From the NCBI GenBank assembly GCA_002189035.1, contig CM007991.1, positions 4,774,001 to 4,838,000 of the forward strand: a DNA stretch of 64,000 bases, in the 5' to 3' direction. This stretch comes from Utricularia gibba. Taxonomy: Eukaryota > Plantae > Magnoliophyta. Under the pieces are notes generated by a model, which made no database searches, was not told where the DNA came from, and saw nothing but the letters and a program-made list of their open reading frames with translations. Made by a program: the position numbers and the translations under genes. Each line of letters begins with the position of its first letter. The stretch's first letter is position 1. Below, piece by piece: positions 1 to 64,000 of this stretch.

Positions 1-339
1 ATCAATTTCTAGGTTTTGCATATCCATAGCCCCACCTATATCGAAAAAAATAATGTATTGTAAATTTTTAAGATTTAAAATTATAATGTCTAAATTTCAA
101 TCCCCTCTTAATGTTAAATTAATAAATATGAACTGGTAAAAAAAAATAAGTATGCCCAATGTGAGAACCCTCATATTGATGTTCCAAAAATGAATGTCAT
201 TTATATTTTATGTGAAGTAATCTTATATTCAATGAAAAAGTTATGAATCTATTAGTTATTATAATGATATTGATTTCCAAAAATTGTTTTAAATTATTTC
301 ATCCAATTCAAATATACCTAGTTGTATAGAAATATTATT

Positions 340-720
340 CAGAAGATTGCATTGGTCAAGATATTTTTGAATTGAAAGTTTTAAGACATTTTATTGTAAA
401 CATTCCTCGTAATCTAGAAATAAAAAAGATTACTAATTGAATTATATCATTACATAACAAAGAGTGCTAAAAATATGACTTATTATTTGATTGATAGACT
501 TCTGTGCTTGCCAATGTTCTTCCAACTTCTATAAGTAGTATTGCACATGCATTTTCAACTTTGAAGATTATCAACACAAGATTACATAGTAAAATGAGAA
601 ATGACTTTATAACATATAATTTATTGATTTACATTGAACGTAAAATTAGATAAAAAAATATAGTTATGATGATGTTATTCATGAATTTCAGAATACGAAG
701 AAACATGGATTGAATTTATA
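340..720 (+). pseudogene. hAT transposase C-terminal dimerisation-domain remnant
   Basis: Frameshifted translation from ~481: LIDRLL..LANVLPTSISSIAHAFSTLKIINTRLHSKMRNDFITYNLLIYIERKI, matching the plant hAT motif LIDRLIRL.LTLPVSTA..ERAFS.MKI.KT.LRNKM..FL...L..YIE.EI. Confidence 0.75.
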
Positions 721-777
721 AAATGTAAATATTTAATATATATAATTGTCCAGTCCAATTTGCCCCTGCATAGGAAG

Positions 778-1135
778 TAGCCTAATTAGTTGGTGATCAA
801 AACCACAAAGCATAACAGGAGCTCAAGGGAGGTAAAATATCGAGCACTGTCTACCACATTTTGTAAAGTCACAAGGATATCTAATTTATTAAGAGATTTT
901 GAACTCAAAAAGAAAGGGAGACACATGCGTATACTGTGATAATAAGTCAATCACCTTATTATTCATGAGAGAAGCACTTGGACATTGATTGATATTATAT
1001 GTAAGAAAAGGAAGAAGAAGGAGCAGTACAAGTAATGTATCAACTCAAGATCAACTAGCAAACATTATGATTGATGGTTTTGGAATAATACAATACTACT
1101 ATTTGCTGAGCAAATTGAGCATGATAAAATGTATT
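778..1135 (+). mobile_element. Ty1/copia RNase H remnant
   Basis: Degenerate motifs LISW.SK.Q, YRALSTT, VYCDNKS, KHLDID, VSTQDQLA.IM. Confidence 0.7.
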
Positions 1136-1949
1136 AACTTGAGAAATATTCTTTATGGTGACAACACTGAACAACCAAGTCGGCTGAACTGATTTTGAGA
1201 GGCCCCTTGAATCTTCTACTAACCAATTTTTTGGTTTAATTCATTTTTTTTCTATAATTTTTTGAATTGATAGTAATTTGCTTGTTAAAACCCAATAAAC
1301 TTATTTAAAACCTTAGATTCAGACTAAAACTTAGATGATTCTATGCAATAAAAAATAAAAAATTATGCCAAAGATTCTTGAGTAAGAATGAAGGACTTGT
1401 CACATATTCCATGAATTATACAAATATGAGAGTAATTTTGTAAGTATACCAAAACTTTCAAAATAATAAATAAAACAGTCTCAATAGTGAATTGATGTTT
1501 TCGAATTTTTCTGGATTTATAAACAAACAACACTAAAATGAAAACAATATTAAATAGAGGCTTTGGATTAAAGTTCCATCATGCAGAACCTTGGTTGTGT
1601 ATATTCATGTGTGAACTTCAAAAAATGACTCATTTGCTCCAGTTATGGAAGTGTTATTGCAGAGGTATATTATTCGATAATTATCATAGCATCATTCCTT
1701 GTTTTGTAACTAGTGTTTACCTTACATTCGATCCTAATCCATACAATTCATGCACCCACATAGAGATTAGGCTAAATATGCATTGATAACAATGTTCAAT
1801 TGATCCCTTCTTCTTAGACACTTGAGACCAATTTGGGATTCCGAATTCTCTTAGAATTTTGTGGTAATTGACAACAGGTTGGTAAATAAATAATACAAAA
1901 AATATAGTATTTAGGTCCATATATACAAGTGTTTAAGCAAGTAAAACAA

Positions 1950-2522
1950 ATTAAATGTGGAACAATATAGTAAAACAATCATATGCAAATGTTTAAGCAA
2001 TAAGACTTCACCATAGCTCCTTAGCTTTAAATACTTATACATATGTACTTGACTTTAGCATATGAAAAAAATGATGGAATTTAAATGAAAGCAAATGAGA
2101 AAAGGAAATGTTGCACTCAATTCTAAGACTTCTAAAGTGACTTGAAGATGCCATGACTTTCCAAAAACTTAGTATTTAGGTGCATATATAGAAGGAGAAG
2201 ATTTCAATATTTTTGATGAATTTATATCAAATCTTATATCCAAATATTTAATATTAGATTAAATATTTCAAAATAAGAGTCAAATGTTCATCCAATTCGA
2301 GATTTTGCACTGAATTTTTATCTAAACAGTTCAAGTTTTGTTCCGCCACCTCCCCAATCAATACATCTTTAATTTTTTGTTCAATTTGAAATCATCCTTA
2401 AAAATTATAAAACTTAAACTTTCTCTTAAAAATATTGAATTGATATAAACGATATAAAAATTATTTTAAAATATAGGAAAAATTAAACAAAAAACATGTA
2501 AAACAATCCAAAAAACTCATCA
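1950..2522 (-). mobile_element. Possible gypsy LTR fragment
   Basis: Minus strand begins TGATGAGTTTTTTGG at 2522, like Athila-type LTR starts; the other end and TSD were not found. Confidence 0.3.
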
Positions 2523-3369
2523 AAATATATAAATGTGTGTGACAAAAAGTCACTTATTTAATCCTTGGAATAGAGACATTACAACATCCATCAAAGGATC
2601 ATCCCCCACCTCAGAGATACTTTACCATATTCTGAATTCAATGGTTTTAATAAATCCCCTGCATTATTTCATCTTGATTTCAATCTAGAACTGTTCTCAT
2701 TAGTTTATGTAGCCATATGTAAAATCTTATTGTATTCAGTAAGTTCGGTTATGTATACCATCACCATTTCATTGTAGATAAATGATCTTCAGAGAAATCC
2801 ATCGGGGCTTCAAATTATATATGTAAACAGCAACCCGAGTCCCCACTAGGACTCTAAAAATTATATATGTTTTATGGGTTTGTCTTATATACAGCTTTTG
2901 GGCAACCATCAAAAAGACCAAGAGATCCACTCGAGTAGCACTGGGACTTTGAGAAGTCATAACTTCAATCAAGATATTAAAAAATGATTCCAGCTTTTTA
3001 GTTGGAATTTCACACCAACCTAAATGTGTCTGAAGACGAAGAGCAAAGCAAATGAAGCATGCATAAAAGCTTTTTTTTTTTAAGCTTGATTTCATTTCAT
3101 TCTGCTACCGAGTATGTTGCGATGCGATCAATGCTGTAATGATCCATTCAAATTCTTCCAATCAGTACATAGTCATGCATCCCAGAATTCTGCTCCAAAA
3201 CTATGAACATTGCTTGTTCTTGTTGCAAGGAAAAAACTTTGATGCACAAATTGGAAGAGAATTTCTCTTACAGTATATAAAATTGTTTATATAGACACAC
3301 TATACAGTTAAGTCTTATCCAAATGGAAACTACCAAATACCTACCTAAAAACTGTACTCCCTAATCCTA

Positions 3370-5640
3370 TTATAGGTTCTTCAGATGCAGCTACATTGGA
3401 TGGCCTTTGGTGTGGGTTCGAACACTCCCTTGCAAACCTTAGCCATCCTTTGATCCAAGCATTCCTCGCAGTATAGTAAACATCCCTCGAGGCACGGGTT
3501 TTGTGAAGTTGTCTCCAAGTTGATCTTGTGTCTTTACATACTCCAATGTTACCTCCTTCTCAGCAATAGCAACACAGTCTCTAATGTAGTGGTATTTTGA
3601 TGTTATGCACTCGCTTTTTACATAAAAAGGCTAGATTTTTATTCAGCTCTATGGCAGATTTGTTATCAATCATGATTCTTGTAGAAGCAGTTTGTGCACA
3701 TCGGATTCCACTCAAAAGATTTATGAGCCAAACAACTTGACATATGCAATGATTTTGCGGTAATAAATTCAGTCTCACATGTGGATAAGGTAACCACGGA
3801 CTGCTTTTTAGAACTCCAACTGAAATCAGTATTTCAAATGAAGAATGCAAGCCCTGAGGTGCTGCTAATTATATCAATGGCAGCTCAACACCAGTGGAAA
3901 ATCCATAAAATGGATGTAAAATCTATATTTTTGAATAGGTTTCTGCAACAGAAGGTGGTACTTAAGCAACCTCAAATTAACAAACATAAGGTATTGAAGC
4001 TTAAGAAGCCTCTTTATGAGTTGAAGCAAGCACCACATGTCAAGAATATGTAGATTCATCATTATCTTGTTAAAAATCATTTCAAGAGATGTGCCTATGA
4101 GCATGGCTTATATGCCAGAATTAATGACTTGGAATTCATGTTAGCTAGAAGGAAGAAGGTACTTTCATTTCTCAAAGTAGGTTTGGCTGGCCTTAGAACA
4201 CTGTAAACCAATAGACACTCCAGTGGCTGTTGGCTTAAAAATGCATTTGAATGATTCAAGTGTGAGTGTCGATGCTACATGCTTTAAAAGCTTGGTTGAA
4301 AGTTTTATATATCTTACAAGTCTGAGACCTGATATTTTTTATGCAGTAGGCTTAGTCATTCGCTTCATAGAGAATCCAACTCTGTTTCATCTTACTGCTG
4401 CTAAGAGGAATCTGTATTATGTTAAGGGAACGTTGAACTTGGCCTTGTAGTTTTCGATTTTACCAGTAATATCTCTTTTGATTCTATACACCCATTTGAC
4501 TCCAATGACATTTTTGTTTGTTGGTTTATTGACCTACTGCCAAGTTTGATTCCTCCTGATAGCATTCATCTCATCTTCTATTGCTTTTCTCCATTCTGAA
4601 TTTTGGACAACCTTTTCAGAGCTCAGATTTTCTGATTTAGTAAATAAGCAATAATGAGAGAAATTCACAAGTTCTGTTGCCTCTTCATAGGATAATCTGC
4701 TTGAATTTTCACCAGCCTTAAAGATGGAAAGTCGACTACAAAATCATTAAGATAGCTTGACCATCTTCTAACACAACCATTTTGCACCAGATCAGATGCA
4801 GCAGGCTGTTGCAGGGGCTCCAGCTACTGTTGCTGCTGCGTCTCTTGTTCTGATGGCTACTAATCTTCAAGGGGATTTAATGAATCTGCTGCAATATCAT
4901 CAAAAAAAAGCTTCATTATCCATTGGGGAGGTTTCCAATTTCAACTTGCAGATTCATCAAACTCAACATCCTTGCTAATCACAACTTTATCTAAAGGACT
5001 GAAAAGTTTGTAGCCCATTGAAGTAGGGTCATTATCAATGAAGAAAAATTTCCTAGAACGATCATCCAACTCTGATCTTGTTTCTCTATGTATATGTGCA
5101 TATGCCACACACCCAAATACTCATGAATGAGTAACTTTTGGTTTAAAACCACTTCAAGCTTCTTGAGGAGTGGCTCCAGCAACACTTCTACTAAAACTTA
5201 TGTTTAGTAGATAAACTGCATAGTGGCTTCTGCCCAGAATTGTTTGGGCATGTTCTTAGTGCTGACTATAGAACCAAACATATTTAGAATTACGCCATTT
5301 TTTTGTTCAACCACACCATTTTGCTGAGGCATGTGAGCAAGGTCTTCTTAAACCAATTTCATCAGAGAAGGCCTAAAGTATTGCAGAGAAAATTCTCCAC
5401 CTCTGTTTGATCGAAGAGCTTTGATTAGAAGACAACATTGTCACCCAACCAAGGCCTGAAATTTCTTGATCGCCTAAAAAACTTTTGATTTCCTTGTCAA
5501 GATTTTCGAGAGTAATCATGAACAAGTAGTAAGAAATACTTGTGATTTCCTTTAGAAGTTGCGATAATTGAACCACAAACAACTCCATGGACTATTTCAA
5601 GAGGATTCCATGCTCTGAACATAGACGCTTTTGGAATAAT
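3370..5640 (-). mobile_element. Degenerate Ty1/copia element 1 (integrase, RT, RNase H) with an internally inverted RT segment
   Basis: Minus: integrase ~4980-5640; RT start EWRKAIEDEM..VIGVKWVYRIKRDITGKIENYKA ~4440-4660; RNase H STSG..SWSSKKQSVVTLSTCETE..IDNKSAIEL ~3500-3862. Plus: RT core LIISMAAQHQWKIHKMDVKS..LKKPLYELKQAP..LRPDIFYAV 3865-4440. Confidence 0.85.
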
Positions 5641-5679
5641 TTTCATAGGTTTCTTTTTTCAAATAAGTAAATCTTGTGG

Positions 5680-8600
5680 TAACAAGAATGAAAATTGTGG
5701 AAGAAGATGAGAGATTTTGGGACAGGAAACTCTTAACCACTCTACCATAAAGTCTCCTCACACATAAAAAAGAAAATGAAAAGCTATGACATAAAAGAAA
5801 AGATTGTTTGCTACTCGATGGCCAAAATAATACAATGGCCCATTAAGGAGGATAGAGATCCTAAATATCCTCTTGACTTTTTTCATTCTTTGTAGTATCT
5901 TGATTAGGGAACAGTAGTTGATTTAACAAACACACCTCCCTCAAATGCGGCCGGAACAATGGGGACAAGGCTGAGTTTGCGAACATGAAAATGATAGCGA
6001 TCAGCCTCCGAAGCTTTTGTGAGAATGTTGGAAAGCTGAAAGTCATATGGCACATAGCCTAGGCAAAGAAAAAAAAATACTTGTAGGGGTTACAGACATA
6101 AATGACAATTAACCTCGATATCTTTGGTGCATTCATGAAAAATAGGATTAGAAGCAATGGAGATTGTAGAAGTGCTATCACACCAAAGTGGAATAGGAAG
6201 AGGACAAGGCTGAAATAGGTCGTTCAATAAATTACAGAGCAATACATTACTCATGGCATGATATTCTGTCTCGGCAGATATTTAGAGACAATGTCTTGCT
6301 TCTTAGCTTTCCAAGAAATAAGATGAGAACCATAGAATTTTATACACAATATCTAGTCATAGATTTTCAACTTGCAAAGCAACCTGCCCAATCTGAGTCA
6401 CAATAAGCTATGAGATCAGGAGAATGATCCGCAGAATAACATAAACTACAGTGGGGACTCACCTTCAAATAAGCTAATAATCCATTATCAATGGTCCAAT
6501 GAAGTGTAGTAGAAGCATTCATTTATTGTAATAGTTGTATCACACAATAGCCAATATCCAAGCATGTAAATCCAAGGTAGAGTAAATGCCCAAGAAGCAG
6601 AAGATAGCAATCAACTTCCACAATTGGCTGGTTCTCATTATGTTAGAATACAAAATTTTTTGGCATGGGAGAAGCAGCAGGTTTCAAGGAACAGTGTGTT
6701 TAGAAAATGTTGTTATAAAAATATATCCTGATCAGTGTGACATGTGAGCTCCAACAAAATATTTGGCAACTTTGAAATCCTTGATTAAAAATGATTATGT
6801 AGATCTAACTTTACCTATTGGATAGCCTCCAAGGAAGTCCCTATAACCAAAATATCATCTACATATACAACAAGAAGTATCATAACAGTTGGAAAAGGCT
6901 TGATAAATAGCCAACGATTTGTAGATGTGGCTCGAAAACAAATAGTAGCAAGGAATTTACAAAGTTTCGAGTTCGATTGTCTTGAGGACTGTTTATGGCC
7001 ATATATGGATCATTGAAGTCGGCATACTTTATTTGGAGCAATCGTATATCCATCAGGAGGTCACATATATACAGGATGATCAAGAAATCCATGAAGAAAA
7101 GCATTATTTACGTCTACTTGATTGATTGGAAAGTGATGAGCAGCAACAAGTTAGGTAAGTAATCGCATAGTTGCCATTTTAGCCACTAGTGCAAAGCTTT
7201 CATCATAGTCTCCGCCTGCCTTTTGTTTATATCCTGTGGCAACAAGGCGTGCCTTATGACAATCTAAGGTACCATCACTGAACAATTTGTTTTTGTAAAC
7301 CCATTAAGAGTCAATAGGTTGGCAATTTGATGGAGCATCAAAAATAATCCAAGTATTATTTTATTCATCAGTGGAAAATTCCTTTTCCATTGCCTGTTTC
7401 CATACTAGAATGCCTGCAGCTTCCATATGGTACCTCAATTCTAGCAGAATAGGTGGGATTGATTGACTCAAAATAGGAATAGGGGAATCTCTTAATGAAG
7501 AAGAAGTAACTTGTTTAGCTGTAGGATCAGATGAAGAATCCAATGAAGAAGGTGAGGAATTTGAGTCTATAATAGGAATATGAGTGATTACATTAAGGGA
7601 AGTTGATAGGGAGGTGTATGAAGCAAAAAAGAAGAAGGATCAACAGATGATGTAAAATGATGATCACCCAATGTATATGGTAGAAAATCATCACAAAAAC
7701 TCAAATTAGGTGCAACTTCAATAATTGAAGTGGTAGCACTAGATCTATGTTTAGCAAAGGGGAAGAAATTATCATCAAACTTAGCATATCGAGAGACAAC
7801 CACCTTTCTATTAATAAGATCATAGAACTTGTAACACTTAAGCCCACTTGGATAACCCACAAAAATACATTTAAGTGTTCCATGATTCAGTTTGTCACTC
7901 TTGGTGGGATTCACGAAAAAACAAAGACATCCAAAAATGCAAATATGTGGTAAGGTGGAGAACCAATAAGGATTTCAATTGGTGACTTCCAATCTAAAAA
8001 TAAAGGAAGGTATTCTATAATGAGATATGTCGCTATGAGAATAGCATCCCCCTAAAAACAACCTGGTAGATGAGCCTAAAACATCAAGGCTCAAGTAACT
8101 TCAAGCAAATGTCTGTGTTTTCTTTCCACATCACCATTTTGTTGTGGCATCTAAAGACATGTAGTATGTTGCAAAGTACCAAGTTCATGACACACGTCCT
8201 GAATGGCATGGCTAGTAAATTCCTTGTCACCATCAGTGCTAAGGATCTTAACAACATAATTATACTAAGCTTGGAGCAAAGGAATCAATTGATGAAAAAT
8301 ATGATCAAGATAACCTTTCGATTGTAGTAAGAAGGTCTATGTATAATGGGTAAAGTCATCAACCACAGTAAGAATGTATGAAGCACCAGTGTATGTTTTA
8401 ACATGATATGGACCCCCAAGGTTTTTGTGAAGTAGCAGAAAAGAAGTAAATGAGGTATTTTAACTAGATTGGAAAGGTCGTATGTGCATTTTAAAAATTG
8501 CACAAATATCACATGGGACACCATTCAAAGCACATAGAAATTGTAAGAAAGAGGCTTTATTATCAGATATATAGCCAAGCCTACAATGTCATAGTAAATT

Positions 8601-9060
8601 GATGTATAAAGAAGTAGGAGATTCAAAGAAAAATGACAACAATAGTAGCTTCACTAGCATCAATACACCATTCAAACCACATGGAACATTTAAAGAGTTT
8701 GATAGGGCTGAAGAATATAACAGTAAAACATGAAGCAATATCAAGAACATAAAGTCCATCAGATACCGAGTCATGTAAGAAACAACATGACCCAATGAAA
8801 AGAAACTATATTGGATCTTGGAACTTGGGAATGGAAATCAGATTACATGTGAAACTAGGCACAAAAAGTACATCAGAGAGGAATAATGAATCAAAGAGAT
8901 TGCTACTAGCCATGACATTGTCTAGTGAATGATTTTCATCAGGTATTGTCAAAGGGATAGCTTTCGATTGTGGAATCAATCAACAAATTGAGATCATGAC
9001 ACAAATGTGTATTTGCACTAGAATCAATAATCTATGAACTCTGTCCACTATGCCCAAAGA
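5680..9060 (-). mobile_element. Degenerate Ty1/copia element 2 (integrase, RT, RNase H, PPT, 3' LTR remnant)
   Basis: Integrase C-terminus KCIFVGYPSGLKCYKFYDLINRKVVVSRYAKFDD (7588-7914); RT ~6420-7470; RNase H IAYCDSDWAG..ISWKAKKQ..LWCDSTSTISIASNPIFHE (6070-6420); PPT-like TTGAGGGAGGTG at ~5933-5944 followed by TGTT. Confidence 0.8.
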
Positions 9061-9163
9061 CTAAGTGAAAGATTAGATGAGTTACAAGAAAATTCTCTCA
9101 AAAAAATAAAATGAACTTGATGCCGAGAAGCTCCAACTTGTCTGCTACTAGATGATTGGTTTT

Positions 9164-9702
9164 TGATAAGTGATATTGTGTCGTTCCAAAACATGTTCTT
9201 CTATTACTCTTGAGTGTTTTTTTTTACTTACCTTACACTTCACTTTCTCATTATTTTCAATTGATTTTATATCTTTCACACTACTTTGATCTTTTTGAAA
9301 AGAAAGTTTATTTTGAGGATATTTTTGGATCAATTTGATGGGCCACGAATTTCAACCCAAGACTGGGTCAAACGATGAAGATTTGCTCCAAGATTCATGG
9401 ATAAGATAAAGATTTGAAGATGATGTTGAAAGATTTGGATAAAAGATCTTATCCGAGTCTATCAAACAAGCCTAATATGAAGACTTGAATATACTCTCCT
9501 ATAAATACCCCACTCTCTCAACCATTAGACTTGTCTTTTGACCACTTTTCCTTTATAGGTGCTTGCGGCTGAGGATTTGTGGTGAAGCCTTACTTGTGCA
9601 AGTCATGCACGTGTGACTAATTTACCATGTTTTTCGAGATTTAATTTAATGTTTGATTCTGTTTTTCACAACGTTTTCTTTACATACGTGCTCTTTAATA
9701 CC
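9164..9702 (+). mobile_element. 5' part of family-A gypsy LTR, cut off by the family-B LTR
   Basis: Starts TGATAAGTGATATTGTGTCGTTCC; reverse-complement match to the 61400-61834 and 54462-54600 parts of the two family-A solo LTRs. Confidence 0.8.
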
Positions 9703-11104
9703 TGATAAATGGAAATTTTAGTATATCGTTGCAATAAAAGCAAAATTTCGCATCAAATAAATTTATAATCCCTAATCTATACAAAACACAAATTTAGAAA
9801 ACTCATATAGTGGATATCGGGGTCGATCACGAAGAGCTTGTGCTTGCTAAGTGTTTGAGTAAATGCATAATTCGGGATAACAACGGTCTTAGTCTAAGCT
9901 TGGACCAACAATGATAAACAAGTTCGGTAAACAAGATCAGTAAACAATATCAAGTCTTAACGCTAACGTAATAAGTACTGGTTCTAACGCAGAATAATAC
10001 CATGGTGCCATAAGGTTCTTTAGGTAGTATGGTGCCAAAATCCCTAATTTAATCTACAATGTTCCTACACTCACAACTTCAAATAACCTAAATCTACCCA
10101 GGTCATTCATCATATTTTCGGCTAAGCTAGTCCCCCATATCATCACCTACATTACAATTAGGTCTACCCGCATGCAAAACATATAGAATTAGGTCTACCC
10201 AGTTCTACTAGTTCTAACCCGAACTAACAACTACTGCTCCCGTCTTGATTTGTTGGTCTACCTCTAAATCAAGCATCTAAGTTGCGAAACTACTTGTTCT
10301 TCTCCTTAGGTCTACCCATGGCTTGATAGAAATAAAAGCTAAAGGACAATGATGAATTTTATTGAGATTCCTTGACCTACACCACCATGCTTCACCTTAA
10401 GGCACCCGTAGGGCTTTAGCTACTCATATTTGGAAGGTAAAAAGTAATGATGTTAACATAAAATAACGAAAATATTAAGAACATCATGCAGAAGCTGGGT
10501 GCAGAAACTAAAGACATAAACAAACTAAAAGAAAGAAGTAGAGTTCTGGTTTCCGTCTACTACTGTTCACAGTCCGGAACAATATCGCTGAACTAGATCT
10601 TGATATTCTTCCTTCACGGTGGAGGTTCTTCTCCAGAAAAATCGCCCTCTTTCTCCTTTAGTATTCTTCGTGTTCGAGTTGGGGGAGAAACCCCCTCGTG
10701 TGTGTTCTGAAAATTCTGGGTGTCCCCCCTCTTTTGCGACTCTCTCTCCTCCTCATCTTTGTCTCGCCTCCCACTGCCCAAGGCAAGTACATTCTTTGAC
10801 AAATCTGTTGCTCCTATCCCTGAGTTGCAGACTACTGTCGTGACAGTGTACTCATTGCAACTTGCAGCCTAGTGACTTGCACGAAATCCAGATTTCTTTG
10901 TTGACTTTCGAGTTGCTGCAAGACTCGAAAATCGGGTTAGACATGGGGTGGGCTAAATCAACGGAATTAGCCTACTATTATACCAAAAATCATATTTTTT
11001 TCTAATCAAATAAAAATACTTAAATTATAAAATTAACACTTAAACATAATTAAAAATTTATAATTTTTTATATCCCAAAAGATGAAAATTTGTGTGCTAT
11101 TACA
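9703..11104 (-). repeat. Family-B LTR (3' LTR of Athila B), ~1.4 kb
   Basis: Minus strand TGTAATAGC...TTATCA; its end matches 17211-17309 and 46131-46366; no TSD, as expected for a 3' LTR. Confidence 0.75.
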
Positions 11105-11910
11105 GTATGCTACAACGACACTAGAGTTATCCCCAAGTCCTACCTAAGACAAATAGAAAACTGGTTCCTTCAGCATCAGTGATGAACATAAAAACTGAGA
11201 GTAAATTTTGATGCATGAGCTATAGAAGTGTAAGTGTGCATGTCATTTCATCACTCAAATGTGCATCAGTAGATTCCTCTTTAGGAGTGTTTTCGAAAAC
11301 CTTATCTTATTGAATTGATCCCTCCAAAGTCACTTAAGACCACGGTTGCCAACCCATTTTTTTTCTCTTCTTTTTTTTTTCTATTTTTTTTTGGGTAGTG
11401 AAGGGGCAGCTTGTTCCAGACTAATCCGGGCTCACATTCAATGCCTTTTCTTTTTCTCAGTGTTGGGCAAGCACTCACACCTTATAAGACCAGTCTCCTC
11501 CGTACTCCTGCGGATTAGTTTTTCCCTACTCACCCTTTCACTACTTATTGAGTCCGCACATGCTCTTTTAATATGTGCTGCTTTTTAGGACTTGGGTCTC
11601 AATTTTTTTTCTTTTTCTTTTTTTCTTTTTTTTTTTCGACCCTTTATTCACCTCTCTTTTTTCGGTGGTTGGCAACCTGTTCCACAATGACTATGAAGTT
11701 CAATAATTCATATAAAAATAATCTATTGCACACTCCTTAGATTCCTCGGGTCATACACATGCTCTCATGAAATAAAAAGATAAAAACATGCTCACGGGTA
11801 TCAAAAAGGTTAACAAAGCTCATGCTACAGAATTCATCTAGCAGCTGTAATGTTCAATCACTTAGCCATCGGAAACAGTTTACTGCTACTAAACAAAAAT
11901 ATAGTATAGT

Positions 11911-13726
11911 AAATGGAGGTGCAGTCACTTGGAAGAGTTCTAAGCAAGAAACGACTGCTGATTCAACAATGGAAGCAGAGTACATTGCCGCCAGCGATGC
12001 TGCAAAAGAAGCTGTTTGGATTAAGAAGTTTGTCAGCGATCTAGGAGTACTCCCAAATGTTGAGGATCCTATACTCCTATATTGCGATAAAAATGGGGCT
12101 ATTGCAAATGCTAAGGCACCTCGATCACATCAGAAATCCAAACAGGTGCTTCGACGCTATCATGTGATTAGAGAGGTCATTGGTAGAGGCGATGTCAGAA
12201 TTAAGAAAGTGGACACAAAGGAGAATGTAGCAGATCCAATTACAAAGATGCTTCCACAAAAGGTCCATGAGATACACATAAAGTCCATTGGTATAGGATA
12301 CATGATTTATTGGCTATAGTACAAGTGGGAGATTGTTGGTGTATATGTTCTAGAGACAATCAATTCATTGGCAAATCTTATCCTTTAATGTTTACCTTGA
12401 ATTGTGATCAAGTTTACATCACTATTAAAATCCTCTACTTGATCTATGTGTTATAGAAATTATGATAAGATCATAATGTGAGATTCTTCAAGCACTTATA
12501 GTCAAGTTAAAAACTCCCTGGCTAGAGTATTTGTAAAATGAGGATATCACAAATACGGATAAGCTGGTACACATTGAGTTCCCTAAACTGTTTAGGCAAT
12601 GGTTCCCACAATTGATGTAATGAGATTACTAGAACCTATGTGTGGGTGTCGACTTGAGAATCGATTTATTGCACGACTCATCTTCGAGATGCTACTATGG
12701 GAAGCTAACCAAGTGTTAGTAGCAAGATCTCGAATATGACAGCCGTGCAAGTAAGCTTAGACTTGAGGTCAAGAAAGTTATCTTGATCTTAAGCTCACAT
12801 TTTTGCTCATTACTAATGGGAGTCTAACCATGGCTTGACTAGTATGGATGAGTACGGATGTGACTTCTTAAGGTTGGAGATAGTTGATTGATCAATAAAA
12901 GATTCATCACTCATGTTAGCGATGAGATCATATCTCAAGTAATTGCATCAAAGCCTAACATTAAGTCCTGGGCCCAGGGTAATGACACTCGAATTGTTTG
13001 AGTAGGTCATTGAGTGTTAGTGCTTAAATGCAATTATAAGTTCGATACATCAGAAAGACACACACCCATGTTCTGGTACCGAATGAGATATAAGTATGAT
13101 GAAAGATGTTCATTGCATGGTGGCTGGTCATGGAAAGACTCAATCAGTTCACCTGATTATTCTTTAATCTTGAGGATCATGATATGTTGCTAGACATCAC
13201 TCATGATCGATAATGATGGATTTGATTAATTATGATTTAATTAATAAATCTATTATTACGGCTTTGATTGAAGAAGCCTATAGGGTCACACACAATAGTG
13301 GAGTCAAAATAGAGAGTTATTTGATATGATTAATATTGATTAAACTCAAAATAAAAGATCTCATATAGATATGATTTGATATGTCACAAAATATCTATCG
13401 AAAAAAATTTAGATCTTGAGATCTGCTCCAAAGGTCTTCGTGCTATCTGAGATTGATCCATAAGGAGACATTTTTTCTACTAGCACCTGAAAAATTCGAC
13501 CACCATTCAAGAGCCTTGAGAAGGTTATCGATGGAGTGCTCCACGTGTGGATATTATAGGGGCCGTCTGCTATTGGCGGTTGGTGAACAACGGAGTCCTC
13601 TGAAAGGTATTTTTAGCATCCCTTTATCTGATGTATACCGTATTCCAAGATCTGCATTGGGAGTTTCTCAGAATTTTTAAAATTCCGCTGCTTTTGAGAC
13701 ATACGATGTCTACGAGAAACCAAACA
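11911..13726 (+). mobile_element. Angela-like copia 3' fragment 1: RNase H, PPT, LTR (12334-13726)
   Basis: ORF AVTWKSSKQETTADSTMEAEYIAASDAAKEAVW..LYCDKNGAIANAKAPRSHQKSK; PPT AAGTGGGAGAT then TGTTGG; LTR ends AAACA. Confidence 0.9.
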
Positions 13727-13914
13727 TCCCCATCAATAACTCCTCTTAACACTAAAAATAATTTCCCAGCAGCACAAAATACGGATGAAAATCCTAAAAT
13801 AAACTATACTAAATCACTAAATTAGAAATTAAAATGCTGAAATTGAAAACCTAGCCATGGGTTGCCTCCCACAAGCACGCTTGTTTATAGTCTTCGTCCC
13901 GACTTGTCGCGTGG

Positions 13915-15137
13915 TTACGTTTCTGGAATATCCATCAGCTTGGTCACCTCCAGATTTCCTGTGAACATGTTAGCAACATTTTCATAAAAAATTTTCAAGC
14001 GATGCCCATTTACCAAAAATCCTTTCTTTGAATCTTCATCAAATATCTCCACAGCACCATTTGGAAAAATTTCCTTCACAATAAAAGGCCCTATCCATCT
14101 TGATTTCAGCTTCCCAAGATGCAATTTCAATCTGGATTGGAATAATAAGACTTTCTGGCCAATCTCGAAATTCCTCCTAGAAATATGCGCGTCATGATAA
14201 CTCTTAGTCCATGCTTTGAATAATGTTGAGCTCTCATACGCATCATTTCTCAACTCCTCCAGTTCTGAAAGCTGAAGCTTCCTGTGACTTGCACTAAGGT
14301 TCTTATACAAGTTCAACTTCTTCACAGCCCACCAGGCCTTGTGCTCAAGAGCTGTTGGTAATCTACAAGTCTTCCCATAAACCAACCGAAATGGTGAGGT
14401 CCCAATCGGGGTCTTGTATGCTGTCCGTATAGCCCAAAGTGAATCCTTTAACCTCATGCTCCAGTCCTTCTTGCTTGGGTTCACAACTTTCTCTAGAATT
14501 TGCTTGATTTCCTTGTTTGAAACTTTAGTTTGCCCATTTTTTTGTGGATGGTACGTTGTAGAAGGCATGTACCAAACATTGAAATGCTTCAAAACACTCC
14601 TTAAGACCTGATTGTAAAAATGTGTTCCCCTATCACGAATCAAGGCCTTAGGAGTTCCATATCTCATGAAGATGTTGTTGCGTAAGAAATTAATCACAGT
14701 TTTTGCATCATTAGTGTGTGTAGGGACTGCCTCAATCCATTTGGACACATAATCAACCACAACCAAAATATAATTGTAACCTGCTGACGTAGGAAATGGT
14801 CCAATAAAATCTATACCCCATACATCAAATAATTCACATACAGGGATTCTTTGCTAGGGCATTTCATTTCGGTTTGATAAATTTCCTACTCTTTGGCATG
14901 GTTCACAACCCTTGCAAAAGGCATAACAATCTTTGAAAATATGTGGCCAAAAAATCCACAATCTAGAATTTTTCTTGCATGACAAGAATCAATTATTTTT
15001 GGAATTTTATTTTCATGAACGCACCTTCGAATGATGCCATCATTGCATCTCTTCCATAAATATGGATCATCCCATATGTAGTATTTGGTATCACTCTTCA
15101 CCTTGTTCTTCGCATGATAGTCCATTCCAGGTGGCAT
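13915..15137 (-). pseudogene. Gypsy integrase (HHCC region, rve core, C-terminus), Athila B
   Basis: YYIWDDPYLWKRCNDGIIRRC; [48 protein letters not shown]. Confidence 0.92.
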
Positions 15138-15327
15138 GATAGTCCATTCCAGCTAGGAACACTAGATGCTCAATTTTCACCAAAACATCCTCAACCAATC
15201 CTTTGGGAGAGATCACTCTCCTATCCGCTAACTCAATTTGCACACCCGATGCTTGCAAATTCGACATGACATTTATAGAAGCTTCCAGGTCTGTCATAGC
15301 TCTTCTGATGCACAAATCTCCTATTTT

Positions 15328-17161
15328 TCATGGTATAAAAAATGTACCCGGATCTTTACGCTTCTCGGGTAATTTCCATGTTAAAAGTGATGAGCAACTC
15401 TCACTCAATTTCACCTTGCCCATCTCTTTCAGCTTGGGTTTTGACATACATAGCTGCTTCAAATATTTAACACTCTTGGGCACAAGATCAATATACTCCA
15501 AAAGAGTTAAATTCAATTGAGTGTTTCCCAATGATTTCAACATTTTCTCCTTCTCGGTTTGCTCATCTTTCAGCTTCAGCCTTCCTGGAAAAGGAGGCTG
15601 GGTCACCTTCACCGTGATAGGTTATGGAAGTACTTTAACTTCATCCTCACTTTGTACAACAACTTTGTACTCCTATGTTTCGTTCTCCTTAGTCTCAGGT
15701 TGGACTAATTCTTGTCTAGGCTTCTGTTTTCCACTCCTAAGTATCATGGCGCTGATGTTCGGTCCTTCACTGGAATTTGCGTGCGGCTTGGGTTGAGATG
15801 GTAGACTCCCTTTTTGTTTTAGGTCTCCAAGCTCTGCTACCAACTGACTCACTTGAACTTCCAAATTCCAGATTGCTTGTTGATTTTCAGCATGATTTTT
15901 AATTGATTGCGCCATGAAGGTCTTCAACATTTCTTCCAATGAATTTCCAGAATTCACTCCAGCATTTCCTTGATTTGGGGTTTGAAATGGCTGCTGGTTC
16001 TGTGGGTTTTGCCTTCGAAATGGAGGTACTTGATAAGATCTTTGCTCATGAAAATTCTGTTGCCCCATGGTTAAACTTTCTCCTTTATAAGAATTTTTGT
16101 TGTTGCTCCAACCAGAAAATTTGGATGATCCCTCCAACGTGGGTTGTAAGTATTTGAGTTAGGATCATTTTTCTTCCTCTGCTGGGGCTCCAAGTATCCC
16201 ATAGCCTTGACATGCTCTTCTTCAAATAAATCTGAACACTTGTCTGCAACATGCCCTGTTCTGTGACAATTTCCGCATGGCATGTTCTTAGCCTGGAATA
16301 AGAATAGCTCCTTCATCATTTTAGACATAGCAGCAACATTTTACGTGAGTTCATTCTCTGAAACCCTGGGCTTGCTCTCCACTTCATGCACTCTCTTGTT
16401 TGAGGCTTGCTTCCTGATAATATGTCTTGAATGCTCAGCCAACTCCTCAAGCAAGGAAAGAGCTTCGTTTGGTGTCTTCTTCCTTAAAAATCCTCCCGCT
16501 GCCGAATCTACCATGGCTCGACAAGTGCATAACAATCCATCATAGGAATACTTGACCAAGGCATTGGTGTGAGAACCATGGTGTGGGCAGGAGCCCAAAA
16601 GATGATTAACTCTCTCCCAATATTCGTGCAATGATTCTCTACTCATTTCCTTAACATCACTAATTTCTTTTCTAATTTCTTCAGCCTTGGAAGCTGGAAA
16701 ATATTTACTCAAAAACACCTTCTTCATTCTGGCCCAATCAGTTATGCTGTTTTGGCTCCTCCTTCCAAATTAAATTGGAAAGCTCTTAAACAAATTGAAT
16801 CTTCAATCATTCTAGCTCCCTTGAATGAGGTACATACTGCCGTCACATTATCTTGATGCTCATGGGAGTTTTCTCTAATTTTTCCAAAGAACTTGGGCTA
16901 AAAATTGATCATTGCTGGTTTCAACTAGTTTGCTCCATCCTTTGGAAATCTGATGCACAGACCCCTGTAAGTGTGATCAGTAGCATCTAATTCGTTCAAG
17001 GTCTTCTCAGGTTCAGCCATTCTAAAAATGCTATTGGTCTCGGGTAGGAGCAGCTTCGATTTGTTTGCCTTCCTCACTCTTACCCTGTTCTTGCTTATAG
17101 CTCTCACGATTTCTGGGTAAAAAGCAAGATAACCTGCACCAGAAAAATGTAAATGCATCAA
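15328..17161 (-). pseudogene. Athila gag, disrupted
   Basis: FYPEIVR..MAEPEKTLNEL..CIRFP; KKVFLSKYFPASKAEEIRKEI..ESLHEYWER; KLPEKRKDPGTF. Confidence 0.9.
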
Positions 17162-17189
17162 TTAAAAACACTAAACAATTAGACACCGC

Positions 17190-17207
17190 TCCCCGGCAAC
17201 AGCATCA
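17190..17207 (-). other. Primer-binding site, tRNA-Asp type, degenerate
   Basis: Minus TGATGCTGTTGCCGGGGA vs Athila consensus TGGCGCCGTTGCCGGGGA (3 transition mismatches), 3 nt after the LTR end TTATCA. Confidence 0.85.
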
Positions 17208-17309
17208 CTTTGATAAACAGAAATTTTAGCATATCGTTGCAATGAAAGCAAACTTCCAAATCAAATAAATTTATAGTCCCTAATCTACACAAAACACAAA
17301 TTTAGAAAA

Positions 17310-18426
17310 GGACTGCACTCAAGAGCATTGGACTGCACTCAAGAGCATTCTTAAGTACTTAACAAGGACATAAGACATGTTCCTTATTTATGGTGGTCAA
17401 GATCTCGAAATGGGAGAATATGTTTCCAATCTCATTTGACTTGACGTCTCAATCAAGATACATATTCATCCAAAATGGAGGTGCAGTCACATAGAAAAGT
17501 TCTAAACAAGACTGCTCATTCACAATGGAACTAAGATGTCCATGGAGTCCATTGGTATAGGATATATGATTTATTGGCTATAGTACAAGTGGGAGATTGT
17601 TGGTGTATGTGTTCTAGAGACAATCAATTCATTGACAAATCTTATCCTTTGATGTTTACCTTGAATTGTGATCAAATTTATATCACTGATAAAATCCTCT
17701 ACTTGATCTATGTGTTATAGAAATTATGATAAGATCATAATGTGAGATTCTTCAAGCACTTATAGTCAAGTTAAAAACTCCCTGGCTAGAGTATTTGTAA
17801 AATGAGGATATCACAAATACGGATAAGCTGGCACACATTAAGTTCCCTAAACTGTTTAGGCAATGGTTCCCACAATTGATGTAATGAGATTACTAGAACC
17901 TATGTGTGGGTGTCGACTTGAGAATCAATTTATTGCATGACTCATCTTCGAGATGCTACTATGGGAAGCGAACCAAGTGTTAGTAGCAAGATCTCGAATA
18001 TGACAGCCATGCAAGTAAGCTTAGACTTGAGGTCAACAAAGTTATCTTGATCTTAAGCTCACATTTTTGCTCATTACTAATGGGAGCCTAACCATGGCTT
18101 GCCTAGTATGGATGAGTAGGGATGTGACTCCTTAAGGTTGGAGATAGTTGATTGATCAATAAAGGATTCATCACTCATGTTAGCGATGAGATGATATCTC
18201 AAGTAATTGCATCAATAGTTGATTGACTCCAGTAAGTCCTAGGCCCAGGGTAATGACACTCGAATTGTTTGAGTACGTCATTGAGTGTTAGTGCTTGAAT
18301 GCAATTATAAGTTCGATACATCAGAAAGACACACACCCATGTTCTAGTATCGAATGAGATATAAGTATGATGAAAGCTGTTCATTGCATGGTGGCTGGTC
18401 ATGGAAAGGCTCAATCAGTTCACCTG
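17310..18426 (+). mobile_element. Angela-like copia 3' fragment 2: RT end, deleted RNase H, PPT, truncated LTR (17598-18426)
   Basis: HWTALKSILKYL..DMFLIYGG..NGGAV; LTR roughly 90% or more identical to 12334-13153 by eye. Confidence 0.88.
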
Positions 18427-21400
18427 CAATTCACCTGGTAACGGGAATTGAGAACATACCAGGATCCTTACATTTACGTGGCCTTCTCCTTTGAATGATA
18501 GCTGAAATGTTTTCAGTCAAAGGGATTACTTCTTGTTCCACCTTTGCTTTCTTTTTCGTATCACACAGGTCCTCCAGCAACTTGGCATACTTGGGGGCCT
18601 GTTCAATCATATTAAGAAGAGCAATAGAAACATTAACCTTCTTTATCATTTCCAAAAAAGTTTTCAATCCTTTCTTGTACTTGTTCCTTCTTCGAAGCCT
18701 CATCGGGAAGGGTGGTAGTATGACCAGTGGCTTGGTCTGAGGAATTTCGCTTGACTCCTTCTCTTGAACATCTTCGAGTGGCTTCAGAACATCATTGTTC
18801 TGCACTGGTTAGTCATCTTGATCCTCACCAATGATTTCTTCATCAACATCAGAATCACTGTCTATGACCTCCAACTCCTTTTCTTCCGACCTATCCACCT
18901 TGTTTGTGAACCATGGTTAAGGGTCTGGTAAGTCAGTTCCACTTCTCAGCGAGATGGCATTGATGTGCTCTGAATTCTACACTAGCTGTGATGGCAATCC
19001 TCCCCTTATTTCCAAGCAGTTCATTGTTTGCGCGAGCTGAGTAATCTAGCCTTGAATACTTGTGATTTGGCCCTTCATGTCCTTATGCTCAGCATGCATC
19101 TTGGAGGTGCTTTCAGCAAGTGATTTTACCATGGCCTCTAAACTATGATTCGGTTGGTACGGGACCATGTGTTATTCTAGAGGTCATGTTATCTACAATG
19201 GTTGAGGTGGTCCAGTGATAGTCTTCTTAGGAATACCAGGTGGGTTCCCTAATGATGGTGCTGGCTGTCTCCAGCGAACACTAGGATGGTCTCTTCGAGG
19301 CATCTGATAATTTCCATAGTTGTACGTCCCTCCTTGGTTCTTATAAAAAGCATTGATTTCTTCCATTGGCATTTCAGGAACTCTCGATCCAGAGTCAAAG
19401 TGAGATGGCAAAGCACTTGAGGTTCCTTGATAACCTTCCTTTTGTTGAAGCAAGGCTTGAAGACAAAACTTCAACGTGTCACTCATTGCTGCAAGTTGAG
19501 CCAATATTTCTGAGTTGTCCACTCCATAGACCACTTTTGCTGTTCCAATGTTTCCACTAGGTGATCTATGCGAGTTGTCATAACGATTGGCTGTGGAATA
19601 GGAATTAGCAACCATTTGTTCAATGAGTTTGTGGGCATCAACACTGTGATGGTTCGCTAATAATGATCTATTACAAGCGGCATCCATCTGTCCTCGGATC
19701 ATAGGAGTCAATCCTTCATAGAAGTGCTGCAAGATCTGGCCTTCAGTCAATCCATGCTGAGGGTAGGAGTTGCAGATTCGATTGAAACGATCATAGTACT
19801 CTTGCAAGTTTTCTCCTTCGCTCTGCATCATGGTTGTTAAGACTCTCCGTCCGGCTGAGCTCTTCCTAATGGTGCATTGCGATCCAAAAACCTTTGAACC
19901 ATCTGCTCCCAAGTTACGATAGATGAAGGTGGAAGACCATAGAGCCACTCCACACCTTGTTCAGTAAGACTGAAGGGAAATATTCTAAGTTTGACCTGAT
20001 TCTCCGTGGCTCCCTTGTTCAATAAGACGACGATAGGGGTCGTCATTTTTCCCTTCCATCAAACTTTAGAAGCATCTGGAATAAGTAAGGACGTAGCTTA
20101 TAGTCTTCTTCTGCATCAAAGATGACGCATAAGGGACGGTCTGAATGATTTGCAGTGATTTCTTCCTAGATGGTCCGTAGTGCTAGTCCACGATTAGCGG
20201 GAAGTAGTTGTTGGGTTTCTCTTAGACATCGTACGTCTCAAAAGTAGCGGAATTTTAAAATTTTGAGAAACCCCAAACGCAGATCTTGGAATACGGTATA
20301 CATCCGACGAAGGGATGTTCAAAGTATATTTCAGATGACTCCATTGTTCACCAACCGCCATTAGGAGACGACCTCTATGGTATCCACACGTGGAGCACTC
20401 CGTTGATAACCTTCTCAAGGCTCTTGAATGCTGGTCAAATTTCTTAGGTGCTAGTAGAGAAAAACGCCTCCTTGTGGATTAGTGTTAGAGAGCACGAAGT
20501 CCTTGGAGCAGATCTCAAGATCTAAATCTTTTTGATAGATATTTTGTGACATATCAAATCATATCTATATGAGATCTTTTATTTTGAGTTTAATCAATAT
20601 TAATCTCAAAATAATTCTTTATTTAATTTATCCACTTTACCAATTACATCTCATATAATTGTGTCATTCTATTTTATATCGATGAGTGACTCCACTATTG
20701 TGTGTGACCGTATAGGCTTCCTCAATCAAGGCCGTAATAATGGATTTATTAATTAAATCTTAATTAATCAAATCAATCATTATCGATAATGAGTGATGTC
20801 TAGCAACATATCATGATCCCCAAGATTAAAGAATAATCAGGTGAACTGATTGAGCCTTTCCATGACCAGCCACCATGCAGTGAACAGCTTTCATCATACT
20901 TATATCTCATTCGGTACCAAAACATGGGTGTGTGTCTTTCTGATATATCGAACTTATAATTGCATTCAAGCACTAACACTCAATGAACTACTCAAACAAT
21001 TCGAGTGTCATTACCCTAGGCGTAGGACTTACTGTTAGGCTTTGATGCAACTACTTGAGATATGATCTCATCGCTAACATGAGTGATGAATCCATTATTG
21101 ATCAATCAACTATCTCCAACCTTAAGGAGTCACATCCCTACTCATCCATACTAGGCAAGCCATGGTTAGGGTCCCATTAGTAATGAGCGAAAATGTGAGC
21201 TTAAGATCAAGATAACTTTCTTGACCTCAAGTCTAAGCTTACTTGCACGGCTTACATATTCGAGATCTTGCTACTGACACTTGGTTAGCTTCCCATAGTA
21301 GCATCTCGAAGATGAGTCATCCAGTGAATCGATTCTCTAATCGACACCCACACATAGGTTCTAGTAATCTCATTACGTCAATTGTGAGAGCCAATGCCTA

Positions 21401-22781
21401 AACAGTTTAGGGAACTCACTGTGTGCAAGCTTATCCGTATTTGTGATATCCTCATTTCACAAACACTCTAGCCAGGGAATTTTTAACTTGAACATAAATG
21501 CTTGAAGAATCTAACATTATGATCTCATCATAATTTCTATAGCACATAGATCAAGTTGAGGATTTTATCAATGATGTAAACTTGATCACAATTCAAGGTA
21601 AACATCAAAGGATAAGATTTGTCAATGAATTGATTATCTCTAGAACACATACACCAACAGTACTTGATTGTGTGCCAAAGAATTGATTCGATAAGGTTTG
21701 GAATGCTGTCCAGCTATGTTAGTTGCGTCTTCACTCATCTCTGGTCTTCTCGAGTATTCGGTTATAGGAGTAAGGAATTGCCTACCCTCCCTTACACTCT
21801 CTTGCAAGAAGGCATGGAAATAGCCCAATGTTGCTCTTCCTTGGACGTATGTGAGAATAAGTGGTCCTGCCAGCGTACCCTCACAGCCGAATTGCGCGCG
21901 TGTGGTCGAGTGTTGCCAATGACCCAATGAGTCCAAATACGAGGTCACTACCTGTCCATTGATCCTGAGGTACGGCCATAGAGAAAACATAGTTTTACTC
22001 CTGCCAAAAGGGCGTGAGTTGGTGCTCTCCACCTTGCTCCTCTCCAAAACTCGTGGAAATTGATCAGCTAACCATGAATCTTGAATAAGGGGATTGTTAC
22101 AGAAAGATTGCAACATAGTCGTGTGAAGACATATGAAATCCGTTCGGATTCAAAGAAGAGATGAGGATAAGCTAACGAAACATAGATCTGGAGGTGTTCC
22201 AACCCAGAAACGAAAGTTTCTAACCCTGAACGGCCATACAAACTAAAGAAAACGAAACAAGGTTCTAGAGAGAAGCTAGAGGAAAATCCTCTACAGAGAG
22301 AAACAAAAAGGGAAAACTAAACTAACTACTGCTTGTCTCACGTTTGAACAGAACTGAACTTTAATGAGAGTCTGAGATTTCGTGTTCCTGTGGTTCTGCT
22401 GAACTTGGGATGACTTGCAAGCAACGTCTGCTCTGACACTGGAACGCTAATAATGTTGCTTGTCAGAGACTCCCGTGTTCCGCACGTCAAGGCTCATGAT
22501 TAGGCATCTGCAGTCTTTCGAAAATCAAGGGAATGTCAGCTCGGGAAGATTCAATTTGTCGCCATCTGAAACCTTTTTTCTCTCACTTCCTGCCACGTGT
22601 GCACCTCTAGAAAAACTCAATTAAAACTAACAAAATTATTAGATAAAACACAAGATTTAGGATAATTACCCTAAACTAGATAAAAACCTAAATCTCATAT
22701 TATAGATTTCTAATTACACACTTTTAATCATATTTAGACATAAAAACAACTTAAGAAATAATAAGAAAATGACAATTATCA
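18427..22781 (-). mobile_element. Athila-type element C2: 5' LTR (21690-22781) and gag only, interrupted by a solo LTR
   Basis: LTR start TGATAATTGTCATTTTCT resembles 31466 TGTTAAGTGTCATTTTCT; gag QVKLRIFPFSLT..EWLYGLPPSSI..QSEGENLQEYY homologous to 33280-34800; LTR end and PBS are deleted. Confidence 0.85.
20209..21659 (-). mobile_element. Angela-like solo LTR (1451 bp) with 5-bp TSD
   Basis: Reverse complement of 12334-13726; TG..CA ends; flanks GTAGT (20204-20208) and GTACT (21660-21664), 4/5 match. Confidence 0.9.
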
Positions 22782-22809
22782 TATATATAGATTATTTATC
22801 GATTATAAT

Positions 22810-25800
22810 AATAACTAAAAGAAAAGAAATCACTTAATTATTATCAAAGTTGCATTTATTGAATGACCAGGATAGGATCACACGCATATATATTGCTCCA
22901 AGACGTAAAAACAAAATTGCGTTTATTTTGCATCACGTTTTTGAGGAGCTCATTCAAGACTTGCTGCAACTATAATAATTCAATAGAGAATGAGAGCGTT
23001 GGTTTCATCTCCTAGGGATAGGAAAAACCAAATGAGAAATTTTCTTCGTTTGCAAATCACTCATATAAACGTAGTAGTTGAGAAGGGGGAGTATTACACC
23101 AAATTACTACGTGACCTACGGATAAGCAAATTGTTTCTTAATCGTAAAATATTGTCCTAATTGGAATTGTGTTTAAATAATTTCTAATGAAATAAATGAA
23201 CGGAAGTAGAATGTAAAGAATATACCGAACTCATTTAAATGGTGTTCCTTGAGAATGAAATCCACGAAGATCGAATCAAAATTTATAAAAAAAAGCAATA
23301 TGTTGTAGTCAAAATGACTGACTACATGAAAGAAAAATATATTTGTTTGACTGCATGGTGTAGTCAAAAATATGTTGTAGTCAAAATTTATAAAAAATAT
23401 ATTTTTTATTATGACAACAACCTCAATATTTTTGGATTGGGCTTTGTTTGACAGATTTATGTTGCAGTTTGGATTGGACGTCTGATTAGAGATTTTTAGC
23501 AAAATAGATTTATGCGAAATTTTTTTGGTCAAATAGCTCTATAAACTATTATCATTAGCAAAATAATTATCTTTTGTGTGTTTATTTTCTAAATAGTCAT
23601 CTTTTTCATTATAATATAGGTTATTTTATTTTACACAATAAAGATAACTAATTATATATATAATTATATAATTCAAATACAAGCTTAACTGCACATATCT
23701 AAATTTAATTAAAATAATGTGCGTACGTCACTTGAGATCATAGCATTAAAAATATACTAAATTGAATCATATAGTTAAATCCGAATTCTAATGAATTTTA
23801 TAGTAAATGATATGCACAAATAATTTCCATATATATTTTGGAATTTTTTTAAATATCCAAATATACCTTATGCATAACTGTTCTCGCATACATAAGCTAT
23901 ATCCATATCCATACACAATTATACAAGCATTATTTATGCTTCAGTGACATTCGTATATCTAACAAAAAAATATAAGAATGCTGCTTGTGTGATATATCTT
24001 AAAATTATACAAAAACAAAATGTATCTAAAATACATATGAGCATTATTTATGCAAAAGCTAGGTTTAGATATAAAAAAATTCTAAAACATATAGGTTTCG
24101 TTTGGTACGATTGTTTAGTTTACAATTTGTTAAGATTATTATTGTTTAAATAAACATACATCTGTTATTTAGATTAAATATGCATTTTGTAACATTATAT
24201 CTAAATATAAATATTTATAATATTTTGTGTTTGGCAAATTGATGTTAAATAAATGATTTTATGAAAATTGTCCAAAATATCAAAAGAAGATGAATTAAAA
24301 CTAACTTGGAACACTTGCTTTCGGACTCTTGACACTTCTTAGACTTAGAACTTTTGATGCTTCCTCTCCACCCAAAAAAGGAAGAACACCTTAGCTTTTC
24401 ATTTTTGTTTTCAGTTTTCATGGTCATTTGTGACTAAACTTTTGTAGTTTTTAGGAATAAATAAAATTTTCTTCCACGTCTTGAGCATCAATCTCAACTC
24501 TTTACATAAATCCTTCAGGATTTTACATATTTCCACGCGTCTTGTTGCAATCTTTCTATAATGTCTTCTAGTCATATTCCATGAGCAACAAGCCATTCCT
24601 AGCAGATTTTGATGAAGAGCAAGGTGAAGAGCACCATTTCCAACCCTACCGGTTCAAGGGAAGTAACAAATTCTTTGTGACCGAGGTACCTTGACAATGG
24701 ACAGTTAGTGACCTCATATCTCATTGGTTATTGGCAACAACTGGGCACACGTGCAGAATTCGGTTGTTAGCGTGAACTATAAAAGTTATCAATAACATTG
24801 ATTAAATGAAGGATTGACTCCAGTGTAGAGAGTAGACCACAACAATTAGGAATTAACCATAAAAAGTATGGAATCCACTAATTGTTTATCCATTAAATTT
24901 CCAATTAACTTGTGTTTGGTATTGAATTATGCTTTTGACACCTGGTCAAATAAAATACCTAATGAATCGTTGTTGAGAGTTAGTTATAGCAGCCAATGCC
25001 ATTGGAATTTATCGACCCTAATAATAACTAAAAAAAGAAGAAATCAATTAGTTATTATCAAAGTTGTATTTATTCAATGACCAGGGTAGGATTACATGCG
25101 CATATATTGCTCGAAGATGCAAAAACAAAAATGCATTTATTTGCATAATGCTTTTGAGGAGCCCATTCAAGAGTTAGTGAAAGTGTAATTCAACAGAAAA
25201 TGAGAGCTTTGGTTTCATTTCATAGCAATAGAGAAAAGCGAATGAGAAATGTATTACTACATGATCTATAGAAAAAGTAATTGAGAGAAGGGGGGGGGGG
25301 GGATTATATGGTTATAGCAAATTATACATGATCTATAGAAAAAGTAAATTGTTTCTTAATCGTAAAATATTATCCTAATTGGAGTTGTCTTTATATGATT
25401 TTTAATGAAATAAAAAAAAAGGAAGTAGATTGTAAAATTATGCCAACTCATTTAAATGGAGTTCATTGAGACTAAAGTATACTAAGGTAGTCAAAATGAC
25501 TGACCGCATTGAAGACAAAAATATTTTTTTCACCAATTGACATTGATTTCGGATAAGACTTATTATTAGAGTTTTTATCAAATAGACATACGAAAAATAA
25601 CTTGGTCAAATAGCAAAATAATAATCTTTTGTGTGTTTGGTTACTAGATAGCCATATTTTTCTCTATATTATATGGCACTGTATTTTATAAAATAAAAAT
25701 AAATAATTGTATTATAAAAAAATAAATACATTATCCAAATAAAAAATTAACTTTAAATTTAATTAAAAATCCCACTAATTAAAATATAAATGTATGTACA

Positions 25801-25905
25801 TGTAAGTCACTTGGGATCATAGCATTAAAAATACTAAATGGAATCATATATTAAAATCCTAAATGTAATGAATTTTATAGTAAATGATGATTATGCATAA
25901 ATAAT
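22810..25905. repeat. Diverged direct duplication: ~22810-23825 and ~25020-25905
   Basis: Colinear blocks such as AAGAAATCA.TTA.TTATTATCAAAGTTG.ATTTATT.AATGACCAGG.TAGGAT, TTGGTCAAATAGC and GTCACTTG.GATCATAGCATTAAAAATA occur in both; roughly 75-80% identity by eye. Confidence 0.8.
24290..24775 (+). mobile_element. Internal fragment of a family-C Athila LTR
   Basis: Aligns to 31900-32330 (TTCCACGC.TCTTGTTGCA.TCTTTCTATAA..CAAGGTGAA.AGCACCA). Confidence 0.8.
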
Positions 25906-27203
25906 AGACGAATGTTACAACAACATTAAACTTGTCCTTAATTCCAAACTAAGAACAACATGTGTTAAAGAGTTACAGAATTTCATAAATAGTAATAAGA
26001 ATGCTTAACATTCTTGGGTTACCACTTAAACATTCGTAGGAGTTTCATTTCAAAGAGTGTTTTCAAAGATTAAATAAACAAACTTAACATACCTTGACCC
26101 TTGAGAGAGTAGTGGTTGCTACTTATTTTCCTCTTCTTTTTTTCCTCTCTCCTTTCTCATTACTTAACACAAGCTCTTTTCAAAACGTAGGGACTCATTG
26201 GATTTCTATGATGATGCTTTTTTGACCCTCAATTTCATAATTATAAAATATTAGCTTGACAACCAGTCTCCCATGAGAAGAAAAAGATATGCTAGTTCAC
26301 ATAAAGATGATCTTGAATGCACAAATCCGATTACATTGCACATGTTGCTCTCTCATGTAAATGAGCATGTCAAAATTCATGCTCACTGGTATATAGATGA
26401 GTATAACAAAATTCATGCATTCTTCACATTATAAAAAACATTGCACGCATGTATCAAAATCCTTTGAATAACTTGCAAAATACTCCTAATTGTAACAGTA
26501 TGGACTACTTAATATTCATTGAACCAGAAAGGACACAAACAAAATAAAAAAATAAAAATAATGTAAAAACGATAGCAGCAGTTGGTTACGTGACTAGGGA
26601 GTAGTCCTTCACTCTCTATTTCAGTTCCTTGACTTCTTATTGAAGCAGCATAAATGGTATCAAATTTCTAAGAAAATAATTGAAAATACCAAGCAATAAG
26701 TATCTTAATGAATCTAAAAAAAATGATAAAAGCCCAGTAAAAATTACTTAATTTTCGAGATTCCATTAGAGTATCTCCAATGGTTTTCACGGAAGCTTAC
26801 ATGACACTTTCATTTTGGTTATTAAATTTTTGGAAATCATTGTGTAGATGTAGTTTTGTTTACAGATTTTCGTAGAATGGATATTTCATTTCTATTATGG
26901 AAATACATTAAACTAGACACCAAAAGAGGGCGCCATCTTTTTTTACTACCCTTCCATCAACAAATCCGTGTGTAATAGTAGCCTTTATTTGCTGCCCTTC
27001 CATCAACAAATCTCTGCAAAATCGTATCCTATATTTTCTTATGATGTGATGACGCGTATCGCTGTTGCTCCTCTGCTTTGTCTAGAATTGGGGATTGATG
27101 TTTCTTATGATGAGTATAATCAATTACATGAATTTCTCTGATATAGCTTTTGGGTAATCGAGGGTATTAATGTTTAGATAAATTTGATTGTGCCTTTTTA
27201 TAG

Positions 27204-28011
27204 GATGGCCGTACTCAAGATACAATTTTTCGAAAATGGATAAGTCTAAGCTGTTCTATAAGCAAGTTTAGTCGTTGTTTTGATTGTATTGTTGCAAGAG
27301 GAGGGAGCGGATTCAATGAACATGATTTTAAGCAACAAGCTTTAGAGTTATACAAAGTTGAAGTGAATAAAGATTTCATTGATGTCAAGTGTTTTGCGAT
27401 ACTACACAATGATCCAAAATGGATGTCGGTAAGAAATCTTAAGTTGTTTTGAACTTATTTATTATTAGTTCTAATGTTTTTTTTTTTTTGCAAGACGAAT
27501 GGAATGACAAGTGCTAATCAAGTAACTCAACTTCAAACTACCATGGAATCACTATCAAATGAGCATGGCAAATTTCTAATACACTTAATCTTTGTATTTA
27601 CTTTCTATTGTTGATTTCTTATTATTTATTCTTATTTTCTTGTTAGGTCTTGATAACATTCAAGCATCACCTACTCCACCAGAAGAAAGGCCAATAGGGC
27701 AAAAAGTGGCAAAGCATAAACACACGGAAAAAGAAGTGGTTGGATCAAATTCTAAACAAGTTGCATATTCAAGACTACGAGGTGATATCATTGCAATGAA
27801 GATGAGTTTTGATAACAGGAATACATTGATGTGGCAATTCAATCAACTTTATATGGTATCATTAACAAATGAGCTTTCAAAGGTAGATGTTGCAAGTATG
27901 ACCCGGGAACAAAAAATTATGCAAGAACTTGTTTATCATGGTCTCACTAATGCCTTGACAATTTCTGCCCCAATTATCCGAAACCAAAAGGAGGATGCAT
28001 CGGATGATTAA
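27204..28011 (+). pseudogene. Harbinger Myb/SANT (NAM-associated) protein, spliced; 5' exon uncertain
   Basis: Exon after TTTTATAG: DGRTQDTIFRKW..SGFNEHDFKQQALELYK..FAILHNDPKWMS, then GTAAG donor at ~27428; last exon GLDNIQASPTPPEERPIGQKVAK. Confidence 0.75.
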
Positions 28012-28319
28012 TATTATTGTATTTGACTTTGAAGTTTGGTTTCCATTAGAGACTACTTCAATTTAGTGAGTTTTAAACTTGCTAATGGTTTTTTATAACA
28101 AATAAATATGATTATCACTTAGTTATGTTATTTTATCGTAAATAAATTGATAATAATAATGAAAAGTAAATGTATTAATAGTTTATAAGAATTAAATTTG
28201 TAGGTCTAAATAAAAGTTTTCGGTACTAACGAAAAGAATATGTTGATTGAATAAATATGTAGTTAATATGAATAGGTTGATTAAAATTAAATTAATGTTG
28301 AGTAGCTGAAAATTAAATT

Positions 28320-28682
28320 GATAGTTGAAATGAAAATTAAATCTTTTAGTAAATTGAAATATAATTGATAAAAATAACATCGGCAGTTTAAATAAAAAGT
28401 AAATCACTTAGTAAATATAAATATACTTGATAGAAATAACATCGGTAGTTAAAATAAAAATTAAATCACCTAATAAATATAAATCTATTTAATAGAAATA
28501 ACATCGGTAGTTGAAATAAAAATTAAATCATGTAGTAAATATAAATGTATTTGATAGAAATAACATAGATTGTTGAAATAAAAATTAAATCATGTAGTAA
28601 ATATAAATATATTTGATAGAAATAATATCGGTAGTTGAAATGAAAATTAAATTACCTAGTAAATAAAAATAAGATTGATAAT
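28320..28682. repeat. 62-bp minisatellite, about 6 units
   Basis: AATAACATCGGTAGTTGAAATAAAAATTAAATCA.. unit starts at 28373, 28435, 28497, 28559 and 28621. Confidence 0.92.
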
Positions 28683-28778
28683 TTAAATTAATATGTGCAT
28701 GAAAATATTTTTTGAAGTTGAAAACTACACTTATATATATATATGTAACTACTACTCAATTTTCTATTGTTATAAGAA

Positions 28779-30051
28779 ATGGATCCTTATTTGCCAAAAA
28801 GTTGGCCGATGATTTTTGACGATGAAGATGTAATTTGTACGGCAGAGTTATTCGAAGTGGCGGAAGCCTTTTGCAACAATTCTGATAATGAAGAAGAAGA
28901 ACCACATCCCGACAATACATTGAGCGGAATCATGAATTAGATCATGAAAGGTTTGTAGCTGATTACTTTTGTGATTGTCTATCTTATAGCGATGAAAAAT
29001 TCCGCCGAAGATTTCGGATGCGTCGACGCTTATTTGAACGGATTGTTGATACTATCAAATGAGAAGATCCATTTTTTCTGGAAAAGTTAGATTGCACTGG
29101 TCGACTTGGATTGAGTGCATTACAAAAGTGCATAGCAGCTATTCGAATGCTAGCATATGGATGTGGGGTAGATGCTGTTGATGAATATATTCATATTGGA
29201 GAGATAACATTCATAGATTGTCTTCGACACTTTATTATTACTATTCATTCATGTTTTACGACATAATATTCAAGGTCGCCAATAATAAATGACCTAGAAC
29301 ATTTGCTTGCATGGGGAGAATCTCGTGGATTTCTTGTGGAAGTGTAGAGTGCATGCATTGGGAGCGGAAAAATTACTCAGTAGCATGACAAGGTCAATTT
29401 AAACATGGAGACCATCACAAACCTTCGCTCATGTTAGAGGCAGTGGCTTTTGCTGATACATGGATTTGGCATGCTTGTTTTGAAATGTCAGGTGCGAATA
29501 ACTATATAAACGGTCGATGGCATTTCCCTTTGCTGTATGAGTTACATAACGGTGCTTCTGCAAGAGTAAAGTTTACTATCAATGGTTATAATTATGACAT
29601 GAGATATTATTTGGCGGATGGAGATTACCTTGAGTGGCCTATTTTTATGAAGTCTATTACATTGCCTCAAGGTCGAAAAGCTCGGCTATTTTCACAATTG
29701 CAAGAGAGTGTCAGAAAAGATATAGAATGCACCTTTGGGATCTTACAAATCCAATTTGTCATTCTGACTATGCCAGCAAGAGTTTGGGATTGAAAGACAC
29801 TAGGAGATACTATGTTTGCATGTATCATATTGCATAATGTAATAGTGGAACACGAAGGTTGTATAATTCCTCCTGAAAATACTGAAGATGATTATGATTG
29901 TTGTTCAACATTTCATCCTCCGAAAATTTATGGGAATGCTCATACAAATTTGCAAAGCTACCTTGGACATATGGAACACTCATGTGATATCAATATCTAT
30001 CGACAGTTGAAAAAGGACTTGATTGAGCATATTTGGACAAATTTCAATTGA
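28779..30051 (+). pseudogene. Harbinger DDE transposase, frameshifted
   Basis: FRRRFRMRRRLFERIV; LSALQKCIAAIRMLAYG..DAVDEY; LEAVAFADTWIWHACF; YYLADGDYLEW; SVRKDIECTFGILQ; ACIILHNVIVE. Confidence 0.92.
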
Positions 30052-30113
30052 TATTTTGTATGCATGATTTTAATTTTTAGTTTTTCTAACTAAAAACTAT
30101 TGGAGATGCTATA

Positions 30114-31300
30114 GAGCATCTTTACAAATTTAAGGAAATGCTGACATGGCATTCCCCGAAATTAAGTTATTGAGTTCCCTTTAATAAGTTTCCTTTGCAT
30201 TTGTATTCATTTCCAAAAATTGTAATATTAAAATAAAGATTCCAAACTACATTTTAATTTTAAACATTAAAATTGATAAATGACATCACAAAATCATGAA
30301 ATGAAATTCCTCAACAATCTAGAAATCAATTAAAATTTATCCAAATATGCTCGACCAAATCATCTTTTAACCGTTGGTGGATGCTAGTATCATGTGAGTT
30401 CTCTATTCGACTTAAATAACTTTGTATATTGATCCTAGCATCTGTATAAATTTTTGGTGTAGATCTTTCATATTCATCCATAGTATTGTATCTAAGAATG
30501 ACATGACCTTCATCTTCTACAATTATATTATACAATAGGATACATGCATACATAATATCTCCGAATGTTTTTTGATCAAAAGCTCTTTCAGGAGACATTA
30601 GTATTCCAAACCAGCTCTATATAATCCGAAAAGTGCGCTCTATATCCTCTCTAGGACTCTCTATATCATTTTTTTCACTCCCAATGCATGCAATCCATGC
30701 TTCCAAGCATTCAAGGAAAGCCCCTAGCCTTGCCCTAAGCAAACAAATGCTCTAAGTCTTCTACTGTAGGTGATCGTAAATATTGTTTTGAAAAAAAATA
30801 GCGAATGATGATAACAAAATTATGAATACACTTGATGGATGTTGCCTCTCCAATTGGAATATATTCGTCAACACTATGAACACTAGAACCCTAAGCTAAC
30901 AAACGCATAGTAGCCATGCACTTGTAAAGGGCTTAAGCTTAAGCTTAGGCGACCTTTGCAATCTACCCTGTCTTGAAAGTTGGGATCTTGATATTTGATA
31001 GTCTCAACAATTCTTTCAAATAAAGAACGTTTCATTCGAAATCCTCTACGGAATTGTTCATCTGTGTAAGTTGGGATGTTGCAAAAAAAAATCAGCTGCC
31101 AACCTTTTATGCCCTAATTCATGATTGTGTTCAAGTTGTTGTCGTTGATATCATTGTCGAGAAGGTTCTTGTGGCTCTTCATTTGAGTCATTGAAGAAGA
31201 AACTATATCCTTCTTCAACAATTGCTTCATAATCTATGTCATCCTCAGTAAAAAACAATGGAAAGTTTTGCGAAATAGTGGATTCATGGTAATAATCCAG
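30114..31300 (-). mobile_element. PIF/Harbinger element 2: 3' TIR and internally deleted transposase
   Basis: GAGCATCTT at 30114; minus ORF pieces FRRGFRMKRSLFERIV, MDCMH, REDIERTFR, ACILLYNIIVEDE; paralogous to 28779-30051. Confidence 0.88.
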
Positions 31301-32763
31301 TGAGGAAACCATATGGATACATGAACCTTAAATAGGCAAACAGACTAAAGGTCTTGCTTCTTTTTCAACACATGGAGAAGTGTGTGAAGGTGGAGTCCCT
31401 AGATCATTTCATCCCATTGTTAAGCCTTTATCCGATAATGTTGGAAACAAGAAAAAATAATATACTGTTAAGTGTCATTTTCTAGTTAATCATTAGGTAC
31501 TATTAGGTGTTAATCTAGTATTAAGTCGCCCAAATTAGGAGTCTTACTATTAAGTATTTGATTTTTGTTAGAAAATTCCTATTTTCCTATTTTGCATATA
31601 TTTTATGTCTTTTTTCTCACACTTTGACCGAGATATGTCAGGAGACTGACGTGGAGTGTTGTAGGAGTATTGCAGGTGGTCAGACTCTGAGTTTTCGTGC
31701 CTTGTACGTGATTTGGAATGATTTTGGGCGGAAGACTGACACTGGTCAAGGCCCTTGACTTACAGCATGTCAGAGTCTGCAGTAATGATTGGGCACTAAC
31801 TTGCACGGAACGGAAAGCTGCTGGCACATACAAAACAGAAGGAATGATGGGAAGGGAACCCAAAGGAGTTAATGCACGAGGGGATTGATATAAAAGCCAC
31901 TTGGAGCACTTAGTTTCGAGCGTTGGAACTTTAGACTTTTGATAATTTCTCTTTATACTTAGAACTTTTGAGTTTCCAATTTCGTTTCTGTTTTCATGGC
32001 CCTTTGTAGCTAAAACCTTTTAGTTTTTGGGAGAAGATGAAATTTCCTTCCAAGTCCCTAGCAATATACTTGGTTCTTCGCTGAATTGATTTCGGATTTT
32101 GCATACTTCCACGCATCTTGTTGCAGTCTTTCTATAACGACTCCTAGTCAAGGTCAATGAGTAGCAGGCCACTCCTCACGGATTTTGGTGAAGATCAAGG
32201 TGAATAGCACCAACTCCAACCTTGCCGATTCGAGGGAAGTAGCGGATTGTTTGTGGCCTAGCTACCGCGACAGTGGACATGTTGTGACCTCGGACCGGCC
32301 ACTAGTCATTGGCAGTAGTTGAACACATGCATGCAATTCAATTTTAAAGGCAATCGAAGACAATTCTTTTGCCTTCCTAATCGTCCAAGGAGGAATCACA
32401 TGAGGCTATTCCCGTGCCCACTTGTCAATCAGAGTGTAAGGGAGAGTAGGCTATTCCTTGCTCCTATAACCATCTATTCGAAAGAAATCAGTGAAAACCG
32501 AGGCGACGATAGACAAAGGAAGGAGATGGAATCTCATTCCAAGGAACTGCGTCCCGTAGTCAAGGCCCATCACTTAGGTAGTAACTTCTATTTCTGCATC
32601 TTAAAAACCCCTTTTTACAAAACCGTGACATTTTGTGAAAGTTTCTTGCAAACACTTTTCACGAAAAACAACTCCCTGAGATCGATACTCGTACTAGGCT
32701 TTTCGTATTTTACGTTTTCTAAATATTTAAAATTTGTTGAGGAAACGACACACAACAAATTTT

Positions 32764-32781
32764 TGGCGCCGTTGCCGGGGA
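32764..32781 (+). other. tRNA-Asp primer-binding site
   Basis: Exact TGGCGCCGTTGCCGGGGA following the LTR end CACAACA. Confidence 0.95.
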
Positions 32782-33106
32782 GTTGTGTATTTTTGTGTTT
32801 AGTGTTGTGTATCATTTTTCTTTTTTCTTTCTTTCTTTCTTCTTGTTTTACTTTTATTTCCGTTTTGCTGCTGTTTTTCTCTGTTTTTATGCATTCAGCT
32901 CCATCGAAGGGTCACCGAAACTTGAGATCATATCGAGACATCTTGTGCCCTTTAGCTCCGGAGGATAAGCCCACATTTCTAGCGAAAAAGCGGGAACAAA
33001 CTTCAAATCTATCTCCTGACGAAGAAATGGATGCTCAAACACCTACTCCATGGAGAATAGGAGCAACAGCACCCTCAATTTTTTCCAGTTTTGCCAATCA
33101 CTAATC

Positions 33107-36100
33107 ATGGCCCAACACTAAGGACCATCAAATAAGAAATCACCACCAACCATGCTGACCGACCACTTTGTATTATTTTTTATGCGGAAGAGGACTTTGA
33201 GCTTCGCCCATATCTGTTCCAGACACTTCCTAAGTTCGTTGGGAGAGAAAATGACGACCTAAATCGTCATCTTAGAGAGTTGCACATGGCTTGTGCATCC
33301 ATGCGCCCAAAAGGTGCGATAGAGAACCAAGTCAAGCTGCGGGTCTTCCCTTTCAATCTCACTGAGCGAGCCTTAGAGTGGCTTTATGGACTACCACCAT
33401 CCTCTATTGCTACCCGGGAGCAAATGGTTCAGAAGTTTCTTGATCGATATGTGCCCCTAGGAAGAGCCTCCGCGGGAAGAAGAGCTTTAGCTACCATGCT
33501 ACAAAGTGAAGGCGAAAATTTGCAAGAATATTATGAAGTATTCAACCGAATCTGTAACACTTATCCACAGCATGGACTTACTGAAGGTCAAATTTTACAA
33601 CATTTTTACGAAGGACTGACCCCCATGATCAGAGGACAAATGGATGCTGCTTGTAATGGGCCATTACTAGAGAACCGCCACAGCGCTGACGCCCGGAGAT
33701 TGATAGAACAAATGGTTGCCAACTCTTATTCTACTACCAGTCGATATGAATACTCATACCGAGCACCTGGAGGAAATTCTCAGCCTGTAAAATCAATGCA
33801 CAAAGTGGATAATTCTGAAGTTTTAGCTCAACTTGCTGCTATGAGTGATACCTTGAAGCTTGGTTTCCAATCACTTCAACAACAAGGAAGGTATCAAGGA
33901 TCTTCAACCTCTCATCTTTCTGATCCATGACCTATGATACATGAGATGCCAGTAGAAGAGGTGAACGCATTTTTCCAGAACCAAGGAGAAACCTACAATT
34001 ACGGAAACTACCAAATACCGCGAAGAGATCATCCTGGTTTCCGCTGGAGACAACAAGTACCTCCTGGTCAAGCCCCATCAATAGGGAACCCTTCTGCTGT
34101 TTCTAAGAAAACTCTCACTGCTCTGCCTCAACCTTTACAGATCACTGAAGTTCCAGATCAACCCCTTGTTCCTTATCAGCCAAATCATAATTTGGAGTCC
34201 ATGGCGAAGTCCCTTGTCGAGAGCACCACCAAAATGCATGCTGCACAAAAGGACATGGATGGACGAATTACAAGCATGCAAACTCAGATTACCCAGTTGG
34301 TTCAAGCCATGAACCAACTGGAGACACAAGGAGCACTGCCATCCCAACCAATGAAGAACCTAGAGCATATCAATGCCATATCTTCAAGAAGTGGGAAGGA
34401 TCTTCCAGAACCTTAACCATGGTTCATGACTAAGGTGGACAGATCTATAGAAAAAGAATTAGAAGTTTTGGATGACGATGATGACGTGGATGAAGAGATT
34501 ATTTCAGAGAATCCTGATAATTCTCCAGTCCAGAACATTCTTGTACTAACGCCACTTGAACAAGTGAAGGAGAAGGAGCCACAAGAAGTTGATCAACCCA
34601 AGTCTCTAGCCATTCCTCCTCCTTTTCCTATGAGACTTCGAAGGAAAAATAAAGACAAACGTGGACTGAAAGCTTTTATGGAGGTGGTGAAGAAGGTGAA
34701 CGTGAAGATTCCCTTGCTGGACATGATAGATCAAGTGCCGAAATATGCAAAAATGTTAAAGGACTTGTGTGACCCAAGAAGAAGGAAAAAGTGGAAGAGG
34801 TAATTCCTTTGACTGAAAATATTTCTGCAATTATTCAAAGAAGGCTTCCACGAATTTCAGTGGCCATGTGTGATTTAGGAGCATCGGTTAATGTTATGCC
34901 TAGATCCCTTTATCTTTCTCCTGCATCTAAGTTAGTGTTGTTTGTCAATTATCTGATAGATCGCATGTGAAGCCTGATGGTAGAGTTGATGATGTGTTTG
35001 TGCATGTTAAAGATTTGATTTTTCCTGCTGACTTTCTAGTTATTCCCATGGAGAGTGAAAATCCCATGATTTCGGAATCCATCATTTTGGGACGACCGTT
35101 TATGCCTACTGCAGGCACCAAAATTGATGTCCAAACTTGCACAATTTCCCTACACTTCGATGGACAGGTGCTGGACTTTAGCTTAGACAAAGCCATGCAA
35201 TATCCGAAATTTGCTCAATATCTACATCTGACACAGATGTAGAACACTTAGCGATGGTCCATGAGCAAGATCCCTTGCTAAAATGCCTCACTAAAAACTT
35301 TAATTCTGATCGTATTTCTTTTCATGATTCTGAACTTTTAAGTTATTTTGATTATTTTCCTGAAAAACTTGAATTTTCTGACGTTGCTTTTCTGAGTTTA
35401 GAAATGCCTTAGAAACTGCTGATTCCTTCCGTTATTCATGCCACATTACTAGAGTTAAAAACACTGCCTGAACATTTAAAATATTTATTTCTGGGCGAAA
35501 ATGATACTTTACTTGTTATTATCTCTAGTACACTAACTATAGAACAGGAGGAAAAACTCAAAAGTGTGCTCCAGGAGCACAAACAGGCAATTAGGTGGAC
35601 ATTGGCAGATATCAAAGGAATAAGCCCCTCCATATGCACTCACCGCATCTATTTGGAGAAGGGAACAAAGCCAATTCGCCAACCCCAAAGGAGATTGAAT
35701 CCACCTATGATTGAAGTAGTCAAGAAGGAGATTCTGAAATTGTTGGATGCAGGTATAATCTACCCTATCTCTGATAGTGAGTGGGTTAGCCCTGTGCAGG
35801 TTGTCCCGAAGAAAACAAGTATCACAATCATGGCCAATGACCAAAGGGAACTTCTACCTACCAGAGTGCAAAATGGCTGGCGAATGTGCGTAGATTACTG
35901 AAAATTGAATGCAGCCACCAAGAAGAACCACTACCCACTTCCATTCATTGACCAAATGTTGGAAAGTCTTGCTGGAAGGAGTCATTATTGCTGCTTGGAT
36001 GGATACTCCGGTTTCCATAAAATACCCGTGACTCTTGAGGACCAATCTAAGGTTGTTTTCGTTTGCCCTTTTGGAACTTTTGCTTACCATAAAATGCCTT

Positions 36101-37975
36101 TTGGACTTTGCAATGCACAAACAACATTTCATTGATGCATGGTTAGTATTTTTTCTGAATATGTTGAAAATATTTTAGAGGTTTTTATGGATGACTTTAC
36201 GTTTTATGGGAATAGCTTTGATGAATGTCTTGCTAATTTGTCATGGTAGAACAAGGTATCATTTTAAAACATGTTGTTTCCCAAAAGGGAATTGAGGCCG
36301 ACAAGACCAAGATTGAGGTAATCCAAAAATTACCTTATCCCACTTGTGTGAGAGATGTACATTCTTTCCTTGGACATACTGGTTTTTATCGTAGATTTAT
36401 TCAAGACTTTTCGAAAATTGCATCTCCCTATGTGCCTTGTTACATAAGGATATTGAGTTTCATTTTGATAGCCATTGCATGAACGCTTTTGATGTTTTGA
36501 AAGAGAAGCTTGTTTCAGCTCCCATTATTCAGGCTCCAAATTGGAGTCTACCATTTGAACTAATGTGTTATGCAAGTGATGTAGTTCTAGGTGCGGTTTT
36601 GGGACAAAAGGTGGAGAAACAATCCCATGTTATCCACTATGCATCCAAGTGCCTTGATGATGCCCAAAAGAGCTACACCACTACAGAAAAACAGTTGTTA
36701 ACCATTGTATTTGCCCTAGAGATATTTCGATCTTATTTGCTAGGAGCCAAAGTCATAGTCTATTCGGACCATACCCCATTGAGATATCTCCTCACCAAGA
36801 AGGATTCGAAGCCTAGACTCATTAGATGGATTTTGTTGCTTCAAGAATTCGACTTGGAGATCAAGGATAAGAAAGGATGCGAGAATTTAGTTGCAGACAT
36901 CCTCAGCCGCATCACTTTTGGAGAAAAATGAAGTCTTATCGATGACAGCTTCCTAGACAAACACCTATTCATGATCCATGATGAGAGTCCCTGGTATGCT
37001 GATATCGTAAATTTTGTAGTAACTGGACAGTTTCCTACAGATTTCCAGCACTACCAGAAGGAGAAATTGAGGAGTGACAGCTACCTTGCGGTGGACACTT
37101 TGGTGCAAAAGCTACTGCAAAGAAGGTCATGGAGGCTGAATTTTATTGGCCTACCATATTCAAGGATGCCTACCTTCATTGCAAGGCGTGTCCAAATTGC
37201 CAACGAGGAGGAAATTTGGGATACAAGGATCAAATGCCCCTTCAACCCATTATCATGTGTGAGATCTTTGATGCATGGGGCATTGACTTCATGGGACCAT
37301 TTCCACCTTCTCAAGCGAAGCTCTACATCCTTCTTGCTGTAGATTATGTTTCCAAATGGGTGGAGGCCATTGCTTGTGAAAGGGATGATGCCAAAACCGT
37401 GGGTAATTTCTTGACTAACATTTTGTTTCCTAGGTTTGGACATCCAAGATTATTATTTTAGATCGTGGCACTCATTTCGTGAATCATGATATCAAGAGTG
37501 CATTGGCCAAATATGGAGTCAACCACCGCCTATCCATAGCTAGACATCCTTAAACAAATGGCATGGCGGAAGTATCCAATAGAGAGGTGAAAAGGAATTG
37601 CATCACAGGGCATACTGGGCCGTCAAATCATGCATCCTGACTAGTGATCAAGCTGGAGAGAGTAGACTCTTAGACCTAAATGAGCTGGAGGAAATTCGCC
37701 TCAATGCCTACACTAACCAGCTCTTTCACAAGGAAAAGGTAAAACGCTTCCATGATAGTAACTTACATGGGAAGCAATTTTTAGTAGGTCAAAAGGTTCT
37801 CTTATTTGATACTACATTGAAAATCTTTCCCGGTAAATTGCTTTCTAAGTGGCTTGGACCTTATGAAGTTGTGAATGTTTTTCCCTCTGGTGCTGTTATT
37901 ATTCTTTCATTTGAGACATGGAAAAGCATTAAGGTGAATGGACACCGACTGAAGCCATTTTATGAGAATTTTTAG
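33107..37975 (+). pseudogene. gag-pol polyprotein with many stops, frameshifts and deletions
   Basis: gag QVKLRVFPFNL; protease AMCDLGASVNVM (~34865); RT SEWVSPVQVVPKK..WRMCVDY..YCCLDGYSGF..MPFGLCNA; RNase [17 protein letters not shown]; integrase [21 protein letters not shown]. Confidence 0.95.
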
Positions 37976-38279
37976 CTGTACAGTGTGTGCAGCTTACTCC
38001 TAGTTGAGGCTCATTAATAGGTGTCACAGTCGGCCAATGACTGTAAATTGGCGTTGCATGGGAGGCAACCCATGACTTTAATTTCGTAAACGTTACTCTT
38101 TCCTCGTTTTTATCACCCACTACTCCAAGTTACTTTATTTTCACCTGCCCCATGCCACCACTTACTCCCTTAACCGTTTGTACACTCAATCTCCTTTTTA
38201 TCTTTTGGAATTCCCATTTTACTGACCATTACCCCACTTCGCTATTGTAACTTGTGTTTCTCCGAATTTTCTGCTCACC

Positions 38280-39956
38280 ATGTCTAGACGCCCCACATCT
38301 CCGGTTACCCGAAGTGCAAGTGCTGCTAAGGCAGCAACTAGGAAGCGTGAACCTGCCGCAACTGGACCATCCCGAAGGACCCAGTGTCACCGCAGCAACA
38401 ACCCAGCAGAAGCTTCTGTGCTCACTGAGCATGAGCCATCTCTAGGCGTCGCGGCGGAGTCTGTTCCGATTGAGGTCACACCTCTGACCATTGTGTCTCC
38501 AAAGCTATACCTGGAATGGTACCCAGTCCCTGTTCCTGCTGCTGATGCACCTGAATCTTCAATGCCAAATTCCCCAGCAGCAATTTCTGCTCCCTACAGC
38601 CCGCAGCCCCCACAACCGGAAGAAATTGCTGGCACAAAAGGTCAGACAACAGGAATTCCTATTATTCACTCATCCCCTTCTCCAGTACAGGAAGAAGATT
38701 CCCCTGAAGAGATCACCATTGATGAAGAAGTTGATCTCTTGATTTCTGAAATGCAGCGTGCTGCTAATGAAGGGCCATGCCTAGAGTTCCTTCCTGGAGA
38801 ATAGGATGTAGATGAAGCAACTCAGCCCACACAACGAGGCAAAGGGCAGCGCGGTCGCATAAAATTCTGGCAAGACCGAGCCTTGGAGTCCCCTACCTGG
38901 ACCCAACTGAAAAACACCGTGAGATTTTCAGATAAGAACGCTCAACTTTTATTTAATCTCTTAACCTCACGTAGAATTCTTTTTGATTTTAAATTGCATA
39001 TGCCTACTTTGGTGCATCTGAATCTACTTGCTGATATTAACCGTTTATTTGATGCTTCTCCTGAGTGGCGTAAATTTTCTGAAATTAGCTTGCCAGTTTA
39101 TCCCAAACTTGTGTTTGAATTTTATACAACTTTTGTGTTTGAGGATGTGGCTGGAAATCCCCTTTTTGAGGAACTCATTTCTTTTCACCTTGGAGGCAAA
39201 AATTTTCACATGTCTATAAATGATTTTAATGTGGCTTTAGGCTTTGTTTCTAAATCTGATTTAGCCACTACTCATTACCTCCAAGCATTCTATGATTATC
39301 CTGAACATTTTTTAATGTGTTGAATGCCTATGCATCCATGTCTGTCTGTGAGCCCCATATTCTGTACGCAAACTCAAGGCCCATTACTTGAGGGCCCTGC
39401 TCTTTTAGTGTTGAACAGATATTTGGGAGGCTATTACAGCGCAACCCGACAAGGCACTAGCATCATTCCCAAGGTTATTGTGTTCTTTCTGTGGGCGATG
39501 ATGAAGAAGCTCCCCATCAATTTGGGAATGTGGATTGCAACTCAAATACACTCCATCACCGCCAAAAATGAAAGAGTGCTCCTCTTTGCTTCCCTCATCA
39601 CCAAGCTTGCCCAACACCTCAAAGTTAACCTTGACAAACAGACCCCTCAGGTAGATAATCATTTCCGTTATCTAGATTTGGATGACTTGTTTTCTTTCAA
39701 CTACCTGAAGAAGGTTGAGGGGAAGGCTGTTTTCGTGCAAGCGGGTATCAAGAGTACCATCACTTCCATGCCCCCCTCCATTGTGAACCCATATGGTGCA
39801 CCAACAGACGTTCCTTTGAGCACTGCACCATCAAGCCCCACCAAGCACACCCTCCTGCTAGCTATTCACAGTCTCCAGGAACAGGTTTCTGCGCTTTCCA
39901 TGAAGCTGGACACTCTCATGGCGTCTGCTTCACACTCTGACATGCCCCATGACTAA
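38280..39956 (+). pseudogene. Athila ORF2 (env-like, plant transposon protein)
   Basis: One reading frame of 559 codons with two internal stops (38802-38804, 39321-39323); VYPKLVFEFYTT..ISFHLGGKNFHMSINDFNVALGF motif; lies after integrase. Confidence 0.8.
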
Positions 39957-40779
39957 GGTACCCTCCGCTACACTTGATGATGAGGACAACCTCAAAATTA
40001 AGTGTGGGGGAGGAGTTTACGTTTCTTTTTATTTTCTAGTATTTTTTGGGTATTAGGACTTATATGTTGATTTTTTTCTGTTTTCGTACCTCATGTTTAG
40101 TTTTTCCCCTTTGTGTTTTTGTTTGTGAAAAAATCCCCACTATGCTCCTCAAGTACATTTCCTTTCATGAATAAGGCTAGAATTTTTAGTATTGATCATG
40201 CTTAGGTTCATGAATTCCTTGCTGCAAGGAAAATACTTCAATTATTTTTCTTTCTAGATATCAAGGTTTTGTTACATGATTTAGGAAAGACTATACCATG
40301 GCTATGACTATATTTTCATTCCTTGTATATATTATATTGTGAATAAATTTTTGCTGCTCATATAGTGACCAGACCGAGACAAAAAGAAAAAAAAAGAAGA
40401 AAAAAATATTAGGAGTGCCAAAGGTAAGGATGTTTGGCGAAACCGTGGTAATTATCACACATAAGGTTTCATAATCCAAATATTCTTCCCCAAAGCGGGG
40501 ACCTCTATCTGAAAAAAAAAAAAAGGTCTTGCGTCACTATAGTGTATGTTCTTTATTGTTTTTACCTTGATGATGTTAGTGTATAAGTAGTCATTGGTTA
40601 AGTCTTTAACTGATGCATGCAAACTTGAGTGGCTTGCCTTAATTTGATTGAAGAATAGAAAAAGAATTGACGTAAATTCCTGCTGTAAGATGAATGTACC
40701 TTAGTAATGCATCATGACTTAGGTTCTATCCTTTTTTGTGGATTGCTATGATTTTCATACTTGAAGACAAGCATGATTT

Positions 40780-40794
40780 AAGTGTGGGGGAATA
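40780..40794 (+). other. Polypurine tract (a second copy at 39998-40016)
   Basis: AAGTGTGGGGGAATA directly before the LTR TGTTAA; TTAAGTGTGGGGGAGGAG follows ORF2. Confidence 0.85.
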
Positions 40795-41191
40795 TGTTAA
40801 GTGCCATTTTCTAGTTATTTATTAGGTATTATTAGGTGTTAATCTAGTATTAAGTCGTCCAAATTAGGAGTCTTACTATTAAGTATTTGATTTTTATTAG
40901 AAAATTCCTATTTTCCTATTTTGTATATATTTTATGTCTTTTTCCTCACACTTTGATCAAGACATGTTAGGAGACTATCGTGGAGTGTTGCAGGAGTATT
41001 GCAGGTGGTCACACTCTGAGTTTTCGTGCCTTATACACGATTTGGAACAATTGTGGGCAGAAGACTAACATTGGTCAAGGCTCTTGACTTACGGCATATC
41101 AAAGTCTGCAACAATGATTGGGCGCTAACTTTAATTTTTCCCACCTCCACTGCATGTAACCCAACAATACAGAAACTACTGGAACTAAGGA

Positions 41192-41263
41192 AAGGATAAA
41201 GCTTAGTAGTAGAGTTTCATATTGACATGGTGGAAGTCACGAGTTTGAGTCTAATAACCCCAT
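41192..41263 (+). pseudogene. trnV-GAC: Plastid-type tRNA-Val(GAC) pseudogene
   Basis: AAGGATAAAGCTTAGTAGTAGAGTTTCATATTGACATGGTGGAAGTCACGAGTTTGAGTCTAATAACCCCA aligns to plastid trnV-GAC as recalled; downstream TGAGTTTTTCTATTT is also plastid-like; stems are broken. Confidence 0.8.
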
Positions 41264-41864
41264 ATGAGTTTTTCTATTTGAAGGGGAAAAATCTAGATGT
41301 CTCCTATGTTACCCATAATATGTGGAAGATGCTTTTGAACTATAATAAATTACTTTATTTGAATAGAAGGGATATAGTTAAATTTTCTGCTTAACTCTTT
41401 CCACAAAGTCAAAACAAAGGAGTAATCCATTTTTTGTATAATGAGATCAAAATGAATGCAAAATCATCATGTGCCAGGAAAAATTAGTACAAGAAAGCCG
41501 CATAATAGAATATTTTTACCACCTTATGCCATAGTAATTAATGTACCAATGAAATTAGTAATATTGCATGTGAACGTATTGAACAATAATAGAGAAGTAA
41601 AGACTGTAAAAATCCTTAATAGGTTCCTCCATCACTGCAAACCCAGATTAAATGGAGCAGGGAGCTAACACAACTAGTAATAGAGCTAAAAGAAGGGAAG
41701 CTCAATAGCATCTCTATGAAAATGATTTATTCGATATTATGGATGACTGAAGGATTATGAAACAAAGTTCAGAAACTCGAATTCTACAGAATCAAACCTA
41801 TGGGGATTGATTAAGAAAGGTCTATTGTTCGTATTACATGATTGCGTTATGCTCTAGCGAAATG

Positions 41865-41896
41865 TATTCTGGAATAATCTTTTTAGAAGGGACAAT
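41865..41896 (+). pseudogene. nad2: Mitochondrial nad2 micro-fragment
   Basis: TATTCTGGAATAATCTTTTTAGAAGGGACAAT encodes FWNNLFRRDN, matching plant mitochondrial NAD2 HLFWNNLFRRDNF from memory. Confidence 0.65.
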
Positions 41897-42612
41897 GTGA
41901 ATGGAAGATCCCTATAAATTGAATTCGACCTTGAATCTAAGAAACAGTAAAATTCAACAAATCAAGGTTCATCTCAGTTAGTGCTTCTGGACTCGTACAA
42001 GGAAATTGAGTAGATGGTTGATGTATGAGACTCGAGCCTATCTTTAGTAGCATGCATTCCCATCCGTGTCCCACCCCAGAAGAGTGCAGCTGCATGTCAT
42101 ATTTGATCCGAAGACCCAGAGCTAATTATCGACATTTTCGACTATCTGGACACATATTTCTAATTATTCTCTTTACCAAACATATTTGGTTCTAATCATA
42201 TAATAAGAACAAGAGATATTTCTCAATAAATCCCCTCATTCTTGGAGAATCAGAACTTATAATCATGAAATCAACTCAATCATCAGATTATAAGTTCATT
42301 CGGAACAGGGTTATCTTTCAAGAGGATTCACTCCATGTCAAGCCCCTCGTCCTCTAATTATCTCGAATAGTGTGTAAATCTAGATTGCACAATTTATCTA
42401 TTATGCCATTCATTAGCTTAATATTATTTCTCTGGAATTGAGTCTTTGATCGGACTCATTTACACATATGGCCATCCTTTCATTATCTTTCACATATCTG
42501 ATAAAATTTTTAAAAAGTGGATGGTCAGATTTTTAATAAACTTCTTTGATCCCAAAGAAGGGGGTTTCCTTTAGTATCCATCGTGAATTAATAAATAAGA
42601 GTGTTCATAGCA

Positions 42613-42643
42613 TTCTGAACCCAGCTCACGTACCCCTTTAATG
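42613..42643 (-). pseudogene. rrn23: 23S rRNA micro-fragment
   Basis: TTCTGAACCCAGCTCACGTACC.CTTTAATG is the reverse complement of the conserved CATTAAAGCGGTACGTGAGCTGGGTTCAGAA. Confidence 0.7.
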
Positions 42644-44240
42644 CGAGAAATTTCCAAACAATTAATTTCAATGAAATCTTTGATTTTTTTTATTTTGCTA
42701 TGCTCTGACCTTGATATGTAGAATCATCTTACACACCACCCATAATTCAATGAAGCGAGTCAAAGAGGGGAAAATATCTATCTAGTATGATATATGGAAT
42801 ATAAGACGAAAGTAATTGTTATTGATCGGTCATATAGACTCGAGTTGAACATCCAATTGCTTCGTCTTTGTTGCTGTCGGGAAAAGAATGATTGCCATTC
42901 CGTAGTCGGTCCTAATGAAGGGAAAACGTTGCAGCTTGTTGTATCCTCGCATCCTTTCCATTGTAAGTTTCCGATTAGCTCCTTGTTTTGAGATATTTTT
43001 ATTCAAGATCAAAAATATCGAAAACTGACCCCATGACATTGGTCTCGAACTAGAAGTGCAGTGCCAGTCTCGTACATAGGCAACATAGATTCATTACTGG
43101 GACTTCATTAGGTACAATTTGAGGGGTTTTCTAGGTTCATCCAATTTGAGGGGTCTTCCGAAACCACTCTTTTTTTTTTATCTTTGATCAGGATTTAGGG
43201 AAATATATCTACTCTGGCATTCAATTGAAATAACCTCTGTGCTATCAGAACAATAAACAACTACGACTACCTGTGCTTTTTTTTTCTCTTAACTTTTGTT
43301 TACATTTTTTTTAGAAGCTTTCATTTTTATCATTACATTAAAAATGAAATCCAATTTTTTAAAAAGTACAAACTGATCCCAACGTGTACCACGTATCTCG
43401 CTTAACTTTCTTATTATGTTCGCATTAATGATGGCCTTTTTCATCGTTAAAATTCATATTAAAAAGAATAAATCCATCGATTTGAGTGGGTTGGTAAGGT
43501 TTCAACAATTTCAGTTTCTCAATAAGAGATATGAAACATGCTCAGTATCATTTTTTGTTTCGTGTAATGTTATTAAAAAGGGAGATCTTGAATTTGTTAC
43601 CAACAATCCAATTCATTGTTTCGGTTTTTTCCGGCTTCCACAGCCATTCTCAATCCAATTCACTCCCTAAACTAACACAAGACCTGCTACAATAAATGAA
43701 ATAGTTCAATGCCTTTTGTGGGTTCCTGATTCTCCTGTAGCTGGTGCCTGCTGAAACCGATTAGAACCAAATGCTCTCAATAAATATCTGTGCGGGGTAA
43801 CAAAGGCGGCCAAATCACTCATGGTATGATCTTCTTCTTCCTCGCTCCTCTCGTTCTTTTTGATGTATACAGAGCCTTGTCCTTTTGCATTCATTAAGAA
43901 CCCACCTCAAGATGAGTGCCCTCCTTTCTGGTATTGGCCATAATTCACAAGAACATTCTTCAGTCTTAGTAAGAGAGAGGGAATCCAGGCAAAATGAGAA
44001 TATGAATGATGAGCACAATTCAGAAGCATCTTATTATTGTTGGTGTGAACTTTGGAACGAGTTAAATGTGTACAAATCTTTCCATTTTCCAAGTCCACGG
44101 ATTGGTAGTTTAAGGCAATTTCTTGACATTGCACTCAATTTCTCATTTTGCACTGAAGATTGAAGAAATTTTTTAGTGAAACAAGAGAAATAAAAATAAT
44201 TCAAATGTAGAAGTGAAAGGTGTTAGTGTGAGGAATCTAT

Positions 44241-44283
44241 TCAATCAAATGATATTGAGTATGTTTCCCATCTCTTCTCCAGA
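44241..44283 (+). pseudogene. ycf2: ycf2 micro-fragment
   Basis: SNDIEYVSHLFSR vs Ycf2 SNDIEHVSHLFSR from memory. Confidence 0.7.
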
Positions 44284-44356
44284 GAAATACCCATATCCTA
44301 TGGAGCCCATTTTTGTTTGTGAAATGGAGCAAATATATCATTTTGATTGCTAAATT

Positions 44357-44385
44357 ATTAATATGGAATTATTTCCTCATGCTCA
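44357..44385 (+). pseudogene. ndhD: ndhD micro-fragment
   Basis: INMELFPHA vs NdhD INMELLPHAH. Confidence 0.55.
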
Positions 44386-44635
44386 GCTAATGATACGGTA
44401 ACTTCTGTAGAGACGTGAAGCTTCGGTATCATATAAATTATTTAGTGGAAAAAGTCTGGAATTCAAAAAAAAAAAAAAACGAAACTAAGGTCAGGTACTT
44501 CACTCCTGAGCTTGTTTACATTCACAATGAAATTTATAGTAAGAGAAAAATCCGTTGACTTCATAGAAGACGTCTTGTTGTTTTTAGCAAAATTGAAGTG
44601 GTCTAAATTTGGGACTTTTATCCGATTGTAATGTC

Positions 44636-44674
44636 CTTTTGTTTCAATTCTTTTGGAATAACCACAAACACTTT
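44636..44674 (+). pseudogene. ycf1: ycf1 micro-fragment
   Basis: LLFQFFWNNHKHF vs Ycf1 LLFHFFWNNHKHF. Confidence 0.75.
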
Positions 44675-46130
44675 TGATGTGCTACCAAAAAGCCGAGTCA
44701 GAAAGGCCGTGTTGGTTAGGGAATGGAGAGTGAGGGACTGTGTTTTATTTAATCTTTGAGTAATATCTTGGAATGAGAAAAATGTCTTAGATCCTTGTTA
44801 ATCCATATTACAATGTTATTTCCCTTATTTATATTAGTATTATTCAGGGTAAATACATTAAAGAGGGACGAATTCAACCAAACCTTTATTCAATATGTAT
44901 TTCTAAAATTAGTTTTTTTCAATTTCTAGGATCTTTTTCTTTTTTGGCTCGCGGGGCGTGTCCCCAGCCTCCCACCCCTTCGCCTCCATTCGTTTTTCTC
45001 ATTTTCTGTATCCCTTCTCCAATGTCACCATGTGAGTTTGTTTGTTTTTCTCTTCTGTTCTGTTCTTTTTTTTTCTTTTTTTTTTTTTTGGCTGAAGATG
45101 CTTTCTTGTTGAAATTATTCTTATAACGGGTCTGCACCTGCCACAAAAACAGGAAGGTCTTTCATGGTTTTGGGAACACTTGTGCGGATTTTCAAGAGAG
45201 TCTATGTTTGGTGAAGGAACTAAATGGTGATTCATCATAGATTCTACATCTTGAAACCAAGCCAGTGTTGTTCCTAGTTTAGGAACTAGAGTTATCAGTC
45301 TTATTGGTAGTGTTTGTTGGGGAGACTAAGCAGCTAATGGGACTCTTGTTCCCATTTCATCAACGGTGACTCATTATTTCAATGAATCATTTCTTCGGAC
45401 AATGGAATAAGATTCCTAAAACATTTCTTGGCAGACTAGGGTATGGCTATCTTACATACATTTTTTGTTCAATTGATTATTTTTGAGTATTTTTCTATTC
45501 TATTGATAGTAATAAAGAGAATCAAATTCATTCTATACTCGATGGGGACCAATGCGCAATGGCGATTGAGACCATTTTTATGAAGAAATGTGGAGATCAA
45601 TAGTACTTATTCGTAGAAATTTGATTTTTTTATCTTTTTTTTTTAAAATTCGTATACCACGTGAATATTGTTATAGCGATAAAATGAACCGTATAAAGAT
45701 AATGACTATGTTTTGTATTACTTATAAATTATTTTAAGTAATTATAAGTTATTTATAATATATAAAAGTGTTTTGTTTATTGGCTATAAGTGATTTTAAA
45801 TTATTACTTTAAGTTAATTATAAGTTGATTCTAAAAATAGAATAAACTTATTTTTCTTTTCAAATCAATTGAATTCTTGTAATTACTAAAATACTTGTAT
45901 TTATTATACCTATTTAAAATCAAAAATTGATTACATTTATGTTTGGATTTCCGTTTTCTCCATTCTCTCCCCTTACGATGATTATCAACAGTTCTGAAAA
46001 AGTGTTTTTATTTGAATTCACTCACTTGTGTTATTTAGATGTTGAAATTGAGTATTTCACATGTAAGTTTTCACATACATGCTTGATTATTATGATTTTG
46101 ATAATTATGTTGATAGTGACTTTACCTACC

Positions 46131-46366
46131 TTGTTTACTGAACTTGTTTACCACTATTAGTCCGAGCTTAGACTAAGACCTACTGTTATCCGAAATCTTG
46201 CATCTACTAAAATACTTAGCAAGCACAAGCTCTTCGTGATCGACCCCGACATCCACTATACAAGTTTTCTAAATTTGTATTTTGTGTAGATTAGGGATTA
46301 TAAATTTATTTGATATGGATTTTCTATTTTTACTTGCAACGATATTAGGAAAATTTCCATTTATCA
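46131..46366 (+). mobile_element. 3' end fragment of a family-B LTR
   Basis: Reverse complement of 9703-9950; includes GCAAGCACAAGCTCTTCGTGATCGACCCC and ends TTTATCA. Confidence 0.88.
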
Positions 46367-46955
46367 CAACGATAACTAATGAATCAACTAGACCTAGTGT
46401 TCTATTTTAGCATATAGCTAAAAAATCTCAAAGAAGAAAGATCGAGGAGTTGCTTGACATGAATTGTGTTTGATTCAAAATGAGTTTGTGTTTGTGTGGT
46501 GTTAATGCAAAAACAAAGACAACACCAAATTTAAGTGGAAACCCCGAAGGGAAAAATCACGGGCAAAACGTCACTCAAAGATGAACGGATTTTGGGGAAA
46601 TCCAATTACAACTACAAGCCATACTCATAAACTCAACTCACACACCCTAATCTTAGAACTCAACCTCCTTATATCTCGTAAATGGAGGTTAGTCTTTAAT
46701 GAAGAGATGGTTACCAAAATTTCGTAATTGATTGCTTATCTTAAACATGAGTCATAGCTTGTGGCTTGAAATAAGAAGAAATTGCCCCAACTAGGAAAAT
46801 GATGTTTTGTTCATTCCACAATGACTTCAATTGATCTCTCATCAATATTTCAACAAATTCCCCCCTTGATGGGAGATCACCGTGATCTCTCAAACAGAAT
46901 AATTCAATGAAGACTAGAGCCAGTTCAAATGAGTGACGTTTCCTCATGCCATTCA

Positions 46956-47220
46956 TCATTTCCGCTGAAGACCCATCAGGTCCAACAATTTTTGGAACAT
47001 GATGGAAGGGAGTGGCTTGGTTAAAGCATCTACTGCTCTCGTATCAAGGATATCCCTAATAAAGTGGTACCTTACATCAATGTGTTTCACCCTACTGTGA
47101 AACATGGGGTCCTTAGCCAAAGAGAGAGCGCTTTGGCTATCGCATACAATGCCTCTCATGGCCTCTTTCTTGTGTAGTTCAGAGAACAAGCCCTTCAGCC
47201 AAATTGCTTCCTTCACTGCC
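46956..47220 (-). pseudogene. Copia RNase H, 3' part
   Basis: AVKEAIWLKGLFSEL..VCDSQSALSLAKDPMFHSRVKHIDVRYHFIRD..DALTKPL. Confidence 0.92.
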
Positions 47221-47695
47221 AAAGCACAGTAGGTCCTTGGCCATCATAAGAGCGCTCAGCAAGGAACTCAACGCTCTCATGGTCTCTTCAGGTAAAGGGT
47301 CCTTGCTGTCCCGAATTTCTTCAAACATTGGCGTCAGAAGCTTCAGTGATCTAGCCAGATTCGTATATTGCTTCTTGACGCTGCTTCTATACTCAGATAT
47401 TGCAGATATTTCACCCACCAAATCGACTAGACTGAGCGATAAGGCGACTCGATCATCCTCCATTATCCGATCATTGACGTAGTGAGAGTTCAAGCTGCTG
47501 CCACAAATCCTCCATTATCCGGTGACGATTTGGAGCTCATCGTGGTGCACGAGACCAGCTAACTATCCGTTTCAATCCTCAACAAATCTCCGAACACTCA
47601 CCCGGATGCTGCAGTCAACGGGAAAACCCGAAAAGCTTAGCCAGATTAGCGCAAGCTGAGAGGTGGTATTGGTCGGGGTCCATGTCTCTCTCCTT
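47204..47695 (-). pseudogene. PUB13: Captured 5' fragment of a U-box/ARM E3 ligase gene (PUB12/PUB13/SPL11 class); CDS part 47204-47463, the rest putative 5' UTR
   Basis: MEDDRVALSLSLVDLVGEISAISEYRSSVKKQYTNLARSLKLLTPMFEEIRDSKDPLPEETMRALSSL..AKDLLCFGSEGS resembles Arabidopsis PUB13 N-terminus (..SLIDVVNEIAAISDYR..KKLCYNLARRLKLLVPMFEEIRES..GSKIYL) from memory. Confidence 0.85.
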
Positions 47696-49603
47696 TCCCC
47701 ATTTCTTGAGGAGTTTTTCGATCAATAGCAGTAGAGGGTGATCTATTAATGATAAAAGTGGCATAAGATGCTGCTTCTGCCCAAAACTTCTCATCCAGCT
47801 TAGCAGTGATCAACATACTTTGAACTCTTTCCATGATGGTTCGATTCATTCTTTCAGCCACCCCATTTTGTTGTGGGGTGTATCTATTTGTCTTATCTCT
47901 CAAAATTCCAGTAGCCTTGCAGAGTTCTTCAAAATCACCTAAACAAAACTCAAGGCCATTGTCTGTCCTAAGTTTCTTAACCTTCATATTTGTTTGATTT
48001 TCAATCATTATCTTGCACACTTTAAAAGTCTCTAAAGCCTCTGATTTATGCTTCAAAAAGAAGGTCCACAACTTTCTAGAGTAATCATCGACAATACTCA
48101 TCATATATACTGCTCCTCCCATAGATGGGCTATCTGTTGGCCCCCATAAATCAAAATGGATATAAGCTAAGGGGTGTGGGCTGTTGTGTATTCCTTTAGA
48201 GAACTTGATCCGTTTACTTTTTCCCAACACACAGCACTCATAGAAGTCCAGTTTACCTATTTCCTGCTCTTTTATCAAGCCTCTAGAACTTAATTCTTTC
48301 AGTCCTTGCTCACTCATGTGAGCTAGCCTATAATGCCACAATCTGGTTGTGTCACTCTCTGTTCTATCAGTGGTAATGTTAACATGACCCTTCTCCACTG
48401 TGCCCTATAATATGTAGAGGTTGCTTTGATTCCGAACTACTTTCATTACCACTAGTTTGCCCTTACAAACTTTGAGAGTTCCATCACAACCAGAAAATTT
48501 GAGACCTTTTTCCTCTAATGTACTTAGGGAAATTAGGTTTTTCTTGAGCTCCGGCACATGTCGAACATCAGTGAGTTATCTCACTATCCCATTGTGCATC
48601 TTGATTCTGATGTTGCCTATACCAGCAATCTTTCTTGAGGTGTTATCACCCATCACAATTTCTCCTGTCTCATGCCTTTCATAGGTAGAGAACCACTCTC
48701 GATTGGGGCATACATGGTAGGTGCACGCGCTGTCCAATATCCATGATTCACTTAATAGAGATAAGCCTTGTGACATTAGAGATAAGTGGGCTCCATTCTG
48801 GTTTAAACACTCAACAGCCAATACGTATCCATCATCATCACCATAAATGACATTGGCTTGACCATTATTTGTGTTCGTTGGCTTCCACTCTTTTTTCTCA
48901 GCATGAGCTTCTTTATTCTGAAGCTTATAGCAGTCCTTTTTTATATGCCCCTTTTTCTTGCAATAATTGCAGATTTTGTTGCGATGTCTACTCTTTGATC
49001 TATCTATCTTCTCATTTGATTGCTTTATTTCTTGAGAAATGTTTTCAGCTGCTCCTTTGACTCAAGCCATTCATAAACGTGATCTAAGCTGAGGGAGGTC
49101 TTTGAGTAGATGATGCTGTCTCTGAAAATTTCATAGGATGCAGGGAGAGAACACAATAGAATTAGAGCTAAATCTTCAAAGTCATACTTGACTCCAGCAG
49201 TATCCAAATCCACAATCATATCCTTAAATTTCGCAACATGTTCATCTAGAGAACCACCCTCTTGCAACTTGTGTGTATATAACCTTTTCTTTAAATGGAG
49301 CTTACTTGCCAAGGTTTTAGCCACACAAATTTGTTCCAGTTTGTCCCAGAGATCCTTGGTGGTCTTCTCTTTCGAAACGGCTGGCAACATGTCAGTAGAG
49401 AGATATAAATGGATGGTGGATCTTGCCTTCCTATCTCTGATTTCATTTTCCTCACTTGAAAAATTCTTGTTCATCTTCTCCTTTCCATCAATTACATCAT
49501 CCGGGTCTAGTTGTGTAAGCACAGCTTGCATCTGCATCTGCCATGTGACAAATCTTGTATTTTTCTTATCCAACTTTTGGATATCACACCTTACATTAGA
49601 CAT
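47696..49603 (-). pseudogene. Copia gag, protease and integrase, frameshifted; integrase cut after KTPQEM
   Basis: gag DRKARSTIHLYLS..LALILLCSLPASY; protease WILDSACTYHVCPNREWF; RLWHYRLAHMSEQGL; LRTDNGLEF..TPQQNGVAERMNRT. Confidence 0.95.
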
Positions 49604-50539
49604 ATCCGATGATCGGCTTCTTCACTAAACCTGTTTATATCAAAATCACCACAAACACAAAGTATGGCAGCAATAACACTCCACAAAAAGAACCACAACA
49701 CATAGATATTCACAATATCAATCCAAAAGTGAATATCACAGCCACAAGCTACAACCTGCTCTGATACCAATTGTTCTATTTTAGCATATAGCTAAAAAAT
49801 CTCAAAGAAGAAAGATCGAGGAGTCGCTTGACATGAATTGTGTTTGATTCAAAATGAGTTTGTGTTTGTGTGGTGTTAATGCAAAAACAAAGACAACACC
49901 AAATTTACGTGGAAACCTCGAAGTGAAAAAACCACGGGCAAAACGTCACTCAAAGATGAACGGATTTTGGGGAAATCCAATTACAACTACAAGCCATACT
50001 CATAAACTAAACTCACATACCCTAATCTTAGAACTCAACCTCCTTATATCTCAAAAATGGAGGTTAGTCTTTAGTGAAGAGAGGGTTACCAAAATTTCGT
50101 CTTGGAAGAGCTTTTCTATAGCTGAATACCGACACATCAGCTATAGGGTTGTTGACAAATAGAAAGCAATCAAATCAATTGATTGCTTATCTTAAACATG
50201 AGTCATAGCTTGTGGCTTGAAATAAGAATAAATGGCCCCAACTAGGAAAATGATGTTTTGTTCATTCCACAATGACTTCAATTGATCTCTCATCAATATT
50301 TCAACACCTAGGATAATAAGTTCAGAGCTTGGTCTTGCTTCACCATCAAGAAGTGAAAGAGGGCTTTGTCCCCAAGTTTAACTCAAACACAGCTCCTTTT
50401 TGTTTTGAGTGTGGTGGTGTCAAAAAAAATATCCAACAAGCATTAGCTCTCCCTAAAAAGGGATGATCCCATCGCACCTTACCCAAGGAAGTAAAGCACA
50501 CAGTGCTACTCTGTTATGAACAAAGATATCTTTGGAGGG

Positions 50540-50830
50540 TAATGTGGATTATCCTGATCTCACGATTGTGAAATTATCTAGTGCTCAACAAGGTCTAGAG
50601 TGAAGAGTTAATGCTAGGGATCAAGTGATTGAATGAGAATTGAAGGCTCTCTATGTCAGCTCTCCATACACCAAACATGTGAAAGCCAATGGAAAGAAAC
50701 CTGGACCAAGGCAAAGAGAATAAGAAGAAAGACAAGGAAAAGTTTTCTCCATGTAGACATTGCAAACAAAGCTCTCATTATTAGAATTATTCCTATTGGA
50801 GGCGAGATGTCCAGTGCAAAATATAGCATA
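50540..50830 (+). pseudogene. Copia gag fragment with zinc-knuckle region
   Basis: KKKDKEKFSPCRHCKQSSH..YWRRDVQCK resembles the copia FPPC.HC..GH..CW.RPD.KC motif. Confidence 0.55.
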
Positions 50831-50862
50831 GCGACCTTGTTTGCTATCAATGTCTCCCCCTT

Positions 50863-51231
50863 AGGAACACATCTCAATACTTTTGTACAGTACTGCTGCT
50901 AACCAACCCGGCTTTTAAAAATTTTAAAATATTTTTGCTACTCAAGAACACATCTCAAAGTTTATTCAATATACCAAATGTATGTGCTACTCAAGAACAC
51001 ATCTCAAAGTTTATTCAATATACCAAATGTATGTGCTACTTAAGAACACATCTCTAAGTTAAGAACACATCTCTAAATTAAGAAAATATATTTGAGATGT
51101 ACAATACTTTTTCTACTTAAGAACACATCTCAAAGTATAACATGGTCTATGTGCTCTTGAAAATATATTTGAGATGTACAATACTTTTGTATTAATGCTG
51201 CTAACCAACCCGGCTTTTAAAATTTTAAAAA
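50863..51231. repeat. Compound repeat array built on GAACACATCTC
   Basis: Motif at 50865, 50946, 50995, 51044, 51063 and 51121; 49-bp tandem unit; ~55-bp direct repeats at 50875 and 51179. Confidence 0.92.
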
Positions 51232-51399
51232 ATATATAAAAGTATATAGATAAAATATAAGTACATATTTATAAGACCCTAATCTCACCTCTCACTCTCC
51301 CCTTTTCATGCTATCTCCTCTTATGATGCTCTCAAAGTCTTATACTTTACATACTCACCCTGTGAAAACTATTTGAAAGCTAGATTAGGCAACTTGAGT

Positions 51400-52445
51400 T
51401 ACACTGAGTAAGCTTGTTGTGAACTTTGGTACATGACCGTGTCTGAAATTTCCAGAACAGCCAAGTGGGTTGACAAGTTTACAGTACCTTTACCCACAAC
51501 AACAAAATAGCTGCCATCACCAATTCAAACTGAGGACTTGTAAGCAAGAACCAATGATAGAAATTGAAATCTATCCCCAGCCATGTGAGAGGTGAAACCA
51601 GAATCCACCATCCATTGTTCCACAGAAGCCTAAAAGCACTCTTCCATGACAAACACATGTTAGATCATCCACGGGAGTGTCTTCATCATAAAAGACATTG
51701 TTGACTTGATTTTCTTGATTAAAATTCTTCATTGTGGATATAGACGTGGTGCACACCCTGTCAACATGCCAAAGAGTCTTGCACTTTCCATAGAAAGCAT
51801 CCGGTCGATAAAAACAATATTCACTAGAATGATTTGATTTTCTACAAAACTAGAAAGGTGGAAAACTGAGCCTTTGTTTGATAGGCAAACACTTGACTTT
51901 TCCCCCAGTTTTGCTGACAGATAAGGTCTTTTTATTCCCTTTAAAATTACTCATCTTATCAGCATGAGCCACAAGAGCCTTTTCCACACCAGCCATGTGA
52001 GACTTATCTAAGGCCAATTACTATTATGGTCAATTACTGACCACATCCATGATGCAATCTATATAGCCTTTTAGGAAATCAGACTCAACCATGCGTAAAC
52101 ATTCAAATTGTCTTCTTAAGGTGAAGACTCGCATGTACTTGGTGCAATCATTCCCTTTGAATTCTTCCTCAATCAGATACCATGCCTCACGAGCAGTTTC
52201 AGCCACCATGATCCTTGTAAAAACCGAATCGTCCACAGCTTTATGAGTCAAACTAAGAGCATGATCCCTCCTTACTAAATGTTCTTTGTGCGCTATTACT
52301 TGAGCCGGAGTAGCATTGGTCCTCAAAAGAGGTGCCTCACTTTCTTCAATAGCATCCCAAAGCTGCTGCCCACCTAGATAAGTTCACATTTTTACAGTTC
52401 AGGCATGATAAAGCTCTCCATTGAACCATGGAGTAGCATGAGAGT
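51400..52445 (-). pseudogene. Copia gag-protease remnant
   Basis: PWFNGELY..LWDAIEE..HKAVDDSVFTRIMVAETAREAW..LRRQFECLRM; WMVDSGFTSHM at ~51580-51620. Confidence 0.85.
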
Positions 52446-53428
52446 ATGACTTCTAAGACATACCTTCTGACGTGGTTATGTTGTTAAAAATATTTCCGAA
52501 ATTGGAATGCAAAGAACACTTCGTATTGATCAAACTGGTGCAAAAAAAAAAAAAAAACAGTGACCTGACACATGCGTTTTTGTAGTTGGCTTATCACCGA
52601 AGTTTAAGCACTCTACTCACACTACAACACAACTGAACAAGACTAATTCAATTTTAAAAAAAAACCGACACACAACAAACTCCACCAGATGCTCCTATAG
52701 CTCAAAATCTGCTAAGTAATCACAGTAGCAGCCTTAACCTTTTCCATGGGATTACTCTTGCCAGCTGTTGAAGTAAGTGGACTACTTCAAACAATATTCA
52801 ACAGAAATTTAGATCCAAGCATAAGGTCCAGCAAGTGATTGGGCATGTCCACATACATGAACATGTAAGGGATGAGTATGGATTAAGTGAATGAAAAGTT
52901 GATGTGAACAAGCACAAATAAAGCAAAAAAACGTGAACCATTTCAGATGATGATGAAAAAAGAGGATAGAGGTGGATTGAGGTTAACCACAAGGGATCAC
53001 TCTTGAGAGAAAGACTTGGGCTTGATCCATCTCCAAGAAGTTTGATCTCTTATCAAGCTCATCAGATGTAACGGTAGATTGTAGGAAGGTTACTGGTTTT
53101 TGTACCTCTTGTATTGATTAACTTAATGGTGGTGTGGTTTAAATCATGTACTTGTTGATTATTTTGTGTTGCTAGAGAAAAGTTGGTTTTTTTCTCGGTT
53201 CTCAAGTTTTCACTTACCAAAAATCTTGTGTTTTTTGTTTTTCGGTTTTCTTTCCACCAATAACTTGGGAGAATAAACAAGATAAAACTCATCCAACTAG
53301 AATCTGGTTTCTATAGAAATCCGAGGATGATTTCTTAACACCAGCTCCAACAATATCTAGATCGGAGGTGAGAGCAAGTGTAAGCACATAATTTTTGTAA
53401 TATTAAGATATCAATTTTTGTGTCTTTG

Positions 53429-53642
53429 TGGTCGAGACGCACAGTGCCTATAGTATCCATCGTTTACGTCTAGGACTACTGGGGTATCTAATTCCCCAAT
53501 ACAGTGCTTAGTGTTCTTTCCGATTTCTATGCATTTCACCGCTCCACCACATGTAAAGGGTTGAGCCCCGGGTTTGATGGCGGACTTAAAAAGCCACCTA
53601 CAAACGCCTTACACCAATCATTTCGGATAGCGCTTGCATTTC
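53429..53642 (-). pseudogene. rrn16: Plastid 16S rRNA fragment with internal deletions
   Basis: GTATCCATCGTTTACG.CTAGGACTACTGGGGTATCTAAT, GCATTTCACCGCTCCACC and GGCGGACTTAAAAAGCCACCTACA are reverse complements of plastid 16S segments. Confidence 0.9.
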
Positions 53643-53759
53643 TATTGCAACAGCTACCGCAGTTTTCTTGATCTGCCCCATTGGTCAAGTTTTTTTTCTG
53701 ATAGTATGCCTTTAGGAATTTCTGTTACTTTCAATTTTATGATTGTATTCCAAGTGAGC
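53643..53759 (+). pseudogene. psbA: psbA fragment 1
   Basis: [34 protein letters not shown] vs D1 [37 protein letters not shown]. Confidence 0.9.
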
Positions 53760-53775
53760 TGGTTACTTTGAGGGA

Positions 53776-55476
53776 TGGTCTACCTAAATTTAAGAAATGG
53801 ATTTAAAAAATTTTCATTATTATTTTTATTTAACTACAAAATATTATAAAGATTGATATAAAATATTTAATTTATACTATTAAATTTTCAAATATGTTAT
53901 GCTCATAAAACATGAATATGCAATCTTTTGGTTACAGAAGTAATAGGAAGAGTGAATGATGGTAATTATGCAAGTGCACAGAAACCGTCAAAGTAATAAA
54001 ATAAGATCGTATCCATAGGGAATTGTTATTGGAATATTCTTTTCAAAACAAAGAGTTAAAAAGATTGGAAACAAAAGAAAGATTGGTTTTTGAAGACAAC
54101 AAGAAAGTAGCCTTGGATCTAAAATCCACCTTACTTGAAACTCGCCTTTGCGTGTGTACAAACCTTGAAGACTGACCTGCTTGCGTAAGCTTTGGGGGAG
54201 TTATCCTAAAATAGTGCTACTCGGTGATCGTTACAGCACTGTCCCTTGTTTTGTAGGATTATGGAATCAACCACGCCACCAGAGCCATTTCACCTCTTGT
54301 GATAACCTATGTTTTCCCCACACTCAAATCTAACTCATACACCTCACACCTCGCAGACAGATTAGACAGAATGTGTCTTACCAACGATGTCCGATTGAGC
54401 CCTTCTCCTTAGGTGCTTGAGGCCAATCTTTGATTCTACCACACTCCCTTAGGATTATATGGTACTAATGATCACGTTGGTAAAGAAAACGTTGCAAAAA
54501 ACAGAATCAGACCTCAAATTAAATGCTGAAAAACATAGTAAGACAGTCACGCGCGCAGGACTTGCGCAAGCAAGGCTTCACAGCAGATCCTCAGCTGCTA
54601 GCGCTCACACGCGCATGCTTGACTCTAAACAACAAAAGTTGATGAAAAACGAAGGGAAAGGAATCAAAAGCATGCTATACTCGACTCTAAACCCTAGATT
54701 GACTCTCTGGTCGTCCACCACTTCGACTCCCTTAGGTCTTCGCGTTTGGATCTTTATATAATGGTGGGGATTTGCCGGGCTTTCTTGATGGGCTCGCATC
54801 AAATCTTCTATCCGAATCTTTGAAGATTTGATACAAATCTTCTAGGATGAGATACGAGTTTTCCAAGATAAGATGTGAATCTTATCTTATCCGAGAATCT
54901 TCGACCGAGTCTTCATCTCCGGATAGACCAAATCTTAGCCTCCATCAAAGTAGCTCGAAAATCCTCCAAATTATTCCAAATTCGTCCTGAAAAATCACAA
55001 AACATACTTTCCCTCCAAAAAGATCAAAGTGGTATGAAAGATATAAAATTCTTCTAAAAACATAAAGAAAGTAGGATAAAAAGAATGCAAAACTCATGTA
55101 AGAGAGTTCTAAAAACCACAAATATAAGTGACACAAAATCACTTATCAGTGAACAATCAATGACATATTATACATGTTCTAAAACTCAGTAGTTATACTA
55201 AATAAGTTAGTTATTAATTTGGATTTCAAATGATATGCACGTACCAAGAACATTTTCAAAAGAATGTTTATCGTCATTTTTATATTAAAACTATATCATT
55301 TTTCTAAATTCAATAATATTAGTTAAATATTCTATATCAATCTATAATATTTTTTATGTAGTTAAATTATAAAATAATGAAATTAATACCTATTTTTATG
55401 TAACTAAATGAATGATGACCAATTTGCAAAGAATTTTTTGAGGGTACCCATGTCTCAAATTTAGATGGAGAGAGAC
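53776..55476. mobile_element. AT-rich MITE-like foldback (~510 bp net) with long imperfect TIRs, split by a solo LTR
   Basis: 53784-53893 matches the reverse complement of 55302-55465 (CTAAATTT.AGA.ATGG; TTTCATTATT..ATTTAACTACA..AATATTATA..GATTGATATA.AATATTTAA); right end TTTAGATGGAGAGAG is Stowaway-like. Confidence 0.55.
53957..55148 (-). mobile_element. Family-A gypsy solo LTR (1192 bp)
   Basis: TGAT..ATCA ends; perfect TSD GTGAA at 53952-53956 and 55149-55153. Confidence 0.93.
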
Positions 55477-55495
55477 GGGGCATATTTCAAATATT

Positions 55496-55732
55496 CACCC
55501 ATTTCACGTGTTGGGTGTAGCTGGTGGATTCGGCGGCTCCCTATTTAGTGCTATTCATAATTCGGTAAGTTCAAGTTTGATCAGTGAAACCACACCAAAT
55601 GAATCTGCTAGTGAAGATTACAAATTTGGTCAAGAGGAAGAAACTTATAAATATTGTAGGCGCTCACGGTTATTTTGGCCGATTGATCTTCCAGTGAGTT
55701 TCAACAATTTTCATTCGTTAAATTTCTTCTTA
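55496..55732 (+). pseudogene. psbA: psbA fragment 2
   Basis: HPFHVLGVAGGFGGSLFSAIH..SSLISETTPNESASEDYKFGQEEETY..AHGYFGRLIFQ..SFNN. Confidence 0.95.
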
Positions 55733-56644
55733 CATTTTGCTCTCTACTTAAAACTTCGAATCTGCCAAATCCAAAAAAAGGAAAATGCTCAATGAATTTC
55801 TTTATGTGAAAAATATTACTTGATATTCATAGGCAAAGGCATAGGTTTTGTTTCTCTCAACTGAACCAAGTGTGATGGGATGGAATGCTAGACGTTTGGT
55901 TATTTCTCCCCCAGCCACAATGAAACACCCCATGGATGCGACCAATCCCATAGATACAATCATTTAATAAGAACAAGATATACTAGTGTTTGATGTTAAA
56001 AGGTGATGAGTTAGTTCTTGTAAATCTGGTGAAACCAACCGAAACTGCTGAATTGGGATTGGAAGTCTACGGTGACAAAAGAAAAAAATGAAAACCCAAG
56101 ACTTATAACTATTCAAGCCCATCACTTGATGTTGTCACAGAAACCAACCACAGAACAAGTGAGAAATACTCAAAAGTTACAGAACGGCTAGTTTAATATT
56201 TCAGTCTATAAATGTTGTAATAGCAAACACAATGATGTATGAAAAACCTTTCCGTCTAGAGCAGCTCAAAGTCTCAGCACTTGACGTACAAAAAACAAAA
56301 CCTCTAGTTTGGAGGTGTTGAAATCAGGCTCAAGTTCAGGAGCTACACGCTTGATTCCTTTCATTTGGAAGATGTGGATGAACAATACATAGAATCAAAA
56401 TGAATTACTGTAAGAACAAGGAATAAATCTGGAAGTGTTCCTCCTGATCCCGTATGGAATGAATCTTTATATAAAAGCCATGCAAAAGATCCCCATTACT
56501 CTTCAACTCTTTAATATTGTCACACAATTAATCTCAATGAAATTCTATAAATACCCATTACTCTATGTTTCTTTTACTTATCTAATACATCTGTTTACAC
56601 TTGAAGAGACCTGTTTACGCTCGGCATGACCCATGTTTACACTC

Positions 56645-56735
56645 AGAGATATCTTTCTCGACCAATCCCATTCTTGGACAACTAGAAATGATCCTTTTCA
56701 AGTTAGAATTTGTTCATTTGGAATCTGGGTTCTTT
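56645..56735 (+). other. Plastid inverted-repeat-like fragment; its upstream part seems to lie at 55958-55980
   Basis: GAGATATCTTTCTCGACCAATCCC..GATCCTTTTCAAGTTAGAATTTGTTCATTTGGAATCTGGGTTC; related to 42195-42256; plastid origin is from memory. Confidence 0.55.
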
Positions 56736-57085
56736 TATATTTTTATATAATATTAATTTTTTCCCATATTTTTTGTTTTATATAATCCCTTCAATCCACG
56801 TGTGATTTTTAGAATTTTTCCACTGAACGAAGGGTATTAAATCCATCAAATTTATTTTTCGATGAAAAGTCCTCTATTTTTTTCGTCGGTTTTTTCCTCT
56901 TCCTCTAATAAAAGGTAATTACCCATAAATAGTCCCAGCCACCACTTTCAACATCCAAGCATTTGGTGCACCCTCGTACGTGTTCGACCAGTCAAAGCTG
57001 ACCGAGTTGGGATGTTTGAGACACGTTTCGAGACTATCCACTGAACGTGTCAATAAGGCGTTTTGTTGAACGAGCTTTTGCTAAG

Positions 57086-58415
57086 CTAGAAGATAATCTT
57101 AGAATATTGAAATAAGACCAAGTAATAAAGTCTACACAGCCGTTGGAAGTGGGCAACTCAATCAGCCCTGGTTTCGTGGGTTAGTTAGGCTGTTGAGATC
57201 TGAAACTTGGTTTCATTACATGATCTCATTAGATTCTGTTTTCATGTGAAGTTTGTTATTTTTGAATCTATAAAAGCTGATGTCCACAGCTTGAGTTTGT
57301 ATCTCCTCCATTGCAATAAATTTTATTCTTCATTCATTTACTCTTCCAATCCAAAATCCTCATTTTGTTGCTGTTTTTCATTGCACCATTTTCTGTGAGA
57401 GTTCATCCTATTTTTTTATCTATTAAGTGGTATCACATACTGAGGTCCACCGTCCCTGCACCCTATAGATGGGTGACCATTCAGGGAATGACCCTGAGCG
57501 TGCTTCTGAGAACATAGACGCATATGTGCGCTCTCACTGGTACTACACATGGACACCATTGAAGTACTCACACCAGAGAAGAAGAGGGCTGCCGGTATCA
57601 TGCTCGGCACCATGTGTGCAGTCATGACGGCTAACTGCAGCCTCACCAACAACGACTTCATCCCCGTTGAGAAGAACCCTACGGTGATCTCAATGAGGCA
57701 GAATCCAGTTATGTTCTGGAAAACCTTCACATAATCTCTCAACACATGATATTTGACCCAAATGTGCTTAGTTTTCCCCAACATAACTGGATTCTGCCTC
57801 ATTGAGATCACCGTAGGGTTCTTCTCACCGGGGATGAAGTCGTTGTAGGTGAGGCCGTACTTAGCCGTCATGACTGCACGCATGGTGCCAAGCACGATAC
57901 CGGCAGCCCTCTTCTTCTCTGGTGTGAGTCCTTCAATGGTGTCCATGTTCAGGTAGTACTAGTGAGAGCGCACATATGCATCGATGTTCTCACAAGCACG
58001 CTCAGGGGTCATTCCGTGAATGGTCATCTATCTATAGGGTGCAGGGATGGTGGACCTCAGCATGTGATACCACTTGATAGATAAAAAATTAGGATGAACT
58101 CTCACAGAAAATCGTGCAAGGAAAAACAGCAACAAAAATAAGGGATTTGGGTTGGAATCGTAAATGAATGAAGAGCAAAATTTATTGCAATGGAGAAAAT
58201 ACAAACATAAGTTATGAACATCAGCTTTTATAGAATCAAAAGTAACAAACTTCACATGAAAACAGGATCTAATGATACCATGTAATGAGACCAAGTTTTA
58301 GATCTCACTAGCCTAACAAACCCGCGAAACCAGGGCTGATTGAGTTGCTCACTTTCAACGGCTGTGTAGCCTTTATTACTTGGTCTTATTTCAATATTTC
58401 AAGATTATCTTCTAG
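57086..58415. repeat. Long inverted repeat (foldback): arms 57086-57724 and 57771-58415, 46-nt loop
   Basis: Arms are reverse complements at about 90% identity; each holds an LTR-like end with TCTATAAAAG-type TATA, TGGTATCA, a coding fragment and a copia RNase H piece. Confidence 0.97.
57740..58072 (-). pseudogene. Unidentified coding fragment fused to copia RNase H (mirror copy at 57428-57724, plus strand)
   Basis: Two-arm consensus WYHMLRSTIPAPYRWMTIHGMTPERACENIDAYVRSHWYYLNMDTIEGLTPEKKRAAGIVLGTMRAVMTAKYGLTYNDFIPGE, then KNPTVISMRQNPVMLGKTKHIWVKYHVLRDYV (RNase H-like). Confidence 0.65.
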
Positions 58416-58639
58416 AGTAATGGTTATATATTCAACGTTCGTTGAATATATGAAACTCCTTATTGACGCGTGAGGTGGAGGGGTGGTTTCAACTCCTATG
58501 GGTCACAAGTGGAGTTGACAGTGCGCACTTTGCGCTAGTTTGAACTACTCCTTCTCGGGCGATGATGCCGAGATGCTCGAGAGGATGAGTCTTGGAGGCT
58601 CGGAGGCTCGGACAGATGTCTCCTTGTGACCCAACTTCA

Positions 58640-59200
58640 AACCGAAGTAGACCCCCACTTAATGCTATCGATGCACAACTCTATTAGTTGTGCATCAGAC
58701 TATTGGGTAATCTTGCCTAGGGATCCGAGAGTTCTACAACTCTCTTCACCCGGTAGCATTCATAACTTTTTCTTTTTCATGGGATTTATTTCTCTTCTGA
58801 TGACTTGCATATTTCTTAATATAAGTGCGTTCTTGTGTGTGGATGTTGAGTTGTTGAAATGCAACAGCAGTCAGGGCAATAATAGCTAGACTTCTTGTGT
58901 GTGGATGTTCATCCTTGCAACCTAGGAGTAAGTTAATAGCTCGGTGTAATGATCAGGATAATTTTGCGTACTGTTGGGGAATTACCTTATAAGGATGTGA
59001 CACTCTTCCATGATGCACGAAATGCATGACTTTTTCTCTTGATCATTTTCACGAGATAGCAATATGTTCAATATAGTCATATTAGTGCATTCAAGATTTC
59101 TTTTATGTAAGATGGCATGCGTTGTTCTTTCATGAGACACTGGTTGTCAAGAAAATAGAGGATCATAAGGTTTTATCGTGTATTCATGTGTTTTTCTGAT
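58640..59200 (-). mobile_element. Possible Athila-type 3' non-coding remnant
   Basis: Minus TTAAGTGGGGG PPT-like motif at ~58650-58662; otherwise unassigned. Confidence 0.3.
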
Positions 59201-59209
59201 TTGCGACAT

Positions 59210-59712
59210 CAGCCAATAAAAAATGGAATATGAAATATAATTTCTAATACCACATCAGCCAATATTTCAAAACTTACTGCTATTTCTGTAGAACTATATA
59301 AACCAATACGCAAAACTCTCATTAAAAGAAAAATAGAAGACCCTATTACACAATCAACTTTATACCTAATTAAAGCATTTTTTCCTACTCGTATAAACAC
59401 ACGAGAATTAATTCTAACTCCCACATGAGAAAATAAAGAAATGAAATAATTGAGAATCGCAGAGTTATCATCCGTGCATATAAATTAGCCAAAGTAGTGA
59501 TGAATCCTGCCTTAGGCACAGTCCATCTATTCTCAATCCAAACAGTGGATCCAATTGTAATCAAGAACTAGTGGATAATCCGATTGGAAATGATAAGAAA
59601 ATGCACAAGTCATAACTCTAAGATATATATGGATATAGTACATAACACATTACTCTATTTTCTATATGTGAAACAAACCCACAATTATTGTTAAGCATGG
59701 AAAATTATGCAT
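59210..59712 (-). pseudogene. ndhD: ndhD 5' half, plastid-derived, with many deletions
   Basis: ATG CAT AAT TTT CCA TGC TTA ACA ATA ATT; TATCATTTCCAATCGG; GAATAGATGGACT; ATGTGGGAGTTAGAATTAATT; GSSIFLLMRVLRIGLYSS..LEIIFHI. Confidence 0.88.
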
Positions 59713-59869
59713 GATATATTTGGTTCAAAAAACTCAGAGTTTTGTCGTAAAAAAAAATGAAATGGATTCAATTAAAAAATTTTAAACCGTAGTAATAAAG
59801 TAGAATCATTTTATGAGTTGTTTCCTACCATACATAAACTTGACCACTCAAGAGATCCATTAGAAAGAT

Positions 59870-59967
59870 AGATTCACATCACTTACAATATCAACACAAT
59901 CTTCCGCCCTTGGAGCCGAAGCAATTTGGTTAGTCTTATACGCATATCATACTTTACTCAAGGGACA
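59870..59967 (-). pseudogene. psaC: psaC fragment
   Basis: Minus CAAATTGCTTCGGCTCCAAGGGCGGAAGATTGTGTTG..TGTAAGTGATGTGAATCT encodes QIASAPRAEDCV.CK.CES. Confidence 0.85.
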
Positions 59968-60752
59968 TTAAATATATACCTCATAAAATTTCGGTCTAGT
60001 AAAAAGATTTCAATACCATTGGGATACCTCTACTTAATGTAATTTTTTTTTTTAGTAATGAGGCCCAAAATACTTATGTTGTTATGCTTTTACATGTAAT
60101 ACCATATCGTTATTAGCCCACTATATTCTTAAATAAATAAATTTAATATATGCAATTTATTTACTCAACAACATGAATTGGTTAATGCGAGTGGATTTTA
60201 TATAACCATAAATTGATCAAACAAATAGAAAATAGGTACTTAAAACAAGTATTTCTTAAATTACATCCAAGAGAATATATTTGGAATTGATCAATCTAAA
60301 CTGAAACCTAAGTTTTTATAGTGAATTTTCAATAGGAATTCCAATGTAAGTATTATTGTTTCCTTTATTTTATTATTTTTATTTAAATTACATATTTTTA
60401 AAATTTATTATTGACGTTGTATGACAATTGAAACTATTATTTTCAATTGGAATTACAATGTAATTAATATTTGTAGTATTATGAATCATTCATGAATATC
60501 ACATGAAAATGATTAAAATATTTATAGTCCTTAAATAATTACGTACTTGCAAGACAGCTACAAATTATGAGTTCCATAGTATATATATACATATAACTAA
60601 TCCCAATTCAAAAGCCAAATAAATTGTATTCGAAATTCTAAAATTTTGACCGGATCCACGTAAATTCATTCTTTAGAAAAAAGAGAATTAATAGTATTTT
60701 TATGGTAATGTATAAATGAGCATTTAATCTAAATCTCTCTCTTATTTACACT

Positions 60753-61834
60753 TGATGGTGATTTTGCAAGTGAATAGAAACCGTCGAAGTAATAAAATAA
60801 GATCGTATCCACAGGGAATTGTTATTGGAATTTTTTTTTCAAAAAAAGACTGAAAAAAGAACAAAAAAAAAGAAAGATTTGGTTTTAAAAACAATAAGAA
60901 AATTGGCTTAAGATCCAGAATTCACCTTGCTTAAAACTCGCCCAAACTTGTGTGTGTAAACCTTGAAGACTGACCTGCATGCGCAAGCTTTGAGAGTGTT
61001 ATGTTAAGATAGTGCTACTCGATGACCGTTATAGCATCATCCCTTGTTTTGTGGGATTATGGAATCAACCACGCCACCAGAGCCATTTCACCTCTTATGA
61101 TAACCCATGTTTACCCCACACCCAAATCTAACCCCTACACCTCACACCTCGCAGACATATTAGACAGAATGTACCTTATCAATGATGTCCGATTGAGCCC
61201 TTCTCCTTAGATGCTTGAAGCCAACCTTTGATTCTCCCACACTCCCTTCGGGTTATATGATATTAGACAGAATGTACCTTATGCGCAGAACTTGCATAAG
61301 CAAGGCTTCACCACAGATCTTCAGCCGCAAGCACCTACACACTCAGACTCGACTCAAACATGGAAATAGACACGAAAATAGGAAAGATTCAAAGTAAAAT
61401 TGGTCAAAGACATTTCTAATGATTGAGAGGGTGGGGTATTTATAGGAAAATAGATCCAAGTCTTTGTATTGAGCTTATTAGATGGGCTTGGATAAGATAT
61501 TCTATCCAAATCTTTTATCCAAATCTTTAAAGATCTTCTTCACATATCTATCTTATCCACGAATCTTGGATCAAATCTTCATCGTTTGACCGACTCTTGG
61601 GCTGGGATTCGCGGCCCATCAAGTCCATAATTTGGTGGATCTTGTTTCTTCTCAAATTGATCCAAAAATACCCTAAAAATCCATAAAATACATTTTATCT
61701 CCAAAAAAATCAAAGTAGTGTAAAAGATGAAAAATCAATTGAGAATAATGAGAAAGTGGGGTCTAAGATAAGTAAAAACAATACTCAATAGTAATGGAAG
61801 AACATGCTTTGGAACGACACAAAATCAATTATCA
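60753..61834 (-). mobile_element. Family-A gypsy solo LTR (1082 bp)
   Basis: Homologous to 53957-55148; perfect TSD ACACT at 60748-60752 and 61835-61839. Confidence 0.93.
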
Positions 61835-62359
61835 ACACTAAAATTAAATATGTTTTAATTTTGAAAGAAATAATAATTAAATTTAATAAAAAGAATATTT
61901 CAGTAAAAATAACATTGAAAAATAAAAAACTTTACTTTTAATTTTAAGCTTTATTTAATATAAATTTAATAATATTTCTACTATAACATATTCTATTTTT
62001 AAAAAATAAAATATATTTTAGAACTTTTCCAGAATATTTCTTATGACTGAAAAAAATAATTAGCAATGGAAAAAAGTAAAAATTAAAATAAATTGTTTGA
62101 TATATGTATCACATAATATTGATTATCTACGAATAAGTTTATTTACTTGATATTTCTAGATATTATAAAAATGCAATATTGATTTGTTACTAACAGACCC
62201 TATTTTTTGCATCTATCATTGCAAATTGATATCCCATGCTCAATAAGCTTGAGAGATCTAGTTCTTTAGACCTCCAAAGAGGAGCTAATAAGTCAGTACG
62301 GGAGAGTAAGGTAAAATACAAACAACAAATAAAAGTAAGGTAAATAACAAATAAGGACG

Positions 62360-62990
62360 TCAGAGAAGCATCGCAAATGCACATTCTAGTGCTTGATATT
62401 TTAAATTTTTTATAAAAAAATGTAAGCATTGAAATGCCACATTTGAAATATATAATGAAATCTGTGCAATCCCACATTGGAGAGAATAGGGTTCTGCAGT
62501 TAAGTGCAATCTGTGCAATCCTAGCTTATATATATATATATATATATTAATAAATGTATATTTGCAGTACTTGTGATATTTTTAATGTTTTATATAAAAA
62601 AAGTAAGTACCTAAATGCACATTTGTGGTGCTTATAATTTTTTTATAAATGGTGAAGCACTGCCAACACACATTTGCAATCCTTGTGATATTACTAAATT
62701 GAGAGAATCGCGCCGTGCTACTTATTTTTTTTAAATAATTATTTCTTTTATAAATGAGCATCGAAAATACAAATTTGTACTATTTGTTAAATTTTTATTT
62801 TTTTTAGAGAAAAATATTACCACCCCAATGCATATTTGCAGTACTTGCAATACTTTTTTATAAATGGGGCTCGCAATTTTTTAAAAGAAAATGGGAAAAG
62901 CATCGCCAATGCACATTTATTGTGATAATTTTAATTTTAGAGAATGGGTCGCCAGTTTAGTGCAATCCACGGCCCCAATTTATTTTTTTT
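62360..62990. repeat. Degenerate motif array AAGCATCG.AAATGCACATTTG with TTTTTTATAAA spacers
   Basis: Variants near 62366, 62423, 62552, 62603, 62655, 62755, 62826 and 62898. Confidence 0.65.
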
Positions 62991-63399
62991 AAATTTTTTT
63001 TCATTTTTAAATTACCATGTTGCTTTAAAAGAAAAAACATTTGAAAAACCTTCAATGAAGTCTTTGAAGTTTCCCATTTAATTACAAGGAAAAAGAATGA
63101 ATACAATTGTTTGGATTTGATCATTCCATTCGCCAACATGGTGCATTAGGGGCCAATGAATTACTAATTTTAGAAAATGAGATCATGCGGTTTAATGCAA
63201 TCTGTACTAACCTTTTTTTATTAAAAATAGTTTTTAAAAATAAATGAACACGTTGATTTATAAAAAAAACATTTGAAAGATCTATAATGAAATCTTTCAA
63301 CTTTATATTTAATTATTAGAGAAAACAATAAGCATATCGAATTTTTTATTTGAGTAGTGAGTTGGCTTTTGAAGGAACTATAGAAGCAAATGAAGATCG

Positions 63400-63600
63400 A
63401 TAACTTGCTAAATGATCTTTCAATCATCTGATACGACTTGCATCATGTTTGAGAGACAAAAATAATTCATGATGAACTGATTTTATGAACAAACAAAGAG
63501 CAACATACCATAAGGGATCTCCTTTCTCCATACCATCTATTGATTCCAAAACTTGGACACATTTCTCCATTGTGAATTTTCCTTTAAAGTAATATGATAA
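63400..63600 (-). pseudogene. C-terminal remnant of a Harbinger-associated Myb/SANT-like protein
   Basis: FTMEKCVQVLESIDGMEKGDPLWYVALCLFIKSVHHELFLSLKHDASRIR*LK resembles the YSI..CI.VL..MEG.E.GS.LY..AL.LF....RE.FL.L....R..WL C-terminal motif. Confidence 0.6.
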
Positions 63601-64000
63601 ACATTAAAATATCATCATTTCCTGTATAAATTTGGCAACTGAATCACTATTGATGGAGCATGCTTTCTGTTTTTTTTTTTTGGAAGATGTGAACTGCTGT
63701 TGCTCTCGTTGTTCAAATGTATGAAGAACTTCTTCATTGTAGGAGTATAGAAATCATCAAGACAAGGTATTAGTTAGGCATTCAAACCTGTTTATTCACT
63801 GATTTCTACATCTCCATCATCAATTTCATGTGGCAGAATTCTTGAACTTGCAATGTACATCATTACTTATTCACTTTAAGGGAATGAAACATGTCAACAT
63901 CGACATAATATTTAACGAAAAACACAATTGACAGCAAGCTTCAAAGAAAAACAGAATTCATTTAATATAAATGAATATATTAAATAAGATCTTAGTAAGC

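Follow-up and report, generated by a model that had tools for sequence, protein, structure and literature searches.

A Ty1/Copia element of Utricularia gibba carrying the 5' end of a PUB13-type gene in place of its reverse transcriptase

A 64,000-nucleotide stretch of the Utricularia gibba genome (GenBank assembly GCA_002189035.1, contig CM007991.1, positions 4,774,001 to 4,838,000; hereafter the window) contains an LTR retrotransposon in which sequence resembling a host gene occupies part of the pol region. This raises the questions of what the element still encodes, from which gene the foreign piece was derived and whether it was acquired through RNA or through DNA.

Structure and coding content of the element

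The element has two direct LTRs with TG..CA ends inside a 5-bp target site duplication (TSD), a primer binding site (PBS) adjoining the 5' LTR and a polypurine tract (PPT) adjoining the 3' LTR, features by which it is assigned to Ty1/Copia (Table 1). An initial annotation, made from the sequence alone, had proposed the LTRs, the TSD, the PBS, the PPT, gag and protease, and all of them were recovered in place. Pairwise alignment of the LTRs gave 13 substitutions over 458 aligned sites (2.84%, in agreement with the divergence of about 3% proposed before; K2P distance 0.029), together with one 1-bp and one 77-bp indel, the latter being a segment of the 5' LTR (50101-50176) that is absent from the 3' LTR. 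Going by established knowledge of plant Copia elements, the PBS is presumably of the initiator tRNA-Met type. Everything required in cis is kept in the element, namely both LTRs, the PBS, the PPT and the leader.

Table 1. Features of the retrotransposon and of its host-derived insert (window coordinates)
Feature	Position	Strand	Basis
Ty1/Copia LTR retrotransposon	46398-50306	-	TG..CA LTRs, TSD, PBS and PPT
TSD CCTAG	46393-46397 (left), 50307-50311 (right)	.	Identical 5-mers, direct reading
3' LTR (element sense), 458 bp, TG..CA ends	46398-46855	-	Alignment to the other LTR
5' LTR (element sense), 535 bp, TG..CA ends	49772-50306	-	LTR-LTR alignment
PBS, presumably tRNA-iMet type, motif TGGTATCAGAGC	49758-49769 (reverse complement)	-	2 nt from 5' LTR, direct reading
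PPT, reverse complement AAGGGGGGAATT	46856-46867	-	Directly upstream of 3' LTR in element sense, direct reading
gag (Retrotran_gag_2), then CCHC zinc knuckle after frameshift near 49025	48900-49603	-	Pfam 3.5e-30 (49025-49603); frame 0 to frame 2
Protease/Pol beta-barrel region, two stops near 48575 and 48402	48405-48821	-	Pfam Pol_BBD 1e-18 (48576-48821) and 0.012; three-frame translation
Integrase, gag_pre-integrase and catalytic core only	47700-48398	-	Pfam, Copia integrase alignment, tblastn
RNase H, C-terminal 88 residues to pol stop codon	46956-47222	-	tblastn to reference Copia
Captured coding piece with an open frame: ATG plus UND (U-box N-terminal) domain codons 1-86	47206-47463	-	Pfam, identity, tree
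Captured 5'-leader-like sequence of PUB gene, about 236 bp	47464-47699	-	Collinear local alignment upstream of orthologue ATG
3' junction zone, up to 16 nt fitting both PUB exon 1 and Copia A-x-KEAIW codons	47204-47219	-	PUB DNA (L001, L002, L008) versus Copia DNA (L010, L012)

The coding region has a Copia-type gag and the Copia order of protease, integrase, (reverse transcriptase, RT) and RNase H, with the RNase H tail lying downstream of integrase. For integrase, which the initial annotation had listed as present, Pfam detected gag_pre-integrs (2.5e-14) and rve (1.4e-13) within 47646-48398, and the catalytic core is indeed kept; however, tblastn matched residues 2-211 of 340, so that only the first ~211 of ~340 residues remain, the homology stopping at ..KTPQEM with about 130 C-terminal residues gone. 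The reported lack of RT was borne out, as RVT_2 queries from related Copia elements matched nothing in the element (E>0.6). The RNase H tail (46956-47222) matched no Pfam model and was detected by tblastn with reference Copia elements (E 3e-19 for L011 and L012, E 2e-15 for L010), corresponding to residues 110-209 of a 209-aa RNase H ORF. This surviving tail is an addition to the earlier description, as are the gag-pol lesions, namely two stops (near 48575 and 48402) and one frameshift (near 49025). With no RVT_2 and a broken gag-pol frame, the element is a non-autonomous, defective Ty1/Copia derivative that cannot move by itself.

Identity of the host-derived insert

In place of the missing pol sequence lies an insert of 496 bp (47204-47699), in sense orientation relative to the transposon. 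The start proposed in the initial annotation stands at 47204, whereas the proposed end at 47695 is shifted to 47699. The same annotation had read the insert as the sense-oriented N terminus of a PUB12/13/SPL11-class protein, a reading supported by several lines of evidence. The insert ORF passes the Pfam gathering score of PUB10_N (PF25368, 43.3 bits versus 32.6, E 6.9e-11), the captured piece is 79% identical to a Sesamum 'U-box domain-containing protein 13', and its best matches carry the name PUB13. Phylogenetic analysis places it inside the Lamiales PUB13 clade (support 95/88), where its nearest relatives are annotated as PUB13 and have the architecture UND, U-box and ARM.

A large representative search yielded a full-length relative (P0013) as well as evidence for the end of exon 1. 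When this full-length PUB13 was used as query, only its residues 1-88 matched the window (at 47200-47463), and neither the U-box nor the ARM repeats were found in the captured piece. Their absence makes ligase or substrate-binding activity impossible for the piece. It is also out of frame with the transposon ORFs, and most probably it is carried as an inert passenger. Compared with the PUB12/PUB13/SPL11 U-box E3 ligases (PMC4449551, PMC5952000, PMC4450066), the element shares the homologous first 86 residues (UND domain) but holds a gene fragment rather than a functional member of the family. In orthologues, exon 1 ends 4 codons past the captured piece; that is, 12 nt separate its end from the first intron, and thus no splice junction is covered.

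The remaining part of the insert resembles the 5' leader of a PUB gene. Collinear local alignments evaluated with shuffle controls lend modest support to this assignment (z 4.2 for L001 and z 5.1 for Sesamum L008), whereas a MAFFT alignment with the upstream regions of orthologues was unconvincing. As a rough estimate, the 5' end of the insert may lie near the transcription start. GC content is 0.488 in the insert and 0.508 in its leader part, versus 0.398 in the rest of the internal region. The leader also contains a 15-nt direct repeat (47455-47469 and 47507-47521) bracketing 37 nt whose match to the following coding sequence is near chance level. A diverged tandem duplication of a 52-bp unit was considered for this region and rejected by eye, the repeat being limited to the 15-mer.

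Changes unique to the fragment relative to orthologues are distributed 12:9:31 over codon positions 1-3, counts that were used instead of dN/dS because synonymous sites are saturated versus the Sesamum-group orthologues. In addition, of 37 conserved columns 2 are altered in the fragment, which is within the range of the orthologues themselves. Both observations indicate that most of the divergence arose while the sequence was part of a functional gene and that the capture is recent relative to that divergence.

Junctions, proposed origin and timing

Approximately 1.75 kb of pol is gone, comprising the integrase C terminus, the whole of RT and the larger part of RNase H: the match to integrase breaks off at 47700 and that to RNase H picks up again at ~47219, two points that are 1743-1760 nt apart in related Copia elements. 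Host sequence located between the LTRs therefore replaces internal transposon sequence, as in LTR-mediated gene capture. The initial annotation had named a TSD or TIRs belonging to the insert as marks of a later independent insertion. None were found, no short direct repeat abutting both junctions was seen by eye, and inverted repeats of at least 40 nt were not detected in 45000-52000. Considering that the insert lacks a TSD and TIRs of its own and that the Copia flanks are non-contiguous, we regard the event as a replacement rather than a later insertion.

The two junctions could be mapped with a precision of a few bases, and the sequence at one of them suggests template switching guided by microhomology. 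PUB DNA homology terminates at 47204, and the microhomology at this 3' junction is estimated at ~5-11 nt with an upper bound of 16, as judged on PUB orthologues (73% DNA identity) and Copia relatives (~56% protein identity) standing in for the true parents. At the 5' junction (47699/47700), 1-3 bases at most are common to both sources.

We consider it probable that the Copia pol segment was swapped for the transcript 5' end of a PUB13-type gene, comprising the greater part of its 5' leader and codons 1-86, via a double template switch. A host PUB mRNA would have been co-packaged in a virus-like particle, and during minus-strand cDNA synthesis RT would have passed through the 3' LTR, PPT and RNase H tail before jumping to exon 1 of the PUB mRNA, at a stretch resembling the Copia A-x-KEAIW codons. 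It would then have copied on in the direction of the mRNA 5' end and returned to the Copia RNA within integrase, after which the chimeric cDNA could have been completed normally and integrated with duplication of CCTAG. The RNA intermediate is one that we infer, since no splice junction lies inside the fragment.

Plant substitution rates in common use are 0.7-1.3e-8 per site per year, and the LTR distance would place integration approximately 1-2 million years ago. This date, like the TSD, applies to the integration of the two-LTR element and not to the chimera, because an internal replacement occurring afterwards leaves LTRs and TSD untouched. The initial annotation had taken LTR similarity and a clean TSD to imply that the chimera inserted as a unit, an argument that does not hold because a post-integration replacement would look alike.

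LTR-mediated retroposition, for which yeast Ty1 assays are cited in the same study, has been characterized by replacement of internal ORFs, partial mRNA copies and junction microsimilarity with a median of 6 bp (Tan et al. 2016, PMC5131818). The Utricularia element resembles those chimeras in that a partial copy of host mRNA type lies between two LTRs, transposon ORFs are replaced rather than interrupted, one junction may show similarity and cis signals are kept in a pseudo-LTR element. However, the published chimeras were checked against known parents and often span exon-exon junctions, whereas the Utricularia element covers no intron position and has a second junction almost without common bases. 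Known cases in plant LTR elements include Bs1, and captured fragments number hundreds to thousands in rice and sorghum (PMC13317346, PMC3726574). As in Bs1 of maize and in the LTR-captured genes of the other two grasses, RT is missing and cellular gene sequence is internal; unlike Bs1, in which pieces of three genes are fused in an expressed hybrid ORF, the Utricularia element has a single piece, which is not in frame with gag-pol. Pack-type DNA transposons and Helitrons likewise carry host gene pieces and may yield gene-matching siRNAs, but they capture at the DNA level and bear TIRs or Helitron ends instead of the LTRs, PBS, PPT and 5-bp TSD observed here. The best explanation is that the element is a product of the known, Bs1-type LTR-mediated retroposition. 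As an instance of gene-fragment capture by a plant retrotransposon it is clear-cut but ordinary, the kind of event being well documented, and cases of this sort illustrate how retrotransposons shuffle host exons.

Mobility, DNA repair and assembly as alternative accounts

It has been suggested that an autonomous Copia element mobilises the chimera in trans, as one member of an amplified non-autonomous family that spreads the PUB13 piece and yields 24-nt siRNAs acting on the parent gene. The retained cis signals would permit this, and secondary retroposition of such chimeras has been documented (PMC5131818). For captured fragments, siRNA cross-talk is documented from maize (bioRxiv 10.1101/777037), and work on rice and sorghum suggests it there as well (PMC3726574). 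However, the element is present as a single copy in the window, where no parent PUB gene, other PUB pieces or empty-site paralogue were found either, and no related chimera was detected in the protein and contig collections. None of five element ORFs had an exact match in a collection of 15 billion proteins, a word search with the 104-aa PUB ORF returned nothing above 77% identity, and a similar search with the integrase ORF spanning the 5' junction reached 58% identity at best and recovered no family members. Metagenome scans by protein and by exact 25-nt junction, as well as a viral-contig scan, found nothing. The host genome lies outside all of these collections, so the absence of sister copies there says little. 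Short PUB matches (P0145, P0146 and P0147; loci L001-L009) were examined as candidate sister chimeras and rejected, because the fetched contigs contain U-box and ARM exons downstream and the matches are exon 1 of ordinary PUB genes, which also speaks against a family. Overall, we regard amplification as doubtful. As the captured gene is known to regulate immunity and cell death, one may speculate about epigenetic cross-talk with its parent, siRNA action of captured fragments on parent genes being a published concept (bioRxiv 10.1101/777037). The fuller proposal, an actively trans-mobilised chimera family in a Lamiales-like genome whose RNA-directed DNA methylation siRNAs target the leader and first exon of host PUB13, seems highly improbable; if true, it would couple transposon silencing to the expression of PUB13, which negatively regulates FLS2 signalling and cell death.

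Alternatively, the replacement may have happened at the DNA level after integration, with a break or deletion in the Copia copy and the gap filled from a PUB gene or cDNA by microhomology-mediated or synthesis-dependent filler copying, in which case the chimera would be an isolated scar without any history of mobility. The putative junction microhomology is also compatible with end joining, the fragment holds no splice junction to mark an RNA origin, the LTRs and TSD are silent on when the internal change happened, and the failure to find a sister copy in the window or in the collections outside the host genome fits as well. To our knowledge, however, end-joining repair in plants does not usually involve 496 bp of filler taken from an unlinked gene, which counts against this explanation. 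The fragment also resembles a transcript 5' end (leader and exon 1) in sense orientation, and the neat replacement of a pol segment is the signature given for RT template switching (PMC5131818). We thus consider such a repair scar unlikely and prefer the double template switch. Finally, TE-rich regions are prone to misassembly, but a chimeric joining of reads from a Copia element and a PUB gene is hardly credible, since it would need two independent clean joins, both in sense orientation, in one element with matching LTRs and a perfect TSD, and since the fragment's own substitutions and 52-bp rearrangement are typical of an aged genomic copy.

Structure of the Copia element and loss of pol sequence

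The region 46398-50306 is a Ty1/Copia LTR retrotransposon on the minus strand, whose boundary features are listed in the table. Its PBS sequence is the motif found in those plant Copia elements whose primer is initiator tRNA-Met. The two LTRs differ by 13 substitutions over 458 aligned sites (2.84%, K2P 0.029), as well as by one 1-bp and one 77-bp indel. The largest LTR-LTR difference is the 77 bp at 50101-50176, found in the 5' LTR only, which represents either a deletion from the 3' LTR or an insertion into the 5' LTR after integration.

Features delimiting the Copia element and its insert
Feature	Position	Strand	Detail
3' LTR	46398-46855	-	458 bp; TG start, CA end
5' LTR	49772-50306	-	535 bp; TG start, CA end
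Target duplication CCTAG	46393-46397 and 50307-50311		both sides of element; read directly
PBS TGGTATCAGAGC	reverse complement of 49758-49769	-	2 bases inside 5' LTR
Purine tract	46856-46867	-	adjoins 3' LTR
Captured insert	47204-47699	-	

Pfam searches identified gag of the Copia type (Retrotran_gag_2, 3.5e-30), the Pol beta-barrel/protease region (1e-18), gag_pre-integrase (2.5e-14), and the integrase core (1.4e-13). A frameshift near 49025 and two stops, near 48575 and 48402, interrupt the gag-pol frame. When aligned with Copia integrases, homology stops at ..KTPQEM (base 47700), directly before the W-S-G..LRVFGC that comes next in relatives, leaving residues 2-211 of 340. On the other side of the insert, the ORF at 46956-47222, which has no Pfam match, matches the extreme pol C-terminus (RNase H tail) of three reference Copia elements from public contigs (L010-L012; E 3e-19 and 2e-15), and residues 110-209 of 209 remain of RNase H. 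The distance from the end of the integrase match to the start of the tail match is 1743-1760 nt in these references vs ~0.5 kb here. Since RVT_2 queries from the reference elements matched nothing anywhere in the element, and integrase and RNase H are only partly covered, RT is wholly gone, as the initial annotation had stated, and so are the C-terminus of integrase and the greater part of RNase H.

Identity, extent, and condition of the captured PUB13-type piece

The 496-bp insert had been assigned to the PUB12/13/SPL11 class, and this assignment is correct given its Pfam score, closest proteins, the architecture of a full-length homologue, and its tree placement. Its ORF scores above the PUB10_N gathering threshold (43.3 vs 32.6 bits), and homologues in a representative search align to it from their own first residue to approximately residue 88. 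The closest protein is a Sesamum "U-box domain-containing protein 13" (79% over 86 residues), followed by PUB13 proteins of other Lamiales. The full-length Nicotiana PUB13-like protein (P0013) contains a U-box and ARM repeats, and chains deposited as PUB12 are among the closest solved structures to its U-box. In a maximum likelihood tree of the 86 residues, the fragment lies within the PUB13 clade of Lamiales (95/88) and, inside it, groups with Sesamum and Orobanche (88/88), on a long tip branch (0.33 vs a median of 0.098, 3.4x). The host plant is Lamiales-like.

Orthologous genes on contigs (L001-L009) have the usual structure, in which an intron of ~3 kb separates exon 1 from a small exon, with the U-box exon and then the ARM exon further downstream. 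The captured piece ends at ..FGSEGS; exon 1 of the orthologues ends four codons further on, because the short ORF matches part ways directly after GSKIYL, where the next codon begins with the intron GT. DNA homology between the insert and the orthologues extends from 47467 (4 nt upstream of the ATG) to 47204. Upstream of the ATG, 236 bp (47464-47699) have diverged too far from the orthologues to be aligned globally; locally, they align collinearly with the corresponding regions of L001 (z 4.2) and of Sesamum (z 5.1), and the distances to the ATG agree. GC content is 0.508 in this stretch, 0.488 in the whole insert, and 0.398 in the rest of the internal region. We read 47464-47699 as probably most of the PUB 5' leader. 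The promoter seems, approximately, to have been left out of the capture, because TATA-like motifs in the orthologues lie further upstream than the mapped insert end. A 15-nt direct repeat containing the ATG is also present in the leader (47455-47469 and 47507-47521, minus strand), with 37 nt between its copies and a short upstream ORF created; it could reflect another stutter during template switching or could stem from the parent gene itself.

The 86 captured codons form an open frame. Of the 37 columns that are at least 90% conserved, 2 differ between the fragment and the orthologue consensus, and six of its residues are unseen among 53 relatives (leave-one-out controls: means 1.3 and 2.2, maxima 4 and 8). 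Compared with three Sesamum-group exon-1 sequences, fragment-only changes number 12, 9, and 31 at codon positions 1, 2, and 3, synonymous sites show saturation, and dN is ~0.15; most of the divergence therefore built up under purifying selection. It arose in a functional gene, belonging to a lineage or paralogue that is remote from Sesamum at the DNA level, and not by long neutral decay within the element. A capture that is recent relative to the Sesamum-group divergence fits these data and agrees with the young LTRs. The fragment (47206-47463) falls in the Sesamum/Orobanche protein subclade, yet is synonymously saturated against L001, L002, and L008 (Sesamum); either the lineage of the host or the paralogue that served as parent has diverged distinctly. 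The insert is out of frame with both integrase, which runs 23 codons into it before a stop, and the RNase H tail. Within the window, the full-length PUB query matches 47200-47463 only; the captured piece, which is thus devoid of the U-box and ARM repeats, cannot be a ligase.

Junctions and proposed origin of the chimera

On the element sense strand, the 3' junction reads TTTGGCAGTGAAGGAAGCAATTTGG, where PUB orthologues have TTTGGCAG[C/T]GA[A/G]GGCAGCAAG and Copia relatives have ..AAGGAAGC..TGG or ..GCA...AAAGAAGCTATTTGG, encoding A-x-KEA-I/L-W. Comparison of the three shows that up to 16 nt (47204-47219) are compatible with both PUB and Copia; on a conservative reading, about 5-11 bases would be shared. 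The 5' junction (47699/47700) has no more than 1-3 G residues that both sources share. The insert has neither a TSD nor TIRs of its own, which would have marked it as a later independent insertion, and it replaces Copia sequence rather than interrupting it, because the flanking Copia sequences are not contiguous with each other.

In LTR-mediated retroposition, a partial mRNA copy between intact LTRs replaces part of the internal ORFs, with switch points at microsimilarities (median 6 bp in Drosophila); yeast experiments with Ty1 have reproduced the process, and maize Bs1 is an example (PMC5131818, PMC13317346). Plant LTR elements commonly carry captured gene fragments, with 672 reported in rice and 1,343 in sorghum (PMC3726574). 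Because the anatomy of the element agrees with this process and with these precedents, the chimera probably originated by double template switching during reverse transcription, followed by integration. A PUB mRNA would have been packaged together with Copia RNA; during minus-strand synthesis, RT would have left the RNase H region at a common stretch for exon 1 in the PUB mRNA, copied on toward the 5' end of that mRNA, and jumped back to Copia RNA within integrase, and the chimeric cDNA would then have integrated, generating the CCTAG duplication. From the K2P distance between the LTRs and published plant rates, we infer that integration took place ~1-2 million years ago.

It had been argued that the young LTRs and clean TSD show insertion of the chimera as a unit; this argument fails, as both are blind to later internal change. 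Replacement at the DNA level after integration, by filler repair, would leave the same outcome and likewise uses microhomology, and because the fragment stops 12 nt short of the first intron and covers no splice junction, it provides no splice-junction proof of an RNA template. Nevertheless, we consider filler repair unlikely and favor double template switching.

Copies, precedents, and genomic surroundings

The chimera occurs once in the window. In a protein collection that does not contain the host genome, the window ORFs are absent, the best integrase relative is 58% identical, and none of the short PUB-like proteins exceeds 77% by the local alignment of the search. Scans of metagenome and viral contigs, again without the host genome, were empty for the chimera. 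The suggestion that siRNAs from the element could act on the parent gene has precedents, in bioRxiv 10.1101/777037 and in the small-RNA analysis of PMC3726574. The original observation is confirmed and refined, with support both for the capture and for the gene identity assigned to the insert. This kind of event is already well known, and the element is a further case.

The element landed in or beside another repeat, because its left flank (46110-46366) matches at 85%, in inverted orientation, a repeat end also found at 9703-9953 and 17211-17309. Approximately 830 bp to the left of the element, where the DNA is very rich in AT (GC 0.236 at 45500-45999), 45496-45564 (plus strand) matches the Rfam Plastid-clpP 5'UTR RNA (62.4 bits, gathering 55) and resembles a small NUPT-like insertion of plastid origin into the nuclear genome. 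Some 620 bp to the right of the element is a 49-bp tandem repeat (50927-51150; ~5 copies, with 63-94% identity to the reference copy), and another tandem array at 28248-28732 has a 62-bp spacing and at least six overlapping copies. Three copies of a ~1-kb repeat (12270-13306, 17534-18426, and 20687-21659; two direct, one inverted; 94-96% alike), with an integrase core ORF (13918-14766) and a gag ORF (19196-19948) between them, look like nested or rearranged LTR elements. A Ty3/Gypsy-like LTR element occupies 31466-41094 (LTR pair 91% identical, spacing 9329 bp), with Retrotrans_gag at 33280-33927, RT_RNaseH at 36437-36928, and an ORF (39324-39953) bearing a weak likeness to Transposase_32 under the Pfam cut-off.

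Follow-up and report, generated by a model that had tools for sequence, protein, structure and literature searches.

A retrotransposon-derived foldback with inward-facing LTR ends in the genome of Utricularia gibba

We analyzed a foldback at positions 57086 to 58415 of a 64-kb stretch of Utricularia gibba DNA (the whole stretch is called the window here, and all positions refer to it) and found that it is derived from a retrotransposon, with LTR ends that face inward. Its anatomy indicates that it is probably the decayed inverted duplication of a 5' fragment of one Ty1/Copia-type copy, comprising an LTR, a putative primer-binding site (PBS), a piece of ~170 nt, and the C-terminal portion of RNase H. 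No protein is encoded by the locus, which is of an ordinary kind, another instance of a well-known class: inverted duplications derived from transposable elements are widespread among plant genomes, and hairpin-siRNA loci of such a build are an established class. Our main results are corrective, in that a captured gene is not supported, the palindrome appears to be old and neutral, and the only targets visible for it are relatives of its LTR.

Extent of the inverted repeat and its LTR ends

A repeat search resolved the foldback into four collinear inverted pairs, which span 57086-57724 and 57771-58415, are 89 to 94% complementary, and leave 46 nt (57725-57770) between the innermost arms. When the region 56700-58800 was compared with the window by blastn, 57086-58415 matched its own reverse complement in one reverse-strand match, with 89.2% identity over 1339 columns, and no further copy of the foldback was found in the 64 kb. 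The original prediction of ~640-bp arms at ~90% identity around a 46-nt loop is borne out by both searches. It had also placed weak homology ~50 bp further out, and this too was recovered: in a gapped alignment of the left arm against the reverse complement of the right arm, homology extends across an indel-rich stretch to 57037 and 58479. The outer extension, TCCAC..ACG.GTCAATAAGG.GTTT at 57037-57063 and 58453-58479, is 27 nt long with 81% identity. Outside these limits, no arm homology above that of shuffled sequences was found (local score of 18, versus a shuffle mean of 15.3 and maximum of 26), and the flanks, TCGAGACTA and GGGGTGGTT, have nothing in common that could be a target-site duplication. 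The full arms are ~690 and ~710 nt long, and the whole palindrome measures 1.4 kb. The indel-rich stretch of the right arm also contains a local palindrome of 26 nt (58426-58451; ATATATTCAACG/CGTTGAATATAT type, 92%), where the left arm has only TTGAACG.

The features of the foldback, with the evidence for each in parentheses, are as follows.

56981-57425, plus strand: left-arm LTR, full length, from TGTTCGACC to CTATTA (family boundary at ~56980, sequence reading)
57426-57435, plus strand: AG spacer and PBS core TGGTATCA of the left arm (sequence, alignment)
57436-57602, plus strand: inner piece of the left arm, GC3-rich, with a 4-nt deletion relative to the right arm at 57546/57547 (alignment)
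57603-57724, plus strand: Copia RNase H tail of the left arm, which stops at codons ..NPVMFWKT (tblastn against Copia matches, arm alignment)
57725-57770, minus strand: spacer, which continues the right-arm RNase H frame (..KTKHIWVKYHVLRDYVKV) (translation, profile match at 57722-57865, fold)
57771-57892, minus strand: Copia RNase H tail of the right arm; with the spacer, 48-60 residues of the C-terminal half of the domain (profile, BLAST, HMMER)
57893-58064, minus strand: inner piece of the right arm, in frame with the RNase H tail, with an ATG at 57946 (translation, GC3)
58065-58074, minus strand: PBS core TGGTATCA and AG spacer of the right arm (sequence, alignment)
58075-58479, minus strand: right-arm LTR copy without the first 56 nt, indel-rich at 58416-58452 (alignment, no homology past 58479)

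The LTR is AT-rich, and the TATA-like box that had been predicted in each LTR-like half of the arms is present, reading CTATAAAAG at 57268-57276 with its mirror at 58225-58233; the left LTR also contains AATAAA at 57315-57320. To this prediction our analysis adds that the left LTR is whole, starting at 56981. A boundary of the form ..CTATCA-AG-PBS had been described for both arms. The right arm does read CTATCA, AG, and TGGTATCA, but the LTR of the left arm ends in CTATTA. In both arms the TGGTATCA core lies 2 nt past the LTR, at 57428-57435 and, as its mirror, at 58065-58072. We take this 8-nt core to be the start of the tRNA-iMet PBS of plant Copia elements; of what we assume to be the Copia PBS consensus, TGGTATCAGAGC, only these 8 nt fit, and the CATAC that follows departs from it. 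The window contains no tRNA gene with which the PBS could be compared.

Three DNA runs from two studies showed the LTR part to be multicopy, with a depth of 4 to 15 times the local background over 56981-57403. A sharp family boundary lies at ~56980, beside the TG at 56981. Contigs break or start at 56980-56982, with loose ends in several runs; depth at the boundary rises from ~6.5 to 26-50 in run X1; and paralogous contigs cover 57012. The alignment of one paralogous contig ends at 57415, 10 nt before the LTR end, with the loose end ..CATCTATCA, after which the contig has either a diverged PBS or flank; the LTR terminus CTATCA of the right arm recurs in a paralogue's loose end. The family boundary, the contig breaks, the paralogous contigs, and this loose end together indicate that the left LTR is complete (56981-57425); the part of it that is duplicated in the right arm is only 57037-57425. 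Over the U5 portion of the stem, relatives of the LTR family are 90 to 95% identical. In the DNA runs, depth over the inner stem (57404-58105) does not exceed that of a single copy, so the inner structure is unique to this locus at an identity of at least 90%. We found no direct copy of the LTR in the 64 kb by blastn and no polypurine tract or 5-bp target-site duplication. Thus, with neither a direct LTR copy nor a duplication of the flanks, the locus is a fragment and not an intact element.

Coding remnants in the inner stem

Inside the PBS, the inner part of the arms is ~300 nt long and GC-richer than the LTR. In the right arm, one frame can be followed from the PBS to the spacer, with two in-frame stops (58028-58030 and 57959-57961) upstream of the ATG at 57946; after this ATG, the frame is open through the spacer into the left arm antisense. 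The original prediction had assigned ~250 bp in each arm to a foreign coding sequence and a further piece to RNase H. The RNase H piece is present and is larger than was claimed, in that a third to half of the supposedly foreign sequence is Copia RNase H (48-60 residues). The remaining ~170 nt had no match.

The protein query consisted of the first 75 residues from the ATG, 57946 down to 57722. In an exhaustive HMMER search of 1.84 billion representatives, which covers only the last 18 to 27 codons of the ~170-nt piece, this query gave 18 matches at E ≤ 0.001 in the whole library, with Copia matches down to E = 6e-7; the 26 codons upstream of the ATG are broken by stops into pieces of at most 22 residues. 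Sixteen of the 18 matches were checked, and all of these are Copia RNase H tails that align to the ORF from residues 19-22 to residue 75. For P0002 the Copia tail is visible by tblastn only, and Pfam finds Copia domains (RVT_2 and rve) in one of the eight matches scanned, P0003. BLAST gave 37% identity to P0005 over 60 residues (E = 2e-10), with the query reading LGTMRAVMTAKYGLTYNDFIPGE-----KNPTVISMRQNPVMLGKTKHIWVKYHVLRDYV, and an RNase H profile built from 13 matched segments aligned to 57722-57865 at 34 bits over profile positions 72-119. Copia RNase H makes up 144-171 nt of the inner part, spacer included, and domain searches found no gag, integrase, or RT in the foldback. Judged from these matches, the Copia pol identity of the locus is that of the C-terminal half of RNase H only. 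The best match, P0001, is a repeat protein of 6209 residues (32%) that covers the RNase H-tail part; it is unrelated and was rejected as a plausible source gene.

We found no match for the 75-residue query in Pfam, PDB sequences, or a word-index protein search, and in ESM Atlas the matches were confined to unnamed eukaryote clusters and a fragment of Copia RT. For the ~170-nt piece, searches of Pfam, PDB, the word index, metagenome contigs, and the rest of the window found no relative. As for gene capture, no non-Copia relative of the internal sequence was detected with Pfam, PDB, ESM Atlas, the word search, HMMER, or metagenome contigs. GC3 is 0.63 in the ~170-nt piece versus 0.65 in the RNase H part, and the two are in the same frame, so richness in GC3 is no mark of foreign origin. 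The in-frame, GC3-rich state of the piece is compatible with a coding origin, which may lie in Copia or in a host gene, and the piece may represent leader sequence, a segment of pol that has diverged, or captured material. LTR retrotransposons that carry gene fragments exist, for example, maize Bs1, and the present arms resemble this type in that an LTR and a putative PBS precede non-gag sequence that shares its frame with a retrotransposon domain. However, this class requires a host-gene homologue, whereas none was found here and 48-60 residues are Copia RNase H.

Two other readings of the inner part were rejected. By eye, a W-x5-D-x5-T-x-E spacing recalls the SW..KQ...ST.E motif of Copia RNase H, as if the whole inner piece were diverged RNase H, but an N-terminal RNase H profile scored -2.2 on the inner piece, and 1250 of 2000 shuffles were as good. 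An antisense gene in the left arm (99 open codons) had a recognition score of 1036, versus 3147 for the sense frame, was classed as non-protein, and belonged to no family.

Decay of the arms and potential to form hairpin RNA

In 639 aligned positions, the arms differ by 34 transitions and 21 transversions (55 substitutions in all). Divergence is nominally higher in the LTR part, where a proportion of 0.103 of the sites differ, than in the inner part, with 0.067. At the substitution rates commonly used for plants (1.3e-8 or 7e-9 per site per year), this divergence corresponds roughly to 3 to 8 million years. In the ORF that begins at the ATG, 10 of the 12 changed codons are nonsynonymous, with 10 changes over 137 nonsynonymous sites versus 2 over 40 synonymous sites; the right arm has in-frame stops, and the 4-nt deletion in the left arm shifts the frame. 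These codon changes, stops, and deletion indicate that there has been no constraint at the protein level since the duplication, and from their sequences the arms look neutral in their decay.

The predicted fold of 57300-58200 has a free energy of -724 kcal/mol, versus a shuffle mean of -246 (z = -66), and consists of a nearly continuous stem; according to this model, a read-through RNA would form a very stable long hairpin if transcribed. Read-through from either of the inward-facing LTRs, or from outside, would give a stem of at least 400 bp, which plant Dicer-like enzymes could possibly cut into siRNAs. Endogenous inverted repeats that are transcribed give rise to 21- to 24-nt siRNAs via DCL2, DCL3, and DCL4, and some such loci, Mu killer and IR71 among them, act in trans (PMC10827316). 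The stem had been proposed as a possible trans-silencer of the source of its foreign gene. This proposal is not supported, as protein and metagenome searches found no source gene for the stem, and with no source gene known, no trans-target can be named. The only multicopy match of the predicted siRNAs could be the U5 end of the locus's own LTR family, not a host gene.

A functional hairpin-siRNA locus, in which transcription from the LTR promoters and Dicer-like processing lead to silencing of the Copia elements of the LTR family or of a source gene, is in our judgment unlikely. The length and stability of the stem are in keeping with such a function, as are the TATA-like box that each LTR retains facing the stem, the membership of the U5 part in a multicopy LTR family (90-95% identity), so that targets exist for that part, and the fact that the class is established (PMC10827316). 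However, the runs that contain the stretch include no RNA run, the unique part of the stem has no source gene that we could find, and the arms appear to decay neutrally, with no excess of compensatory conservation. In addition, the LTR promoters date back millions of years and lie in a repeat-rich, probably methylated setting, with a CpG observed/expected ratio of 0.5-0.76. Such a function would also add to the reading of the locus as a foldback duplication and would not replace its anatomy. One putative RNA run (X10) gave only partial matches of 33 to 51 nt to dispersed repeats, which continue into unlike sequence. With regard to a MIRNA or proto-MIRNA gene, no Rfam family was found in 50000-64000 at E ≤ 0.1.

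It is very unlikely that the locus is an active "killer" of its own Copia family, with siRNAs from the U5 and PBS of the candidate hairpin silencing multicopy LTR relatives. If true, this would be a natural equivalent of Mu killer among retrotransposons, one that has lasted for millions of years, and abundant hairpin siRNAs would make the locus another natural case of a broken retrotransposon turned against its own family. Like Mu killer of maize and endoIR loci such as IR71 of Arabidopsis (PMC10827316), the foldback arose by inverted duplication, with rearrangement, of the 5' region of a transposable element, and its predicted read-through transcript is, as in the Mu killer type, a long hairpin with homology to the 5' end of that element. 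Mu killer itself came from a DNA transposon, uses a flanking promoter, and acts on MuDR, and its siRNAs and heritable silencing have been demonstrated. In contrast, the foldback described here is a Copia fragment with arms that are 7 to 10% diverged, and it is known from DNA sequence alone.

Origin of the inverted duplication and its surroundings

The duplicated unit begins 56 nt into the LTR and ends within RNase H, and we infer from this anatomy a mechanism that starts with a break inside the RNase H region. The 3' end at this break would have folded back on its own strand, and once resected, it would have annealed to a short inverted repeat and copied ~0.7 kb outward. Copying would have halted 56 nt before it reached the start of the LTR, after which the new end would have been released and joined to the far side of the break. 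The window lacks the remainder of the element, namely the end of pol, the polypurine tract, and the 3' LTR, which would have been lost at the duplication or earlier. At the base of the spacer, CACAT (57728-57732) and ATGTG (57762-57766) lie in RNase H codons, and their 5-bp pairing could reduce the loop to 29 nt. No empty site or allele predating the duplication was available for comparison, and a search of the loose ends of paralogous contigs against the window for an empty site gave nothing informative.

Foldback priming at breaks produces inverted duplications with short spacers, and the foldback inversions described at double-strand breaks in yeast and human cells share with the present locus the inverted copies, a spacer of tens of nucleotides, and a small, naturally occurring inverted repeat at the spacer base, which here is CACAT/ATGTG (PMC10622511, PMC7467729, PMC3907307). 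Those described in yeast and human cells are mostly large and result in dicentrics or telomere capture, whereas the foldback here is a local copy of 0.7 kb amid unrelated flanks. Since the locus is millions of years old, microhomology at its junctions can no longer be read with confidence. Either arm may have served as the template: the left arm has the complete LTR, while the spacer is contiguous with the right arm; because recombination between the arms flips the spacer, its orientation is weak evidence on this point.

The same arrangement could have arisen from two separate, head-to-head insertions of one non-autonomous Copia derivative, with one copy landing in the RNase H remnant of the other and the 3' parts of both deleted afterwards. 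Nested insertions of the same family are common in plant genomes, the two LTR copies are unequal in completeness, and the LTR parts differ nominally more than the inner part (10.3% versus 6.7%), all of which is in line with such a history. We nevertheless give it only a slim chance of being correct. The inner part is single-copy in the DNA runs, and no mobile family of such a structure was seen; both copies stop in RNase H with no more than 46 nt between them; and neither copy has a 3' LTR, a polypurine tract, or a target-site duplication. The single-copy inner structure and the shared stopping point within 46 nt make two insertions less likely than a foldback duplication of one copy.

Contigs from three runs and two studies (X3 comes from a different study than X1) bear on whether the palindrome is correctly assembled. 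Contigs with 0 mismatches cover 57147-57546 and 57798-58267 in X1, 56982-57312 and 58079-58308 in X3, and 58239-58740 in X4, an X1 contig over 58319-59500 has one mismatch, and both outer junctions between arm and unique flank are crossed by contigs. The mismatch-free contigs for each arm indicate that the two diverged arms are separate single-copy sequences, each in its place. None of the short-read runs examined (coverage of ~3-7) has a contig that spans 57547-57797, so the center of the palindrome depends on the assembly alone, and this gap would accommodate an artefact in which two diverged paralogous fragments were misjoined head to head at 57724/57725. Such a misjoin is nonetheless highly improbable. 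Both arms are single-copy, independent data connect each of them to its own unique flank, and the spacer carries on the right-arm reading frame unbroken. Coverage of the runs is low, and hairpin centers are commonly lost. The arms, which are 89 to 94% identical, are also unlike a hairpin-adapter palindrome, and their divergence of 7 to 10% means that they are not a palindrome made from a chimeric read, which would be near-identical. A mobile foldback or long-TIR DNA transposon was rejected on the grounds that the inner stem is single-copy and has no target-site duplication.

The window contains other repeats in the vicinity of the foldback. Two direct repeats of 0.7 to 1.2 kb, 6.8 kb apart (53957-~55150 and 60753-~61820), bracket it; they start with TGATGG, are 87.6% identical in their core, and are indel-rich in their distal part. 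They may represent the LTRs of an older element whose interior is noncoding, and no clear PBS, polypurine tract, or target-site duplication was found for them. A separate Copia element lies on the minus strand at 46392-50306, with LTRs (46392-46855 and 49766-50306) that are 96 to 98% identical and a canonical PBS, TGGTATCAGAGCAGG, on the minus strand at 49759-49773. In the blastn comparison these LTRs proved unrelated to that of the foldback, and the element's RNase H match (47028-47222) likewise starts in the middle of the domain, at profile position 59. More Copia RNase H remnants occur, on both strands, at 3469-3863, 5988-6417, and 11888-12265, the last of which is an almost whole domain at 89 bits. 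We also observed very high contig depth at 56692-56744 (to 218) and 59257-59338 (to 118) in a run labeled plant metagenome. Both intervals are touched by the putative RNA run as well, and a loose end beside 56692-56744 matches 42229-42255 of the window at 96%; these intervals are probably a small dispersed repeat or an organelle-like piece.
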